Position numbers and translations under genes: made by a program
The notes under the pieces: generated by a model
The model's database searches: none
Told to the model about the DNA's origin: nothing
The model's input: only the letters and a program-made list of their open reading frames with translations
Source of the DNA: Candidatus Micrarchaeota archaeon
GTDB taxonomy: Archaea > Micrarchaeota > Micrarchaeia > Anstonellales > JAGGXE01
NCBI GenBank assembly: GCA_021163225.1
Contig: JAGGXE010000001.1
Span: forward strand, 1-50,993
DNA: 50,993 bases
Reading direction: 5' to 3'
Shown here: positions 1-50,993 of the stretch, piece by piece
How positions within the stretch are numbered: position 1 is the first letter of the stretch
Layout of the letters: every line of letters begins with the position of its first letter

Positions 1-25
1 AAAAGGATCCTTTGACAATGGGACT

Positions 26-1543
26 TTGAACGTCTTAGCGGACATGTTTGTGTGGACGTTAGAGAACAGGGACCGAATCAATTCAAAATCGTATTACCGT
101 TTGATGCACAAGAGAAAGCCTCAACACCTGGATAACGAAACGGTCGCCAGGTACGTGGTCAGGAGGTTCTTTGACCTCTACTCTTCTTTAAATTTCTCTA
201 AAGAGGTACCTGTCAAAGAAAGACACGAACAAATATATCTGGTGTATACAGGTACGAACATCCGTAAACGGTTGTTCCATATACATCGGGAAAGCGATAT
301 GCTGTTGAATGCAGCTGTGAGAATGGCACGCAAGGGCATGTTCGAACTGGAACACGGACTGGTGCGGAAGCACGGGTTTGCGTACACCGAAGGGTACAAG
401 ACGGCTTACAGGTTCTTTGTGCTCCATCCGGAACAAATTGATTCCCACGCCTTTAAAATATGGGACCTGAAACGCGGCGGTACAGGTTCACTCACCTCCT
501 ACATGTTCGGTGAGAAGGCGAAGGTTATACGTGAATTTGTAGAATATAGATGGAGACGGATAGAGGAAACGTATCCTGAAGCATTGGAGTTTATAGGAAA
601 GTTACCCAGGGAGGATCAGGAGTACGCTTATTTGGCTATGGCTGTTTCTCCAGAGGGTACATCTTCTATCCTGAGATGTTTGGCAAAATATCGAGAGAAC
701 GGCGGCGTGATCACTCCAGGTATGTTCAGGACTGTGTGGGATATGTACGCATGGGCACATGACCATTGGCGACGCGTAAACGGCAGAAGATACAGGCAGT
801 TGACCGGGAGAAGAAAAACCAGACGCGTTGACCGTGAGGGGCTCGGTATATACGTATTCAAAAGGTATCTCCAACTGTACGAAAAGGTAGAGGGTAAAAC
901 CGAGACGTCCAGACAGAATGCAGTGTACCAAAGGTTTACTGGAACGAAACTCCGTACGCAGATATTTAGGGATTTCGAATATCCGGAGCCGGTCGAGTTA
1001 CCGTTCAGACATAATTACAAACCCGAGGCATTGGGTAGAAGGATACGTCGTCCTTATCCGACCGTTTACTATACTCCTCTCATTCCAAAGTTTGATTATT
1101 CGGATAAAGACACGTTACGCGTGATAAAAATGCAGGGTAGTGCAGTTGTCCAAAATCCGCCCAATCCGAAGTATCCTGTGGTGGGATTCGATATCGATAC
1201 TCTGAGGTTCAAATGGTACCCCGTACTGCGCAGTGCTACTGGGTACGAAGTGCGTGCGTTTGATACGGTTGCCGTAGACCCCAGGTTTTTAGGATACTAT
1301 ATCTATGTTGATGCAGGTGATCCGAAGATAGACGGATTCTATAGATGTGTTGACACAGGTACCGCTATAAAATCTTCATTGAGTAACAGGTTATACGTGA
1401 CCGGCAGAGAAATATTTGACATAGATTTTTATGCAGGTATAGGTTCGCCGGACATCTGGAGACCTCTTCAGATGCGGTTTAACATTGCAAAAAGAAAAGG
1501 GAGGTTGAAGATATACCTGTTTCCGCCCGATTATTTCAAATGA
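26..1543 (+). CDS. Basic protein with C-terminal 3D (MltA-like double-psi beta-barrel) domain; possibly 5'-truncated by the window edge
   Basis: 505-aa ORF starting at a TTG. The frame stays open back to position 2, so the true start may lie upstream. The C-terminus carries the three-Asp signature TVAVDP...CVDTGTAIK...DIDFYAG. The N-terminal part is R/K-rich with an internal duplication (YVVRRFFDLY..YTGTNIRKRLF vs YVFKRYLQLY..FTGTKLRTQIF). Confidence 0.55.
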   Translation: MNVLADMFVWTLENRDRINSKSYYRLMHKRKPQHLDNETVARYVVRRFFDLYSSLNFSKEVPVKERHEQIYLVYTGTNIRKRLFHIHRESDMLLNAAVRMARKGMFELEHGLVRKHGFAYTEGYKTAYRFFVLHPEQIDSHAFKIWDLKRGGTGSLTSYMFGEKAKVIREFVEYRWRRIEETYPEALEFIGKLPREDQEYAYLAMAVSPEGTSSILRCLAKYRENGGVITPGMFRTVWDMYAWAHDHWRRVNGRRYRQLTGRRKTRRVDREGLGIYVFKRYLQLYEKVEGKTETSRQNAVYQRFTGTKLRTQIFRDFEYPEPVELPFRHNYKPEALGRRIRRPYPTVYYTPLIPKFDYSDKDTLRVIKMQGSAVVQNPPNPKYPVVGFDIDTLRFKWYPVLRSATGYEVRAFDTVAVDPRFLGYYIYVDAGDPKIDGFYRCVDTGTAIKSSLSNRLYVTGREIFDIDFYAGIGSPDIWRPLQMRFNIAKRKGRLKIYLFPPDYFK

Positions 1544-1547
1544 GGGT

Positions 1548-2957
1548 TCATACGCATGCCATGTCATCCGGTGCGACAGGTGTGGCATCTTCTGTCCTAT
1601 CCCTACCCGGGCTCGGGTTCCTCCAGGATTCCACAGTAATCTCAACGATTTCTGATTCCGGACCGACGTTGCCTGCTCTGTCCTCCGCAACGATATAGTA
1701 TGAATACTTCTTTCCTTCGGTTACGTTTCTGTCCTTCCATCTGGGTTGATCAGTAGTGCCTATGAGTTCGAACTGGACATGCGGTCTATCACCGGGACGT
1801 AATCTGCCGAGGCTTCCGTGTTCGTACCTGTAAACCTTGTATGTTACCCCCTGTTCGTCACAATCCCAATTCAAATGTACAACGGGTCTTCCCAACGGAT
1901 CGTAGGATTCTCTCGCTTTAAGATTGTTTACTGTTGGCGGAGTGATATCGTATATTACCCTTACTGTTTTCATGTCCGCAATTCCGTAACGGTTTTCGGC
2001 TTTGAGATACAACGTTTTGATGCCTTCGGTTGGGGTGATATCGAAGTATGCCGCGTCCGGGAATCCGTTTGAGCAATGTACTTCAACCCAGTTCGATCCG
2101 CCTTCGCTTGCGTAGCAACGGGATGCGTTATAAACTTTGTAGTACAGCACAACCCTCGGATAGTTCGTGTACAGTTCCGAAACATTGTAATCGTTGACCC
2201 ACAGGTATTCTATCGACGGTCTCGGACCGTGACCTCCTCCGCTATGGCTTCTTGTTTTGTACCTTATCCTATCGTATACCTCCTCGGATATCAATCCTTT
2301 TTCATCCTTGCACTGGAGATATACTTCCTTTGTGCCGTGTCCGCTACTCAGTTCCCAATCCATTTCCATCTCCGGCCCTTCGAACTCGAACCAACCCGAC
2401 TCGTTATCTTTCCATTCGTCGTCTTCGTTTCTAACCCTGCACGCCACCGCATTTTTGGCACGGATGGTTAGTTCTACATCTCTGTCATATGTGACATCAT
2501 CACCATCGTTTATCACTATCTCCATGTCTTCAACCGCGCAACTCTTCTCAACAGGGTTGGTTTGATCCTCCGTTGCATTCTCCGATTCGTCCTGCTCTTC
2601 GGAGGTATCTGGCTCGGGTTGAAATTCTACTTCCTCATCGGAAGCATTCGAACTTTCAGTAGCATTAGAGAGTTGTGTTATCTGTTCAGATGTAGTTGTT
2701 GCAGAGACATTGGTTTCTTCGGTATCCTGGTGATCGGTAGTGAACATGTTAGCTATGGCGGTGTATATAGTTTGCGGCACATTGAACAGAAATGCTAAAC
2801 CGACAAGTACAACGATTCCCAAAGCTGCAGCGATCAATAATACCTTTCCTTCATCTATTTCGATCGTTTCCTCGTTTTTGTCATCCTCTACCTTTTCATC
2901 CATTCTCTCATCTTCTTTTTCATCCATCTTCTCATCCATATCAACAGGGTCTTCCAT
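1548..2957 (-). CDS. Membrane-anchored surface protein (N-in, single TM) with beta-rich Ig/Fn3-like modules
   Basis: 469-aa ORF. It has an acidic N-terminal tail with MDEK repeats, one hydrophobic helix (LLIAAALGIVVLVGLAFLF) and a long acidic S/T/E/N-rich linker. Beta-rich modules follow, and the last one ends in the Fn3-like pattern KKYSYYIVAEDRAGNVGPES. Confidence 0.6.
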   Translation of the reverse strand: MEDPVDMDEKMDEKEDERMDEKVEDDKNEETIEIDEGKVLLIAAALGIVVLVGLAFLFNVPQTIYTAIANMFTTDHQDTEETNVSATTTSEQITQLSNATESSNASDEEVEFQPEPDTSEEQDESENATEDQTNPVEKSCAVEDMEIVINDGDDVTYDRDVELTIRAKNAVACRVRNEDDEWKDNESGWFEFEGPEMEMDWELSSGHGTKEVYLQCKDEKGLISEEVYDRIRYKTRSHSGGGHGPRPSIEYLWVNDYNVSELYTNYPRVVLYYKVYNASRCYASEGGSNWVEVHCSNGFPDAAYFDITPTEGIKTLYLKAENRYGIADMKTVRVIYDITPPTVNNLKARESYDPLGRPVVHLNWDCDEQGVTYKVYRYEHGSLGRLRPGDRPHVQFELIGTTDQPRWKDRNVTEGKKYSYYIVAEDRAGNVGPESEIVEITVESWRNPSPGRDRTEDATPVAPDDMACV

Positions 2958-3087
2958 ATGTGTCCCACCCCCTATGAGTTTGAGTGTTATTTTATGGTAT
3001 ATTGTTATTTCTCTTTTTAAACCTTTGCATCGAACCAGACCGACTCGTATTTCTGTTTCTTTGTCTAAACCGCTTTAAAACAGATGT

Positions 3088-4500
3088 TTAAAGGATCCGT
3101 TTTAAGATGTACGTTTTATCTTTTACATCGTGAACTTCAAACCCTTTGCTGCGTATTTCTTCCCTTATCTTATCGGCTGTTTCCCAATCTTTGTTTTCAC
3201 GTGCTCTACGTCTCTCCTCTACAAGTTCCTCAATATCTTTCGGTATACGCGGAAGCTCGAATTTCATTACACCCAACACTCTGTCTATCTCTTTCAAAAA
3301 CCCGAGTATATCTTCTATGTCGTCCTTTTTAAGTTGATTGAACTTCGCATTTACCGTGTTAATGAATTTGAACAGATGCGGTAATGCCAACGAAATCTGA
3401 AGGTCGTTATCCATCCCATCTTCAAACCCTTTCCTTGCCTTTTCGATCGCATCCTCTATTATTCCCGTCTTTCCGTCCTCGGTTTCCTTTGCACGTATGA
3501 GAAGACGTTGTATAAACATGTCAATATTCTCGATGGTTTCGGTAGCTGCTCTGAGAGCATCGAAAGTGAAGTTCAGTTGTTCTCTGTAATGTGTGGATAG
3601 GAGGAGGTATCTGATCGCACGCGGATGGTAACCCATCTTCAGCAGATCCCTGAGGGTATAGAAGTTGCCCAGCGACTTGCTCATCTTCTTACCTTCCACT
3701 ATCAGATGTGCTGAATGGATCCAATAGTTAACAAAGGTTTCGCCTGTCGCCGCTTCGCTTTGCGCGATCTCATTCTCGTGATGCGGGAATATGTTATCCA
3801 CACCTCCGCAATGGATATCGAAATGCGGACCCAAATACTTCATGCTCATAGCCGAGCATTCTATATGCCAACCCGGCCTTCCCCTACCGAGTTCGGTATC
3901 CCAATACACGGGTCCGTCTTTCTCATCCCATGCTTTCCATAACGCAAAATCTGCCAGTTCCTGTTTCTCGTACTCGTCATGACTAACCCTTGCACCGGGT
4001 TTGAGTTGTGATACATCCATGTGGGAAAGTTTTCCGTACTCTTTGAACTTTTTGACAGAGTAATAATAACTCCCGTCCTCTCCTTTGTATGCATAACCCT
4101 TTTCTATGAGTTTTTTGATAAGTGCGACCATCTCGGGTATATGTTCTGTAGCATGAGGGTAGTAATGGGCAAACTCGATGTTTAGAGTATGTAGATCTTC
4201 ATAGAACGCTGTTTCGTACCTGGAGGTGAACATCTTTAGAGGTATCCCTTCCTTCTGCGAATCCCTAATGGTTTTATCATCAACATCGGTGATGTTCATC
4301 ACATGGATTACTTTGTATCCCTTGTATTCCAGATATCTCCTCAACAGATCTTCGAACACGTACGTTCGGTAGTTGCCGATGTGCGGATAGTTGTAGACGG
4401 TCGGTCCGCATGTGTACATCCGTACCTCTCCTTCTTTAATAGGTCTGAACTCTTCCACACGTCTCGACATCGTGTTGTACAACCTCAACATCCTGAACAC
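3088..4500 (-). CDS. cysS: Cysteinyl-tRNA synthetase
   Basis: MYTCGPTVYNYPHIGNYRTY (HIGH-type motif), KMSKSLGN and 470 aa, all typical of CysRS. The true start may be the Met at MLRLYNT, 9 nt downstream. Confidence 0.95.
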   Translation of the reverse strand: MFRMLRLYNTMSRRVEEFRPIKEGEVRMYTCGPTVYNYPHIGNYRTYVFEDLLRRYLEYKGYKVIHVMNITDVDDKTIRDSQKEGIPLKMFTSRYETAFYEDLHTLNIEFAHYYPHATEHIPEMVALIKKLIEKGYAYKGEDGSYYYSVKKFKEYGKLSHMDVSQLKPGARVSHDEYEKQELADFALWKAWDEKDGPVYWDTELGRGRPGWHIECSAMSMKYLGPHFDIHCGGVDNIFPHHENEIAQSEAATGETFVNYWIHSAHLIVEGKKMSKSLGNFYTLRDLLKMGYHPRAIRYLLLSTHYREQLNFTFDALRAATETIENIDMFIQRLLIRAKETEDGKTGIIEDAIEKARKGFEDGMDNDLQISLALPHLFKFINTVNAKFNQLKKDDIEDILGFLKEIDRVLGVMKFELPRIPKDIEELVEERRRARENKDWETADKIREEIRSKGFEVHDVKDKTYILKRIL

Positions 4501-4527
4501 CTTCCCGAAAACGGTTTTCTGTAAAAA

Positions 4528-7383
4528 CTATTCTATCTTTATGGCGGGTTTGAGCGGTAACGCATTCTTTGCCTTCGGGTCCGAAGCGTCTCCCTCTTTC
4601 ATTACAACGATTTCTGCATCAAACCTCTCTTTAAAGTATTCTGATGCGTTTGTCAGGATTTCTTCTTCGTTCAGTTCGGGCATGTCCCTATACTCAGGTA
4701 ACATCTTGAAGACTTTCTTGATCAAGGTAGCGATCTCTCTCTTATGTTCTTCGAACCGTCTATCGGTCATCAATGCATCCATTATCGATTTCATGTTGTA
4801 TTCGACTGTTAACGCTTTTCTGACCATCTCTCTCTTCCAAGGTGCCGAAACAAAGAACGTGATCTTCTTTGGTTCCTTCTTTATCACCTTGAGTATATGG
4901 TTTACATCTTCCGTGACCTTCTTTATGTACCATTCAGAATCCTTTTCTATGAATTCTGTCTTTTCTATAGGAGGAAGTTTTGTCTGACAGACCAACGTAG
5001 ATTCACCTATTACGGTGTGCCATATCTCCTCCGCAAGGTGCGGTGTGAAAGGCGACATCAGTTGAACTAATGTTTTTATGGTATTTCTAAGCACCTCTCT
5101 GTTCCTACCCTTTCTTTTCAGATACCATTGTATATCTGACAGTATTCGGTAGTATACGATATCGGTTGCATGTTTAAGTTCAAAACTGTCGATATCTTTC
5201 TCTATCTGCCATAGATATGCTTTTATTCTATGTTCCAGCCAGTCATCTATGTGCGTTCGTGCATCGGTAAGTTGTTCGCTCAGTTCCCACAACCGTTTCA
5301 CTTCGTTGTACATCCATTCTAATCTTTCCCGGTATTCGAAGACCTGCTTCTCATCAAACTCTACATCTACGTACGGTTTTGCTATGTTCGCATAGAACAG
5401 CCGCATCGGGTCTACCCCGTATCTCTCAGCCATGCCCGGAACCGGTTGCGCCCCGCCCTTACTCTTCGATAATTTCTCTTTCGTATGCGAGATTATCCAA
5501 TAGTTTACAAAGATTCCTCTCGGCCATAACTCTTTCGGTAGGATTGCTACATGGTTCTTAACGAACGGAGGGAAATGTACCGTGGTATGTTCTTTACCTC
5601 CGAGGTTTATGTCCAACGGATACCAGTACCATACGTTTTTCTTTATTTCCTCTACCAACGATACGTCCATCCCGTTCTCTTCAGCAACGGATTTCGCATC
5701 ACCTTTACCTAAGAACACATAATCAAAGAATTTGAGTGTTAACTGTTCAGGGGTGAACCTATCTTTGTACATGGATACCAGATAGAATATTGGGTAGAGT
5801 GTAGAATCCGAAATCGCTTCAATAGTATACCTTTCATCAAACGGGAACTTTGTACCTAGCCATCTTCCCATTCGTGCACAAGGTCTTTCTTTAAACCAAC
5901 GTAATGCATCGGGTAAGAATTCGTAGTACTCTTGAGGTTTAACATTCATCTGTTTACCCCATTCGATCGCCCTTTCATTCAGCCAGTCTTTGCTATAATC
6001 GATGAACCACTGGTGATCCACCTTTTTTATGAATACGCGCCCGCCACATCTACATATCACTTCTTCTGAAAGGTCGTAGAAGATATCTGCCAACCCTTCT
6101 TTGATAAGTTCTTGTTTAACGAGTTCTTTTGCCTTTTCCACAGGCATACCAGCGTATTTACCCGCGGTTTCTCTCATCACACCTTTGTAATAACCCGATT
6201 TGTATATCTCTTTTTTAGCATCTTCAAGTTTGGGGTCTGTGGAACTTCTTATTCCCATTCTTTCACATATCTCTTTTGCAGGAAATTCGCCCCAGCCGGG
6301 TGTTTCTATTATCGGTATAGGTTGTATCTTCTGTACCTCTTCGCGGTTCAGTCCGTACTTTTTACATTCTTCCGGATGGTTTTGCAAGTCGTACAGACCC
6401 ATCCAATCGTGCGGCGCGTCGGAAGGTACAGAGGTCACGATACCAGAACCTACGTTCGGGTCGCAGAATTTTGAGGGGAGTACGATTATCTCTCTCATTA
6501 TACCGGGGGCCATGACGTATTTGCCTATCAAATCGCTTCCTTTTACAGTACCTTTTATTTCAACGCGGTCTTTCTGGTATTTTATCTTTTCAGCAAACGG
6601 TTTGCTACCGACCCATGTTTCCCCTTCAACATCCATCACAACATACTCTTCATCAGGGTCGACCCATAGATTGGTTTGGCCGAATACCGTCTCAGGTCTT
6701 AGTGTAGCGGCGATCAAGTACACAGTCCCGTAGTTATCGATATCCGTCCTGAACTTTAGTAGCGTGTATTCGATTTTTTCAGCATTTCCTCCTTTGCTGA
6801 CATCCGTCTCAGCAGGGTCTACGGAAACCGGTCCGCAGTTCTCACAATAGGTTGCATAGTATTCTTTCTGTATCAGCAGTCCCAGGTCCATCAGTTTGTG
6901 AAACTGCCATTCTATGAATTTGTTGTATATCCTATCGATTGTTGTAACATACGTTCTCTCATTGATCAGGATACCAAACCTTTTCATATCTCTTACGTAC
7001 AGCTTACCGAAATATCTTACGAAAGTCTCGGGGTCCGTGAGTTTTTTAATATCCTCTTCAGGCACGTTGTTCTCTCTCAGATAGTTGATATACTTTTCAT
7101 CACCTCTTGCAATAAGTTGCGCCTTTGCGATTACTCCGTTACCGGTGGCATGTATCCCTATGGGTAACATTGCATTGTATCCTGCAAGACGTTTGAACCG
7201 TGTTATCATGTCCGCATATGTATACCCTCTCATGTGTCCTGTGTGCAGGAACCCAGTCGGGTACGGATACGCAAAAACCATGTAGAATTTCTTTTTTCCT
7301 TCTTCCCTTACCGCTTCAGCAACCTTAGCCTTGTCCCATTCTGTTTGCCATCTCCTCTCTAATTCGTTCCAATCGATACTCAT
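4528..7383 (-). CDS. leuS: Leucyl-tRNA synthetase (archaeal type)
   Basis: YPYPTGFLHTGHMRGY (HIGH region), KLSKSKGG (KMSKS) and large editing-domain insert. The ORF track extends to 7434. I place the start at MSIDWNELERRW (ATG at 7383). Confidence 0.93.
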   Translation of the reverse strand: MSIDWNELERRWQTEWDKAKVAEAVREEGKKKFYMVFAYPYPTGFLHTGHMRGYTYADMITRFKRLAGYNAMLPIGIHATGNGVIAKAQLIARGDEKYINYLRENNVPEEDIKKLTDPETFVRYFGKLYVRDMKRFGILINERTYVTTIDRIYNKFIEWQFHKLMDLGLLIQKEYYATYCENCGPVSVDPAETDVSKGGNAEKIEYTLLKFRTDIDNYGTVYLIAATLRPETVFGQTNLWVDPDEEYVVMDVEGETWVGSKPFAEKIKYQKDRVEIKGTVKGSDLIGKYVMAPGIMREIIVLPSKFCDPNVGSGIVTSVPSDAPHDWMGLYDLQNHPEECKKYGLNREEVQKIQPIPIIETPGWGEFPAKEICERMGIRSSTDPKLEDAKKEIYKSGYYKGVMRETAGKYAGMPVEKAKELVKQELIKEGLADIFYDLSEEVICRCGGRVFIKKVDHQWFIDYSKDWLNERAIEWGKQMNVKPQEYYEFLPDALRWFKERPCARMGRWLGTKFPFDERYTIEAISDSTLYPIFYLVSMYKDRFTPEQLTLKFFDYVFLGKGDAKSVAEENGMDVSLVEEIKKNVWYWYPLDINLGGKEHTTVHFPPFVKNHVAILPKELWPRGIFVNYWIISHTKEKLSKSKGGAQPVPGMAERYGVDPMRLFYANIAKPYVDVEFDEKQVFEYRERLEWMYNEVKRLWELSEQLTDARTHIDDWLEHRIKAYLWQIEKDIDSFELKHATDIVYYRILSDIQWYLKRKGRNREVLRNTIKTLVQLMSPFTPHLAEEIWHTVIGESTLVCQTKLPPIEKTEFIEKDSEWYIKKVTEDVNHILKVIKKEPKKITFFVSAPWKREMVRKALTVEYNMKSIMDALMTDRRFEEHKREIATLIKKVFKMLPEYRDMPELNEEEILTNASEYFKERFDAEIVVMKEGDASDPKAKNALPLKPAIKIE

Positions 7384-7576
7384 TCGGATACACCCCTGTA
7401 TTTCCGAAGATGTTCTCTTTAAGCCGACAACCACTCCTTCTAAGAGATCAAACGATATAGTGCGCGAATCTTTATATTTATTACTCTGACTTGTTTTTAC
7501 AGACCTTCTAAACTACCGTCATGTATAAAAATTTAACATTGGTAATTAAAGAACGCATATTCTTATAACAGCGGAG

Positions 7577-10500
7577 GTGTTCGATGTGTTGAATCACAAA
7601 GAGATCGAGGAAAATATATTGAAATTCTGGCGTGAAAAAAGGATACGTGAGAAGTTGAATGAGAAACACAAGGATAAACCGTTCTACTTCTGTGAGGGAC
7701 CTCCTTATGCAACAGGTGACCCGCATCCCGGAACAGTGTGGAATCATGTTATCAAGGATATGTATTTAAGGTATATCAGGATGAAAGGCTACTACGTACA
7801 TGACAGAGCAGGTTTTGATACTCACGGCTTACCTATCGAAGTTAAAGTCGAAAAAGAGGAGGGAGTAACATCTAAAGGTGACATCGAAGAGAAAATAGGT
7901 GTTAAAACGTTCATCGATAAATGTAAACGGTTCGCTACCAGGTACATCAAAAGTATGAGTGAAAAGTTTGAACGGTTCGGTGTTTGGCTGGATTTCGAAA
8001 ACCATTATGCAACTTATAGAAACTCCTATATGGAACAGGTTTGGCAGAATATAAAACGGGCCGATGATAAGGGATTGCTGTATGAGGGGAATTACGTAGT
8101 TCCCTATTGTCCCCGTTGTCAAACAACTTTGGCTAACTATGAACTCGAATATTTTGAAAAAGAGGACCCGAGCATCTTTGTCAAATTCAAACTTAAGGAC
8201 AAACCGAACGAATACTTGGTCATATGGACCACTACACCATGGACGTTGATATCCAACCTTGCCGTGATGGTTCATCCGTCTGCTACGTACGTTAGAGTTA
8301 AGGTCGACGATGAGGTATGGATCGTTGCGAAAGACCGATTGGATTACGTGTTGGAGAAGACTGGAAAAAGTGGTGTGATCATCGATGAGATGAGCGGTAA
8401 ACGACTCGACGGGTTGAGATACGAGCATCCTCTTCAGGAGTTTATAGGAAAAACCTACGATAGACACGTAGTTCTCAGTGATGAATACGTTACAATGGAG
8501 GAGGGTTCAGGTCTGGTTCATTGTGCGCCAGGTCACGGTCCAGAGGATTATGAGATAGGAAAACGGTACGACCTCGAGATTTATTCTCCGGTTACTAAAG
8601 AGGGCACGTTTGACGAAACCGCGGGCAAATACGCCGGTTTGGAGGTTTTGAAAACCAACGATATCGTGATAGAGGACCTTGAGAAGAAAGGCGCTCTTCT
8701 CTTTGCTGAGACGATTAAGCATAGGTATATGCGTTGTTGGCGTTGTAAGACACCTCTCATATACATAAACATGAAACAGTGGTTCATAAAAGTAGGAGAT
8801 ATCAAAGATAAGATGTTGGAAAACATAGCAAATACTGTATGGGTGCCAGATTACCTACGTAAACGAATGAGTGATTTTGTAGGCGAGACCTCTAATTGGT
8901 GCATTTCGCGACAGAGGTACTGGGGGATACCCTTACCGATATGGAGATGTGAACGTTGTGGTGCTGTAAAGGTTGTAGGTTCCTTTAAAGAACTTCCGAA
9001 AAAACTTGATGACTACCATAGACCGTACATCGATGAGGTGACATTGAAGTGCGATTCATGCGGAGGTGAGATGCGTAGGGTTCCGGATGTGTTGGATGTT
9101 TGGGTCGATTCCGGGAATGCGGTTTGGGCTTCTTTGACCGATGATGAAAGAAAGAGGTATGAAGTCGCAGATTTTATAGTTGAGGGACGTGATCAGGTGC
9201 GTGGATGGTTCTATTCTCTGTTGGCTTTCGGTACGATCCATTACGACAGGGCTCCGTACAAGACAGTTATGCAGCACGGTATGTTCCTTGCTGAAGATGG
9301 TAACACGATGAGTAAGAGCCTCGGCAACTTTGTACCGGTTGAGAAGATAATCGAACAGTACGGTGCAGACGCCTTTAGGTTGTGGGTTATGAAAAACGTT
9401 CCTTGGGAAGATGTAAAATTCAGTTGGAACGAACTCAAGGAGGCGAAAGCGTCCCTTAATATACTGGCTAATATAGGTACGTTTATCGACAGGTTTGTGG
9501 ATGAACGGATAGACTATTCCGATGAAGACCTGTTGATCGAAGACAGATGGATAATATCCAAGTTCAATTCAACACTGAAGAAGGCTACCGAAGCGATGGA
9601 CCAGTACAACTTCCACATTGCTACGAGAGTGTTGAAAGAGTTTGCAGAGGAAATGCTCAGCAGAAGGTACATAAAACTTGTCAAATCGAGGATAAAGGCG
9701 GATAAGAAGAAAGAGGTTGCATTATCGGTGCTCTTCGACGTATACTTCGATTTCTTGAAAGCCTTCGGTATAGTTGCTCCTTTCTTGAGCGAACACATCT
9801 ACCAAACAGTCTATAAAAAGAGGTTGAACGGTGAAGAATCTATATTTATGTACGATTGGCCGGAGTACGATACACTGAAGATAGACCCAAGCGTTGAACG
9901 GATGTTCGATGTTGCGGATCAGGTAGTGAGTACGGTCAACACCTTGAGACAGAAGGCAGGTATCAAACTCAGATGGCCTGTCGAAGAAATAATCTTTGTG
10001 CCTTTTGACAGTTTCTCCGAAGAAGCGGTCATGAAGTTTTCAGATGTGATCAGAGATATGGCTAACATTAAGGATGTTCGGATCGAATCGAAAGTTGATT
10101 CGCAGGTCAAGGTAACCTTGGACGAGGAGAAAATAAAAGAGTTGTACAAGGATCTTGCAGACGATATATTCAAAGAAGTGTATAACGTGGATCCGATCGA
10201 ACTTCAGAAGACCGTGGGATTAGGTAAACTATTCAAGGGGACCGGTTACGAACTCAAACCCGAGTTGGTGGTTGTCGAAGAGAGTTATCCCGGATACGAG
10301 GTAGGGTTGTGCGATTACGGAAAGGTTTATCTCAAATCAACGTTATCTGAAGAGTTGTTCGAAGAGGGTATGCTGCGTGAGGTAATACGAAGGATACAGA
10401 TGATGAGAAAAGAAAACAGGTTGGTCGAATCGGACACTATCGATGTGGTTATCAATGCATCGGACAAATTGGCTAACATCATCGAAAAGCATACTGATGA

Positions 10501-10612
10501 ATTCAAGAGGGCGGTTAACGCATCATCGATAACAATGACTGATAAAACTCAGGAGAAATCCTGGAAAATCGAAGGAGAACAACTGAGTGTATCTATCAAA
10601 AGAAAAAAGTGA
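7577..10612 (+). CDS. ileS: Isoleucyl-tRNA synthetase
   Basis: GPPYATGDPHPGTVWNHVIKD, AGFDTHGLPIE and TMSKSLGN over 1011 aa. GGAGG sits at 7573-7577, so the in-frame GTG at 7586 is an alternative start. Confidence 0.92.
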   Translation: MFDVLNHKEIEENILKFWREKRIREKLNEKHKDKPFYFCEGPPYATGDPHPGTVWNHVIKDMYLRYIRMKGYYVHDRAGFDTHGLPIEVKVEKEEGVTSKGDIEEKIGVKTFIDKCKRFATRYIKSMSEKFERFGVWLDFENHYATYRNSYMEQVWQNIKRADDKGLLYEGNYVVPYCPRCQTTLANYELEYFEKEDPSIFVKFKLKDKPNEYLVIWTTTPWTLISNLAVMVHPSATYVRVKVDDEVWIVAKDRLDYVLEKTGKSGVIIDEMSGKRLDGLRYEHPLQEFIGKTYDRHVVLSDEYVTMEEGSGLVHCAPGHGPEDYEIGKRYDLEIYSPVTKEGTFDETAGKYAGLEVLKTNDIVIEDLEKKGALLFAETIKHRYMRCWRCKTPLIYINMKQWFIKVGDIKDKMLENIANTVWVPDYLRKRMSDFVGETSNWCISRQRYWGIPLPIWRCERCGAVKVVGSFKELPKKLDDYHRPYIDEVTLKCDSCGGEMRRVPDVLDVWVDSGNAVWASLTDDERKRYEVADFIVEGRDQVRGWFYSLLAFGTIHYDRAPYKTVMQHGMFLAEDGNTMSKSLGNFVPVEKIIEQYGADAFRLWVMKNVPWEDVKFSWNELKEAKASLNILANIGTFIDRFVDERIDYSDEDLLIEDRWIISKFNSTLKKATEAMDQYNFHIATRVLKEFAEEMLSRRYIKLVKSRIKADKKKEVALSVLFDVYFDFLKAFGIVAPFLSEHIYQTVYKKRLNGEESIFMYDWPEYDTLKIDPSVERMFDVADQVVSTVNTLRQKAGIKLRWPVEEIIFVPFDSFSEEAVMKFSDVIRDMANIKDVRIESKVDSQVKVTLDEEKIKELYKDLADDIFKEVYNVDPIELQKTVGLGKLFKGTGYELKPELVVVEESYPGYEVGLCDYGKVYLKSTLSEELFEEGMLREVIRRIQMMRKENRLVESDTIDVVINASDKLANIIEKHTDEFKRAVNASSITMTDKTQEKSWKIEGEQLSVSIKRKK

Positions 10613-10646
10613 GACTTGAATCAACAAAAGTCTTTAGTTTTTCTTT

Positions 10647-10841
10647 TCAATCTCTCTTATATGCCTTTCTTTTCTGTGTGTCTGTCCAGCAATCTTTACA
10701 TATCACTCTTCGTCCGTCTTTAGTTTTTCTGCTCGATTTTACGCATGAGTGACAGATCAATCTACCGCAGTAATCGCATCTTTCCACTTTGTAAACCTGT
10801 TCTCCGCACCGTTCACAGGTCAGTATACCCATGGCTATCAC
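10647..10841 (-). CDS. Small zinc-ribbon protein (four CxxC pairs)
   Basis: 64-aa ORF with CERCG..CDYCG..CHSC..CKDC and a basic tail. Function unknown. Confidence 0.5.
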   Translation of the reverse strand: MIAMGILTCERCGEQVYKVERCDYCGRLICHSCVKSSRKTKDGRRVICKDCWTDTQKRKAYKRD

Positions 10842-10996
10842 CTGACAAAGTTTTTAATGAGTGTTAAAATTTTGATACGCAAACATATTAATAAATGTTT
10901 TGGATTCCCTTTGAGATTTTTGAGAATGCGGCGGATACGGCATTTCGGGTTTATTACAAGAAAATTTTTATTTGTTTGCTGACCTTTTTGAATGCG

Positions 10997-11671
10997 ATGA
11001 TAGAGGAGATATTTCCCAATGTGTTCAAGGTCAAAGGTAAACTCGCAACAAAAAATCTTATTACAGACCATCCGGTTTACGGAGAACGCATCGTTAAACT
11101 CAACGGTTGCGAATATAGGTTGTGGAATCCGTATCGTAGCAAACTGGCTGCAGCCATACTCTCAGGTCTTACTCATATGGTAATAGAACCGGGTGCTACC
11201 GTGCTTTATCTCGGTGCTGCTACCGGGACAACATGTTCTCACGTGTCCGATATCGTAGGCAGGGAGGGTACTGTTTATTGCGTTGAGTTCTCACCAGAAT
11301 CCATGCAGAAACTCGTTGAAGTGTGCAGGTGGAGAGATAATATGGTGCCGATATTCGCAGATGCGCGAAACCCGGACGAATATTTTGAGTACGTCGACCC
11401 TGAAGAGTTGGTGAATGTAGACGTCATCTATGAAGATGTTGCCCAACCTGATCAGATAGATATCCTTGTGCGTAACTCTGAAAGGTTTCTAAAAAGAAAC
11501 GGATACGTGATGTTGGCGGTCAAATCACAGAGCATAGACGTGTCCAAACCTGTGAAAGTTGTTTTTGAAGAGGTGATCAACGAGTTTTCAAAGAACTTCC
11601 AACTTATAGAACAGATAGATATACACAGGTTTGAAAAGGATCATATCTTTTTGGTCGGTCAGAAACTCTAG
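10997..11671 (+). CDS. flpA: Fibrillarin (C/D box sRNP 2'-O-methyltransferase)
   Basis: VYGERIV..YRLWNPYRSKLAAAIL..GATVLYLGAATGTTCSHVSDIVG..VYCVEFSP are fibrillarin and SAM-binding motifs. The start is moved from the track's 10895 to MIEEIFPNVF (ATG at 10997). Confidence 0.92.
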   Translation: MIEEIFPNVFKVKGKLATKNLITDHPVYGERIVKLNGCEYRLWNPYRSKLAAAILSGLTHMVIEPGATVLYLGAATGTTCSHVSDIVGREGTVYCVEFSPESMQKLVEVCRWRDNMVPIFADARNPDEYFEYVDPEELVNVDVIYEDVAQPDQIDILVRNSERFLKRNGYVMLAVKSQSIDVSKPVKVVFEEVINEFSKNFQLIEQIDIHRFEKDHIFLVGQKL

Positions 11672-11686
11672 AGAGTGTAGAAAGTT

Positions 11687-11694
11687 TTTTAAAT
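11687..11694 (+). promoter_or_regulatory. TATA-box-like element upstream of 5S rRNA
   Basis: TTTTAAAT lies about 22-29 nt upstream of the inferred 5S 5' end. Confidence 0.4.
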
Positions 11695-11715
11695 CCTTCA
11701 TATCATGAAATATAC

Positions 11716-11831
11716 GTCAGCGGCCATAGGCGCAGGGAAACACCCGTACCCATCCCGAACACGGAAGTTAAGCCTGCGCACGGGGTTGCTTGTACTGCGG
11801 TCCCTCCGCGGGAAGGCGCCCTGCTGCTGAC
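11716..11831 (+). rRNA. rrf: 5S ribosomal RNA (orphan, not linked to 16S/23S in this window)
   Basis: GTCAGCGGCCATAGGCGCAGGGAAACACCCGTACCCATCCCGAACACGGAAGTTAAGCC... contains the conserved CCCGAAC..GAAGTTAAGC core. The terminal helix GTCAGC/GCTGAC closes the molecule, and an oligo-T tract follows at 11855-11863. Confidence 0.9.
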
Positions 11832-11917
11832 ACCTTTACCGCTTTTTAATCCGACTTTTTTTTGTGCTGCTCGTTTTACGATTGATTTTAAATAGTTTTC
11901 TATCTTTAACCATTACC

Positions 11918-12619
11918 ATGAACTCTACTAAATCCTCTAAAAAAAGAGATGTTCTTTTGAAGAAGATAAAGACCAGGGTTACGCAATCTTTGAGAAGAGA
12001 AGATAACATAATCATCGAAGAGGTGTCTACGGTCGAAACTATCGATAAAGTGTTAAACCTTTTGTACGAACGTCTAGAAGATTGGACTAAAATCTATTAT
12101 CCCGAGATACGGTACAAAAGTATGGAACAACTGGTTAACAAAGTTTCCAAAGAAACAGATAAACCGCTACCTGTTAAGTCTATACTTGACCTTGTATCTT
12201 CTCTGTACGAACATCGTAAACAACTCGTCGAAGACATCAGAAAACGCACCCGTAAACTGTGTCCCAACATGTCTTATCTTATCGGTGAGGAACTTACTGC
12301 AAAACTTCTGAGCGCTGCCGGTAGCCTTGAGCGTTTGGCAGATGCCCCTGCAAGTACTGTCCAGGTTTTGGGTGCTGAGAAGGCTTTTTTCAAGCACCTG
12401 CGGAAGGGCACGAAACCGCCTAAGCACGGATTATTGTTTCAGTATCCTGCAGTTAACCGGGCACCTAAACGTCTTAGAGGCAAGATTGCGCGTGCTATCG
12501 CGACGAAGTTAGCTATTGCTGCAAAGGCGGATGCCTTAACCAAAAACTTCATAGCCGACAAACTCAAGGAGAAGATGGATAGACAGATTGACCGTATCCT
12601 TAAGAACGTGAGAAGATGA
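11918..12619 (+). CDS. Nop5 (Nop56/58) C/D box sRNP protein, short form lacking the N-terminal fibrillarin-binding domain
   Basis: The NOSIC/Nop domain is recognisable (LEDWTKIYYPEI, AEKAFFKHLRKGTKPPKHGLLFQYP, KIARAIATKLAIAAKAD). The start is placed at MNSTKSS (ATG at 11918). Only 87 nt separate it from the 5S gene, which leaves no room for an N-terminal domain. Confidence 0.85.
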   Translation: MNSTKSSKKRDVLLKKIKTRVTQSLRREDNIIIEEVSTVETIDKVLNLLYERLEDWTKIYYPEIRYKSMEQLVNKVSKETDKPLPVKSILDLVSSLYEHRKQLVEDIRKRTRKLCPNMSYLIGEELTAKLLSAAGSLERLADAPASTVQVLGAEKAFFKHLRKGTKPPKHGLLFQYPAVNRAPKRLRGKIARAIATKLAIAAKADALTKNFIADKLKEKMDRQIDRILKNVRR

Positions 12620-13278
12620 AATTCGTAGCGTTCGGAGATGTCCACGGTGAAGAACTGTTTTTGAACCTTTTACAAAACTATCTTTCAACCAATACTGTCG
12701 ACGCTGTTTTTCTACTGGGGGACCTGGTAAACGGCGGCGGTTTATCGTTTGTCCGGGAATTGATAGATCTTCTTGTAGAAAGAACCTCTGTTTTCGGAAT
12801 AGTCGGAAACGTTGACCCGAAACCTGTTAGAGACATACTTAAGGATAGAGGTATATCGGTAGATAAACGGTTGGCGGAGTACAGAGGGTTGAGAATAACC
12901 GGTTTAGACGGGACATTGAAGACGCCTTATACTATGTTCAATGAACTTACCGAGTCCGAAATATACGAAACGTTGAAAAATATAGGGATAGATGAGAGGA
13001 CGATAATACTGACACACGGTCCGCCTTACGGTCTCTTTGACCTTACCTATTCGGGCAAGCATGTTGGCAGTAAATCTTTGCTGAAGATTATCAAAGAATA
13101 CCATCCTTTGTTAAGTCTGTCCGGTCACGTGCACGAACAGTACGGTTGGAAGACCGTCAACGGTACGACCGTTGTCAATGTGATTCCGGGTAATGCCTTT
13201 AACATTACTGAGATAGTCATATCCGACAACAACGGAAGATATCATGTCCAAGATGTGAAATTTGTTTCTCTAAAGTGA
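12616..13278 (+). CDS. Calcineurin-like metallophosphoesterase
   Basis: Motifs GDVHG, LLGDLVNGG, GNVD, THGPPYG and GHVHE. There is a 4-nt ATGA overlap with nop5. Confidence 0.8.
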   Translation: MKFVAFGDVHGEELFLNLLQNYLSTNTVDAVFLLGDLVNGGGLSFVRELIDLLVERTSVFGIVGNVDPKPVRDILKDRGISVDKRLAEYRGLRITGLDGTLKTPYTMFNELTESEIYETLKNIGIDERTIILTHGPPYGLFDLTYSGKHVGSKSLLKIIKEYHPLLSLSGHVHEQYGWKTVNGTTVVNVIPGNAFNITEIVISDNNGRYHVQDVKFVSLK

Positions 13279-13323
13279 CCTTCTTTACTCACCTTTTGCG
13301 CAGACCCGGTAGAAACAGAAGTA

Positions 13324-13331
13324 TTTAAATA
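13324..13331 (+). promoter_or_regulatory. TATA-box-like element upstream of tRNA-Pro
   Basis: TTTAAATA lies 27-34 nt upstream of the tRNA 5' end. Confidence 0.45.
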
Positions 13332-13357
13332 CATTTTTATGGATTACTTCAGTTGGT

Positions 13358-13469
13358 GGGGGAGTAGGCTAACCTGGCAGGCTGCCAGCTTTGGGAGCTG
13401 GTGATCCGAGATCCGGCAACCTACGTGTCCACGGTTTGTCGGACGGGAATTCAAATCTCGGCTCCCCCA
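13358..13469 (+). tRNA. tRNA-Pro (anticodon UGG at 13392-13394) with a 39-nt intron (13411-13449) in the T-arm, position 53/54
   Basis: Hand fold:
- Acceptor: GGGGGAG/CTCCCCC plus discriminator A.
- D arm: GGCT-AACCTGGCA-GGCT.
- Anticodon arm: CCAGC-TTTGGGA-GCTGG.
- T arm: CCGAG-[39 nt]-TTCAAAT-CTCGG. Removing 13411-13449 gives a canonical 73-nt tRNA.
- Full BHB around the junctions; see findings. Confidence 0.85.
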
Positions 13470-13471
13470 TC

Positions 13472-13909
13472 TCACATGAATTCTGTGAGAGGCGGATTTC
13501 TCTTCAGGTGTTCGTGTGCCTTCTCAAGGACCTGTTTTGAACTATCAAACGTCAACTGTTTCAACGCCTTTTCGTAGGTGAGCCATGCGTATCCGATATG
13601 TTCAAACGAAAGCTTTACCTCTTTGGTTTTAGTTTGACCTAAGAAGAAGACCACTTCCTTGTACACTGTTTTACCTTCCTTTCTGAAGAAATAGTGGATC
13701 TTTTCTCGGAATTCCAGATCAAAAACAACGTCTGTGATACCTGTTTCTTCCCAGATCTCTCTTCTCAGTGCCTCCATGTCCGACTCGCCCTTCTCCGGAT
13801 GACCTTTTGGAAAGTCCCAATGTCCGGCACCGTAATGTAAGAGCAGGTAATAAGGTTGTGACGCTTCCAACCGGTAGATAACCGCTCCCACAGACCTCTC
13901 TTTGACCAT
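13472..13909 (-). CDS. Nudix hydrolase
   Basis: Nudix box GHWDFPKGHPEKGESDMEALRREIWEETGI in a 145-aa protein. Confidence 0.85.
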   Translation of the reverse strand: MVKERSVGAVIYRLEASQPYYLLLHYGAGHWDFPKGHPEKGESDMEALRREIWEETGITDVVFDLEFREKIHYFFRKEGKTVYKEVVFFLGQTKTKEVKLSFEHIGYAWLTYEKALKQLTFDSSKQVLEKAHEHLKRNPPLTEFM

Positions 13910-13915
13910 GATGAA

Positions 13916-14896
13916 TCACTTCTTCATACCTATCAACCGTAATTGGGCAAGTAACGCCTCCAACTGTATCCTTTCGTTGGCGCCTTCGACCAATCTGAAA
14001 TCGTATTCACCTATCTTATCAACGAGTTCGACCTTTGTCTTTTCTGGTAGATTCACGTTCTCTATCTCTCTGTACATCTGTAGAAGTATATCTTCTCCGC
14101 TCATAGAGTAATCCCTCATGAGTTTGTTCAAGTACTCCTTTGCTTTGGTAAAGCTTCCGTTAACGGCCTCTTCCAGGAGGTTCCGTACCTCTGTGGGATG
14201 CGCTCTGCTGCTGAGTTTGAATATTGCTTCTGCGGTGATGTGAGAAGATAACATTGCCGCTCCTTGCAAAGCATTAATCGCCTTTCTCATATCCCCTTCG
14301 GAGATGTATATAATGGCTTCCAATGCCTTTTTGTCCACCTTTAATTTTTCGCTTTTTATTATTCTGTTAAGCATCTTTTTGATATCGTCTTCGCTCAGGT
14401 ACGAAAACCTGAAGACGGCACATCTGCTCTGTATAGGTTGTATTATCTTTGACGAGTAGTTGCATGAGAGTATAAACCGCGTTATGTTCGAATACAACTC
14501 CATCGTACGCCTTAATGCATGCTGCGCGTCAGCGGTTAATGAATCGGCTTCGTCCAGGAACACTATTTTGAACGGCACTTCTGACAATGCAACAGTCCTT
14601 GCAAAATCCTTAATCTTTCCTCTCACAATATCTATCCCTCTCTCATCGCTTGCATTCAATTCAAGGAGACTGCTCTTAAAATCCTCGCCGAAGAGTTCCC
14701 TTGCGAGTGCCAATGTAGCGGTTGTCTTTCCAACGCCGGGCGGACCTGCAAACAGTAGGTGCGGCATGTTCTTCTTCTTAACGAACGCCTTAAGACTGGC
14801 TACAATCTCATCTTGCCCTATAATTTCATCCAGCGTCTTCGGTCTGTACTTTTCGACCCATGGAAGAAGCAAATCTTCATTACTGCCCATAATCAT
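13916..14896 (-). CDS. rfcS: Replication factor C small subunit
   Basis: PWVEKYRPKTLDEIIGQ, GPPGVGKTT, FLDEADSLT and QSRCAVFRF (SRC motif). The start is placed at MIMGSNEDLL rather than the track's 14971. Confidence 0.93.
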   Translation of the reverse strand: MIMGSNEDLLLPWVEKYRPKTLDEIIGQDEIVASLKAFVKKKNMPHLLFAGPPGVGKTTATLALARELFGEDFKSSLLELNASDERGIDIVRGKIKDFARTVALSEVPFKIVFLDEADSLTADAQHALRRTMELYSNITRFILSCNYSSKIIQPIQSRCAVFRFSYLSEDDIKKMLNRIIKSEKLKVDKKALEAIIYISEGDMRKAINALQGAAMLSSHITAEAIFKLSSRAHPTEVRNLLEEAVNGSFTKAKEYLNKLMRDYSMSGEDILLQMYREIENVNLPEKTKVELVDKIGEYDFRLVEGANERIQLEALLAQLRLIGMKK

Positions 14897-15034
14897 CACC
14901 TTCGAACGAAAGAGACAATTAATCCTTTGCGCATAATCTTTATAAAGATATTCAACCGTTTGACAGGACACGACAAACTACGGATAATAAACGTAATCGT
15001 AACAGATGTATTTTAAAAGTATGATACTTAAATA

Positions 15035-16927
15035 GTGAATTGTTCATCTTGTTCCCGGATGCGGAAGGGGGTTGCACTTATGGGAGGAGATTCGACAACA
15101 CGGGCGGTTAATCTTACCAGGTTTCTCATATCCGTTCCCAGCAGTAAAAAGACCCTTCTTATGCTGTTTCTCATCAGCACGGTCCTTGGCATATTCATAG
15201 CGTTCATTCATTCTCAGAGATCCCTGTTCTCCTGCCTGTTGTTAGGGAGCGCCACCGGGATATTCTTGTTAGGGATACCGGCAATGTTGTCATCAGTAAC
15301 CTGTTACGCGATCAACAGGAATTTCAAGTTCAGGAGGATACTATTCCTCTCATTTGTTACAATGCTGATATACGGTCTGGGCTATATCGTTTATTTTACG
15401 TTGATGGAACTATCATTTCCGTATGCAGACCTTGTTGTGTACCTCCTTTACGGAACAGTGTTTGCATTGTGGTTTATCTCATTGTTAAGTGTTTTCGGTA
15501 GGTCGTATACCGCCTTAGTATTCTCTCTTATCCAGATGACTTACTTCAGTCTCTTTTTGATAGGGAACAATTACATCGACCTTATGGGCACCTCTTCAGA
15601 CATTCTTTTTACACAGGTCTTCAAACTTTACCTTGCATCTTGTATATTCTTTGTAAGCAGTTACCTGTTCTTACAGTTCATCAACGCCCCCATGAAACAG
15701 ATGTTCGGAATAAAAAGCACCGAAGCGTTCAACCTGTTTATGGAGCATTGGATGGGCGAATCCGACAGACTGGAAGAACTGTTTGATAGGATAGGTGAAT
15801 CTGTAAAAACATGGGTAGGTGCGGTACGGTTCTTCAGAAGTTCCGGAGAACCGATAAATATCGTTGTTCCTTATATCCATTTCGGACCGTTCGGATCTCT
15901 GGGCGGTAGCAGGTATTCTGCGGAACTGGCAGAACTGCTTACAAAAGAAGGTTTTGGCCGAACTGTCGTGTTGCACAGCACAACCACGCACGATTTCAAC
16001 CCTGTATCGCGGGATGAATTAAAAGTTATTACTGAAACAACAAAATCTCTGTTATCCAAGATGGAACCTGATAGTGAGGGACTGTCCGTCGAAGTTGTTA
16101 AGTCCGGTAGTGCGACGCTCCATGTGATCGATGACGGTAGGAGTGCAATATTCGGTATAACACGTGCACCCGACACAACGGAAGATGCGGATTTCGGGTT
16201 TGGCGAATCGTTGATGAATCTCATGGAACGGTTCAGAGATCAAGCCATAGTGTTTGATGAACATAATTGCGATACGGGTAAAGTCCTTTCCTACACCGTC
16301 GGTCATCGGTACTATTGGGATTGTAGGTCGGCTCTTGAAAGATACGCTTCTTTAATAGAGGAGAACCGGGTGATCAAAACCAGGTTTAAGGTGGGGTTCG
16401 GGCATACGAATGTGAAGGGGCATAACATAGGTAGTGCAGGTATCAAAACGCTGGTTTTCGAACTTATGGACGGCGCAGGTCGGAAGAAAGGAGCGAAACG
16501 CAGTAAACGAAAACTTAAAAAGGTCGCTTTTATAGTCATCGATGCAAACGGGATCACTCCCGGTTTCAGAAGGACCGTGATAGAAAGAGTGAAGGAGAGG
16601 TTCGGGTTCGATTTAGTCGAACTGATCTCTACAGATACCCATGAAGTCAATGCTGTCCGGGGTGTGGTTAACCCGATAACAGAATCCCAATTAGACATTT
16701 TATACCCTGCTATCGAAACGTCTTTGAACGATGCTTTGCGCGACATGCTTCCGGCCAGTGTAGGTATGGACAAGGCGAGGGTAGATGTCAAGGTCTTGGG
16801 AACCAAACACGCCATAGAAATCGTGTCAACTGTAAATGCCATAGTAGCAGTGGCCAAGGTAGCGTTACCTTTTATACTCCTGTGGACAGTTATGTTGATA
16901 TTCTGGGCGTTTTCGTCATTCAGATGA
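15035..16927 (+). CDS. Polytopic membrane protein, DUF2070-like
   Basis: 630-aa ORF. The N-terminal roughly 230 aa hold multiple hydrophobic helices. A soluble domain with VVPYIHFGPFGSLGGS follows, then a C-terminal TM. The family assignment is from memory of archaeal DUF2070 architecture. Confidence 0.5.
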   Translation: MNCSSCSRMRKGVALMGGDSTTRAVNLTRFLISVPSSKKTLLMLFLISTVLGIFIAFIHSQRSLFSCLLLGSATGIFLLGIPAMLSSVTCYAINRNFKFRRILFLSFVTMLIYGLGYIVYFTLMELSFPYADLVVYLLYGTVFALWFISLLSVFGRSYTALVFSLIQMTYFSLFLIGNNYIDLMGTSSDILFTQVFKLYLASCIFFVSSYLFLQFINAPMKQMFGIKSTEAFNLFMEHWMGESDRLEELFDRIGESVKTWVGAVRFFRSSGEPINIVVPYIHFGPFGSLGGSRYSAELAELLTKEGFGRTVVLHSTTTHDFNPVSRDELKVITETTKSLLSKMEPDSEGLSVEVVKSGSATLHVIDDGRSAIFGITRAPDTTEDADFGFGESLMNLMERFRDQAIVFDEHNCDTGKVLSYTVGHRYYWDCRSALERYASLIEENRVIKTRFKVGFGHTNVKGHNIGSAGIKTLVFELMDGAGRKKGAKRSKRKLKKVAFIVIDANGITPGFRRTVIERVKERFGFDLVELISTDTHEVNAVRGVVNPITESQLDILYPAIETSLNDALRDMLPASVGMDKARVDVKVLGTKHAIEIVSTVNAIVAVAKVALPFILLWTVMLIFWAFSSFR

Positions 16928-16942
16928 TCGGGTGACTGGAAA

Positions 16943-18088
16943 ATGCGTATAGCATTCTTTACAGATACGTACCATCCGAACGTTGATGGCGTGGTTATGA
17001 TGATGGACGCGCTCCGCGCGTCCATCGAACGGTTGGGCCACGAAGTGTTCATCTTTGCCCCGGGTACCGGTGAAGATATCAGAAAGAATACCGATGACCA
17101 TGTTTATTATTTCAAAGGGGTCAAGTTCCCGCCGTATCCTTCGTACAAATTGGCTCTCTGGCCGTTTTCCTCTTTGGCTATGGTCAAACAGTTAAATATA
17201 GATGTCATCCATTCTCACGGAGTTGCTACAACCAGTTTGGCTGCCTTGTTAGCAGGGAAGTTGTACGATATTCCCACAGTAGCCACCTATCATACAAAGG
17301 TTACTGATGCTGTACATTACGTTACCGGAGATCCGTGCATAGAACAGTTCCTCCGTAGAGCGATATGGGCATATCTTGAACGCATGTATTCACAGTACGA
17401 CCTTGTTACATGTCCCAGCAAATACATCCAGAGATTACTCAAAGCACACGGGATCGAATCGGTCGTGATACCGAACGGGATAGACATCTCACGTTTCAGA
17501 CCTACTACTGTCGACAAGAGAATATTCGGTTTGGATGATGAGAGTAAGGTCATTCTTCATGTCGGTCGCATTGTTAAAGAGAAGAATCTCGACATCATTA
17601 TCAGATCTTTACCTCTCATTCCCTCCGAATACTCTCTGGTAATCATAGGTCACGGACCGGCCGAATCTTATTATCGAAAACTGACTGAGAAATACCGTGT
17701 GAGTGACAGGGTTAAGTTTTTGGGATTCGTCCCGAACAACGAACTCCCTGCATACTATTCATCGGCCGATGTCTTCGTGTTTGCATCGAGGTTCGATACA
17801 CAAGGTTTGGTAGCTCTGGAGGCATTGGCTTGCGGTACACCTATCGCCGGGTTGAAAGGTATAGCGATAGAGGAGATAGTTCGACCAGGGCTTACCGGTT
17901 ACCTATTCGATGAGGACCCCCTTTCCGTTCGTAAAGCGATCGTATCTGCTGCGGAGTTGAAACGTCGTCACACCAGTGAACAAATCCGTTACACCGCGCT
18001 TGCTTACTCCAGAGAACGCATGACTGAAAGTTTTCTTTACATATACCGACAACTCATTGAGAAGAAAAAGAGATCCACAAAACGATAA
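16943..18088 (+). CDS. Glycosyltransferase, GT4/GT1-type (group 1)
   Basis: MRIAFFTDTYHPNVDGVV at the N-terminus, and a C-terminal region SADVFVFASRFDTQGLVALEALACGTPIAG typical of GT-B group 1 enzymes. Confidence 0.85.
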   Translation: MRIAFFTDTYHPNVDGVVMMMDALRASIERLGHEVFIFAPGTGEDIRKNTDDHVYYFKGVKFPPYPSYKLALWPFSSLAMVKQLNIDVIHSHGVATTSLAALLAGKLYDIPTVATYHTKVTDAVHYVTGDPCIEQFLRRAIWAYLERMYSQYDLVTCPSKYIQRLLKAHGIESVVIPNGIDISRFRPTTVDKRIFGLDDESKVILHVGRIVKEKNLDIIIRSLPLIPSEYSLVIIGHGPAESYYRKLTEKYRVSDRVKFLGFVPNNELPAYYSSADVFVFASRFDTQGLVALEALACGTPIAGLKGIAIEEIVRPGLTGYLFDEDPLSVRKAIVSAAELKRRHTSEQIRYTALAYSRERMTESFLYIYRQLIEKKKRSTKR

Positions 18089-18100
18089 CGATAGGTCGCA

Positions 18101-20608
18101 CTACGAACCTTTTATCGATTCTATGAACGCACCCATCTTTGTTATCGGTAGGAGTACTATGGTCCCGCGTTCGACCTCCAGTTTGAAGAGAACGGCCAAC
18201 GTATCCGGCACGGTTATCCTCTCGATAAACTTGTTCATCGTCGATTCGGAATCGAATACGATGAGCGTCTTTCCTTTATCCACTGTTTTTAATGCGCGTT
18301 TGATTATATTATAATCACCGTCAAAGATATGGACATACATCTTTCTACCGGAAACTGTGATCTCTGTATCACAGAGTTTTGATTCCTTAAGCGGTGTAAA
18401 TTTTACGACGTTGTCCACGAAGATATCTCTAAGCATTCTGAATAACACTAGATATAAACCGGATTTTCCGGATTCCTCGATCCATTTTGTCGGAAGATAA
18501 TAGTAATACCTCTCGTATACCAATCCCTTTGCGACGAGTTCGTCCAGAAGTATCTCCAGGTTGTAATCGCTGATATGGATGGGTTTACCGTCGTACGAAA
18601 GTTTCAGGAATCCCTTTTTGATCTCCTCAAGTTTAAGTGGCATATGTTTCCATGAATAGTCTTTGTTCACTTCGTCAAATATTTTTAACACATCATCTAT
18701 TTTGACAGATACCGTCGTAGATTTGACTACTGGAAAATCAGGTATATCTAAACCGTATATGATTTCCTCTCTAGGTTTTATGATTACGAACGCGAACACC
18801 AACGAAATGATCGTTACGATTGCCAAGAACGTATAGAACGGGTTGCTCAGTATAGGGTCTAACGGATTAGTTTCTCTGTAAGTTATTGTTTTCTTGATAT
18901 GGTATTTTTTGTTGAACACGAAATCAAAGGTGTGCTCACCTCCGCTAAGGTACAGGTCTTTCAGTTCGATGTACTGCACATTTCTGTACTCGCCAACTTT
19001 TTCACCGTCCACGTAAATCTCGACTTCATTAACTTTAACGCGTTCTCCATATTCGTCGCGAATGTCGAACGTTAACCTTCCTTTAACCCATTGAAGCGTC
19101 ATCGGTTTAACATCTACATCAACAATCTTCAGCATACCTTTTGCATAAATCCTATTCTCATCCCTTACAACCAGTTCGTATTCTCCGGGTGGGAGGTCAG
19201 TGTTGACGGTTATGATTTGAGGTGTTAAAGATGAAGAATAGGCTTTTGGTATCGGTGATTCGAACAACACCCGTCCCGCGGAAATAATCTGTATGTACGG
19301 GAATATCTCCACAGATTCGTTCTCCTGATAATAGATCCTTACGAAGATCGGCAGTCCGGTTATGTAGGAAGGATAAACTGTTTCCGGGAACACTATCCTG
19401 CCTTTAGCATCCTTTGTAATCTTCAGTACTTTAACTATCGATTTAACACCTTTAGACTCGCTTACAGATTGACCGATAAGTTTCAAGTATACCTGTTCTG
19501 TAGTAGGAATCGGTGCTGAAAAGAGGTCCACTGCCCCAGACTGATTAGTATAAGTGTAGGATTTCTGCGATAACGGTGCATGCCATCCGCTCTCATAGAT
19601 GAACCGTGCAACGTCCTGCGCGGCCACAGAGCCGTTATCCCATCCCGAATCCAAATACTCTGGAAAAACTGTCAGATAACCGTTGCCTATACGTATTACT
19701 GATATGAAACCGTAAGCCACATTCGTATCAGTGTTCTTGTATTCCATTCGGTATACTGGTTCATGCATATGCATCGGTTTATCAACAGTGAGACGTTTAT
19801 CTCTCGGTAGCGATTCGCTCAATGTATACCTGAAGCCGAGGAGATTTTTCGGTACAACGATGTTACCACTGGCATCTATCGCCTCGGAGAAAGGATACCC
19901 GATGTATATCACTACGATAGACCTGTTCATGATGTCTATCAGATTGGTTTCACCGTCCAACATTTCTACAGGTATCCTACCGCTAGGTATTATCAGTATC
20001 GAATCGTCTGGGATGATATCAACATTGTTCAGGCTTACCTCTGTTACACGGTACCCAACATCTCTTAACATCCGTTTCAACTCATCCTTGAATGATCTGA
20101 GATTTGTCGATTGAGGAGAATAAACCTGAGAGTTCAGGATATACACTTCATTACTATCCACGGTATCGTACGGGTAGATGAAGAAACCTGTTTCTGTCCC
20201 GTTTGTGTTGTAAGATAAATATGTGTGTACAACATCGCTCCGTATCGCAGACCCTTCTTTAAGTCTATCGTATGCAAGTATCTCTCCAGAGTATACAGTG
20301 TACTGGAATTTTGGTGCAATCTTAGGAGCGGCGGCGGAGCCGCCGCTTATACTGAGTAATCCTATCCCTATCCATACCCCTAACAGACCTAGAACGAGCA
20401 GGATCGCTACCAATTTTAAAGGTACACGAATTCGTGGTATGATCTTTTTCGGTGACTCACTCTCAACAGTGTACTTTCTTTTGATGTTGTATTTGTATTC
20501 GTTTTTGAACTTCTTCCGAATGGAAAACGAAAATTTTTTCTTTTTTATTCTACTGTCTAAAGATATCCTTCTTGTAGTTCTCTTCTTCGGTTTGGTTTCT
20601 TTAGCCAT
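18101..20608 (-). CDS. Large two-TM envelope protein (operon member 6), unknown function
   Basis: 835 aa. The order is a basic N-terminal tail, TM1 (LKLVAILLVLGLLGVWIGIGLL), a roughly 500-aa predicted external region, TM2 (FYTFLAIVTIISLVFAFVII) and a roughly 220-aa C-terminal domain. It is 27 nt downstream of the preceding gene. Confidence 0.7.
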   Translation of the reverse strand: MAKETKPKKRTTRRISLDSRIKKKKFSFSIRKKFKNEYKYNIKRKYTVESESPKKIIPRIRVPLKLVAILLVLGLLGVWIGIGLLSISGGSAAAPKIAPKFQYTVYSGEILAYDRLKEGSAIRSDVVHTYLSYNTNGTETGFFIYPYDTVDSNEVYILNSQVYSPQSTNLRSFKDELKRMLRDVGYRVTEVSLNNVDIIPDDSILIIPSGRIPVEMLDGETNLIDIMNRSIVVIYIGYPFSEAIDASGNIVVPKNLLGFRYTLSESLPRDKRLTVDKPMHMHEPVYRMEYKNTDTNVAYGFISVIRIGNGYLTVFPEYLDSGWDNGSVAAQDVARFIYESGWHAPLSQKSYTYTNQSGAVDLFSAPIPTTEQVYLKLIGQSVSESKGVKSIVKVLKITKDAKGRIVFPETVYPSYITGLPIFVRIYYQENESVEIFPYIQIISAGRVLFESPIPKAYSSSLTPQIITVNTDLPPGEYELVVRDENRIYAKGMLKIVDVDVKPMTLQWVKGRLTFDIRDEYGERVKVNEVEIYVDGEKVGEYRNVQYIELKDLYLSGGEHTFDFVFNKKYHIKKTITYRETNPLDPILSNPFYTFLAIVTIISLVFAFVIIKPREEIIYGLDIPDFPVVKSTTVSVKIDDVLKIFDEVNKDYSWKHMPLKLEEIKKGFLKLSYDGKPIHISDYNLEILLDELVAKGLVYERYYYYLPTKWIEESGKSGLYLVLFRMLRDIFVDNVVKFTPLKESKLCDTEITVSGRKMYVHIFDGDYNIIKRALKTVDKGKTLIVFDSESTMNKFIERITVPDTLAVLFKLEVERGTIVLLPITKMGAFIESIKGS

Positions 20609-20635
20609 TTTATTACCCAGTACGTGTTTTCAGGA

Positions 20636-21403
20636 TTATTTGAGTTCCAGATAACCGTTGGTAACAAGATAGTTCAGCACCTGTTCGACACGCGCTTCGG
20701 AAACACCGTAAACCTTTGCAAACTCCGTTACATCGATAGAACCGTCGTGTTCCGCGATCCATTCCTGTATCTTAACCGCCAACGTTTTGTCGGATATCTT
20801 CTTCAATGCATTGAGTGCGGCCGTAACATCCTCAAGCTTACGTTTGAGGTTGTAATTCTCGCGGGATAGCATTTCATTCGATTCTTTTAATCGTGCGATC
20901 TCCTTTTTGAGTTGTTCCAACTCTTCCTTTAACATATCGTGTTGTGCAAAGAGTTTATCATAATCCGATGACACGTATTCGGTCATGCTTTTGATCATAT
21001 CCTCCAGGAACATGTACAGTTGTTTTAACGGAACTTCGTAATCGTCCCCGACAAGGGTCAACAGGTTCAGAAAATATGAGGCGATGCTAAGTCTACGTCT
21101 CTTAGGACTCATCCCGGGAACGATACTGTATATTACGCGGACTCGGTCTCTTAAGAAATAGATTATACTGAACAGGTACGGTCTCTTTTTGATATCCCGT
21201 GTTTCGATGTTGATGACTGCAACACCTTCCCTGTACGGAATTACATCCAGATGCGAAACCGTTGATAACTTATTCTTCAGGTTTTCGATAGATGTTTTTA
21301 GGTGTCCTTCCAGTTCGAACCCGTCGACCCGTGGTTCGTTAACTATTTGCGGTTTCTTGCCCGTCTTTCCTTGTTTTTTGATCCTTATCTTCAAACCCAT
21401 CAC
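20636..21403 (-). CDS. Coiled-coil protein with C-terminal winged-helix-like domain (operon member 5)
   Basis: 255 aa. The heptad-rich segment is LKEELEQLKKEIARLKESNEMLSRENYNLKRKLEDV. The C-terminus IDVTEFAKVYGVSEARVEQVLNYLVTNGYLELK resembles a wHTH. Confidence 0.65.
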   Translation of the reverse strand: MMGLKIRIKKQGKTGKKPQIVNEPRVDGFELEGHLKTSIENLKNKLSTVSHLDVIPYREGVAVINIETRDIKKRPYLFSIIYFLRDRVRVIYSIVPGMSPKRRRLSIASYFLNLLTLVGDDYEVPLKQLYMFLEDMIKSMTEYVSSDYDKLFAQHDMLKEELEQLKKEIARLKESNEMLSRENYNLKRKLEDVTAALNALKKISDKTLAVKIQEWIAEHDGSIDVTEFAKVYGVSEARVEQVLNYLVTNGYLELK

Positions 21404-21411
21404 CTATCTAT

Positions 21412-21855
21412 TCATTTCTTTTTGACCTTTCTTTTTCTCGTTTTCTTGACACCGGTCCGTTTTCTACGACTCTTCAGCCATTCGTCGAGCGTCATAGTAG
21501 TCTTAGGTATGTACCGTGTGATAAACACGATCCCTATCATAAGTGCAAAGATTGCTATCAGCATTATCAGTGTGGTCATCATCCTTACGATATTCACAGC
21601 GCCCGTAATCGCGAACAAGATTCCCATAAAAATGACGGCTGCCAACCCCAACAATCCCCATGTTATCATGTTTCTTTCGTAACTTTTTCTCCTCTTAACA
21701 TACTCCTCCCAACATTCCCTACATACAACAAGCTTATACCCTTTAGCTATTCCCAACTTTTCTTTTATCCTCCTGATAGTTCTTATCACCAGATCCTCCT
21801 TTATCGGGACACCTTCCCTTTCTTTTTCACAGATTATACATATCTTTTTACCCAT
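21412..21855 (-). CDS. Zinc-ribbon plus two-TM small membrane protein (operon member 4)
   Basis: 147 aa with CIICE..CRECW, two hydrophobic helices and a highly basic C-terminal tail. Confidence 0.6.
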   Translation of the reverse strand: MGKKICIICEKEREGVPIKEDLVIRTIRRIKEKLGIAKGYKLVVCRECWEEYVKRRKSYERNMITWGLLGLAAVIFMGILFAITGAVNIVRMMTTLIMLIAIFALMIGIVFITRYIPKTTMTLDEWLKSRRKRTGVKKTRKRKVKKK

Positions 21856-21864
21856 GCGATCACC

Positions 21865-23439
21865 TTATTCCTCAAGAATTACCTGGACGATATCCTTGTC
21901 GCGGATACCCATCTTCTTCACGTCCGCTTTGGAGAACACAGTAACTATCGTGCTGTCATCGAGTCCCAGGTCTTTCAAGAAGGATGTGATGTTTCTTCTT
22001 ACAACACCGTACTTTTCAAGCAACAGTACGAACGATACGATATCCATATGCCTGTTCTTCTGTTCGAACAGTTTACATATCTCTTCTATATGCATATCAT
22101 CCAACCCGTAACTTCTCATCTTCTTACGAAAATCTTCCTTATTGAAATAAGCGGTCCTTGCCATCTTACCCCCTCTCAACTCCTCTTCAGAATATATACT
22201 TTCCATATCCAGGAAATATTCATACAACGGTTCCTCACCGATTACCCTATCTAACAGGAACGTGTTGGAGAACGTAGTAGCCTTTGCAGGTACGAGGTTA
22301 ATCGCGCACTGTCCAACACCGAACTTCATTATCTCATTCCGGATGTAATCGCTGAAGTTCAAAGAGTTTTGCAGATAGTCCAGATACTTTTCGAATTTGA
22401 CTCTGAATATGAACGTTGAACCGACGTTACTGAATATTGCTTCGTTAATATCGACCGGGTGCTGACTCGCTACGATCAAACCGAAGTTGTACTTCCTCCC
22501 TTCCCTCACGATCATAACTGCATCGCTGTTATCGTCCTTAGCCACTTTCCATGCCTCGTCAAGAACGATCAGAAGTCTGAGCCCTTTCTTAGCCGCCCAT
22601 CCGGTTGCACGCATCTTTTCCTTTATGAATTGAAGGATGGACAGTGCGGCAAGCGCACGGAACACTTCATCAGGTAACCCGGATAGGTCTATGTCTACCA
22701 ACCCTGACGATGTTATTTCATCCAGGTTTATCGTGCTCGGTGCGGCAAAAAAATCTTCACCCGGACGCGTGAACCTTTTGATTCTGTATATTGCGTTTTC
22801 CAACTCTGCAGGGAATTCGTAGGTTCCGCTTTTTAACTGTCTCTCCAGAATACGTTGCACATCTTTTAATGTGGGCGGTTCCAACGGTCTGCCCAACGAG
22901 TCCACCTGGTTACGTTTGTCCAGTTTAAAGTTTGCTTCCTTATACGCCTTTTCGATCGCCATCTCAGTAAGCCTCTTCTGTTCGGGATAATTCTCTATGT
23001 CCGTCAGTATCGCAAGTGTTCGCATGACTTGTTTGATCCTGTCCAACGGTTTCATCCCGCCAAGGTCCAACAGATTTATCGATGCTCCCTTACCCAGCGC
23101 CACTACCTTGCCTCCTGCTTGTTTAACCCAGTCCCTGTATTCACCTGCCCAATCTATAATAAGCGCGTTAGTGTTCCAGATAAAAGCAGCCCTGGTTAAG
23201 AACGTCTTTATAAAATAACTTTTACCAGCACCCGTAATACCGCAGACCGCGATATGCGGATTGGTCAGTTTTTCATAAGTCCAATTGAAAGGAATGTTGA
23301 ATATCTTGCTGAATCCTATAAATATCGAATTGGCTGGGTCATCCATAAGGAATTCGGGTGGAGGTTCGGGAGGGTAGACAAAGATGTTCCGTTTAGCCAA
23401 TGTGACATTGGACACTTCACATATCCTTAACCTTCCCAT
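21865..23439 (-). CDS. VirB4/TraC-like (AAA_10 / DUF87-type) P-loop ATPase (operon member 3)
   Basis: Walker A GITGAGKS (23218-23241), ALIIDWAGEY, Walker B LLIVLDEAWK, REGRKYNFGLIVASQHP. It has no TM segment. An extra C-terminal roughly 110 aa carries a duplicated GLDD motif. Confidence 0.8.
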   Translation of the reverse strand: MGRLRICEVSNVTLAKRNIFVYPPEPPPEFLMDDPANSIFIGFSKIFNIPFNWTYEKLTNPHIAVCGITGAGKSYFIKTFLTRAAFIWNTNALIIDWAGEYRDWVKQAGGKVVALGKGASINLLDLGGMKPLDRIKQVMRTLAILTDIENYPEQKRLTEMAIEKAYKEANFKLDKRNQVDSLGRPLEPPTLKDVQRILERQLKSGTYEFPAELENAIYRIKRFTRPGEDFFAAPSTINLDEITSSGLVDIDLSGLPDEVFRALAALSILQFIKEKMRATGWAAKKGLRLLIVLDEAWKVAKDDNSDAVMIVREGRKYNFGLIVASQHPVDINEAIFSNVGSTFIFRVKFEKYLDYLQNSLNFSDYIRNEIMKFGVGQCAINLVPAKATTFSNTFLLDRVIGEEPLYEYFLDMESIYSEEELRGGKMARTAYFNKEDFRKKMRSYGLDDMHIEEICKLFEQKNRHMDIVSFVLLLEKYGVVRRNITSFLKDLGLDDSTIVTVFSKADVKKMGIRDKDIVQVILEE

Positions 23440-23448
23440 CTCTCCACC

Positions 23449-24261
23449 TCATTCAACCTGTTGTTTGAGGAGTTCTATTGATGGAGGTATCGTATACTCC
23501 CATTCGAAACATCTCAACATCTCTTCTCCTGACAGAATTTCCACCTCGCAATTCAACGCATTGGATATAGTAGCCCTCAGCTCTTTGGCCTGCGCACGTG
23601 CAGCCGCGATGGCCGCTTCTTTTGTTACACCAATAGCGGTTGTCATTACGTATCCCACCATCGACATCGGTTTATACCCCTTTGAGAGTTTATCTATCTC
23701 TGCATCCCACATAGCAACCTCCCTCTCGTACCTGTCAAGTTTTAGGATATCCGGTTCCGGTTTCTCACGTTCGCGTTGGAGTTTGAGTTGCGCTTCAGCA
23801 CGTTTGGTTTCGATCTTCATCCTGTAATCGCTTATATCTTTCACATAGACCAGCATAGCAAACTTTGTAACGTATTTAACCGAAGATATAGCTCTCTCAA
23901 AATATTCTGAATAAACGATGTTTTCTTCCAACGTCTTTTCGGATGCGGATTCATATATCCGTACCGCGAGAAACATCGATGCATAATATACATTGTTGAT
24001 CTTCCTAACTATCACATCCTGGGAGGGAGGTATTTCGTACCCAGTATCTGTTAGGATTACTGTGCGTGTCATCTTTGTTATCATCGGGACTATAAAGTAT
24101 CCGTATTTGTACAGGATGTAGGCGATTATCGCACCACCTACCCCTACTATCAAACCCAAGACAGCGATAGCGCCACCTTTTATGAACGTACCCAACGCGG
24201 CCAATAACGCTATGCCGATGCACACATACGCAAACTTGCTTGGACTTAGATCTATAGGCAT
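23449..24261 (-). CDS. Membrane protein with two N-terminal TM helices and a coiled-coil domain (operon member 2)
   Basis: 270 aa. Hydrophobic helices are FAYVCIGIALLAALGTFI and AIAVLGLIVGVGGAIIAYILY. A charged helical region (KRAEAQLKLQREREKPEPDILKLDRYEREVAMWDAEIDKL) follows. It lies 9 nt upstream of the ATPase gene. Confidence 0.65.
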   Translation of the reverse strand: MPIDLSPSKFAYVCIGIALLAALGTFIKGGAIAVLGLIVGVGGAIIAYILYKYGYFIVPMITKMTRTVILTDTGYEIPPSQDVIVRKINNVYYASMFLAVRIYESASEKTLEENIVYSEYFERAISSVKYVTKFAMLVYVKDISDYRMKIETKRAEAQLKLQREREKPEPDILKLDRYEREVAMWDAEIDKLSKGYKPMSMVGYVMTTAIGVTKEAAIAAARAQAKELRATISNALNCEVEILSGEEMLRCFEWEYTIPPSIELLKQQVE

Positions 24262-24339
24262 CCATGACCACCGTTCTTATTTATTAACGTTTTAACAATG
24301 AGAGTGAAGTTTTTAAAACTTCTTCTTGACTGCACGGGT

Positions 24340-26361
24340 TTATTGTTTTTGTGTCCATAGGTTATCTGACACCCGGTTCTCCCTTATGTAGACCTCAGGG
24401 TCCGGACCATTGATCATCCTTTCCTTGGCACCGGGTCGGTCTGCCACTGCTAAATAATATATGATCTGTTCCCGTCCAGTCCTTTGGTCTTTGACTGTTC
24501 TTTTCCTGACGTACAAAGGGTCTCTTCTTATATCACCGATATATCCGAAATCCACTAAACATACGTTTCCGTCTTCATCTATGGTGAGTATACCATGATG
24601 GTTGCTCTCTGAGTGAGGTGATTTTCGCCAGAAGATATAACTCCCAACTTCTTCGTAGGATACTTTGCTATCGTCCTCTGGATTCAGCCGTACTTCCCGA
24701 ATCTCCCGTGCGTTGATGTACCTGCCGCTTTCATGTGTCGGGCTTTGTACATCTGTCATATATCTAAACAACTCGTTCGGGTCGCTCACATATTTCAACT
24801 GTTCGGGTTGTTTACCTTGATAAAAATCGTAAACGATAGAATCAGATAACCTGGTCACCACCGAAGCGAAGTCATAGCAATCTACATGATGTACACCGTA
24901 TTTCCAGCCGTAGTTATACGGTTCTTTCCAGTCGGCCAGGTCGGATATCACATAAGCCCAGAAAGCACGGTTCGCTTTTACGAGAGTGTTCATCCTTGCA
25001 GTTATGTTCATAGCGGGCGTGTACCTGTTTAAGAACTTCTCTTGTATGTTCGCCCACACCTTCGCATACCTGATCGCGCGTTCTCTCGTCTCAGGGTTTA
25101 ACCCTGTTTTCATTATGAAGAGTATGACCGTGCGGTTGACGTTCTGTAGGGTTCTGTTATAGCCCAGGTCATAACCGTCTCTCTTGCTTAACGAATAAGA
25201 TGGGAAGGTATCGCTTATGCTATCTATGGCTATCAGAACGTTTGTCAAATCTTCAGGGTTCGGTCCACCCAAATGGTCCTTCGAGATACCGTATTCAATA
25301 ACCTCTTCTATCAGACCTTCATCGATGATCGAGCCGGGCAGAACAGTTTTCACATAGGATAGGAGAAATGCTAAAGGTTTTATGCGTTCCATATCCTCCT
25401 TCTTCACCGCACGGTTTTCGAATACATGATCGCGAATTTCCAGGTAATTACCCACCATTTCAATCCGTTTATCAAAGGATAATTTGTCCATCATCCTTTT
25501 GAAGTCGGGTCCGAGGTCCTCTTCCAGTAACGTCATTATTTCACCGTAATACTTATCTATCTCATAAGTTAGAAACTGTACTAATCTGTTGGAATCCTTT
25601 GTATCATATGCACCGAGCTGTCTGATTCCAAACTCTCGGATAGCCTTCTGCTCAATGTACCATATTTCGGCAGGGACAGGTTTCTTACTGGATAACCTTT
25701 CCTTAAAGTCGAGAAGGTCTTCGGTAAACTTCTTCATCGGGTTATCGACAGGGCTACCTGACAATCCTTCCAAAATACTGGCATACTTCATCAGATCAGA
25801 CAGTCGTTTTAACAGTTTGTCCGCTTTGTCTTTGTCGGTACATTCTTCATAGATATCAACACCTAACACATCAGTGATGGCTAACGCGATGTTCTCCGGT
25901 GTCGGTTCTTCATACGCCTTCTTAGGTATTATCTCGGATAATACCGGACGTTTAGAGATCAGATTATTCATAAACTCTTCGAAACAATCCGTCTTTGTTA
26001 ACTGGTAGTTGTCAACGATTGCCATCACACGACCGAAACCAGGTCTTTCGATATTGGTAGTTGTGAAGAAGGTGACAAGTTGATCGGTTATGAAGGAATC
26101 CTTATACCCTTCCGATTTAATATAATCTAACACAACGTCCCTTATCCTATCCCTTTGGTTTATATCTACATCAATACCTGATTTGATTAAAAGACCGATG
26201 GTTAACCCGTACAACATCTTTGCAGTGGTCAGTTGTGAGGATGTTAACCCACCAACCTCATTAAACCTTTTTTCCGTATCATCCAGTATTGATCGAACAG
26301 TACCGTCATCAAGGTCAAAATACTTCTTTATATCCGAATGATAAAGCTCACGATACTTCAT
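24340..26361 (-). CDS. Large soluble protein with C-terminal papain-like (Cys/His) signature (operon member 1)
   Basis: The ORF track gives 24340..26469. I prefer the ATG at 26361 (MKYRELYH), because an A+T-rich TATA-like stretch and GATAGGTG lie just upstream. The C-terminus contains HHVDCYDFASVV and, about 90 residues later, NHHGILTIDEDGNVCLVDFGY. Confidence 0.65.
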   Translation of the reverse strand: MKYRELYHSDIKKYFDLDDGTVRSILDDTEKRFNEVGGLTSSQLTTAKMLYGLTIGLLIKSGIDVDINQRDRIRDVVLDYIKSEGYKDSFITDQLVTFFTTTNIERPGFGRVMAIVDNYQLTKTDCFEEFMNNLISKRPVLSEIIPKKAYEEPTPENIALAITDVLGVDIYEECTDKDKADKLLKRLSDLMKYASILEGLSGSPVDNPMKKFTEDLLDFKERLSSKKPVPAEIWYIEQKAIREFGIRQLGAYDTKDSNRLVQFLTYEIDKYYGEIMTLLEEDLGPDFKRMMDKLSFDKRIEMVGNYLEIRDHVFENRAVKKEDMERIKPLAFLLSYVKTVLPGSIIDEGLIEEVIEYGISKDHLGGPNPEDLTNVLIAIDSISDTFPSYSLSKRDGYDLGYNRTLQNVNRTVILFIMKTGLNPETRERAIRYAKVWANIQEKFLNRYTPAMNITARMNTLVKANRAFWAYVISDLADWKEPYNYGWKYGVHHVDCYDFASVVTRLSDSIVYDFYQGKQPEQLKYVSDPNELFRYMTDVQSPTHESGRYINAREIREVRLNPEDDSKVSYEEVGSYIFWRKSPHSESNHHGILTIDEDGNVCLVDFGYIGDIRRDPLYVRKRTVKDQRTGREQIIYYLAVADRPGAKERMINGPDPEVYIRENRVSDNLWTQKQ

Positions 26362-26490
26362 AAGAACACCTATCTCAGAGTTTACAAATAAAAAATGCAA
26401 ATAAAAATTTAAATCAATGTGTGCTTTCATCACCGGCCGGCCGTGTTCGAACCCAACCTTTTTTAACATCCGTAGTTATAGATAGGTCCT

Positions 26491-27117
26491 ATGGTAAAGG
26501 TATGTCCGAAGTGCGGTGCCACGGATAAAGAGAAACCGTTCATAGGCCCGTTTTGCGTGGACTGTTATAAACCCAACCTGAAACCTCCGACAAAGTTAGT
26601 GATATACGTTTGTCCGGATTGCGGACGTATACGATTGAAAAAGAAATGGATTGATTATTCTATCGAAGCCATCGAAGATTACATAGCCAAGCAAACCAAG
26701 GGCAACTTTGAACGTTTAAGCCTCGACATAGACCGTCAAACCGTTCGCTACGTGATTCGAGAGGGTTCCTCCTACATAGAACTGGATTTTCCTGTGAAGA
26801 TCGTGTTCAAAAAGGCGTTGTGCGACGTGTGTTCTAGGATACATGGCGGCTATTACGAAGCGATTATACAGATTCGCGGACCCGAATCAGAGGTTGGAAA
26901 TGTTAAATCGACCCTGACAAAATTGTTAAAACGTAGAACATTCATTGTTAAAGAAGTTGTTCAGAAGACAGGGGTTGATCTCTACGTTGGTGATAAACGC
27001 GTAGTTGTAGACGTTCTCTCTAAAATGGGATTTAAACCGCTACGCACCCGAAAGTTATACTCTGTGAGAGACGGTAAGAAAGTGTTTAGAGACACATTTC
27101 TGATCCGTCTAAAGTAG
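26491..27117 (+). CDS. NMD3-like ribosome biogenesis/export adaptor homolog
   Basis: CPKCG..CVDCY..CPDCG at the N-terminus and CDVCSRIHGGYYEAIIQIRG, characteristic of the NMD3 N-terminal domain. Confidence 0.7.
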   Translation: MVKVCPKCGATDKEKPFIGPFCVDCYKPNLKPPTKLVIYVCPDCGRIRLKKKWIDYSIEAIEDYIAKQTKGNFERLSLDIDRQTVRYVIREGSSYIELDFPVKIVFKKALCDVCSRIHGGYYEAIIQIRGPESEVGNVKSTLTKLLKRRTFIVKEVVQKTGVDLYVGDKRVVVDVLSKMGFKPLRTRKLYSVRDGKKVFRDTFLIRLK

Positions 27118-27120
27118 ATT

Positions 27121-27564
27121 CTATTTCCTTTTCTTAACACGGAGCACCTTATATGCTGAGTAGATGAATATAAGCATAATGAGTCCGCCTATAGAGTACG
27201 CTATTTTCGGGTCGATAAGATTGTACTTTCTTTCGGATTCTTCCTGTTTCTGTATTAATCGATCTACTACTATGTATTTCGTTTTCAACTCCGTTCCGTA
27301 AACAACCTTTATACTGTAATTTCCCGGTTTATCTATAGTTTGTTGGTAGGACCATTCCTTACCCATAAGGACCTTACGATAATCGTACTGTGTGCCGTTG
27401 TAGAAAAAGTATACTTCAACGTTTTTGAGTTTCTCATCTTCTGAATGAACGGTGTAGACAATCGTGTTCGGAGGCGAAGCAGTCAATTTTACATCCACAT
27501 CTATCCCGTATACGCTCAAAATAACTAAGGTAGATATCAAAAGCATTGCCAATATCCTTTTCAT
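27121..27564 (-). CDS. Small secreted/anchored protein (signal peptide plus C-terminal TM)
   Basis: 147 aa. It has an N-terminal hydrophobic leader MKRILAMLLISTLVILSVYG, a beta-rich middle, and a C-terminal helix YSIGGLIMLIFIYSAY followed by KVLRVKKRK. Confidence 0.55.
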   Translation of the reverse strand: MKRILAMLLISTLVILSVYGIDVDVKLTASPPNTIVYTVHSEDEKLKNVEVYFFYNGTQYDYRKVLMGKEWSYQQTIDKPGNYSIKVVYGTELKTKYIVVDRLIQKQEESERKYNLIDPKIAYSIGGLIMLIFIYSAYKVLRVKKRK

Positions 27565-27617
27565 GTTATGAAGAAAGTATAATAAGTATTAAATAATTTT
27601 CTGTACAACTCTCGATT

Positions 27618-28010
27618 ATGAAAAAACGTTTGATAGTGACTGCGAGAGATAGGATGGGTTTGATCGCGGACCTCTCTTATATCTTGGGGAGTGCCAAGAT
27701 CAACATAGAGGATATAAATGTTGTTAAGGTGGGTCAGAAGGTCATTATAGATATGTTGGTTTCCAACGAAGCTAAGGCAAGAAAGTTGTTGGAAGCCAAC
27801 GGTTACAATTTCATCCGTTCCGAATGTCTGTTGATAAAACTTAAGGATGAACCGGGCGCTCTGGCAGAGATAGCAAAACTGTTAGCGGATAACAAGGTCA
27901 AGATAGCCAGGATAAATGTTATTGAAAAGGGTGAAGGCGAGGCGGTATTGAGTTTGGAAGTTGACAAGATGAAAAAAGCACGTAAACTGCTGAAAGAGTG
28001 GGTCGTATGA
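27618..28010 (+). CDS. ACT-domain protein (tandem ACT)
   Basis: Two repeats of the pattern D(R/E)xGxxAxxxxxLxxxxxNI in 130 aa. Confidence 0.7.
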   Translation: MKKRLIVTARDRMGLIADLSYILGSAKINIEDINVVKVGQKVIIDMLVSNEAKARKLLEANGYNFIRSECLLIKLKDEPGALAEIAKLLADNKVKIARINVIEKGEGEAVLSLEVDKMKKARKLLKEWVV

Positions 28011-28417
28011 AGCATGTGATAATCCTTATACCTGAGGATAGGAAAGGCGTCATTGCCGATATATCCAAACGGTTGGGAAACGAAGGTATCAATATAGAAA
28101 GTGTCAGTGCTTCTGTTGTTGGCGGTCAGGGAATAATAATCATTACGGTTCGTGCGTCAGAATATAAGAAAACTTTGGGAATATTGAAAGAGGCTGGGTA
28201 TCACGTAATCACTGCGGACGTTCTCATGCTCGAACTTAGGGACGAGCCCGGTGTGTTGGCAGAGGTCTCTCAAACATTGTTCAACAATGACATTAACATC
28301 GAATCTATCCATCTGGTTACAAAATACGATGATAAAGCCATCTATGCCTTGAAGGTTGACCGTACTTCTGAAGCAAGACGGTTACTGGCGGATTATCTGT
28401 TGGATAACAAATTGTAG
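27998..28417 (+). CDS. ACT-domain protein (tandem ACT), paralog of the preceding gene
   Basis: EDRKGVIADISKRLGNEGINIE and RDEPGVLAEVSQTLFNNDINIE. It overlaps the upstream paralog by 13 nt. Confidence 0.7.
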   Translation: MGRMKHVIILIPEDRKGVIADISKRLGNEGINIESVSASVVGGQGIIIITVRASEYKKTLGILKEAGYHVITADVLMLELRDEPGVLAEVSQTLFNNDINIESIHLVTKYDDKAIYALKVDRTSEARRLLADYLLDNKL

Positions 28418-28466
28418 TGCGTCCTTTTTCATGTTCTGAATCGACCGTGTCGGAAGTGCAATCCTT

Positions 28467-29705
28467 ATGAAACCCTTTTTCGAAGTACTCCGAAAAGATG
28501 GAAACGCCCGCGCCGGACAACTGCATTTTATGCACGGTACTGTAGAGACACCCGCTTTTGCCCCTGTAGCCACACGCGGAGCAATAAAACTTTTGGATAT
28601 GGACGACTTGACAGGGATGGGTGCTCAGATCCTTATGGCAAATACTTATCATCTGAGTCTTAGGCCGGGATTTGAGAGGATCAGAAAATTCGGTGGTTTA
28701 CATAAATTTATCTCATGGGACCGGCCGATAATGACCGATTCCGGAGGGTTTCAGGCATTTTCTCTGGGTATCGGGTCTGTTTTAGGAAGAAGTAAGTTTG
28801 AGTATGACGACCCTGAACAGATATCTGCCATGGAAGGTTATCTTAATAAGCACGGGAGAAAATGTAGAGTAAAGATAACTGATGCCGGAGTGGTCTTCAA
28901 ATCCGTTTACGACGGAACGGTGCATGAGTTCACCCCTGAACGTTCGTTAGATATTCAAACCGCTCTCGGTTCTGATATGATGTTCGTACTTGACGAATGC
29001 ACTTATCCGTCAGCAGATTACGGTTATACGCAGGAAAGCATGAAACGTACCCATGAATGGGCTGTTCGCTCTTTGAGACATTCATTACGCATTCATAGGG
29101 GAACACATAGACCTGCAATATTCGGTATCGTTCAGGGCGGGCTCTACCGCGACCTCCGTGAAGAAAGTGCCAGGTTCATTTCTACTCTCGAGATCGACGG
29201 GCGGTCTTTTGACGGTATCGGGATCGGTGGCGCCTTCGGTAAAGGGCAGATGTACGACGTGTTGGATTGGATAGTTCCCATCCTTCCAGAGGATAAGCCT
29301 CGACATCTGTTGGGCATCGGTACCGTGGTGGATATATTTGAATCGGTTAAGCGCGGTATTGATCTGTTTGATTGCGTAGGTCCGCAAAGGATAGCTCGGG
29401 CAGGGTATTTCTATGTTTCGCCAGAGACGGGCGGCAATCCCGAGAACAAATTTAGGTTGAGAATCACTAACGCACAGTTTTCCGATGACCCGAGACCTTT
29501 AGACCCGTCCTGTAGTTGTCCTGTATGCAGACGTTACACCCGTGCGTACATTCACCATCTTTTCAAATTTGAACCTCTGGCAGGTATGAGACTTACAACA
29601 ATCCATAACCTCACATTTTTCATTCGTCTTATGGAGACGATCCGTAAATCGATAATCGACGGACGGTTTGAAAGATTATACGATAAATGGATAAAGGGGC
29701 GGTGA
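28467..29705 (+). CDS. tgt: tRNA-guanine transglycosylase, catalytic domain only, bacterial/queuine-like motifs
   Basis: TPAFAPVAT, MANTYHL, DSGGFQ, FGIVQGGLYRDLR, LLGIG, RGIDLFDCVGPQRIARAG and the zinc site CSCPVC..YTRAYIHHL. At 412 aa it has no PUA or C-terminal domains. Confidence 0.85.
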   Translation: MKPFFEVLRKDGNARAGQLHFMHGTVETPAFAPVATRGAIKLLDMDDLTGMGAQILMANTYHLSLRPGFERIRKFGGLHKFISWDRPIMTDSGGFQAFSLGIGSVLGRSKFEYDDPEQISAMEGYLNKHGRKCRVKITDAGVVFKSVYDGTVHEFTPERSLDIQTALGSDMMFVLDECTYPSADYGYTQESMKRTHEWAVRSLRHSLRIHRGTHRPAIFGIVQGGLYRDLREESARFISTLEIDGRSFDGIGIGGAFGKGQMYDVLDWIVPILPEDKPRHLLGIGTVVDIFESVKRGIDLFDCVGPQRIARAGYFYVSPETGGNPENKFRLRITNAQFSDDPRPLDPSCSCPVCRRYTRAYIHHLFKFEPLAGMRLTTIHNLTFFIRLMETIRKSIIDGRFERLYDKWIKGR

Positions 29706-29762
29706 TACGGAAACGGTTTTAAACATAGGATTTCATATATACCCACAATCAGGTGTTTTCTG

Positions 29763-30740
29763 ATGAAAACGGTCAGACAGAAGAGAAATCAGTTCCAAAA
29801 ATCCGTTCAAAACGGTAAAGTGAGAAATAAGAGACCGTATCAGAGGTCTTACAGGAGAATCAGCGTGCCTCTTGTCGAAGACATCAGGGACCCGAAGTTG
29901 TTGAGGTTTGATGCGCATGTGCATACGACCGTGTCGGACGGATTGTTAAGACCTAAGGACATTCCTAAGATACTCAACTATCCGAGAAACCATCTCGATT
30001 ACATTGCAGTTACCGACCATGAATGTGCCGCATACTACGATGATGTAAACATCATCAACGGTATCGAAGTGGTTGCACGGTTCGCTGATAGAAAAAGGAG
30101 GTATTACATCCATCTCACAGGACTCGGAATACAGAAGAAGGATATCCAGGGTTACATAAAATTCTATGATCATAAACGGAACGAGTTCTACCATGAGGTG
30201 ATAGACCATTTGAGGTACAAGATATACATCGATGAAATGGATTTCAAGAGTTTGAATAGATTGACTCTACCACAGGGGATATGGAAGATCGCCGAGTTCA
30301 TCGTGAAGGGTTTACCCGAATCGGTTCAGCGGTTTTCAATCGAAAGAGTACATAACAGCATACTGAGTAGGTTTGAGGATCAATTCTACGGGGCGGTTTG
30401 GCCGGTTGAGGATTTTGTTCATGTTATCCATCTCTCCGGCGGTAAGGTAATGTTTGCTCATCCCGGTGTTTACAATTTTGCGGGGTACGATGCAAAACGT
30501 GTTGCCAACATATTGTTCGATATGGGTGTTGACGGCATTGAAATCGCGCATCCCGATTATTCGGTTAAAGATGTAATATACTATGCAAGTATCGCAAAGA
30601 AGAGGAAGAGGTTAATCGTTATGGGTAGTGATTTTCACGGCTCTGCTTCTCCCAGGATGAACCTGTATCGCGAATACACTGCCAGGTTGTCGGACATGGT
30701 TCATTTAATACGCTCCGCTCTGAAGCATGTAAAATCATAA
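29763..30740 (+). CDS. PHP-domain metal-dependent phosphoesterase
   Basis: FDAHVHTTVSDG, AVTDHE, FAHPG and GSDFHG motifs, with a basic N-terminal extension. Confidence 0.75.
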   Translation: MKTVRQKRNQFQKSVQNGKVRNKRPYQRSYRRISVPLVEDIRDPKLLRFDAHVHTTVSDGLLRPKDIPKILNYPRNHLDYIAVTDHECAAYYDDVNIINGIEVVARFADRKRRYYIHLTGLGIQKKDIQGYIKFYDHKRNEFYHEVIDHLRYKIYIDEMDFKSLNRLTLPQGIWKIAEFIVKGLPESVQRFSIERVHNSILSRFEDQFYGAVWPVEDFVHVIHLSGGKVMFAHPGVYNFAGYDAKRVANILFDMGVDGIEIAHPDYSVKDVIYYASIAKKRKRLIVMGSDFHGSASPRMNLYREYTARLSDMVHLIRSALKHVKS

Positions 30741-30744
30741 AGAT

Positions 30745-31056
30745 TCAAACATCGTGAAGAACATCCAGACCTCTTTTTATGTAATCTTCACAGAACTGTC
30801 GAACATTCGGTGCTACAGAATATTCCCTGTAATTTTTTATCGGTAACCAAAACATGTCTCTAAACCGTTCTGGTTCCTTTATCTTTGGCATTTGTCCGCT
30901 TTCAAGCTTTGCTAAGAACATATGACTCCTGAAATCCTTACCTTCTATGCGAAAATCTTTATACCCGAGATACTTGATCAGTTTAACATCACAACCGATC
31001 TCTTCTTTTGTTTCTCTTATCGCTTCTGGTTGAAAGGTAACGGTTGGAGTTAGGGG
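30745..31056 (-). pseudogene. N-terminally truncated Nudix hydrolase remnant
   Basis: An open frame of 103 codons runs from an upstream stop (31057-31059) to the stop at 30745-30747. It reads PLTPTVTFQPEAIRETKEEIGCDV..., which is only the distal half of a Nudix box (REtkEEiG). No start codon occurs before residue about 46, so it is absent from the ORF track. Confidence 0.5.
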
Positions 31057-31074
31057 TCACCGACCCTTTTTTTT
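31053..31074 (+). terminator. GC hairpin followed by T8 (intrinsic-terminator-like)
   Basis: GGGTC-ACC-GACCC stem-loop (31054-31066), directly followed by TTTTTTTT (31067-31074). Confidence 0.45.
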
Positions 31075-31212
31075 GATTAAATTTGTGATCTGTGAGTTTT
31101 TCCGATTGTTTTATAAACATTTCTGTACATCAAACATCTTGAGCTGGTTATCCCGACCGCCGTCCCGACCGGTTTCGGGGAGGACTGCTCAAAAAAGCAG
31201 GAGGGATGGATA

Positions 31213-31851
31213 ATGGCGGTGTTTACTAAGGAAAGTATACGGAAAGCTATCGAGAAGGCGCTGGAAGACAAGGGTAAGCGCAAATTCAAACAGAGTGTTG
31301 AGTTTATCATAAACTTCCGAGGTATCGATTTTAAGAAACCGGAGAACCGATTAAACCTTTCTATAGTCCTGCCTCACGAACCGCCTAAAAAAAGAAAGAT
31401 AGCCGTCTTTGCAGAGGGTCAGACAGCGTTTGACGCTAAGAAGGCGGGGTTCACGGTGTTCGAACCCCAGGATATTGAAGAACTCAGTAAAGATAAAAAA
31501 AGGCTTAAATCTTTGGCTAAGGAATACGAATTCATTGCAGAACCAAAACTGATGGTTCAGGTCGGTAAATCTTTGGGTCAGGTGTTAGGTCCTCGCGGTA
31601 AACTACCGCGTCCGATAGTCGGAAGTTTGGAGGCTACTGCTAAACAGGTGAACAGTTCTGTTAGGATCATGACGAAAGGTAAATATCTGCCTGTTGTCCA
31701 ATGCGCGATAGGCACCGAGGACATGTCACCGAACGACCTTGCAGATAATGCGGAGGCAGTGTACGAGAAAATCCGTGCTAAAGTAGGTGATCAGTATATA
31801 AAGTCCTTATACGTAAAACTTACCATGGGCAAAGCTGTAAAGGTTGAATGA
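31213..31851 (+). CDS. rpl1: 50S ribosomal protein L1
   Basis: A 212-aa sequence with a pattern typical of uL1 (FKQSVEFIINFRGIDFKKPENRL, MTKGKYLPVVQCAIG), followed by P0 and P1 in the conserved order. Confidence 0.9.
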   Translation: MAVFTKESIRKAIEKALEDKGKRKFKQSVEFIINFRGIDFKKPENRLNLSIVLPHEPPKKRKIAVFAEGQTAFDAKKAGFTVFEPQDIEELSKDKKRLKSLAKEYEFIAEPKLMVQVGKSLGQVLGPRGKLPRPIVGSLEATAKQVNSSVRIMTKGKYLPVVQCAIGTEDMSPNDLADNAEAVYEKIRAKVGDQYIKSLYVKLTMGKAVKVE

Positions 31852-32698
31852 GGTGTTTATGATGAGACCTGCTGTACAGAAGAAGGCCCGAGAGGTTGAA
31901 CAGTTATATTCAATGATTAAGGATGCAAAGGTTGTAGGTTTGATCAGGTTGAAAAAACTTCCTGATCGCATCCTCCAAGATGTCCGAAACAAACTTCGTG
32001 GTAAGGTTGGGTTCAGAGTTGCGAAGAAAGCGGTGATCCAACGCGCCCTTGAAAAGGCCGCTCGCGGGTCTGCATTACTCGAACATCTGGACGAACCGGT
32101 TTGTCTGTTCTGGACTTCCGAGATGACGCCGTACCAGTTATTTATGTTTTTAAAGAGGAATAAAGGTGTGGCGGCAGCCAAACCCGGTCAGATCGCTCCT
32201 TTTGACATCGTTGTGCCTGCCGGTGAGACAGACCTTCCTCCCGGACCTGCGCTTACAGAGCTGAAGATGGCAAAGATCAATGCACAGGTCAGAGGGGGTA
32301 AGATAGTCGTGGCCAAGGATTCTGTGGTTGCTAAAGCAGGTGAACGGATTACTGGTCCTGTAGCGAGTGCTTTACAAAAACTTAAGATATACCCGTTCGA
32401 GATAGGTGCAGAATTGATCGTTGCTCAGGAAGATGGAGTTGTTTATCTTCCAGAAGTGTTGGATGTGGAACCAGAAGACCTAGTGAAAGAGTTCCAGAGA
32501 ATGGTCGATGAATCGTTTGCCTTGTCTATCAATGCTAACATTCCTACTCCTGCGAACATAGATTATCTTATCAGCAAATCTTTCACCGATGCGGTTTCAT
32601 TAGCCTACAATGCAAACGTTTATTCTACATTGAGTATCGAACGTTTAATCAGTGAAGCATACGCGCAATCTCAGTCGTTAGAACGTATCACTAAATAG
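31844..32698 (+). CDS. rplP0: 50S ribosomal protein L10 / acidic ribosomal protein P0
   Basis: Conserved position between L1 and P1, and an N-terminus resembling uL10 ([41 protein letters not shown]). The start may be the MMRP Met pair at 31859. Confidence 0.88.
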
Positions 32699-32730
32699 TC
32701 ATGCTAATAATGTTTAAGGAGGTTGATAAA

Positions 32731-33048
32731 ATGGTGAATGTAGACCCGTATCTGCATGCAGTCCTTCTCTTGAAAGGGGCTGATAAAGAGATAAACGAGG
32801 AGAACTTGACCGCAGTAGTTAAAGCTGCCGGTATCGAACCGGATACTGCACGTGTCAAGGTGTTAGTAGAGGCAGTGAAAGACGTGAATTGGGATGAAGC
32901 GCTCAAGATGCCTACTGTGGCAGCGGCTCCGGTAGCAGCGTCAGCAGGCGGACAGGAGGCTCCTAAAGAGGAGAAGAAAGAGGAGGAAAAGAAGGAAGAA
33001 AAGTCAGAGGAAGAGGCTGCTGCAGGTTTGGCAGGATTGTTCGGTTAA
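32731..33048 (+). CDS. rpl12: 50S ribosomal protein L12 / P1 stalk protein
   Basis: [35 protein letters not shown], an Ala-rich hinge, a K/E-rich tail and the terminal GLAGLFG. The start is placed at the ATG at 32731, after AAGGAGG. Confidence 0.9.
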
Positions 33049-33099
33049 AACCGCCTCTTTACACAGCATATCTTTCTTTTTCTTTTATGGTTTGTTTTA

Positions 33100-34578
33100 G
33101 TGTGGAACAGTTTGCAGAAACAGGTAGGGCTTGAAATGATAAGATTGAATAAACATTTGGTTGCTGGAGGTTTGGTTATTCTTTCCTTCCTGTTATTTGT
33201 CTACATCTATCTTGCCCCTATCGAACACGCAGTACTGAAATTCCTTTTCGCTGTGGTGGTGCTGGGTTTAACAGGGTACACATTGCAAAGGTTGTACGAC
33301 CTGTCCGGTGGTTACGGATTGATACTGCTAAAAACCAGGAAAGGGTTGGATCTGATAGATAAACTTGCCAATTCGAACAGGGACGTTTGGACGATGTTTG
33401 CCGACATCGGTCTGGTTTGGGGTTTCGGTCTTTCGGGTGCTTATCTGTTGCATAAACGGTTAATGTTAAAGAAAAATAAACATCTTTACAGACGGTTTTA
33501 TACTGCTGTTTTTGTAGGGTTAGGATTGCTTTTATTGACTGCGGTTATGATCGCACCTGTTGTCTACGGGTTGGCGGTATCTATCGTTACCGGAATAAAC
33601 ATTGGTAAGGCAACTCAAACGATGGCAGGATTACGTACTCCCTGGTACAGGATGCTCAGTATGGCGGCCTTGATATCTGGCGGGTATACGGGTCTTCTAT
33701 TCCTTGGGTTGATAGTATATTCTGGTTTGGTCGTCTCCAACGTTGTTAATGTGCTGATCTTCGGTGCTACACCCATAGAACCGAGCGGTACACTCCTTCT
33801 ACCAGGGATAAATCTTCCTCTGTGGGAAGGGTTAATTGCGCTTGTAATACTTTTGATAGTGCATGAATCCGCTCACGGTATCCTTTCCCGTATTGCTAAG
33901 GTACGCATCGATTCTGCAGGCATAGCTCTGTTCGGGTTCATTCCTGTGGGAGCGTTTGTTGATCCTGATGAAAAGATGTTGTTCAAGAAACCTGTGTTAG
34001 ACCAGATACGCGTGATGATTGCCGGTTCAACAGCCAACCTGTTCACGATGCTTATTTCGTTCATTATGTTGATCATTTTCTTATTTTTGACGCAACCTTA
34101 TCGGGAAGAGGGTGTATTCGTGATCAGCGGGCAAGGAATACCTCCGGGTACACGGATAATGTCTCTGGAGTACGGGTCGCAAAAAATCGATCTCTACAAT
34201 TATTACATTGAGCACGGAACGTTTTCGGGATTGGTTCCCCCTAACGAAACCGTTAAACTTATTACTGATAAAGGAGTCTACAGTATTACTTCCGACGACT
34301 CCGGAAGATTGGGGTTAAACCTGAACATCGTTAGCAGCACAGGTGTATTGGCAAGGTATACTAAGGACTACGGATGGTTGGAGTTTATCTATCGTGTGTT
34401 AGGACTTTCAGTAGTTTTAAACTTCATGGTAGGCATAGTAAATCTTCTACCTTTACCCGGGTTTGACGGATACCGAATATTGGAACTGAACATCAAAAAT
34501 AAATCGGTTGTCAAGATGATTAGCTATTTGGTGTTGGCGTGTTTTCTGTTAAATTTCTTACCTTGGTTGTTTAAATGA
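33100..34578 (+). CDS. Site-2 protease family (M50) intramembrane metalloprotease
   Basis: HESAHG (HExxH) inside a TM helix, NLLPLPGFDG in a distal TM, and multiple TM segments. Confidence 0.85.
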   Translation: MWNSLQKQVGLEMIRLNKHLVAGGLVILSFLLFVYIYLAPIEHAVLKFLFAVVVLGLTGYTLQRLYDLSGGYGLILLKTRKGLDLIDKLANSNRDVWTMFADIGLVWGFGLSGAYLLHKRLMLKKNKHLYRRFYTAVFVGLGLLLLTAVMIAPVVYGLAVSIVTGINIGKATQTMAGLRTPWYRMLSMAALISGGYTGLLFLGLIVYSGLVVSNVVNVLIFGATPIEPSGTLLLPGINLPLWEGLIALVILLIVHESAHGILSRIAKVRIDSAGIALFGFIPVGAFVDPDEKMLFKKPVLDQIRVMIAGSTANLFTMLISFIMLIIFLFLTQPYREEGVFVISGQGIPPGTRIMSLEYGSQKIDLYNYYIEHGTFSGLVPPNETVKLITDKGVYSITSDDSGRLGLNLNIVSSTGVLARYTKDYGWLEFIYRVLGLSVVLNFMVGIVNLLPLPGFDGYRILELNIKNKSVVKMISYLVLACFLLNFLPWLFK

Positions 34579-34593
34579 AGAAGAGGTGAGTCC

Positions 34594-35553
34594 ATGGTAG
34601 AAGTAGAATCGGATAAAGAGAAAGTTTACGATGTAATCATTATCGGAGGCGGTCCGGCAGGTATTAATGCGGGAATATATGCAGTCCGACGTAATCTGAA
34701 GACGTTGATAATAGAATCTCAGATGATGGGTGGCACCGTTAACATTACATCGACAATTGAGAACTATCTCGGATTTCCGAGCATCTCTGGACCCGAACTT
34801 GTAAACAGGTTTGTTGAACATTTGAACAGTGTGAACGTACCTTATGTCATATCGCGTGTTCTTCGTGCAGAGAAACAGGGTGACATCTTTATCGTTCGGA
34901 CCCATGACGATCGCGTATTTAAATCTAAAACGATCATTCTTGCTACCGGAAGCAGGCACAAGGCGTTGAACGTGCCAGGCGAAGACGAGTTCACCGGTCG
35001 CGGAGTATCCTATTGTACAACGTGCGATGCACCTCTGTACCGTGGTAAAACTGTCGGTGTGGTTGGCGGAGGTGACTCGGCGTTCCGTGCTGCAGAGTTA
35101 CTGTCCGGCATTGCCAGTAAAGTGTATCTAATACATAGACGCGAGGGATTTAGGGCCGAAGATGTGCTCGTGGAAAGGGTTAAACGAATGCCCAACGTTG
35201 AATTTAAACTTAATAAAGTGGTCACTGAAATCATCGGCGATGAAGTAATGAGAAAAGTTAAACTGAAGGATACGAAGACGGGTGAGGAAAGTTATCTTGA
35301 GCTTGACGGTCTGTTTATAAACATCGGTGAAGTGCCTTCCCATAAGATTGCTACCGACCTTGGTGCAGAGGTTGATGAGCGTAACTATGTGAAGGTAGAC
35401 AGAAAAACGATGGCTACAACTGTTGACGGGTTGTACGCGGCAGGGGATGTAACAGGTACTCTTGCCCAGATCATCGTAGCAGCTGCAGAAGGAGCAATTG
35501 CCGCAATATCTGCTTATAAATACGTGAAAGAACTCGGTACAAAGAAAAAATGA
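34594..35553 (+). CDS. trxB: Thioredoxin-disulfide reductase
   Basis: YDVIIIGGGPAG, redox-active CTTCDA, and a second dinucleotide fold VGVVGGGDSA, in 319 aa. Confidence 0.88.
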   Translation: MVEVESDKEKVYDVIIIGGGPAGINAGIYAVRRNLKTLIIESQMMGGTVNITSTIENYLGFPSISGPELVNRFVEHLNSVNVPYVISRVLRAEKQGDIFIVRTHDDRVFKSKTIILATGSRHKALNVPGEDEFTGRGVSYCTTCDAPLYRGKTVGVVGGGDSAFRAAELLSGIASKVYLIHRREGFRAEDVLVERVKRMPNVEFKLNKVVTEIIGDEVMRKVKLKDTKTGEESYLELDGLFINIGEVPSHKIATDLGAEVDERNYVKVDRKTMATTVDGLYAAGDVTGTLAQIIVAAAEGAIAAISAYKYVKELGTKKK

Positions 35554-35583
35554 AACAGATAACGTAAAATAGTTGGTTTAAAT

Positions 35584-35611
35584 TCGCCATTTTAAACTCG
35601 CCATTTTAAAC
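35584..35611. repeat. Perfect tandem duplication of a 14-nt unit (TCGCCATTTTAAAC x2)
   Basis: Copies at 35584-35597 and 35598-35611, in the convergent 3' intergenic gap between trxB and sec61-beta. Confidence 0.9.
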
Positions 35612-35617
35612 GACGGG

Positions 35618-35788
35618 CTAAACGGCAGGCATCGTATGTTTGAGTATCATTATAACTATTATCAAAGCGATAGTGCCGTACACAACCGCCTTTGGAGAAA
35701 TCCTTATACCTCCGATGTTGGTTCTGCCGGGACTGAATATGCCCGCCATGCCCGAAGGTGTCTGATATCCTACCCTGCGTATTGCCAT
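35618..35788 (-). CDS. secG: Preprotein translocase subunit Sec61-beta (SecG, archaeal)
   Basis: The C-terminal 56 aa of the 122-aa track ORF read MAIRRVGYQTPSGMAGIFSPGRTNIGGIRISPKAVVYGTIALIIVIMILKHT. This matches the short tail-anchored Sec61-beta pattern. The start is placed at the ATG at 35788. Confidence 0.7.
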   Translation of the reverse strand: MAIRRVGYQTPSGMAGIFSPGRTNIGGIRISPKAVVYGTIALIIVIMILKHTMPAV

Positions 35789-35948
35789 GGGTAATTCTTC
35801 GGTTCTCAAGTTTATAAACCTTTTGCTGATCGGCTTTGTAGATGCGATGAGAATTTGAGACCGGTCATCGAACCGGTGCAACAGGTTGTTTTTTGGGCAT
35901 CTTCTCGAAACGACAGATTTATAAATAATCATCTTCACAATTAAGACG

Positions 35949-36365
35949 ATGAACGTCAGTAAGGAATATCTCCAGCTTTTGAACAACGTTTATTCAGAAC
36001 TGCCCGAGAAAGCGGTTAGTGATGAGAGGTTCAGATTGCCAGAGATAGAGATCATGCATCAAGGGAGCAAAACGATCATCCGTAACTTCAACACTTTTCT
36101 TACAGCGGTCCGTAGACCTGCAGAGATGGTAATGAAATTTTTATCGAGAGAACTGGCGGTCCCGGTTAACGTTGAGGGTGGGATGCTGATCATTCAGGGT
36201 AACATACCTGACCGTCTGTTGAGAAATAAGATAGAACTTTTTGTGAAGATGTACGTTATATGTAGTGTTTGCGGAAAACCGGATACGCATATCGTAGAGG
36301 TTGAAAAAGGAGTGCATATGCTTGTCTGCGAAGCCTGCGGTGCGCGTACACCGATACGAAAATAG
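35949..36365 (+). CDS. eif2b: Translation initiation factor aIF2 beta subunit
   Basis: YLQLLNNVYSELPE..RFRLPEIE..GSKTIIRNF and a C-terminal zinc ribbon CSVCGKPDT..CEACGA, in 138 aa. Confidence 0.9.
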   Translation: MNVSKEYLQLLNNVYSELPEKAVSDERFRLPEIEIMHQGSKTIIRNFNTFLTAVRRPAEMVMKFLSRELAVPVNVEGGMLIIQGNIPDRLLRNKIELFVKMYVICSVCGKPDTHIVEVEKGVHMLVCEACGARTPIRK

Positions 36366-36371
36366 TGAGGG

Positions 36372-36683
36372 ATGTTTGGTATGGCGAAAAAAGAAGAACC
36401 TGTGATCAGGGTACGTAAACCTAGGGAAGGTGAACTTTTCGGTATAGTGATCAATATGCTCGGTGGAGGACGCGCACTTATCATGTGCGAAGATGACAGA
36501 GAGAGGATAGGCAGGATTCCGGGAAGTATGAAACGGTTTATTTGGGTACGCGCAGGAGACATAGTGCTGGTTAAACCATGGGAGATTGAAGGTGAGAGAA
36601 GGTGCGACATAGTGTGGAGGTATACAAAGATTCAGGCAGACTGGCTCCGTAAGAGAGGTTATCTTAAGAAGTTGGAATCTTGA
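36372..36683 (+). CDS. eif1a: Translation initiation factor aIF1A
   Basis: RVRKPREGELFGIV..LGGGRALIMCEDDRERIGRIPGSMKRFIWVRAGDIVLVKPWE is the S1-like OB fold pattern of aIF1A. Confidence 0.9.
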   Translation: MFGMAKKEEPVIRVRKPREGELFGIVINMLGGGRALIMCEDDRERIGRIPGSMKRFIWVRAGDIVLVKPWEIEGERRCDIVWRYTKIQADWLRKRGYLKKLES

Positions 36684-36730
36684 AGGATGACCTTGTTATT
36701 CTTTTAAAACTGTTTTGAGAAGGTGTCAAT

Positions 36731-37513
36731 TTGGCACGCCGCGTTTCGAAAAGAAAGGCACCTAAACGTGAAATCAAACAGCTCGATGTCGAAGACAAGA
36801 TCGAATCCAGGGTCTTTGACCGAGGGACTTTAATAGCCATAGCTAAACTGACAGAAAAAGGATATTTTGAAACATTGGATTTTCCTGTTTCGATGGGTAA
36901 AGAAGCGGTTGTTTTCAGAGGGACCAAAAAGGATGGTACACATGTTGCGGTAAAGATATACAGGATAGAAACCACATCCTTTCTCAACATGTACGAGTAT
37001 CTGAGAGGTGACCCCAGATTCCGTAACGTACGGATGAAACGGTTTGATATCATTGTGGCATGGACCCGTAAGGAGTACGTGAACCTTAAGACTGCGTATG
37101 AGGCAGGTGTGAGATGTCCTTACCCGATCGGATACCGTCGTAACATCGTAGTCATGGAATTCCTCGGGTTGAAAGGGCAACCCTACCCAACACTTCAGGT
37201 TAATGGACCTTTGTCTCCCGATGACCCTAAAGCTCTCGAGGAGGAGGTTGAAGAACTGCTCGACGACGTCCGTAAGATGTATCGGGCTGGGTTGGTTCAT
37301 GCAGACCTGAGCCCGTACAACATCCTGGCTACTGAGAACGGGTTATACATCATAGATTTTTCGCAAGCGGTCTCCGTGGACCATCCCAACGCATTGCGTT
37401 TCTTACGCAGGGATATAAACAACGTTGTTAGTTATTATAACAAATTCCTGCAGATCTATGGTCTGGAGAAAGACCCTGACGAGATATTCCATAACATAGT
37501 AAATCAGGGATAA
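36731..37513 (+). CDS. rio1: RIO-type serine/threonine protein kinase (Rio1-like)
   Basis: It follows aIF1A in the conserved archaeal order. Motifs are SMGKEAVVFRG..VAVKIYR, VMEFLG and LVHADLSPYNIL. It uses a TTG start. Confidence 0.85.
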   Translation: MARRVSKRKAPKREIKQLDVEDKIESRVFDRGTLIAIAKLTEKGYFETLDFPVSMGKEAVVFRGTKKDGTHVAVKIYRIETTSFLNMYEYLRGDPRFRNVRMKRFDIIVAWTRKEYVNLKTAYEAGVRCPYPIGYRRNIVVMEFLGLKGQPYPTLQVNGPLSPDDPKALEEEVEELLDDVRKMYRAGLVHADLSPYNILATENGLYIIDFSQAVSVDHPNALRFLRRDINNVVSYYNKFLQIYGLEKDPDEIFHNIVNQG

Positions 37514-37522
37514 AAACACCGG

Positions 37523-40500
37523 TTACATGAACTGTGTCAGGTCGAGCTGTGCTTTGAGTTCGTCATCGAACATGGATTTAAGGTCTCTTCTAAGAAGCAG
37601 GAGCCTCTGTCTCAGATATTCAGGTAGTTTGTATCTATCCACTATTTCAAAAGATAGGTCAAGATATTTCTCTATCCCTCCCTGATGAACTGTTAACGTA
37701 AGTTTACCTCCGCATTTGTAACATCTCCCAGATAACGGCGGTCTCCTGTACTTAGTATTACAATCTACGCAACGGACAGATTGTCGTGAGAAGGCGCGCA
37801 TGTTACCGTACAGGTCCGGTAGGAAATGACTGATCACTAATCTTTCGGCGGCGTCTCTGATATCTACAGCCCTGACCTTTTCTTGCAATCTGAACTGTGC
37901 GTTTATCTTATCTTTCATAGATTTTTGTGCTACGTATGTGGTTCTTAACACACCTTCATTGATGTCGTCAGTATCGAATACGAACCCGAGACCTTCGTAT
38001 TGGCACGGTTTACCGAGGAGGTCTTTAACGAGTTTTATATCAACGGTTTTGAACTCTTCAGCACCTCTATAGAACTCGAGGGGGAGTTGATCTACGACAT
38101 CCATTACGTGAACTTCATCATCTACTTCTGCCGGGTCTAACACGGTTGTCAGAAGGATAGGTGTGTCCATGGTACCGCCCCGGGTCTTTGGCAGGTATTC
38201 GTGCGAGAAGTTTATCAGGGAGTCCAACAGTAACGCTATCGAATCTTCGTCCCCGTCGCAGTTTCTTCTGCGTCCGCAGATCAGATACGGATGTGCATAA
38301 CACACGTAAGCTTTTGTAAAACCTACGATTCTCGATAATATCCCTGCAGACGTATGCGGAGATTGTGTTATTACAAGGTGCCCGAGAAGGTCTTCGGTCT
38401 TCTTTATGTTGTAGAACGGTTCGATACCGTAAAGATAGACAAGCATATCATCGATGAAGTTCGCTACCCGTACAAGGAAATCTGCTGCGGAATAGGGTAT
38501 GATTATATCCTGAGGATACAATTCTATGATCTGGTCTTCGTTAGTGATCGGATTCCCTTTGTAATCGGTTTCGTATCCCAACTCTTTCAACTTTTCTATC
38601 GAAACGCCTATCTCCTTTGGTTTGAAGTGCGTAATCGGTGCATCGGTAGCGTCAAACCGTGACGTACCGTCTCTGAACACCGTAATGTTGTGTTTAGCCC
38701 TGAGTATTCCTTTTTCTAATCGTTCCGGCATCTTTGAACCGCTTATCATCCCCTTTACCCCTTTGATACTGTCCGGGACCTTCACCTGCAGATTGGTTTT
38801 TGCAGCATCGAACAGTTGCACTAGATTAATGGTTCTTTCATCGTACCTTACCATCTCTGCACCGCAACTGCAAACCATCTTACCCGATTCAGGCATACCT
38901 CTTGACCGTCGTCCGCATCTCGGACATACCCATTCCGGTACGGTTTTACTACCGCATTTTTCGCAGATGTTGTAAGGTGTTACATTACCGCATCTTGGAC
39001 ATCTGTTTCGCGCTATCTCAACTTTGATACCTCTCCCTTCGGTAGAACTTCGCCTCTTAAGAGTCTGGTATGTTTTGACGATGTCACGCGTTCTCGAGGT
39101 ATGACCCAAGGGGAACAATACGTGAACCGGCGGGTTCATCTTCCTATCTTTAGCCTTCTCTGGTCTGCCCATCCGTGCTCCGACATAGACAGGTGCTTTG
39201 GCTTTTATGGGCATGTTTGAAAGTTTATTCACCATCTTAAGTGCGGGGTTATCTTCGCCCACCACAGAATCTTTGATCTCGTTCATCTTGTCTATGAGTG
39301 AACCGTCTTTTGTAATATCCATACCTAAAGATGCGATCAATGCGTATCCGTAGTTTCTGTTAATTACTGTCAACCGTTCGTTTTCTCTGGTGAACACGCT
39401 GTGAGGCACGCATAATTCTTCCAACACCCGTTTGGCATGTTCGTCTTCATCTGTATACGGTAATACGAGGTTACCCTCTCCATCGTAATCCCTTTTCGTC
39501 AACCATTTTGCCAACGCGATCAAATCCTCAGGTGTAACGTCGTGCCAGTGGAACGTATATTCGGGATGTAAGGGTATTCCTTTCTCGCGGGAAGTTCTGA
39601 CGTGGAGTTCCGCGTTTTTTTGGGCATTTAAATCTACAGGTAAGGTGGAGGGGTCGACCCCCTTCTCTTTGCACTCTTGAGCCCACCATTCCTCACACCA
39701 TGCACCAGGCACTAACGGATGACCTGATTTGATGAAATCGCCGATCGGAGTGGCTAGGTCTCCGAGAAAAAGTATCTCTTTAACTTCGTCTTTTACTTTT
39801 ATCGCCATTTCGGTAGATGCGACCTTCATCACAGAACCGTCTTTAAGTTTTACTATCGGTCCGTGGATGCTTGTGCACGGTGTTATTATGCATCCTTTTC
39901 CGGGACGTTCAACCTTCATCTGAGTACCTATCGCTATGAACCCGTCCAGGAGAACCATGGTTGCCGGATGCATACCTTTAGCCATGATTCCGGTAACTCT
40001 CGACCGTCCATACCTGAGTCTGAACCCTCCTTTCGCCATCGGATAACTGATTATCGGTCGCCCGGCCAACACTTCGCTTAAGAACTTTTTGTTAGGTTTA
40101 AGCGTGACCTTTTCATCACCTGAACTGCTGGGCACTTTAACTATCGATTCCAACCATTCCCAATCAAGCCCGATCTTTCTTGTGAGTTTCAGCACCTTTG
40201 CCGCTTTCTGTGCTATACCTTCACCTATGACGAGTGCCATACCTCCTCTAACTCTGTCTGTTTCGATGCCCTCAAGATTCTTGTACACCGATACCTCTAT
40301 TTGATGTGTTGGTTCGCCAGTAATACAGATAGGACAGTTTTTGACGATTGTTCTGATTTCGTCCTCTGTTGGATTGTATTGAAGTCGTGCGCAGCGCGCA
40401 TCATAGAGTTGTATCTCTTCAACGTATCTCTCTATCACTGTTTCGGTAGGTCTAAAGTTGGATATGTTTAATTCCCTACGTATGACATCGGCCAGAACAA

Positions 40501-40987
40501 CTGACAATGCAGCCGCAGTTCCCCCAGCACTTCTTATAGGACCTGCATAGTACACTGCAAGATAGTGCGACCCGTCAGGATTCTGTTTGATCTTCACTTT
40601 TGCTATCCCCTCGGTAGGCGCTACCAGTACGCCCTCTGTCAGCACCGCTACTCCTGTTCTCAACGCTTGGTCTATTACCTTTTCCATCTTTTCGGTGGAT
40701 AACCCTTTACCTTTGCTTGCCAACTCTTTCACGATCTCGTAAGCTACACGTTCTCGCGATAACCCCTGTTTTACATATTCTCTTATTTTATCCGCGATAC
40801 CTTCCGGTCCGACCAAACCTTCAACGCGTCCGGCCATGTCTTCCGCCATCTTAACCTCAACAGTCGGTTTCGGGTCAAACCCCTGTGCCCTGGCTTTTTC
40901 AGCAACCTTTATGGCATTGTCCAGTTGTGTAAGCAACGATTTGAAATACCTTTGCAGTTTCGGACTTGCCTCCACCATAGGAATCAC
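37523..40987 (-). CDS. polC: DNA polymerase II (PolD) large subunit DP2
   Basis: 1154 aa. The N-terminus YFKSLLTQLDNAIKVAEKARAQGFDPKPTVEVKMAEDMAGRVEGLVG and zinc clusters (CPRCG..CEKCG, CPRCG, CVDCN..CYKCGG) are typical of DP2. It is immediately downstream of DP1. Confidence 0.93.
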   Translation of the reverse strand: MIPMVEASPKLQRYFKSLLTQLDNAIKVAEKARAQGFDPKPTVEVKMAEDMAGRVEGLVGPEGIADKIREYVKQGLSRERVAYEIVKELASKGKGLSTEKMEKVIDQALRTGVAVLTEGVLVAPTEGIAKVKIKQNPDGSHYLAVYYAGPIRSAGGTAAALSVVLADVIRRELNISNFRPTETVIERYVEEIQLYDARCARLQYNPTEDEIRTIVKNCPICITGEPTHQIEVSVYKNLEGIETDRVRGGMALVIGEGIAQKAAKVLKLTRKIGLDWEWLESIVKVPSSSGDEKVTLKPNKKFLSEVLAGRPIISYPMAKGGFRLRYGRSRVTGIMAKGMHPATMVLLDGFIAIGTQMKVERPGKGCIITPCTSIHGPIVKLKDGSVMKVASTEMAIKVKDEVKEILFLGDLATPIGDFIKSGHPLVPGAWCEEWWAQECKEKGVDPSTLPVDLNAQKNAELHVRTSREKGIPLHPEYTFHWHDVTPEDLIALAKWLTKRDYDGEGNLVLPYTDEDEHAKRVLEELCVPHSVFTRENERLTVINRNYGYALIASLGMDITKDGSLIDKMNEIKDSVVGEDNPALKMVNKLSNMPIKAKAPVYVGARMGRPEKAKDRKMNPPVHVLFPLGHTSRTRDIVKTYQTLKRRSSTEGRGIKVEIARNRCPRCGNVTPYNICEKCGSKTVPEWVCPRCGRRSRGMPESGKMVCSCGAEMVRYDERTINLVQLFDAAKTNLQVKVPDSIKGVKGMISGSKMPERLEKGILRAKHNITVFRDGTSRFDATDAPITHFKPKEIGVSIEKLKELGYETDYKGNPITNEDQIIELYPQDIIIPYSAADFLVRVANFIDDMLVYLYGIEPFYNIKKTEDLLGHLVITQSPHTSAGILSRIVGFTKAYVCYAHPYLICGRRRNCDGDEDSIALLLDSLINFSHEYLPKTRGGTMDTPILLTTVLDPAEVDDEVHVMDVVDQLPLEFYRGAEEFKTVDIKLVKDLLGKPCQYEGLGFVFDTDDINEGVLRTTYVAQKSMKDKINAQFRLQEKVRAVDIRDAAERLVISHFLPDLYGNMRAFSRQSVRCVDCNTKYRRPPLSGRCYKCGGKLTLTVHQGGIEKYLDLSFEIVDRYKLPEYLRQRLLLLRRDLKSMFDDELKAQLDLTQFM

Positions 40988-40988
40988 G

Positions 40989-42494
40989 TTATCCTTTCAC
41001 AAAAGACCTGTGCTTAACTTCTCCGGTTCTCAATTCGTATATCGGTACAATACCTGGCGTCGGCATGTGCCCCTGTTTGATTTGAAACTCGGTCCTATCC
41101 TGAAAAGTCCCTGCGTTGAACAGTACTATATTTCTGTATCTTGTATATGCATTCTTATGTATGTGCCCCATCACAACGACATCCGGTACATCTTTGATTA
41201 CCAGATAATCCCTGAGTTCGGGTACGATGGGGTTTCGACCGTACAACGGTGACAGATGACGTCTCCGTAAAAGTTCGATCATCGGGAGAGCAGGGTTATC
41301 GTATCCCAACCCGGGTATCTCACTGATTATAGAATCCAACGATGTACCGTGGTATATCAGGTGCGATATGCCTTCGATCGATACCCATGAAGGATTACCT
41401 ACCTTTATCAGGTTATCCCTTCGAGGTAGTAGGTCGTCGGGGAGTTTCGGTTGCGGTTCTGCACGTCTTACGGCATCGTGGTTGCCGGGACTAACGATCA
41501 CTGTGATATAGTCTGGCAGGGATTCGATGAGTTGATTGAATGCGTCGTACTGTTTGAAGATGTCTCTTATAGCCAGTTCTTCTTCTTGGGTGGGATAGAT
41601 TCCGATTCCGTCTACGATGTCACCCGCTATAACGATGTATTTGATCTTACCAGCGAGTTCTCTATCATTCCCCCTACCGTTCAACCATTCTATAAGTTTC
41701 GAAAAGGAATCCTTCAGAAACAGTTTACTTCCTATGTGCAGGTCGGAAAGATAGAGGACTGCTAAATCTTCTTCGATAAGTTTGACCTCTTTGGAAAACG
41801 GTACCTCTGGGTATTCTATCGATGATGCTAAGAACAGGTTGTTGCCCACGCGCCCTTCAAACATTACTATGTCATCCAGCATCGCTGCCTCGGCCTTCTT
41901 TGTCTGCTCCTTCTCATCACTCATGAATACAACCAACCCTTTCCCGGTTTCATCCTCTACTTCGAACACAAGGTTACCGCGTGCAGACCTTCGTTTATCC
42001 GAGATCATGGCTATCAATGCGAACCTCTGATCACGGTGACTGATTTTTTTGTTAGAGGATATTGTTCTGATATCGGATACATTGATGACCGCTATCTGTC
42101 CGTTTTGAACACGGGTTCTCAGTATTGTTTTGATCTGATTAAACCTGTCGTTGAACAGTTTGACAAAATCTTCGATCTTACCTGTCGAACGTGATTTGCC
42201 GCTTACGTCGTAATCCTGCCGAACACGAACGTTCGCCTCATACTCTTTTGCTAAAGGTTTGAACAACGGTGCACGTCTGACCTCCACGGGTGGCGGTAGT
42301 TTTGTCATTTCAAGGAATACCTTTTCCACCTCTTCCCTTGTGAGGAACGGTTTGTTCAGTGCTACTAATCTTTCGTAAGCGGTTTCTAGTTCTATCTTTT
42401 TTTCTTTGTAAAGCGAGGTAATATACTCTTCAGCATCTGGAGTAAGACGTACCGAATCATAAAGTTTATCTCTAAACTCTTCTATGTCCATCAT
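40989..42494 (-). CDS. polB: DNA polymerase II (PolD) small subunit DP1 (exonuclease)
   Basis: Calcineurin-like phosphoesterase motifs (LSDLHIGS, IAGDIVDG, SPGNHD, MGHIHK) with an OB-fold region, in 501 aa. Confidence 0.9.
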   Translation of the reverse strand: MMDIEEFRDKLYDSVRLTPDAEEYITSLYKEKKIELETAYERLVALNKPFLTREEVEKVFLEMTKLPPPVEVRRAPLFKPLAKEYEANVRVRQDYDVSGKSRSTGKIEDFVKLFNDRFNQIKTILRTRVQNGQIAVINVSDIRTISSNKKISHRDQRFALIAMISDKRRSARGNLVFEVEDETGKGLVVFMSDEKEQTKKAEAAMLDDIVMFEGRVGNNLFLASSIEYPEVPFSKEVKLIEEDLAVLYLSDLHIGSKLFLKDSFSKLIEWLNGRGNDRELAGKIKYIVIAGDIVDGIGIYPTQEEELAIRDIFKQYDAFNQLIESLPDYITVIVSPGNHDAVRRAEPQPKLPDDLLPRRDNLIKVGNPSWVSIEGISHLIYHGTSLDSIISEIPGLGYDNPALPMIELLRRRHLSPLYGRNPIVPELRDYLVIKDVPDVVVMGHIHKNAYTRYRNIVLFNAGTFQDRTEFQIKQGHMPTPGIVPIYELRTGEVKHRSFVKG

Positions 42495-42509
42495 ATCACA
42501 TGTAACTTT

Positions 42510-42779
42510 CTATTCTATCATCTTTTCTAAAGCGCTTAATATAGACCAGATCTGTGTTCTGGCGTGCATCGGTATGTTTATGTCCTCAGCGGATTCTTCC
42601 AACTGGTATATGGCGTTGCCTATACGTACGTTCAACTCCTCTGACTCGTCCAACAACTCGTTCCGTACGTCAGACAACGTCCTTTTAACGTTCCTGGGAA
42701 CACCGGGCGTGTTGATCAACATATCGAGAAGCCGAGCTATTTCTTGAATCTGATCTGAAACCTCTTTCGTCATAATCAT
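42510..42779 (-). CDS. UPF0147-family small helical protein
   Basis: IQEIARLLDMLINTPGVPRNVKRTLSDVRNELLDE...DINIPMHARTQIWSILSALE fits my recollection of the archaeal UPF0147 pattern. The start is placed at MIMTKEV. Confidence 0.65.
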   Translation of the reverse strand: MIMTKEVSDQIQEIARLLDMLINTPGVPRNVKRTLSDVRNELLDESEELNVRIGNAIYQLEESAEDINIPMHARTQIWSILSALEKMIE

Positions 42780-42801
42780 CACCCCGCAAAACACCGGAAA
42801 A

Positions 42802-42892
42802 CGGGCCCGGAGGGATTCGAACCCTCGACCGTCAGCTTAGAAGGCTTGCGGTCTAACAGATTGCCGCTCTATCCAAGCTGAGCTACGGGCCC
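42802..42892 (-). tRNA. tRNA-Arg (anticodon UCU, 42839-42841) with a 16-nt intron (42846-42861) in the anticodon stem, position 29/30
   Basis: Minus-strand fold:
- Acceptor: GGGCCCG/CGGGCCC plus discriminator G.
- D arm: GCTC-AGCTTGGATA-GAGC.
- T arm: GAGGG-TTCGAAT-CCCTC.
- Between them are 33 nt instead of 17.
- Excising ATCTGTTAGACCGCAA leaves GCAGC-CTTCTAA-GCTGA, which is 4 bp plus a G27-A43 mismatch.
- BHB-like motif described in findings. Confidence 0.75.
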
Positions 42893-42918
42893 GTCAGAAT
42901 CTAGCAAAAGAATTAATA

Positions 42919-42926
42919 CATTTTAT
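42919..42926 (-). promoter_or_regulatory. TATA-box-like element upstream of tRNA-Arg
   Basis: On the minus strand, ATAAAATG lies 27-34 nt upstream of the tRNA 5' end, in the 45-nt gap after argS. Confidence 0.4.
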
Positions 42927-42937
42927 CTTTAAAAATC

Positions 42938-44749
42938 TTACATGCGGTCCAAAGGTATCATGCCCAACAATGTTAATCCTTTACGAAGGACGGATTCCGT
43001 CAGTTTGACAATGAGTGTTCGGACATGTTTTGTTTGGGCAGAACTCCCTATAACGGGACAGTTCTCGTAGAACCGGTTAAATTCTTTCACAAGGTCGAGT
43101 AGGTAATCTATCAACACGTTCGGTCTTAGTTCTGAAGCGGTTTTCCAACAGTGATATCTGAAGAGTGCAAGATGTTTTAACAGACGTCTTTCGTATTCGT
43201 TGAACCTGTATTCATCTTCTATCTTGTAGGATTTCTCATCTCCCTGTTCGTTCAACCGTTTCAGTATGTTAACTGTTCGTACATAAGCGTACGTCAGGTA
43301 AGGTCCGCTGTCCCCTTCCATGTTCAATGCCCTGTTCCAATCGAACACAATTACCTTTTCCGGAGATACCCGTAAGAACGAATACCTTATTGCGTTCAAA
43401 CCCACTGCCTTGCTTATCCTCAGTCTCTCGTCTTCACTGTAGGTTTTTGAGACCTTTTCATAGGCACGTTTTACCGCCTCTTCGTAGAGGTCGTCTGCAG
43501 TATAACTCTGCCAACTTCCTTCTCTTCCTGAGAGTTTACCTTCTTTGAGACGGACGATTTCGTACGCCAAATGATGGAACTCTTCAGCGGCCTTTTTATG
43601 ACCCATGGTTTCCAACACGTATCTTACCACTTCTTGCGGATAAGTCTGCTCAGAACTTATCACGTTGATAACCTTGTCTGCGTGTCCGAACTCCTTTTCT
43701 ACTCCGTCAACCGATGATCTGAACAACATCTCACCGTTGGGTTGTACGAACATCTCTCTGAACTTCAAACCCTTCTTCAGCAGTCCGTACTTCCATAGGT
43801 GAAATATTACATCCTTCCCAGTGTATGTTACGGTACCGTCCGAACGTATGAGTATCTTATCGCCAACTGGTGTGGGTGCAACATAGCAACCTTTGTATTC
43901 TCCGGATTCCTCGTACCTAACAGTACCAGAATGTTTAAGTAATTCCATTCCTTCATCGAACAGTTCAGCGAGAATATCGCTCTCATAAACCAGATAATCG
44001 TGAAATATGTTGTATTTGAAGGCCGTCTCATATTGGGCAGTAACGCATCTGTCTACTACGTTACAGACATCCTTCCAGATTTCCTGGTCACGGCCCTCCA
44101 TCTTCCTCAGAACCTCTCTTATCTTCCTTTCGGTTTCTTTATCTTCTTCCATTTTCCTATGGATCTTCACATACTCCTTACCTAACCAATGGTCGAATTT
44201 CCCTTCAACACGATTGTTCAAGTAGAGATAGGAATAGATGCTCTCGGCAACCTGCAGACCTAAATCGTCTATGTAATCTACACGTTCAACAATGTATCCC
44301 AATCCCTCATACACATTAGCTATTACGTCTCCGAGTAACGCGTTTCTCAGATGTCCCACATGCCAGGGTTTGTTAGGGTTGACGGATGGATATTCGATCA
44401 AAACCTTTATGTTCCTGTTTTCTTCCCTTCTGATCTGCGCAACCCGTTCCCATTCATTAAGAATGGTCGTGAAATATTTATCTGTAAATACGATGTTTAC
44501 GTAAGGTCCGATCACTCTGATATCGAACCTGTCGTCACACAATTCGATAAGTTCTTCGGCGAGATCCTTGGCGGTTGAAAGAGGATTCGTGCTCCTGAAC
44601 TTGGCGATCTGAAACCCCAACGTCATACTTAGGTCTCCATACTTTTCGTTACCCGGTATCTCCAGATACCTGTAGACGTTACCGGGCAATCCGTTGTCCT
44701 GGATCTTGTCGTTTACAAACTCTTCGATTTCTTCACAACCGTAATACAT
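42938..44749 (-). CDS. argS: Arginyl-tRNA synthetase
   Basis: NPNKPWHVGHLRNALLGD (HIGH-type), a DALR-like C-terminal anticodon-binding domain, and a terminal ...PLDRM. 603 aa. Confidence 0.92.
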   Translation of the reverse strand: MYYGCEEIEEFVNDKIQDNGLPGNVYRYLEIPGNEKYGDLSMTLGFQIAKFRSTNPLSTAKDLAEELIELCDDRFDIRVIGPYVNIVFTDKYFTTILNEWERVAQIRREENRNIKVLIEYPSVNPNKPWHVGHLRNALLGDVIANVYEGLGYIVERVDYIDDLGLQVAESIYSYLYLNNRVEGKFDHWLGKEYVKIHRKMEEDKETERKIREVLRKMEGRDQEIWKDVCNVVDRCVTAQYETAFKYNIFHDYLVYESDILAELFDEGMELLKHSGTVRYEESGEYKGCYVAPTPVGDKILIRSDGTVTYTGKDVIFHLWKYGLLKKGLKFREMFVQPNGEMLFRSSVDGVEKEFGHADKVINVISSEQTYPQEVVRYVLETMGHKKAAEEFHHLAYEIVRLKEGKLSGREGSWQSYTADDLYEEAVKRAYEKVSKTYSEDERLRISKAVGLNAIRYSFLRVSPEKVIVFDWNRALNMEGDSGPYLTYAYVRTVNILKRLNEQGDEKSYKIEDEYRFNEYERRLLKHLALFRYHCWKTASELRPNVLIDYLLDLVKEFNRFYENCPVIGSSAQTKHVRTLIVKLTESVLRKGLTLLGMIPLDRM

Positions 44750-44760
44750 AACTCATCACT

Positions 44761-45630
44761 TTACATCTCTCTCAATCTCCTTATCCGCTCTTCTATCGGA
44801 GGATGCGTTGAAAAAAGTACATAGAACTTCTTTTTTAAAGGTTCTGCAATGAACAGGTGTGCGGTAGCGTCGTTAGCGGTTCTGACATGCGTGTTCATAT
44901 CTCTAAGTTTTTCTAAGGCTCTTGCCAAACCTTCAGGATATCTGGTAAGTTGGGCGCTGGTTGCATCGGCCAGGAATTCCCTTCTCCGCGACACCGCCAA
45001 CTTTATGAGGTTGGCAAAGATGGGCGAAAGGATTATGAAAACCAGTCCTATTATGAAAAGAATCGGGTTGACCCGTTTCCGGTCGTGTCCGAAAATAAGC
45101 GACCTCAATGCGAGGTGTGCTATCATGTTAACTACACCAATTAACACTGCTACCAAAGTCATAAATTTTATGTCTTGGTTTTTGATGTGTCCGATCTCGT
45201 GACCTATGACACCTTCCAGTTCCTCCCGGTCCATAATCTTGAGCAGACCGCTCGTAACAACTACCGCCGAATGTTCCGGGTCTCTTCCGGTCGCAAACGC
45301 GTTAGCTGCCGGGTCGTCTATCACGTAAACTTTGGGTTTCGGTATACCTGCGGCTATCGCCAACCCTTCCACCACATTATGCAGATACGGATACTCGCGA
45401 GGGTCTGCTTCGCGTGCTCCAGATATCGAAAGTACGATCTTATCGCTGTAGTACCAACTCACCAGGATCTGTATTATCGCTATCATGGAGAATACTATTA
45501 TGTATGCGGCGTTTTGGTATATTGCAGATACTATATACCCTATCCCGATCAGAATCAGGAATACTGTTAACACCAACAGATACGAGTCCCTTTTATTCCT
45601 CTGGATTTCGTCAAAAAAACTGCGGTGCAT
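44761..45630 (-). CDS. htpX: HtpX-like M48 membrane metalloprotease
   Basis: HEIGHIKNQD (HExxH), four TM segments and C-terminal STHPPIEERI. Confidence 0.88.
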   Translation of the reverse strand: MHRSFFDEIQRNKRDSYLLVLTVFLILIGIGYIVSAIYQNAAYIIVFSMIAIIQILVSWYYSDKIVLSISGAREADPREYPYLHNVVEGLAIAAGIPKPKVYVIDDPAANAFATGRDPEHSAVVVTSGLLKIMDREELEGVIGHEIGHIKNQDIKFMTLVAVLIGVVNMIAHLALRSLIFGHDRKRVNPILFIIGLVFIILSPIFANLIKLAVSRRREFLADATSAQLTRYPEGLARALEKLRDMNTHVRTANDATAHLFIAEPLKKKFYVLFSTHPPIEERIRRLREM

Positions 45631-45680
45631 CAGACCACCTGAAAACTGCTAAATATTAAAAGAATAAAGAAAAAAGGGAA

Positions 45681-46244
45681 TTAAAATTTTACTCGGACGG
45701 GTTCCCTAGCTTCCCCTTCAGTTTCGAAGTAGTCCTCCTGTTTAAATCCGAAGATGTTTGCGATGATGTTGTTTGGAAAGACCTGAAGAGCGTTGTTGTA
45801 CTCGAGCACACTGTCGTTGTAGAATTGTCTGGCATACGCGATCTTGTCTTCTATTCCTTGTAACTGTTCTTGTAAGAGTTTGAAGTTTTCGTTGGCCTTG
45901 AGGTTCGGATAGTTCTCCGCTACGGCAAACAACGTCTTAAGAGCTGCAGTCAACTGGTTGTTTGCCTTAGCCTTGTCAGCCACAGTCTTTGCTTTCATAA
46001 GGGCGGCCCTTGCCTCGGTCACCTCTTTGAATACTGCACGTTCGTGTTTCGCATATCCCTTAACAGTTTCAACAAGGTTCGGTACCAAATCGTATCTCTT
46101 CCGTAGTTGTACATCGATCTGAGACCATGCGTTTTTAACCCTGTTCCTAAGCACGATCAATCTGTTGTAAATCAGTATCACTGCCAATATTACTAGACCT
46201 ATCACTCCCAAAATAATCAGAGCAACTAATGTCAATGCGCCCAA
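45681..46244 (-). CDS. lemA: LemA family protein
   Basis: An N-terminal TM, then [35 protein letters not shown] and [15 protein letters not shown], the hallmark LemA sequence. Confidence 0.9.
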
Positions 46245-46320
46245 TCTTGTTCACCTCCTTCTTATTTTGTTTTGTTTGTTGATATATTCTTTATAAATTT
46301 TTGTATGAGAAGGATCTTTT

Positions 46321-47313
46321 TTAGTGGTTTGATTCTGCTTTCCGTAATCGGTTCATTATCGCCAGTCCCAGCCCTTTCTCTTCAACTGGTTCCGCGAGAA
46401 TGACATCCGTACCCATCTTATCGAATTCCCTGAACCATCCGAACATGTTTAATGCGTAATCGTAGATGTCCTTAGCAACAAACGTTGTGCCATCGAATGC
46501 CTGTGCATGTTCCAACCCATCTTTTAACAGTATAATACCGATCTTCAAATCTCTGTGCTGTTCGATAAACTTATGCATCTCTTTACGGAATAACACGTGT
46601 AACGGCGCCTTGGGGGAATAATGACGGTATTTCATGCCCGGTGATCTCGGTGTTCCGTTACTTTCGCCCGCAACCCGGACCCTGCCGAGAATCGTCTCCA
46701 GGTCTTCGGGTGTAATCGCGCCCGGACGTAACACGGTCGGTGGGTCATGCGTAACATCTAAAACCGTAGATTCTAACCCGATGCGCACCTGTCCGCCGTC
46801 TATTATTATGTCTACCTTTCCGTACAGGTCATCTATTACATGTTCTGCAGATGTGGGACTGGGCCGGCCGGAAAGATTGGCTGAAGGTGCTGCTATCGGA
46901 ACACCAGATTCTCTTATTAGTGCCAGAGCTATCTGATGGTCCGGCATCCGTACTCCAACGGTATCTAAACCAGCAGTGACAACGTCAGGTATCCTCTCCG
47001 AACGGGGTAGGACTAGGGTGATAGGACCAGGCCAAAGGTTCAACAGAGGTTTGGCTGTTGGCGGTAGTTCGGCGATGACCGTGTTGAGCATATCGAGACT
47101 TGATATGTGAACGATCAACGGATTGTCAGGAGGTCTGCCTTTGGCAACAAAAATCTTACGAACCGCTTTCTCAGAGTATGCGTTTGCACCCAAACCGTAA
47201 ACTGTCTCGGTAGGAAACGCTACCAATCCGCCGTTACGAATCGTTCGTGCCGCAACCTTTATTTTGTTGGTGTCTATCGCATATGGATTAATGTGCAAAA
47301 TCTTTGTCTTCAT
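46321..47313 (-). CDS. sua5: Threonylcarbamoyl-AMP synthase Sua5/TsaC (with Sua5 C-terminal domain)
   Basis: GGLVAFPTETVYGLGANA, GRPPDNPLIVHI, SANLSGRPSPT and a C-terminal extension of about 120 aa. Confidence 0.9.
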   Translation of the reverse strand: MKTKILHINPYAIDTNKIKVAARTIRNGGLVAFPTETVYGLGANAYSEKAVRKIFVAKGRPPDNPLIVHISSLDMLNTVIAELPPTAKPLLNLWPGPITLVLPRSERIPDVVTAGLDTVGVRMPDHQIALALIRESGVPIAAPSANLSGRPSPTSAEHVIDDLYGKVDIIIDGGQVRIGLESTVLDVTHDPPTVLRPGAITPEDLETILGRVRVAGESNGTPRSPGMKYRHYSPKAPLHVLFRKEMHKFIEQHRDLKIGIILLKDGLEHAQAFDGTTFVAKDIYDYALNMFGWFREFDKMGTDVILAEPVEEKGLGLAIMNRLRKAESNH

Positions 47314-47536
47314 ACGTCATACTTTTGAAAAGTTCTTTTATAAAATTTGCAACCCAAACCGCAAACCTTGAATGGTATTAGTGAAGCGTCCTCGCGAAAG
47401 ATAATAAATGCATTATCCTGAATTAAGTTTCTCTTGATCATTGATAAACTTAGGTTTTCTACCTGGTTTTTAAAAAATCATACCGTCAGTTTCTTTGAGA
47501 TGTTTCTCATTTTTCAACGATAGGAAGTAATTTCGG

Positions 47537-47818
47537 AATAATCCATAAAGTCAGATGGTCAAGAGGTATGAATATTAATTAATTATTCTGGGATAGGTAT
47601 ATTTGTGAGATAAATAAGTGCGGTATGATCACTGGAGGGATAAGTATATGTATGGTAAGAGATAGGTGTTTTGATAATGTGGTTAGGTATGTTCCGGGTA
47701 CTCTGTCCTCCTCTCTCCATCCTCACAAACAAAATTCGGGTTTTTTAAGAAGAGTTTGGGTATTTATTCATAAATACAGATGAAAGATAATGGACGAAAA
47801 GTTTTAATAATCCATAAA
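47537..47818. repeat. 13-nt exact direct repeat AATAATCCATAAA (47537-47549 and 47806-47818) bracketing degenerate GGGATA(G/A)GTATAT repeats
   Basis: Both copies were read directly. Inside the bracket are GGGATAGGTATAT (47590-47602) and GGGATAAGTATAT (47637-47649), plus weaker GAGATAGGTGT and GGTTAGGTATGT copies. Confidence 0.7.
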
Positions 47819-47855
47819 TAAAAATCAATACCGTTGTTCTGACAGTACTCTGAAA

Positions 47856-47982
47856 GCCCCAGTAGCTCAACGGTAGAGCGCTCGCCTCGTAGCACTTTCT
47901 TTACTGCCTTCGGCAGCAAAGAACCTGCACTAAGAAATTGCGGGAGAGCGAGAGGTTGAGGGTTCAAATCCCTCCTGGGGCT
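47856..47982 (+). tRNA. tRNA-Thr (anticodon CGU, 47888-47890) with a canonical 55-nt intron (47892-47946) at 37/38
   Basis: - Acceptor: GCCCCAG/CTGGGGC plus discriminator T.
- D arm: GCTC-AACGGTA-GAGC.
- Anticodon stem: CTCGC/GCGAG.
- Anticodon loop: CTCGTA|intron|A.
- T arm: GAGGG-TTCAAAT-CCCTC.
- Canonical BHB: H is CTCG/CGGG with bulges TAG and AGA. Confidence 0.88.
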
Positions 47983-48003
47983 TTTGAGTTTTTGGGTGAA
48001 CTT

Positions 48004-48951
48004 ATGGTAAAAATAGGGAAACTGAAAAAAGTTAATATTAAAGAAGTTTGGCCTAAAGAAGATGAGGATTTTACACTATGGTTATCTCAAGAAGGTATTT
48101 ATTTACTAAAAGAAGAATTAGGTTTAGGGGATATAGAAGTATTGGAAACCGAAGCAAATGTTGGAGATTTCAAAGTTGATCTACTTGCTGTTGAAGAAAC
48201 TCCTGGAGGATCTAGGAAAATAATAATTGAAAATCAGTATGGATTCACAGATCATAAACATTTAGGACAACTTCTTACATATGCGGCTGGGCAAGATGCA
48301 AACATTATAATTTGGATTACTGAGAAAGTTAGAGATGAACACAGGAGTGTTGTTGATTGGTTGAACAGGATTGCCGAAAGTAGTGATGTTGATGTAAATT
48401 TTTTCCTGGTCAAAGTTGAAGTGTGGAAAATTGGGAACTCCGAAGTTGCTCCTAAGTTTACTGTTGTAGCCTCTCCTAACAATTGGAGCAAATTAATAAA
48501 GAAATCTAAAGTGAGACAATTAGGAGAGACATCTTTGAAAAGTTACGAGTTTTTGAAAAATTTAGTGAAATTTTTATCTAAAAAAGCGTATTTTGGTAAA
48601 ATAAACGATCCTTCTCCAAGAACACCATCATATCATTATTTTTCTATTGGTGTCTCAGATGCATGGGCAAGAATTGTTGTTAATAATAACAAGAAATGTT
48701 TAAAATTAGGAATTTACATACGGGGAAGGAAGAAATTTGAGAATGTATATCATGAAAGGGATAAAATCCATCAAGTACTGGGAAAAGATGTGGAATGGGA
48801 AGAGTATGAAAAAGGAGGTGCAGTCAACTATCTCTTAAAAGGATTTGACATAAAGAAGGAAGACATGTGGCCCTCTTATTTTGAGTGGGTCGAAAAGAAA
48901 TTGGAAAACATTTATAGGGCGAAAAAGTTAATAAACAAGTTAGTAAAATGA
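48004..48951 (+). CDS. PD-(D/E)xK nuclease-like N-terminal domain fused to a DUF4268-like C-terminal domain
   Basis: ETEANVGDFKVDLLAVEE...KIIIENQYGFTDHKHLGQLLTYAAG...IIWITEKVRDEHRSVVDWLN fits the E..D..E-x-Q/K nuclease core. The track ORF (47938) starts inside the tRNA, so the start is moved to the ATG at 48004. Confidence 0.65.
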   Translation: MVKIGKLKKVNIKEVWPKEDEDFTLWLSQEGIYLLKEELGLGDIEVLETEANVGDFKVDLLAVEETPGGSRKIIIENQYGFTDHKHLGQLLTYAAGQDANIIIWITEKVRDEHRSVVDWLNRIAESSDVDVNFFLVKVEVWKIGNSEVAPKFTVVASPNNWSKLIKKSKVRQLGETSLKSYEFLKNLVKFLSKKAYFGKINDPSPRTPSYHYFSIGVSDAWARIVVNNNKKCLKLGIYIRGRKKFENVYHERDKIHQVLGKDVEWEEYEKGGAVNYLLKGFDIKKEDMWPSYFEWVEKKLENIYRAKKLINKLVK

Positions 48952-49050
48952 GAAGATTCTGTAGACAGATGTGAAGTATAGGAAAGTGGGAAGACAAAAC
49001 CAGTTTTGGTAGCGATAAGTATAGGAGGGAGTTTGGTAGAGGTGGTAATA

Positions 49051-50706
49051 ATGAATAAATCCAACTTAGCGGTTCAAACAATAAGGGCAATGGTAAATAG
49101 GATAAAAAAAGAAGAAGGGATGACGGTTTCGCAGGCTTTTGTGAGATTAGTTTATGATTTGTTATTTGGAGACGAATCAAAATATGAAGAAAGCATAACC
49201 GAGGGACCAGGCGATTACGGAGTTGATATAATATATTTCCTGGAAAGAGATGGTAAGTTTGATGTGTATCTGGTTCAATGTAAGTATTCTGAAAAAGTGA
49301 TAAAGGCATCTGATGTTCAAAATTTAATTAATTTTTATGATATCTTAACAGCGAAAGAAACACCGAAAACATCAAATCCTATCATAAAATCACAAATAGA
49401 GACGTATCATGAGTTAATTAATAGTGGAATGCTTCCTGTAAATTTTTATTTATATACAGCCAGTTTAAGTGATGATGTTTCTCCAGAAGGTAGGGAAAAG
49501 GTAGAAATTCTTCTTCGAGAAAATCAAAATGTCGTATATAAGCATATAGGAGTCCAAGAATTAAGAAAAAGAATAATAGCACAAGAAGAACCATCGCCAA
49601 CGGTAGAACTCACATTGTGTGGGAAGCCCTTTGAATATCATAAAAGTGGGACAACCGCCATAATTGGAAATGTTGATGCGAAAGAATTGGCCATTGTGTA
49701 TGAGAAATATGGTGAAACTATCTTTTCCAAAAATGTAAGATATTTTCTTGGCTCTACAAATGTCAACAAAGAAATCCTAAAAACTCTTGAAGATGAAGAA
49801 ACTAACGAATTGTTTTGGTTTTTGTATAACGGCTTAACCATAGTGTGTAAATCATATCAACGGGAACCTGCGAAAACTAACCCCAAAGTAAAGATTGAAG
49901 GCTTTCAAATAGTGAACGGAACTCAAACTACAAGAAGTATATATGAAGCCTACAAAGAAGGAATTGACTTAAGCGGTGTCCATGTGTTGGCAAAAATTTT
50001 AGAAACGAAAAATGAAATCCTTGGGTCAAAAATTGCGGAAGCCACTAATACGCAAAATCCTATAAAGAAAAGAGATCTACGTTCTAATGATGAAGTTCAA
50101 ATATTATTGGAAAAAGGTCTTAAACAGTTGGGGTATTATTACCAACGGAAAAGAAAACAGTTCGTGGGTGTTCCAAGGAAGAAACTTATTGACAATGAAA
50201 AATTTGCCCAGGAATGTGGAGCGTTTATTTTTGGAATACCTGCTGAAGTAAGAAACAAAAAATCATTACTATTTGATAGAGAAGGGTTTTATTACAAAAT
50301 ATTCAACGAAAATTTGACTCCTGGTAAAGTTTTGTTTGTTCATAAAATAGCTGAGAAAATTTTTAATATATTGAGAGATCTACAGAAGAATAAGCCAGAG
50401 ATCATACCCACACCTATAAAAGAGTCTTTTTGGGCAAGCCGATTCCATATTTTATATGCTTTGGGGTTGTATTTGAAGGAAATGGGCTATGATATAGAAA
50501 GAGCAGAGTATTTCCCAGAAGATAGATCTTCAGACGGAAGAATCGTGATTGAAAACGTAAACAAAGAGATGGTAATTAAATGCATGAACATTGTGAATAG
50601 AGCACTTAAGAGTCTCCAAGAAGACGAGGAAGTTTCTCAGTTACTAAAAAAGCCATCCCTCACAGAAAAAATACGAGATCTCATAGAAGGGGAATTTGGG
50701 GATTAA
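49051..50706 (+). CDS. AIPR-family abortive-infection protein
   Basis: SKNVRYFLGSTNVNKEILKTLEDEE..LFWFLYNGLTIVC and GFQIVNGTQTTRSIYEA match my recollection of the AIPR C-terminal domain. The N-terminus has a nuclease-like GPGDYGVDIIYF...DVYLVQCKYSE. The start is placed at the ATG at 49051. Confidence 0.7.
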   Translation: MNKSNLAVQTIRAMVNRIKKEEGMTVSQAFVRLVYDLLFGDESKYEESITEGPGDYGVDIIYFLERDGKFDVYLVQCKYSEKVIKASDVQNLINFYDILTAKETPKTSNPIIKSQIETYHELINSGMLPVNFYLYTASLSDDVSPEGREKVEILLRENQNVVYKHIGVQELRKRIIAQEEPSPTVELTLCGKPFEYHKSGTTAIIGNVDAKELAIVYEKYGETIFSKNVRYFLGSTNVNKEILKTLEDEETNELFWFLYNGLTIVCKSYQREPAKTNPKVKIEGFQIVNGTQTTRSIYEAYKEGIDLSGVHVLAKILETKNEILGSKIAEATNTQNPIKKRDLRSNDEVQILLEKGLKQLGYYYQRKRKQFVGVPRKKLIDNEKFAQECGAFIFGIPAEVRNKKSLLFDREGFYYKIFNENLTPGKVLFVHKIAEKIFNILRDLQKNKPEIIPTPIKESFWASRFHILYALGLYLKEMGYDIERAEYFPEDRSSDGRIVIENVNKEMVIKCMNIVNRALKSLQEDEEVSQLLKKPSLTEKIRDLIEGEFGD

Positions 50707-50707
50707 A

Positions 50708-50993
50708 ATGGTAATCAAAATCCGCAAAAGCGTTGTTTTTCCTAATCCTTCAACCCAATTCACAAAGGAAAATGCCGCCTATTATGAAGCAAAAGGTGGA
50801 AAAAAGGGTAGGATTGCTAAGAGTTTGGCTAAGAGAAAAAAATGCTCTCCTAAGTGTCCAATCTATGATAGGTGTATATTTGTAGCTTATGGAATAAAAA
50901 CAGGAAAATGTCCTTTGGCAGAGTATGGAAAAAATTTCAAAGCCACTTATTTTGTTGGCTCTCTCACCAATAAAGCCACACTTACCAAGGTAA
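50708..50993 (+). CDS. Hypothetical protein, 3'-partial (runs off the window)
   Basis: The ATG at 50708 lies 2 nt after the AIPR stop, and the frame stays open to the window end (MVIKIRKSVVFPNPSTQFTKENAAYYEAKGG...CSPKCPIYDRC...GKCPLAEYG). It is Cys-rich and I recognise no family. Confidence 0.4.
   Translation, partial: MVIKIRKSVVFPNPSTQFTKENAAYYEAKGGKKGRIAKSLAKRKKCSPKCPIYDRCIFVAYGIKTGKCPLAEYGKNFKATYFVGSLTNKATLTKV

Follow-up and report, generated by a model that had tools for sequence, protein, structure and literature searches.

In ARMAN-2, a member of the Micrarchaeota, the pre-tRNA-Pro(GGG) carries two introns with strict hBHBh' motifs, at positions 53/54 and 59/60 (Fujishima et al. 2011, PMC3239211 Fig. 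1C), and the tRNA-Pro(CGG) and tRNA-Pro(UGG) of the same organism have weak D arms (PMC3239211). A splicing endonuclease (EndA) of the epsilon2 type has been described from ARMAN-2, which cleaves in vitro a canonical intron and a 59/60 T-loop intron, the latter substrate being the experimental precedent for an epsilon2 EndA cutting outside the anticodon loop (PMC3239211). In Thermoproteales and other Crenarchaeota, where EndA is of the (alpha-beta)2 type, bulge-helix-bulge (BHB) introns are found at many positions of tRNA genes, the T-arm included (PMC3239211, PMC6379350).

The window, by which we mean the whole 50,993 nucleotide stretch of DNA analysed here, contains at 13358-13469 on the plus strand a tRNA-Pro(UGG) gene of Candidatus Micrarchaeota in which the two halves of the T-stem lie 46 nt apart. 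We hold with high confidence that this is the single functional, and most likely essential, tRNA-Pro(UGG) of the genome, most likely spliced by an epsilon2 EndA and the ligase RtcB. Exon 1 (13358-13410, plus strand, tRNA positions 1-53), supported by the Rfam tRNA model at 40.9 bits and by ARAGORN on the spliced product, is composed of the acceptor 5' strand, the D arm, the anticodon arm, the variable loop TGAT and the T-stem 5' strand CCGAG. It is followed by a 39 nt intron at position 53/54 (13411-13449, plus strand), delimited by a scan for strict 3-4-3 BHB motifs, and by exon 2 (13450-13469, plus strand, positions 54-73), which sequence reading, Rfam and ARAGORN define as the T-loop TTCAAAT, the T-stem 3' strand CTCGG, the acceptor 3' strand CTCCCCC and the discriminator A. 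The acceptor stem has seven pairs, GGGGGAG (13358-13364) with CTCCCCC (13462-13468), next to the discriminator A13469. U8 and A9 separate it from the D arm GGCU-AACCUGGCA-GGCU, whose stem has a G-U pair at either end and two Watson-Crick pairs between them, and the anticodon arm CCAGC-TTTGGGA-GCTGG presents the anticodon TGG at 13392-13394 and G37. The T-stem strands are CCGAG at 13406-13410 and CTCGG at 13457-13461, and CCA is not encoded at the gene. The spliced tRNA of 73 nt shows U8, A14, the D-loop GG, U33, G37, G53-C61, the T-loop UUCAAAU and A73. The original prediction of a tRNA-Pro(UGG) interrupted in its T-arm is thus borne out by both programs, and the coordinates it gave all agree with the sequence, as does the distance between the T-stem strands; its description of the acceptor, D and anticodon arms as perfect suits the acceptor stem with its seven pairs, but is too strong for the D stem with its two wobbles.

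Detection of the gene depends on the program and on the sequence submitted. The Rfam tRNA model scores it at 40.9 bits, above the gathering score of 29, and places a 43 nt insertion in the T-loop, with no long variable arm, which was the alternative fold that the original prediction had wished to see compared by a covariance model. A default Rfam gathering run over the whole window missed the gene, probably due to the speed filters, and it was found in the small-region and whole-genome runs only. ARAGORN reports a tRNA-Pro(tgg) if 13411-13449 is first taken out, and no tRNA at this site in the unspliced DNA, given either as the window or as a 221 nt excerpt. Upstream, sequence reading finds a TATA-like box, TTTAAATA (13324-13331, plus strand), 27-34 nt from the mature 5' end. 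TTTAAA or TTTATA boxes with comparable spacing precede most other tRNA genes of the same genome, and TTTAAATA would act as the promoter of tRNA-Pro(UGG).

The hBHBh' splicing motif spans 13402-13453 (plus strand) and was evaluated by a pair check, by energy evaluation, by a shuffle test and by covariation. The outer helix h has three pairs, UGA/UCA (13402-13404 with 13451-13453), the central helix H four, UCCG/CGGG (13405-13408 with 13444-13447), and the inner helix h' eight (13412-13419 with 13436-13443). The two bulges of 3 nt are on opposite strands, AGA at 13409-13411 on the 5' side and AAU at 13448-13450 on the 3' side. A complete motif with these pairs had been proposed from folding by hand, and each pair was confirmed. 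When the intron was shuffled 200,000 times, H arose in 2.3%, H with an h' of 3 bp or longer in 0.12%, and H with an 8 bp h' in none. The splice sites, 13410/13411 and 13449/13450, are given by the strict 3-4-3 BHB scan, for which all such motifs of the genome were spliced in silico and the products submitted to ARAGORN for a tRNA spanning the junction. Besides the 53/54 junction, the scan of the 880-kb genome recovers the intron of tRNA-Thr(CGU) (47892-47946) and some dozen further tRNA genes with interruptions, so that the rule of cleavage after the second bulge nucleotide is calibrated on the organism's own genome, and the geometry is the one common to the canonical tRNA-Thr intron, as proposed. 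Removal of exactly 13411-13449, the junction predicted at the outset, gives the only ARAGORN-valid product of the scan at this site, with the T-arm CCGAG-UUCAAAU-CUCGG and G53-C61.

Against the motif speak the shortness of the outer helix h, with its 3 bp, and the unconstrained precursor, whose minimum-energy fold (-48.0 kcal/mol) contains a register-shifted pseudo-T-arm, CGGGA/UCUCG, and differs from the BHB conformer, which has -44.3 kcal/mol when enforced; the gap is small. The 52 nt core folded without constraint shows the 3 nt 5' bulge, h' and all but one of the four H pairs. BLAST of the 39 nt intron against the whole genome returned chance matches of up to 13 nt only and, as far as sequence similarity tells, the intron is outside any repeated intron family of its own genome. 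A C/D-box guide RNA within the intron was considered and rejected by eye, the intron being too short and having neither UGAUGA nor CUGA.

EndA is encoded by a single ORF of 389 amino acids on contig C48 (G000:C48:34398-35564), in which Pfam finds two stretches of the tRNA_int_endo catalytic domain and matches to the N-domain. Residues 10-389 of the 389 align with residues 7-387 of 395 in 4fz2_A (E=2e-117), PDB 4FZ2 being the ARMAN-2 epsilon2 endonuclease, and the full-length alignment to this enzyme shows one polypeptide with three units (alphaN-alpha-betaC). The catalytic triad Y238, H253 and K284 aligns with Y236, H251 and K282 of ARMAN-2, and in the specificity loop Y163-K164 (within GTYKAEKR) aligns with Y160-K161 of the ARMAN-specific loop. 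Also conserved, in ARMAN-2 numbering, are R275 and W384, which contact the RNA, K224 of the pocket and D357 of the L10 loop; the roles of the residues are taken from published work (PMC3488258, PMC12397907, PMC3239211). The host K226 and the L10-loop Asp are both conserved, and both are needed for dimerisation of the ARMAN-2 enzyme (PMC3239211). The host EndA is of the epsilon2 type and by analogy is predicted to be a homodimer cleaving strict and relaxed BHB motifs. Which EndA architecture the genome encodes had been left as a check, and the 4FZ2 match shows it to be epsilon2, one of the four types then listed. A full-length EndA match is present in 163 of the 176 species genomes of the order, and in all 63 of those of high quality. 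The RtcB ligase is encoded on contig C24 (G000:C24; 592 bits).

The assembly comprises 880,255 bases in 63 contigs, with 44.6% G+C, and is 96.7% complete. The small subunit of RFC encoded near the tRNA gene has 63-69% identity to proteins of MAGs labelled Candidatus Micrarchaeota. In the window the genes for fibrillarin, 5S rRNA, a Nop5-like protein, a phosphoesterase and tRNA-Pro follow each other, and then come NUDIX and RFC on the opposite strand. The arrangement Nop, phosphoesterase, tRNA-Pro recurs across the order, in at least ten genomes of three other families, and we therefore take the window gene as the ancestral tRNA-Pro(UGG) locus; the RFC gene downstream of tRNA-Pro is kept in two of these relatives, G009 and G018. 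Within the 96.7% complete assembly neither Rfam nor BLAST finds a second UGG isoacceptor.

A pattern scan of metagenome contigs gave two matches, L116 and L117. L117 is from the same organism (98.9% identity over 1,248 nt). L116 has exons identical (100%) to those of the window gene and a 51 nt intron at 53/54, with the same ends as the window intron (AUCCGG... and ...CCGGACGGGAA), a different interior and an h' of 10 bp. In G018, a genome of the order that belongs to a different family, a 67 nt intron is at 53/54, with the same layout of h, H and bulges. When the three introns are aligned, 93% of cells are paired, against 26-53% in slid controls, and in seven of the eight h' pairs both partners are replaced while h, H and the bulges are kept, a covariation that comes from a set of three sequences with the structural register set by hand.

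On contig C46 (region C46:8540-8665) a tRNA-Pro 3' fragment, GAGTTCAAATCTCGGCTCCCCA, is present at C46:8595-8615. Its two flanks, a promoter-like stretch upstream and the DNA downstream (93% over 72 nt), match those of the intact L116 tRNA-Pro gene with the 53/54 intron, and the homology begins no more than 3 nt from the 3' splice site, if not exactly there. From these sequence similarities the fragment appears to be what is left of a second tRNA-Pro(UGG) locus that has decayed. A split tRNA with this fragment as its 3' half was considered and rejected, since the TAAG and AG upstream of it cannot form the H helix with UCCG of exon 1, and since the genome has an intact tRNA-Pro(UGG) gene. The fragment was also rejected as the mark of an element integrated beside the window gene, which is followed by core genes (NUDIX, RFC) in an arrangement conserved throughout the order. 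A repeat of about 85 nt with 82-85% identity was seen at C53:690-773, C19:25984-26070, C40:33369-33452 and C54:1-28, and also at L116:6-88.

Rfam identifies 37 tRNAs in the genome, and the strict-BHB scan adds five. Strict BHB introns were found at 58/59 in tRNA-Pro(GGG) (C19:16404-16504) and tRNA-Pro(CGG) (C22:1743-1843), and at 59/60 in tRNA-Gln(UUG) (C23:1578-1681), tRNA-Gln(CUG) (C58:1570-1687) and tRNA-Phe(GAA) (C45:41887-41988, minus strand), the last one completed by the scan; tRNA-Leu(UAG) on C25 has its intron in the anticodon loop. The whole-genome Rfam search missed the Pro genes of C19 and C22 and the Gln genes of C23 and C58 entirely, and gave a truncated Phe. Five other T-loop introns of the genome thus share the strict motif of the 53/54 intron, and all three proline isoacceptors, UGG, GGG and CGG, have a T-arm intron, at 53/54 once only. 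Interrupted genes amount to about 21 of the 42 detected, near the 56% reported for ARMAN-2 (PMC3239211). The window gene at 42802-42892 (minus strand) is a tRNA-Asn(gtt) according to ARAGORN, and Rfam gives its anticodon stem non-standard pairs. By eye we read it as a tRNA-Arg(UCU) with a 16 nt insert in the anticodon stem, at 28/29 or 29/30, whose motif must be relaxed because the strict-BHB scan did not recover the gene. tRNA-Leu(GAG) (C19:14640-14745) has an apparent D-loop insertion of about 21 nt, judged against the tRNA-Leu(UAG) D arm. The genome has a tRNA-Ile(UAU) (C4:18510-18634), as has been reported of the ARMAN genomes. Neither Rfam nor ARAGORN nor the BHB scan, which looks for single introns, found a tRNA-His, elongator tRNA-Met, tRNA-Leu(UAA) or tRNA-Ser(GGA); several introns, relaxed motifs or assembly gaps may explain these four.

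For the splicing of tRNA-Pro(UGG) the following course is proposed. Instead of entering the T-arm, the variable loop and T-stem 5' strand of the unspliced transcript would be paired to the intron's 3' end and the T-loop, and this would produce the strict bulge-helix-bulge with 3 nt bulges on either side of the 4 bp helix. The epsilon2 EndA would cut after the second nucleotide of each bulge, that is after 13410 and after 13449, RtcB would join the exons, ...GGUGAUCCGAG to UUCAAAUCUCGG, and the T-arm CCGAG-UUCAAAU-CUCGG could then form. We infer both the cleavage and ligation in the cell and their order relative to end processing; CCA would be added after splicing, since it is not encoded.

That the gene is instead a dead copy of tRNA-Pro, broken by the 39 nt insertion and neither spliced nor used, might be thought from its being missed by default tRNA finders, and a decayed tRNA-Pro fragment does exist in the genome, at C46:8595-8615. 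A dead gene would however be the sole UGG isoacceptor of a 96.7% complete genome, at a position conserved in the order, with all stems intact and with a strict BHB exactly at the correct boundaries. It would also have to share its motif with related genes that maintain it by compensatory changes, including the diverged relative L116, where the exons are 100% identical and the interior of the intron is different, all of which makes a dead copy very improbable. It is likewise extremely improbable, even slightly more so, that the BHB-like fold has arisen by chance and that a mechanism other than EndA removes the insert or lets it be tolerated: none of the 200,000 shuffles matches it, the motif occurs in three independent 53/54 introns differing in length and sequence, five further T-loop introns of the genome have the strict form, and a dedicated endonuclease of broad specificity is found in 63 of 63 high-quality genomes of the order.

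Granted that the gene is live, the junction could be another one, for example three bases downstream, or the extra sequence could be retained as a long extra arm. The Rfam alignment, which puts its 43 nt insertion after GAGAUC and so begins the T-loop with AUC, and the minimum-energy fold with its pseudo-T-arm CGGGA-AUUCAAA-UCUCG both lean this way. The downstream junction, on the other hand, would yield a T-loop AUCAAAU and no BHB, the H pairs failing at x=13413, y=13452, and the pseudo-T-arm has its T-loop register off by one and an extra G between T-stem and acceptor stem. UUCAAAU with G53-C61 arises from the 53/54 junction only, which is also the sole ARAGORN-valid product of the strict-BHB scan, and a long variable arm is chosen neither by the covariance model nor by ARAGORN. 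We give any such processing little more than a negligible chance and retain a tRNA-Pro(UGG) spliced at 53/54.

Searched with the spliced tRNA-Pro(UGG), 151 of the 176 species of the order gave matches, and among the matches listed most are end-to-end and uninterrupted. The interrupted genes vary in the position of their introns. tRNA-Pro(UGG) has the 67 nt intron at 53/54 in G018 and an intron at 58/59 in G009, which belongs to the same genus; tRNA-Pro introns are at 59/60 in G023 and G033, at 59/60 and 37/38 in G003, at 59/60 or 60/61 in G168, and at 37/38 in G013 and G025. The GGG isoacceptor has an intron at 59/60 in G038 and A-rich introns at 37/38 in G009 (L118, G009:C2; about 210 nt) and G018 (L119, G018:C38; 323 nt). 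The 3' exons of these two tRNA-Pro(GGG) genes, L118 and L119, are 100% identical to positions 40-73 of the window tRNA-Pro(UGG). Across the 176 related species the tRNA-Pro T-arm is therefore a recurrent intron site, and position 53/54 itself is rare, being occupied in the window genome, in one other and in one metagenome contig.

In the order tRNA-Pro(UGG) is thus found uninterrupted or with an intron at 53/54, 58/59, 59/60 (possibly 60/61) or 37/38, up to five intron positions, and wherever the flanks could be read the interrupted genes are at the same Nop-phosphoesterase locus. The 58/59 intron of G009 (L002:1559-1608) shares GCACTTTCTTT and AAAGAACCTGCACTAAGAAA, two blocks identical over 20 nt and 11 nt, with the Thr(CGU) intron of the window, and in BLAST against the genome of the window it matches this intron, which is at the canonical position (47892-47946), with E=2.8e-5. 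Such sharing of sequence suggests that related introns occupy more than one tRNA gene and more than one position. Movement of BHB introns among tRNA genes was previously proposed for Thermoproteales. The 53/54 intron could conceivably be a snapshot of active intron turnover at one orthologous tRNA-Pro(UGG) locus, a reading that we put forward tentatively and consider rather doubtful. Were it true, BHB introns would move between tRNA genes and positions in Micrarchaeota, and the 53/54 intron would be a mobile unit lately gained or exchanged and not an old fixture.

The main consequence is one of annotation. Default finders miss Pro(UGG), Pro(GGG), Pro(CGG), Gln(UUG) and Gln(CUG) and detect Phe in part, and without an intron-aware search the genome seems devoid of proline and glutamine tRNAs. 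The results fit the accepted co-evolution of endonucleases of broad specificity with disrupted tRNA genes and leave this picture unchanged. Introns at 53/54 had been described in the original prediction as rare and as known mainly from Thermoproteales-type and a few other archaea; their rarity holds over the 176 species, but the host lineage is Micrarchaeota, for which there is a precedent (PMC3239211). The find is accordingly less unusual than first thought, because a 53/54 tRNA-Pro intron is already published in Micrarchaeota: it has been known in the phylum since 2011, and what is new is a second Micrarchaeota lineage and the UGG isoacceptor.

With the ARMAN-2 tRNA-Pro(GGG) the window gene has in common the phylum, the proline family, the position 53/54, the strict hBHBh' motif and a host with an EndA of the epsilon2 type. 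It differs in being the UGG isoacceptor and in having one intron and not two, and the likeness of the introns is judged by position and motif. The GGG and CGG isoacceptors of its own genome have a single intron at 58/59, in contrast to 53/54 and 59/60 in the ARMAN-2 GGG gene. To the substrate cleaved in vitro by the ARMAN-2 epsilon2 enzyme it is alike as a T-arm intron of Micrarchaeota facing the same type of enzyme, whereas that substrate has a relaxed hBH motif, another position and another tRNA, and the window intron is strict. The strict motif shape is recognised even by endonucleases of narrow specificity. As in Crenarchaeota, the intron load co-varies with an endonuclease of broad specificity, and related introns appear in different tRNA genes; the crenarchaeal EndA is, however, a heterotetramer with a Crenarchaea-specific loop, and that of the window host is of the three-unit homodimer type with the ARMAN-specific loop.

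Follow-up and report, generated by a model that had tools for sequence, protein, structure and literature searches.

Six co-directional open reading frames (ORFs) lie on the minus strand at positions 18101–26469 of the window, by which we mean the whole 51-kb stretch of DNA that was analysed; the host is a reduced-genome DPANN archaeon of the Micrarchaeota, which are very small symbionts. The genes, their spacing, their sequence motifs and their transmembrane (TM) helices were all found as described in an earlier note on this DNA. In transcriptional order, and followed by a convergent neighbour, the features are:

g1, 24340..26361, minus strand: 673-aa soluble protein, an orphan that adjoins the conserved module and is not a member of it
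Spacer, 24262..24339, minus strand: 78 nt, AT-rich, upstream of g2, with the TATA-box-like stretches TTTTAAAAA and TTAATAAATA
g2, 23449..24261, minus strand: 270-aa membrane anchor
g3, 21865..23439, minus strand: 524-aa P-loop ATPase of the FtsK–HerA superfamily, VirB4/HerA assemblage
g4, 21412..21855, minus strand: 147-aa zinc-ribbon-like protein with two TM helices
g5, 20636..21403, minus strand: cytoplasmic coiled-coil/winged-helix protein of about 255 aa
g6, 18101..20608, minus strand: 835-aa bitopic envelope protein
Glycosyltransferase gene, 16943..18088, plus strand: GT4 family (Pfam Glycos_transf_1 and Glyco_transf_4), convergent with g6

From g1 to g6, the intergenic gaps calculated from ORF coordinates are 78, 9, 9, 8 and 27 nt. 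The GC content of the six genes (0.40–0.45, compared with about 0.44 for the window) shows no compositional break, as had been judged by eye. TM helices are predicted to be absent from g1, g3 and g5. The AT-rich spacer is, from its sequence, the probable promoter of a g2–g6 unit, and g1 has its own AT-rich region upstream.

The g1 frame is open to 26469 and encodes 709 aa from its first ATG (24340–26469); the NCBI start, M37, gives a hypothetical protein of 673 aa. Relatives of g1 were found solely in a MAG of the same species, with none in scans of viral or metagenome contigs and no family match in Pfam, NCBIfam, PDB, PADLOC or PHROG. The only trace of the papain-like Cys/His signature attributed to it is a sub-threshold match to Pfam arylamine N-acetyltransferase (E = 0.15). 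We conclude that g1 is a species-specific orphan outside the system, and the putative hydrolase of the earlier proposal drops out with it.

Conservation of the module across Micrarchaeota

We fetched 80 ATPase-centred loci from Micrarchaeota species. The genes g2–g3–g4–g5–g6 (18101–24261 in the window) are collinear in essentially all of them, the order being the same in every locus with a long enough contig and kept in at least 80 species; individual partners are present in 66–78 of the 80 loci, and the gaps are contig ends. The ATPase g3, always flanked by the same four partners, is 62–76% identical in all 80 loci. Median identities are 65% for g3 and 58% for g2, compared with 34–36% for the NMD3, DUF2070 and GT4 genes that neighbour the module in these genomes. 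Conservation of the five-gene order is far beyond chance. The check that the earlier note had proposed, whether the ATPase keeps its neighbours in related genomes, holds strongly for these five genes and fails for g1, and the 'six-gene operon' is accordingly reduced: the conserved unit has five genes, because none of the 80 loci carries a g1 homologue next to the ATPase and a separate TATA-like stretch lies between g1 and g2.

The module is always found among housekeeping genes (flanks were examined in about 65 loci), and these differ between genomes while the module stays constant. The one recurrent neighbour not of housekeeping type is the GT4 glycosyltransferase gene, which is no more than four genes away from the module in 40 of about 65 loci. 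The window also holds a defence-like island at 47.9–50.9 kb, apart from the module.

In agreement with the earlier note, there is no integrase, relaxase or VirD4-type coupling ATPase among the window ORFs, and no flanking direct repeat or att site around the cluster. No viral relatives of the module were found in 2.9 million viral contigs, and matches on 72,556 plasmids are just 21–26% identical. The module is chromosomal and vertically inherited, and not an integrated element.

The ATPase and its membrane partners

The motifs of g3 are GITGAGKS at residue 67, LLIVLDEAW at residue 289 and ASQHP at residue 324, and K73, D294–E295, R312/R315 and Q326 are invariant across 60 orthologues. Judged by these motifs, g3 is an intact VirB4/HerA-type ATPase with conserved catalytic residues. 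A short N-terminal lead precedes the ATPase core, which is followed by a helical C-terminal domain of about 100 aa.

Two Pfam families match g3 above cutoff, DUF87 (57.2 bits) and AAA_10 (54.1 bits; cutoff 27.5). Every NCBIfam equivalog cutoff is missed widely: the best models are CedD (69.8 bits; cutoff 600) and CedB (65.8; 700), and the curated VirB4 models NF045975 (VirB4_plasma; 58.4; 590), NF045971 (54.1; 325), TraC (44.2; 567) and TIGR00929 VirB4_CagE (35.7; 643) and the HerA models NF040937 (43.6; 800) and NF040819 (41.5; 970) are also below cutoff. The best single profile score is that of PADLOC HerA (71.7 bits), and mad8 and DndH match as well. Sequence profiles therefore do not separate VirB4/Ced from HerA for g3 (CedD 70, antiphage HerA 72 and VirB4 58 bits).

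In the AF2 model of g3 (pLDDT 81), the fold of an AAA_10-type C-terminal ATPase domain is predicted to be present. Foldseek E-values for DndH-C (1.3e-16), the VirB4 C-terminal domain 4ag5/4ag6 (6e-16) and HerA (about 1e-15) differ by less than one order of magnitude. Of all the Foldseek matches, 4ag5/4ag6 superposes best (TMq 0.57, TMt 0.78, rmsd 3.7–3.8 Å); that with HerA has a TMq of 0.50 and an rmsd of about 6 Å.

Archaeal HerA, which acts with NurA, Mre11 and Rad50 in end resection, shares the superfamily, the DUF87 match and the fold with g3. However, Walker A already lies at residue 67 of g3, leaving no room for the HAS-barrel, which is absent, and a related genome encodes a separate canonical HerA (L165, 1909–3411), which has the barrel, carries EEAH at Walker B where g3 has DEAW and scores only 33.6 bits against the g3 profile; g3 is thus not a canonical HerA. 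Unlike HerA, it also has membrane partners, and no NurA, Mre11 or Rad50 gene lies near it in the window. The earlier assignment to VirB4/TraC/AAA_10 rather than HerA stands to this extent, but its argument from DEAW as opposed to DEAH is not decisive, as the profiles score both families alike.

The gene directly upstream of the ATPase, in 72–75 of the 80 loci, is g2 (47–68% identical). Its TM helices, at residues 5–23 and 32–50, form an N-terminal hairpin, followed in the AF2 model (pLDDT 78) by a cytoplasmic domain of about 200 aa with alpha/beta and helical-hairpin parts. No sequence match was found in Pfam, NCBIfam or PDB sequences, and the Pfam family of the VirB4 N-terminal domain, CagE_TrbE_VirB, matches neither g2, nor g2–ATPase fusions, nor g3. 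The best fold match among 350,542 PDB chains is the 753-residue chain 8rtd_g of the R388 type IV secretion system (T4SS) inner-membrane complex, which we take to be VirB4/TrwK; the match is weak (E 0.038, prob 1.0, TMq 0.37, rmsd 4.1 Å over 166 columns). Chain 7o41_B ranks 10.

Distant relatives carry g2 fused to the ATPase (P0163, P0174 and related proteins of about 690–910 aa), with the same N-terminal TM hairpin (about 5–23 and 35–53) and the ATPase near residue 300; in P0163, residues 2–254 are covered by the g2 HMM (hhalign probability 68%). Separate g2 homologues occur in the distant loci L081, L084 and L088 (147–274 bits). Universal adjacency, the high median identity and fusion in distant relatives show that g2 is an obligatory partner of g3. 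We propose, from its modelled fold, that g2 combines a VirB3-like hairpin with an ATPase partner resembling the VirB4 N-terminal domain. The small two-TM protein that had been placed in the VirB3 position does occupy it, but would be more than a VirB3 look-alike on account of this additional domain.

Directly after the ATPase, in 78 of the 80 loci, comes g4, with an N-terminal CxxC...CxxC zinc-ribbon-like domain (the first CxxC is conserved across the family and the second variable), a TM hairpin (69–87 and 94–112) and a basic C-terminal tail. It has no match in PDB sequences; a sub-threshold match to Pfam PrgI (18.9 bits; cutoff 27; E 0.0023) makes it a candidate VirB3/PrgI-like subunit. The zinc-ribbon, coiled-coil/winged-helix and ectodomain features previously described for g4, g5 and g6, respectively, were recovered.

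Pilins and comparison with known systems

Relatives encode small two-helix proteins with signal peptides that score 29.6 bits against Pfam T4SS_pilin (cutoff 26.6) and, below the cutoff of 27.9, 26.0 bits against TrbC/VirB2; among natural PDB entries, the R388 pilin TrwL matches them best. Pilin genes lie directly upstream of g2 in three loci (L012, L015 and L029), about 1.2 kb upstream of g2 in L016 and directly downstream of g6 in L168, and follow a g4-like paralogue in L108 and, by an ORF-level HMM match, in L101. In all, 8 of the 80 loci have pilins within 10 kb of the module, and most tandem pilin arrays are elsewhere in the genome, in unrelated housekeeping contexts. The earlier observation that a pilin is missing is correct for a VirB2-type pilin in the 51-kb window, but not for several relatives.

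In the distant variants L084 and L088, the order is pilin-like gene, 6-TM protein, g2-like gene and ATPase; L085 has a 6-TM protein, a pilin-like gene and a g2–ATPase fusion. The 6-TM proteins have no Pfam match, and no 6-TM or VirB6/CedA-like polytopic protein is encoded in the module, in the window or within 10 kb in the 80 loci. Because the distant variants add a pilin and a 6-TM protein, the description of the system as 'minimal' is doubtful.

The Ced/Ted systems of crenarchaeal DNA import (CedA, CedA1/A2, CedB, CedD and the TedC pilin) resemble the module in being chromosomal, archaeal and relaxase-free, with membrane-associated VirB4/HerA-like ATPases at their centre, of which CedD and CedB are the best NCBIfam profiles for g3. 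Ced also splits the VirB4 N-terminal domain, between CedB and CedD (PMC11868833), and VirB2-like two-helix pilins belong to Ced/Ted (PMC9905601); relatives of the module adjoin such pilins, and distant variants adjoin a 6-TM protein. With their pilin-like, 6-TM and ATPase genes, L084, L085 and L088 have the same set of genes as Ced (CedA1/A2, CedA and CedB; PMC11823120). However, g3 scores only about 10% of the Ced equivalog cutoffs; the putative N-terminal-domain counterpart is a separate gene, g2, outside the ATPase; the module has one ATPase rather than two and no CedA-like polytopic protein nearby; and g5 and g6 have no counterpart in Ced/Ted. The module also appears phylum-wide and may be constitutive, rather than part of a UV-induced regulon.

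The bacterial VirB3–VirB4 complex (TrwM–TrwK in R388; PrgI–PrgJ in MPF-FATA) offers a second comparison, through the superposition of g3 on 4ag5, the weak match of g2 to an R388 inner-membrane-complex chain, the two-TM hairpin protein directly upstream of the ATPase and the weak PrgI match of g4. VirB3–VirB4 fusions are known in bacteria, and the g2–ATPase fusions parallel them. Unlike the bacterial proteins, g2 and the fusions have no CagE_TrbE_VirB match and g3 falls far short of TIGR00929; VirB6, VirB8, VirD4 and relaxase are absent from the module.

A chromosomal MPF-FATA-type T4SS is kept in reduced Patescibacteria (CPR), and epibiotic growth required it in the single species examined (PMC12102498). 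It too is a conjugation-type ATPase system, kept on the chromosome by cells that are ultra-small, depend on a host and have reduced genomes, often with VirB2-like pilins encoded away from virB4. It differs in being bacterial, with full-length VirB4, recognisable PrgI, VirB6 and VirB8 homologues and components unrelated to g5 and g6; no VirB3–VirB4 fusions were found in that study (PMC12102498).

Competing readings and a possible machine

We favour, with a probability of roughly 55%, the reading that g2–g6 form, in the cytoplasmic membrane, the core of a T4SS/Ced-like machine with a 'split VirB4', and that this core is chromosomal, inherited vertically and conserved across Micrarchaeota. An uncharacterised chromosomal apparatus for envelope translocation or cell contact had been proposed for the cluster; the T4SS/Ced-like form of that idea is backed by the VirB4-like folds of g3 and g2, by the g2–ATPase fusions and by the pilins beside the module in relatives, with g1 now excluded. 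The Ced-like gene sets of the distant variants also speak for it, and the Patescibacteria system is a precedent. Counting against it are the similar profile scores and Foldseek E-values for VirB4/Ced and HerA, the weakness of the g2–VirB4 fold match, the sub-threshold g4–PrgI match and the absence of a pilin, polytopic protein, coupling ATPase or relaxase from the window. Pilins lie near the module in just 8 of 80 loci, no T4SS counterpart is known for g5 or g6, and conservation of the ATPase this strong is more often a mark of housekeeping functions than of host-interaction systems.

This last point leads to a possible but unlikely alternative, a DNA translocase with a housekeeping role that, anchored in the membrane, would clear or segregate the chromosome during division as a functional archaeal analogue of FtsK/SpoIIIE, with g2 and g4 as membrane anchors, g5 linking the pump to the division machinery and g6 as a septal envelope protein. 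A conserved locus that is apparently single, spans the phylum and sits among housekeeping genes would suit such a pump, as would an ATPase of the FtsK–HerA pumping superfamily that is far more conserved than neighbouring core genes, the absence of relaxase and coupling protein, and the inteins inserted in the P-loop and Walker B of g3 orthologues, which are typical of slowly evolving essential ATPases. Evidence for it also comes from g5, in which a conserved N-terminal domain and a coiled coil are joined by a winged helix at the C-terminus; g5 is present in 78 of the 80 loci and kept with the ATPase in L081 (119 bits), L088 (84 bits) and L083 (45 bits). Its Pfam and NCBIfam matches are to coiled-coil and EAP30/CdvB-type winged-helix families (CdvB NCBIfam E 0.0089), the best PDB match of its profile is the CdvB winged helix 2xvc (E 0.0037), and a faint precomputed CdvB_HTH match is also present. 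These winged-helix matches are, however, marginal and generic. Pfam FtsK_SpoIIIE reaches only 20.1 bits (cutoff 24) on g3, over the P-loop alone (residues 46–86), and g3 lacks the combination of a motor domain at cutoff and a gamma winged-helix domain that marks FtsK/SpoIIIE. Pilin genes abutting the module in several genomes and the variants with pilin and 6-TM genes also count against this reading, and the g6 ectodomain is hard to explain for a segregation pump.

That ectodomain bears on a further reading, which we consider improbable: an envelope machine that exports protein or surface structures (adhesins, S-layer-associated proteins or a cell–cell bridge) without moving DNA, the ATPase being an unfoldase or assembly motor and g6 an exported or anchoring component. 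The layout of g6 is a basic cytoplasmic N-terminus, TM1 (66–84), a fast-evolving ectodomain of about 500 aa, TM2 (592–610) and a well-conserved cytoplasmic C-terminal domain of about 215 aa, with invariant residues clustered at 621–747, after TM2. It is found in 66 of the 80 loci (the missing cases are contig ends) at 25–36% identity (22–36% when the best tblastn segment is taken), and in L084 the ATPase is followed by a g6-like protein of 648 aa (64 bits). It has no family match in Pfam, PDB or PADLOC; scattered weak Ig-like matches occur only in members of its family. Three membrane proteins around an ATPase, the variable ectodomain and the frequent GT4 neighbour are consistent with export, as are the other glycosylation and flippase genes seen near the module in L001 and L012; in nanohaloarchaea, VirB4-like ATPase domains are part of giant surface proteins (PMC10266531). 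Against this, neither a substrate nor a signal could be identified, the link to GT4 is one of position alone, and the nearest scoring families (Ced, VirB4, HerA and DndH) all act on DNA or in pilus/DNA transfer.

A role in anti-phage defence, with a HerA hexamer as the scaffold for an effector in the manner of Sir2–HerA and DUF4297–HerA, is very unlikely. The top PADLOC HerA score, the mad8 and DndH matches and the many antiphage HerA complexes among the fold matches point towards it, but PADLOC effector models match no partner protein (the sole g5 matches are coiled-coil), no Sir2, DUF4297 or nuclease partner is present, the HAS-barrel is missing, the window's defence-like island is elsewhere and a defence island would not be expected to show such strict vertical conservation amid housekeeping genes across 80 species. 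That the cluster is what remains of a conjugative plasmid or virus after integration is scarcely credible: conjugative elements do have VirB4-like ATPases and VirB2-like pilins among their hallmark genes, but there is no integrase, relaxase, replication gene, att repeat or GC break, no viral or close plasmid relative, and the flanks change from genome to genome around a constant module.

In the favoured T4SS/Ced-like machine, g2 would supply in trans what VirB3 and the VirB4 N-terminal domain supply in bacteria, its TM hairpin tethering a g3 hexamer to the membrane, and g4 may contribute additional VirB3/PrgI-like membrane helices. A cytoplasmic adaptor for substrate or DNA could be provided by g5, whereas g6 would dock on the complex through its conserved cytoplasmic C-terminal domain and project its variable ectodomain through the S-layer toward a partner cell. 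Most likely, g3 would power the extraction and polymerisation of VirB2-type pilins, encoded elsewhere or, in some genomes, next to the module, and it may also drive the passage of macromolecules along the pilin conduit. By analogy with Ced/Ted, the substrate may be DNA taken up from the host or neighbouring cells. The g2–g6 module probably represents the membrane core of a previously undescribed secretion- or DNA-transfer-like machine of the Micrarchaeota.

A gene cluster amid housekeeping genes

ORF calls and translations place six co-directional minus-strand genes at window positions 18101-26469, separated by 78, 9, 9, 8 and 27 nt (recomputed from the ORF coordinates). An earlier note, made from the sequence alone, described them as a six-gene VirB4/TraC-like translocation operon; the genes, spacers, ATPase motifs (GITGAGKS at residue 67, LLIVLDEAW at 289 and ASQHP at 324) and transmembrane (TM) helices that it reported are all present, but the conserved unit comprises only five genes and excludes the first in transcription order. 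The genes are numbered g1-g6 in that order.

18101-24261, minus strand: g2-g3-g4-g5-g6, hereafter the module; g3 is the P-loop ATPase
24340-26361, minus strand: g1, an adjoining orphan
42801-42893: tRNA-Asn (GTT), called at 93 nt; this exceeds the usual tRNA length and may point to an intron
47938-50706, contig end: low-GC island (0.33-0.34 versus around 0.44) encoding a DUF4268 protein and an AIPR/Mrr-type abortive-infection protein; likely a defence islet unrelated to the module
26-1543 (505 aa), 1548-2957 (469 aa), 27121-27564 (147 aa, two TM helices) and 29763-30740 (325 aa): four ORFs with no Pfam match

A single contig of a Candidatus Micrarchaeota MAG, 50,993 nt long, makes up the whole window. 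Genes for fibrillarin, Nop5, RFC, a DUF2070 protein and a GT4 glycosyltransferase flank the cluster on one side, and those for NMD3, ACT proteins, archaeosine TGT and ribosomal proteins L1 and L10 flank it on the other, with PolD, ArgRS and Sua5 further out. A mobile or integrated element was rejected: the window ORFs include no integrase, relaxase, coupling ATPase or replication gene, no direct repeats bracketing the cluster were found, no viral relatives were detected and the GC content of the cluster (0.40-0.45) is that of the remainder of the window, with no compositional break; the earlier note had likewise seen no obvious one by eye. Plasmid matches to the module are only 21-26% identical, and the sole tRNA of the window lies 16 kb from the cluster.

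The reading frame of g1 is open over 709 codons; the NCBI start, M37, yields a hypothetical protein of 673 aa and puts 129 nt of AT-rich divergent spacer between it and the NMD3 gene. The protein recurs only in a same-species MAG. It had no match in viral or metagenome locus scans, and Pfam, NCBIfam, PADLOC, PHROGs and PDB sequence searches returned nothing usable, so that the papain-like signature proposed for it is neither supported nor excluded by the family and PDB searches. The 78-nt spacer upstream of g2 carries TATA-like, AT-rich boxes, which suggest that g2-g6 probably form a transcription unit of their own.

Searching one genome from each GTDB species with the ATPase turned up 180 relatives; phylum-wide presence is judged from these matching species genomes, the total behind them being uncounted. 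The best 80 of the 180 loci, all from Micrarchaeota-type MAGs, were compared with the window proteins by tblastn, covering 10 kb on either side of each locus.

Table. Window proteins and their matches in the best 80 of 180 related loci (tblastn; identity to the window protein).
g1: 0 of 80
g2 (270 aa; TM helices 5-23 and 32-50): 75 of 80; 47-68%
g3 (ATPase): 80 of 80; 62-76%, median 65%
g4 (147 aa; TM helices 69-87 and 94-112): 78 of 80; 27-55%
g5 (255 aa): 78 of 80; 33-53%
g6 (835 aa; TM helices 66-84 and 592-610): 66 of 80; 25-36% (by best tblastn segment, 22-36%)

The order and strand of g2-g3-g4-g5-g6 are constant in the 80 loci, and absent cases coincide with contig ends; the neighbourhood conservation that the earlier note had proposed as a check therefore holds for g2-g6 and not for g1. 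Conservation of g3 and g2 far exceeds that of the NMD3, DUF2070 and GT4 proteins encoded nearby in the same genomes (34-36% median identity). The gene upstream of g2 varies by genome (adenylosuccinate lyase, GT4, GT2, AAA proteins, GINS or TFE), and the module is thus constant amid changing housekeeping contexts. In 17 loci the gene immediately upstream of g2, in the same orientation, encodes adenylosuccinate lyase (purB; for example, L073 7771-9078 and L079 7838-9136), and in 25 this gene is within four genes of the module; genes for PRPP synthase, AMP phosphorylase, ATCase and Nudix proteins also recur close by. The nucleotide-salvage neighbours among these (purB, PRPP synthase, AMP phosphorylase and Nudix) would fit nucleic-acid uptake, but may be a coincidence in genomes this small.

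The ATPase and its membrane-anchored partner

The ATPase exceeds the Pfam cutoffs for both DUF87 (57 bits) and AAA_10 (54 bits). Among NCBIfam models it scores 69.8 bits with CedD, 65.8 with CedB, 58.4 with VirB4_plasma, 54.1 with CD1110, 44.2 with TraC and 43.6 with HerA, and it reaches 71.7 bits with the PADLOC antiphage HerA model; it falls below the cutoff for FtsK, which was discarded. As the NCBIfam scores are all around a tenth of the model cutoffs, sequence alone cannot settle whether g3 is of the VirB4/Ced type or a HerA. The DEAW Walker B, which the earlier note took as a sign of the VirB4 type over HerA (DEAH), is not decisive either.

An AF2 model of g3, built from 60 orthologues (pLDDT 81), gave near-tied Foldseek E values with the DndH C-domain (1.3e-16), the Thermoanaerobacter VirB4 C-terminal domain (6e-16) and HerA (1-2e-15). 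The best superposition was with the VirB4 domain (TMq 0.57, TMt 0.78, rmsd 3.7-3.8 Å), compared with TMq 0.50 and rmsd of about 6 Å for HerA. Because its Walker A begins at residue 67, g3 lacks the HAS-barrel of HerA. The canonical HerA of one related genome is encoded separately (L165 1909-3411); it has a barrel-like N-terminal region and an EEAH Walker B and scores only 33.6 bits with the g3 profile, and its gene comes after that for a Lon/Mg-chelatase-like AAA protein. With no barrel, no NurA, Mre11 or Rad50 and HerA encoded elsewhere, a role for g3 in canonical HerA repair was rejected.

The catalytic residues of g3 are invariant among orthologues. At E <= 1e-30, g3 matches only 99 proteins of a library of 1.84 billion representatives, and the Micrarchaeota ATPase clade forms one single 50% cluster. 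Some orthologues carry inteins, either in the P-loop (P0122, 1196 aa, GSGK/S...VHN/SYL) or in the Walker B (P0121, 1026 aa, LF/C...SSN/CVVDEAW; slashes mark the intein junctions), and ATPase matches longer than 1572 nt were recorded in L031, L034, L037, L038, L041, L045, L049, L051, L055, L064, L069, L072 and L074, several being lengthened in keeping with an intein.

Pfam, NCBIfam and PDB searches detected no sequence relative of g2, the protein encoded directly before the ATPase. In an AF2 model built from 47 sequences (pLDDT 78), its TM hairpin leads into an alpha/beta domain that includes a long helical hairpin. The top fold match among 350,542 PDB chains, a weak one (E 0.038, probability 1.0, rmsd 4.1 Å over 166 columns), is to the 753-residue chain g of the R388 type IV secretion system (T4SS) stalk-arches-inner-membrane complex, which we take to be VirB4/TrwK; another R388 inner-membrane-complex entry ranks tenth. 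Independently of this match, gene fusions support g2 as the membrane-bound N-terminal partner of g3. ATPase relatives of around 690-910 aa (P0155, P0163, P0166, P0169, P0174 and P0211) have an N-terminal TM hairpin positioned as in g2, with the ATPase domain starting near residue 300; over its full length, the g2 profile aligns with residues 2-254 of P0163, and it also aligns with P0174 (hhalign probability 68%). Together with the universal adjacency of g2 and g3, the fusions indicate that the two are a split protein with a VirB3-VirB4 architecture, in which g2 is the obligate, sometimes fused, membrane-anchored partner of the ATPase.

Further partners and VirB2-type pilins

The remaining module proteins are less easily placed. 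Sequence profiles of g2, g4 and g6 gave no significant match in PDB. The g4 protein combines a zinc-ribbon-like N terminus (first CxxC conserved, second variable) with a TM hairpin and a basic tail, and scores a sub-threshold 18.9 bits with the VirB3-like PrgI. The cytoplasmic g5 has a conserved domain at its N terminus, then a coiled coil and finally a winged helix (approximately residues 200-254), for which all matches are marginal: best the CdvB winged helix (2xvc, E 0.0037), then NCBIfam CdvB (E 0.0089) and, faintly, Pfam CdvB_HTH. In CdvB, the archaeal ESCRT-III, the winged helix binds CdvA. The ectodomain of g6 evolves fast, and most invariant residues lie just after TM2 and in the cytoplasmic C-terminal domain; no family or PDB match was found, 46 family members scanned singly against Pfam gave only scattered Ig-like traces and a word-indexed search for homologues yielded only 3 proteins.

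Distant ATPase relatives (30-47% identity) retain g2-like and g5-like or g6-like partners: L081 has g2-like (274 bits) and g5-like (119 bits) but no g6-like proteins, as does L088 (147 and 84 bits), and L084 has g2-like (200 bits) and g6-like (64 bits) but no g5-like proteins. A small two-helix protein and a 6-TM protein are encoded directly before the g2-like gene in L084 and L088, and before a g2-ATPase fusion in L085. The small proteins belong to a family marked by a signal peptide and a pair of hydrophobic helices; it scores 29.6 bits with Pfam T4SS_pilin (cutoff 26.6) and 26.0 bits with TrbC/VirB2 (cutoff 27.9), and its best natural PDB sequence match is the R388 pilin TrwL.

The module is recurrently linked to these VirB2-type pilin genes. 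They lie directly upstream of g2 in L012, L015 and L029 and around 1.2 kb upstream of it in L016, whereas in L168 they come directly after g6. L006, L017, L057 and L066 have them within 10 kb of the module, and in L101 and L108 they follow a g4-like paralogue. The majority of pilin genes, however, occur as tandem arrays of 2-6 copies in unrelated housekeeping surroundings, and the window has none. Arrays occur on Micrarchaeota-type contigs such as L121 (3094-5248), L155 (8266-10258), L096, L148, L150 and L153; the pilin genes of L017 (18883-19497 and 20142-21485) have long Cys-rich C-terminal extensions, and those of L165 (3565-7427) follow large Cys-rich secreted proteins. The nearby L165 ATPase was rejected as part of a separate T4SS operon, being the canonical HerA (HAS-barrel, EEAH) next to those secreted proteins. 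No 6-TM homologue was found within 10 kb of the canonical module in the 80 loci, and clustering of the pilin-array neighbourhoods, done to look for a VirB6-like gene, brought out nothing recurrent besides housekeeping genes and an antiporter-like protein of the Na+/H+ type.

Some Micrarchaeota or Anstonellales genomes have a second, divergent ATPase copy. In L083 (8001-9878; same MAG as L045), a 625-aa ATPase gene directly follows that for PRPP synthase and precedes a short g5-like gene; L088 (6121-10074) holds a compact set of pilin-like, 6-TM, g2-like, 470-aa ATPase and g5-like genes.

Possible functions of the module

The module comprises an intact ATPase with four fixed partners. We rate it as a split-VirB4 system related to T4SSs and Ced, with two partners, g5 and g6, of no traced ancestry. 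All five proteins are annotated solely as 'ATP-binding protein' or 'hypothetical', and we found no description of the cluster in DPANN archaea or Micrarchaeota in the literature searched, the coverage of which was incomplete. The nearest parallels are the VirB4-domain giant proteins of nanohaloarchaea (PMC10266531), the chromosomal, essential T4SS of Patescibacteria (PMC12102498) and Ced/Ted (PMC9905601, PMC11823120, PMC11868833). In Sulfolobales, the VirB4 N-terminal domain is reported to be comparably split between CedB and CedD (PMC11868833). Alongside this crenarchaeal split, the module has VirB4 divided between one gene for the membrane-anchored N-terminal part and another for the catalytic part, the two being fused in relatives.

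We propose that g2 would hold a g3 hexamer at the membrane, with further membrane helices from g4, while g5 and the C-terminal domain of g6 may bind on the cytoplasmic side and the g6 ectodomain may span the envelope. By analogy to VirB4 in T4SSs and CedB/CedD in Ced (PMC11823120, PMC9905601), the motor would build VirB2-like pili or move DNA or another macromolecule along them.

Defence was rejected: PADLOC effector models match none of the partners, and the surroundings are those of housekeeping genes. A serious alternative is that the module is a housekeeping membrane DNA pump, which its extreme conservation and winged-helix domains favour, as does the fact that no channel protein was found. 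A bolder reading, to which we give about three chances in ten, is that the module is the conserved engine of a DPANN-specific, T4SS-derived cell-to-cell conduit, which would be the archaeal counterpart of the essential Patescibacteria T4SS. The split VirB4 (g2 and g3) would then assemble VirB2-like pili and g6 would contact the host, and the Micrarchaeon could draw in host DNA or other macromolecules that feed nucleotide salvage; if so, the recurrent purB, PRPP-synthase, AMP-phosphorylase and Nudix neighbours would be more than coincidence.

The module may bear on how DPANN archaea obtain building blocks that they cannot make and on their physical link to a host. A five-gene, ATPase-driven membrane module that occurs in every examined Micrarchaeota locus, and is more conserved than its housekeeping neighbours, is a concrete candidate for the connecting machinery. 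Should the housekeeping reading prove true, archaea would have in this module a new kind of DNA pump bound to the membrane, which would also be of interest.

Follow-up and report, generated by a model that had tools for sequence, protein, structure and literature searches.

A tRNA-Arg(UCU) gene with a 16-nt intron at position 29/30 and a relaxed splicing motif in a Micrarchaeota archaeon

A 91-nt gene for pre-tRNA-Arg(UCU) was identified in the genome of a Micrarchaeota archaeon, at positions 42802-42892 on the minus strand of the window (the whole stretch of DNA that was analysed, 50,993 nucleotides, corresponding to contig C57). It is very probably the single functional gene for this tRNA, with a 16-nt intron at position 29/30 that would be spliced from the precursor by proteins, namely an ε2-type EndA endonuclease and the ligase RtcB. 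All features given below by window positions are located on the minus strand. The genome comprises 880 kb (0.88 Mb) on 63 contigs, has a G+C content of 44.6% and is 96.7% complete; it is the sole member of its family among the 176 genomes of its order. All 37 Rfam tRNA matches of the genome were parsed by hand, and approximately 16 of them proved to be interrupted.

Identity of the gene and its spliced product

The locus matches the tRNA family of Rfam (RF00005) with 47 bits against a cut-off of 29 bits. From 42892 to 42802 it reads GGGCCCG TA GCTC AGCTTGGATA GAGC G GCAATCTGTTAGACCGCAAGCCTTCTAAGCTGA CGGTC GAGGG TTCGAAT CCCTC CGGGCCC G, with an acceptor stem of 7 bp, a D arm and a T arm, and all 12 pairs of the acceptor and T stems can form. 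The discriminator is a G (42802), the CCA end is not encoded, and the discriminator is followed by a run of T residues. G26 is separated from the variable loop of 5 nt by 33 nt, where 17 are expected. In silico removal of the 16-nt sequence ATCTGTTAGACCGCAA (42861-42846), situated between positions 29 and 30 within the anticodon stem, on its 5' side, yielded a 75-nt molecule that was called tRNA-Arg(tct) by ARAGORN. Exon 1 (positions 1-29; 42862-42892) comprises the 5' strand of the acceptor stem, the D arm with A20, and G26, G27, C28 and A29; exon 2 (positions 30-73; 42802-42845) comprises G30 and C31, the loop CUUCUAA, the strand GCUGA, the variable loop CGGUC, the T arm and the 3' strand of the acceptor stem. 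The anticodon TCT (UCU; 42839-42841), as assigned by ARAGORN on the spliced sequence, reads AGA and AGG. The spliced anticodon arm GCAGC-CUUCUAA-GCUGA has four Watson-Crick pairs and a G27.A43 mismatch that lies between G26-C44 and C28-G42, and its 7-nt loop presents U33, U34-C35-U36 and a purine at position 37.

In the predicted mature tRNA, ...GCGGCA would be joined to GCCUUCUAAGC. Taken alone, this copy would allow the junction to be shifted by one A, to 28/29 instead of 29/30, with identical products. The position 29/30 follows from orthologous genes whose introns terminate with AT↓G or AG↓G (the arrow marks the junction), which places the cut after A29 and not after C28 and excludes 28/29. 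A comparison with orthologous tRNA-Arg genes, which the first-pass annotation had recommended, was informative in a further respect, as two of the orthologues are intron-less. One of them (L011, in genome G038) reads ...A GCAGC CTTCTAA GCTGA CGGTC... and over this stretch is identical to the predicted spliced product, including G27.A43; the other (L012, in G032) is similar, the variable loop starting with (C/A)GGTC across the two. The same annotation had proposed from the letters alone that the 33 nt contain extra sequence, that this is a 16-nt intron at exactly 42846-42861, and that its excision leaves the arm GCAGC-CTTCTAA-GCTGA of a tRNA-Arg(UCU) with a G27-A43 mismatch. Each of these points was borne out: the count was confirmed, the orthologues are interrupted at the identical site, the product is recognized by ARAGORN and has the anticodon arm of the intron-less genes, and the mismatch is common to the latter as well.

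The assignment to arginine is further supported by the kinship to the other Arg tRNAs of the genome. The gene for tRNA-Arg(CCU) (G000:C19:9927-10022) is identical to the locus in the discriminator, the acceptor stem, the T arm and the D arm with its A20. The two genes differ in the intron, which in tRNA-Arg(CCU) has 21 nt and is placed at the canonical position 37/38, and in the anticodon stem, which is GCUGC/GCAGU with G27.U43 instead of G27.A43. A20 and C35 are the identity elements by which ArgRS recognizes tRNA-Arg, and both are present in the tRNA-Arg(UCU). The five Arg tRNAs of the genome all share A20, whereas the otherwise near-identical Lys tRNAs carry C20. The remaining Arg tRNAs have the anticodons CCG, UCG, GCG and CCU. 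A second gene for tRNA-Arg(UCU) was not found in the assembly, of which about 3% is missing at 96.7% completeness, either among the 37 Rfam matches, by ARAGORN with introns allowed, by BLAST with the locus as query, or by a custom scan for intact and split anticodon hairpins.

Both alternatives that were considered for the nature of the locus have to be judged against this background. ARAGORN calls the unspliced gene Asn(gtt), and cmscan with the Rfam model places the GTT hairpin in the anticodon arm. The gene would then encode a tRNA-Asn(GUU) with the arm GCAAT-CTGTTAG-ACCGC, whose loop does contain U33 and A37, and the TCT hairpin would represent a long variable insert or an intron at approximately 44/45. 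The stem of this arm, however, has two A.C mismatches, no BHB motif was found around the TCT hairpin, and the body is that of tRNA-Arg(CCU). In the orthologues, moreover, the supposed GTT hairpin corresponds to the variable part (15-38 nt, with loops such as CGT, ATTC and others), the CTTCTAA arm being invariant, and the intron-less orthologues retain the TCT arm only. A proper tRNA-Asn(GUU) gene with a canonical intron is present at C1:4043-4157, where ARAGORN miscalls it as Thr. The stem mismatches, the orthologues and this genuine Asn gene effectively refute the Asn reading, to which we attach next to no probability. Another ARAGORN 'Asn' call, at C12:3612, was rejected as an additional Asn gene; it reads Tyr(GUA) and has C1-G72, A73 and a canonical intron.

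It is likewise very improbable, though slightly less so, that the gene is decaying into a pseudogene, its extra sequence having been inserted by chance, and that a different tRNA serves the codons AGA and AGG. The absence of another UCU tRNA from the searches described above speaks against it, even though the assembly lacks about 3% of the genome; a pseudogene accompanied by an intact second copy had been named in the first-pass annotation as an outcome that would refute its reading. The tRNA-Arg(CCU) cannot read AGA, which is the commonest Arg codon of the genome (28.8% of Arg codons, 17 per 1000). The mismatch G27.A43 in the spliced stem and the low Rfam score of 47 bits would fit a decaying gene, but the mismatch is shared with the intron-less orthologues, all other arms are perfect, and 23 genomes have kept the site and, with covariation, the fold (see below). 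The preferred assignment of the locus is therefore, on the evidence of the spliced product, the orthologues and the body shared with tRNA-Arg(CCU), that of a tRNA-Arg(UCU) gene.

That the gene is misread by ARAGORN, with its Asn call, and by the Rfam alignment, with the wrong hairpin in the anticodon arm, has a consequence for annotation: automatically annotated Micrarchaeota genomes may for this reason appear to be without a tRNA for AGA, the Arg codon most used in them, and may show a spurious extra tRNA-Asn.

Directly upstream of the tRNA gene, on the same strand, lies argS (42938-44749), coding for an arginyl-tRNA synthetase of 603 aa (Pfam PF00750, PF05746 and PF03485). The argS stop codon and the tRNA are separated by an A+T-rich spacer of 45 nt (42893-42937) with the TATA-like sequence TTTTTAAAGATAAAA (42921-42935), which on its sequence may serve as a promoter; a sigma-70 promoter scan relies on a bacterial model and is not applicable to this archaeal spacer. 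argS adjoins the tRNA-Arg(UCU) gene in five other species, in one of which the tRNA gene is intron-less.

The BHB-like fold and its conservation

A strict pattern search within the order yielded the same interruption in 8 genomes belonging to 6 families, and a scan of a species-level genome collection added 22 more records, nearly all of them titled Candidatus Micrarchaeota or Micrarchaeia. Among these records are Ca. Fermentimicrarchaeum limneticum Sv326, whose genome is complete, and a Ca. Burarchaeum. Altogether, at least 23 species-level genomes, each with a copy of the interrupted gene, and 22 distinct introns of 15-38 nt were obtained; the search patterns required exact exon sequences, and the numbers of carriers are lower bounds. 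Three other pattern matches (one in G079 and two in G172) are not tRNAs and were discarded. In 6 of the 8 order-level orthologues the T loop contains an additional, long intron, and one genome of the order (G029) has a canonical 37/38 intron instead of the one at 29/30.

In the precursor, the exonic sequence GCGG (G24, C25, G26 and G27; 42864-42867), whose G24 and C25 also form the end of the D stem, faces the intronic sequence CCGC (42848-42851), and together they form the central helix H of 4 bp, which separates the splice sites. The 5' splice site follows the second nucleotide of a 3-nt bulge, B1 (C28-A29↓A, the last being the first intron nucleotide; 42861-42863), that is closed by H and by the inner helix h'. 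The latter abuts B1 and H and consists of three pairs and a triloop, TCT-GTT-AGA (42852-42860). On the other side of H, the 3' splice site is contained in the bulge B2 (A-A↓G30; 42845-42847). In archaeal BHB motifs the bulges are located 3' of each strand of H and are cut after their second nucleotide (PMC4090602), and the geometry of the locus matches this description. The helix GCGG/CCGC, the bulges CAA and AAG and the hairpin TCT-GTT-AGA had already been recognized by the first-pass annotation, and all of them are present.

The orthologues show that these elements are maintained. GCGG is invariant in 22/22 distinct copies and is faced in every copy by four intron nucleotides situated two bases before the 3' junction, with 97.7% of cells paired. 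All changes in H fall on the intronic strand, as is expected from the exonic nature of the 5' strand. The variants of this strand are CCGC, CCGT, CTGT and TCGT, which pair by G-C or G.U, and CCGG, by which the outermost pair is lost (G.G) in two copies; otherwise the only changes in H are from G-C to G.U. Every copy has CA↓A or CA↓T as B1 and AA↓G, AT↓G or AG↓G as B2. An h' of 2-9 bp is found in 21 of the 23 copies, with sequences that are unrelated between lineages (TCT/AGA, GGGA/TCCC, GAGGGG/CCCCTC, GAGAAGAA/TTCTTCTC and others).

Covariation was assessed on the 22 distinct introns in a fixed-frame alignment, which was cut at fixed offsets from the junctions and not fitted to the pairing. 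Standard pairs occupied 95.5% of the cells compared with 80.1% in shuffles, and when the partner was slid by 1-3 columns as a control only 27-58% of the cells were paired. Double-sided changes were observed in 25 cells (5.9 expected), and the covariation score was 0.528 versus 0.202. None of 500 shuffles reached the observed values for pairing, double-sided cells, covariation score or further pair types; for the number of pairs that changed in both partners, 285 of the 500 did so. In h', all three scored pairs covary, with 5-6 standard pair types each.

In the RNAfold ensemble of the precursor itself, H has a probability of 0.70 and h' of approximately 0.5, and the D stem is reduced to about 0.004. 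The h' of this copy is weak, with only 3 bp and a triloop. Over the 8 orthologues that were folded, the probability of H ranges from 0.17 to 1.0 and, in five of the eight, in which a competing register occurs, from 0.17 to 0.48. H competes with two D-stem pairs for G24 and C25. As H needs these two nucleotides of the D stem, the substrate of splicing would not be a cloverleaf.

The first-pass annotation had found no outer exon-exon helix and had classified the motif as relaxed. The second part of this statement stands, but the first goes too far, as an outer helix of 12 pairs is available. In the minimum free energy structure of the full precursor (-42.5 kcal/mol), U12-A20 and A21-G22 pair with U34-A43 and C32-U33, with U20a bulged. 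The candidate outer helix h is thus composed of a 5' strand from the D arm (U12-A23; 42868-42881) and a 3' strand comprising C31-A43 (42832-42844), and it appears both in the minimum free energy structure and in the ensemble. Between it and the AA↓G bulge lies a single mismatch, A23.C31, beyond which pairing resumes at G22-C32, and the apposition beside B2 is a mismatch in every copy (A.C or C.C). A strict hBHBh' motif, in which the 3' bulge is closed by the outer helix, is hence not formed in the model; the 3' site corresponds rather to a 1x4 internal loop, or to a bulge that is closed imperfectly, and the motif is a relaxed one, of the HBh' type or with an imperfect h.

With the same intron and the same junction, the precursor may refold into a rod in which nucleotides 12-23 pair with 31-43 and which would approach a complete hBHBh' motif. 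We regard this as a possibility of some weight, the odds being somewhat against it. The helix is predicted by RNAfold, in the minimum free energy structure and the ensemble, for all 8 folded orthologues, and half of the D stem is already melted by the formation of H, which frees the strand. The duplex of 10-23 with 31-43 reaches -14.7 kcal/mol, ranking first among 23 tRNAs of the genome (the next has -10.2 and the median is about -5.5 kcal/mol), and its median is -12.0 kcal/mol in intron-bearing compared with -8.0 kcal/mol in intron-less copies. Intron-less orthologues with the same GCAGC/GCUGA stem, however, overlap this range with -9 to -12 kcal/mol, and selection for an outer helix is not claimed. 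The complementarity may merely follow from that of UCU with G18-G19-A20 and from conserved D-loop bases, the pair beside the bulge is always mismatched, and RNAfold ignores the tertiary structure of tRNA. Covariation cannot bear on the outer helix, since its exon nucleotides are invariant in the 23 copies. The intron at 29/30 and the relaxed motif, as the preferred description of the locus, are common to either use of the helix.

Splicing enzymes and the proposed pathway

Relaxed HBh' and hBH motifs are established to depend on endonucleases of the α2β2 or ε2 type (PMC3239211, PMC3488258). The subunit types of EndA encoded in the genome were searched for with the Pfam EndA domains, as had been suggested in the first-pass annotation along with the view that a broad-specificity endonuclease is required. 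A single ORF was detected (C48:34407-35567, 386 aa), which contains one match to the N-terminal and two matches to the C-terminal domain in one frame; a second EndA gene was not found in the genome by this domain search. Residues 7-386 of the protein align with residues 7-387 of PDB 4FZ2 (E = 1.9e-117), the apo form of the ε2 endonuclease of ARMAN-2 (PMC12397907). The αN, α and βC units are arranged in a single polypeptide, collinear with ARMAN-2 EndA, and the only EndA of the genome is consequently of the ε2 type, which supports the involvement of a broad-specificity enzyme.

The functional residues of the ARMAN-2 enzyme are likewise retained. These are the catalytic residues Y236, H251 and K282, the RNA contacts R275 and W384, the dimer contacts K224 and D357, and K161 in the ARMAN-specific loop (ASL), which is necessary for cleavage and confers broad specificity (PMC3488258); all eight face identical residues in the EndA studied here. 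The loop itself reads GTYKAEKR compared with GTYKVSEH in ARMAN-2, with K161 kept. An EndA match was obtained in 20/20 sampled genomes of the order, full-length in most, whether or not the intron is present; the match in G024 covers only residues 129-384 and that in G003 is split over two alignments. A gene for the ligase RtcB is located on C24 (592 bits).

With these components, the following pathway is proposed. The precursor would leave the cloverleaf fold, G24, C25, G26 and G27 pairing with the intronic CCGC to form the 4-bp helix H. The intron hairpin h' would then close a 3-nt bulge with C28-A29↓A, A-A↓G30 would come to lie at the opposite end of H, and the freed 5' strand of the D arm could pair with nucleotides 31-43 in an imperfect outer helix. 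A homodimer of the three-unit ε2-type EndA would cleave both bulges behind their second nucleotide, and A29 and G30 would be joined by RtcB, giving the 75-nt tRNA with the arm GCAGC-CUUCUAA-GCUGA that reads AGA and AGG.

In vitro, ε2 EndA cuts strict hBHBh' as well as relaxed hBH substrates (PMC3239211). In the main text of the ε2 papers, the assays used strict hBHBh' and hBH/BHL substrates, and a substrate relaxed on the outer side is not reported there (PMC3239211, PMC3488258); homodimer formation and cleavage of relaxed motifs by an ε2 enzyme are demonstrated only for ARMAN-2 (PMC3239211). The 22 introns on an invariant exon frame from 23 genomes provide a series of substrates for the outer-side requirements of ε2-type endonucleases.

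A more far-reaching interpretation is that the 29/30 intron is ancient and was vertically kept in the tRNA-Arg(UCU) of Micrarchaeota, that its recognition forces the precursor into a non-cloverleaf rod, in which the D arm pairs with the anticodon arm and lends two nucleotides of its stem to the BHB helix, and that splicing constitutes a refolding or quality-control step, possibly a regulatory one, in which the linkage to argS takes part. This we consider unlikely, albeit not negligible. If it were true, this step would act on the tRNA for the commonest Arg codon, with the frequent argS linkage included in that control.

Relation to known intron-containing tRNA genes

Non-canonical introns, the site 29/30, relaxed motifs and the ε2 enzyme have already been described. 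In the main texts of the papers cited here, no description was found of the conservation of such an intron in one tRNA over many Micrarchaeota, of D-stem nucleotides as part of H, or of the linkage to argS.

The closest known system is that of ARMAN-2 (Candidatus Micrarchaeum acidiphilum), which belongs to the same phylum-level group. It has the same type of enzyme, of which the EndA studied here is a full-length homologue with the catalytic triad and the ASL lysine conserved. Disrupted tRNA genes are numerous in both organisms (about 16 of 37 compared with 56% in ARMAN-2; PMC3239211), and introns at non-canonical positions with relaxed motifs occur in both. [quoted passage not shown] These main texts do not mention an intron at 29/30 of tRNA-Arg(UCU) (Fujishima 2011, PMC3239211; Hirata 2012, PMC3488258; PMC12397907). 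The two systems differ in the imperfect side of the motif, which is the outer, exon-exon side in the gene described here and the inner loop side in the in vitro test with the ARMAN-2 enzyme.

Introns and split genes in archaea recur at a number of non-canonical sites, of which 29/30 is one, a crenarchaeal example being the split tRNA-Ala of Caldivirga maquilingensis (reviewed by Yoshihisa 2014, PMC4090602). The crenarchaeal 29/30 introns share with the present one the point of insertion, the logic of BHB, HBh' and hBH motifs and the dependence on a broad-specificity EndA. The enzyme of Crenarchaeota, however, is an α2β2 heterotetramer instead of an ε2 enzyme, and the lineage, here DPANN and Micrarchaeota, as well as the tRNA species are different. 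Moreover, the 29/30 site in the tRNA-Arg(UCU) gene is conserved over many species, in contrast to the recent transposition of the Thermoproteales type in Crenarchaeota.

Intron arrangements of tRNA-Arg(UCU) within the order

At least eight genomes of the order carry a tRNA-Arg(UCU) gene with the same interruption at position 29/30. In six of the eight orthologues recovered, a second, long intron of about 45-170 nt is inserted in the T-loop after TTC/TTCA, in the region from about locus position 1560 onward (L044 of G005, L041 of G002, L037 of G064, L038 of G065, L039 of G071 and L042 of G019). The T-loop intron is absent from the tRNA-Arg(UCU) of the window and from that of G010. A different arrangement was found in G029 (locus L016, G029:C6:4834-4935), where the 29/30 intron is lacking and a 27-nt intron occupies the canonical 37/38 site instead. 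With this copy, a single order comprises four states of tRNA-Arg(UCU): uninterrupted, with a canonical intron, with the 29/30 intron, and with the 29/30 and T-loop introns combined.

In G010 (loci L046/L062, contig C65), the region just 3' of the tRNA holds a direct repeat, ~85 nt downstream, of the last ~15 nt of tRNA-Arg(UCU) together with ~45 nt of trailer. Possible origins of this repeat are tandem duplication, an att-like remnant and an assembly artefact.

A Micrarchaeota-type tRNA-Arg intron was also present in records under other taxon titles. L048 (CAZLVJ010000016.1) and L068 (DAIQQE010000216.1), which share an identical intron, are yet titled Nitrososphaerota and Nezhaarchaeales, and the further records L058 and L063 are titled Woesearchaeota and Methanosarcinales. 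These four titles are probably binning or labelling artefacts. In L048, a second CCTTCTAAGC is located ~250 nt downstream.

Other interrupted tRNAs of the genome and their annotation

Non-canonical introns in the window's own genome (G000) were further found in the D loop of tRNA-Leu(GAG) (G000:C19:14640-14745) and at position 53/54 of tRNA-Pro(UGG) (window 13358-13469). When folded by hand, the latter forms a complete hBHBh' motif (H, TCCG/CGGG; h, TGA/TCA; h', TCCG/CGGA), and therefore the relaxed motif of tRNA-Arg(UCU) is not the rule in this genome.

ARAGORN assigned a wrong identity to three interrupted tRNAs of G000: Tyr(GUA), which has C1-G72 and A73 (G000:C12:3612-3725, minus strand), and Arg(UCU) (window 42802-42892, minus strand) were both called Asn, while Asn(GUU) (G000:C1:4043-4157, plus strand) was called Thr. 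In genomes of this kind, anticodons will be mis-assigned under automatic annotation.

The genome encodes a tRNA-Ile with a UAU anticodon and a canonical intron of ~50 nt (G000:C4:18510-18634), and no CAU-type Ile2 tRNA was recognised among its 37 Rfam tRNA hits. Searching the whole genome with Rfam and ARAGORN, we did not find tRNAs for His, Gln, elongator Met, Pro(GGG/CGG), Leu(UAA/UAG) and Ser(GGA), which may be multiply interrupted, split or situated in the unassembled part. The gene of the RNA ligase RtcB (G000:C24:10182-11483) lies ~150 nt downstream of an intron-containing tRNA-Ser(UGA) (C24:9933-10029).

The argS gene beside tRNA-Arg(UCU)

In the window, argS, encoding arginyl-tRNA synthetase (42938-44749, minus strand), shares its strand with tRNA-Arg(UCU) and terminates 45 nt upstream of it, and the two may be co-transcribed. 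This adjacency recurs in five further Micrarchaeota species (loci L041/L054, L042/L053, L050, L065 and L027); in G019 (L042) the neighbours are convergently oriented. It is unusual for a synthetase gene to adjoin the gene of its own cognate tRNA.
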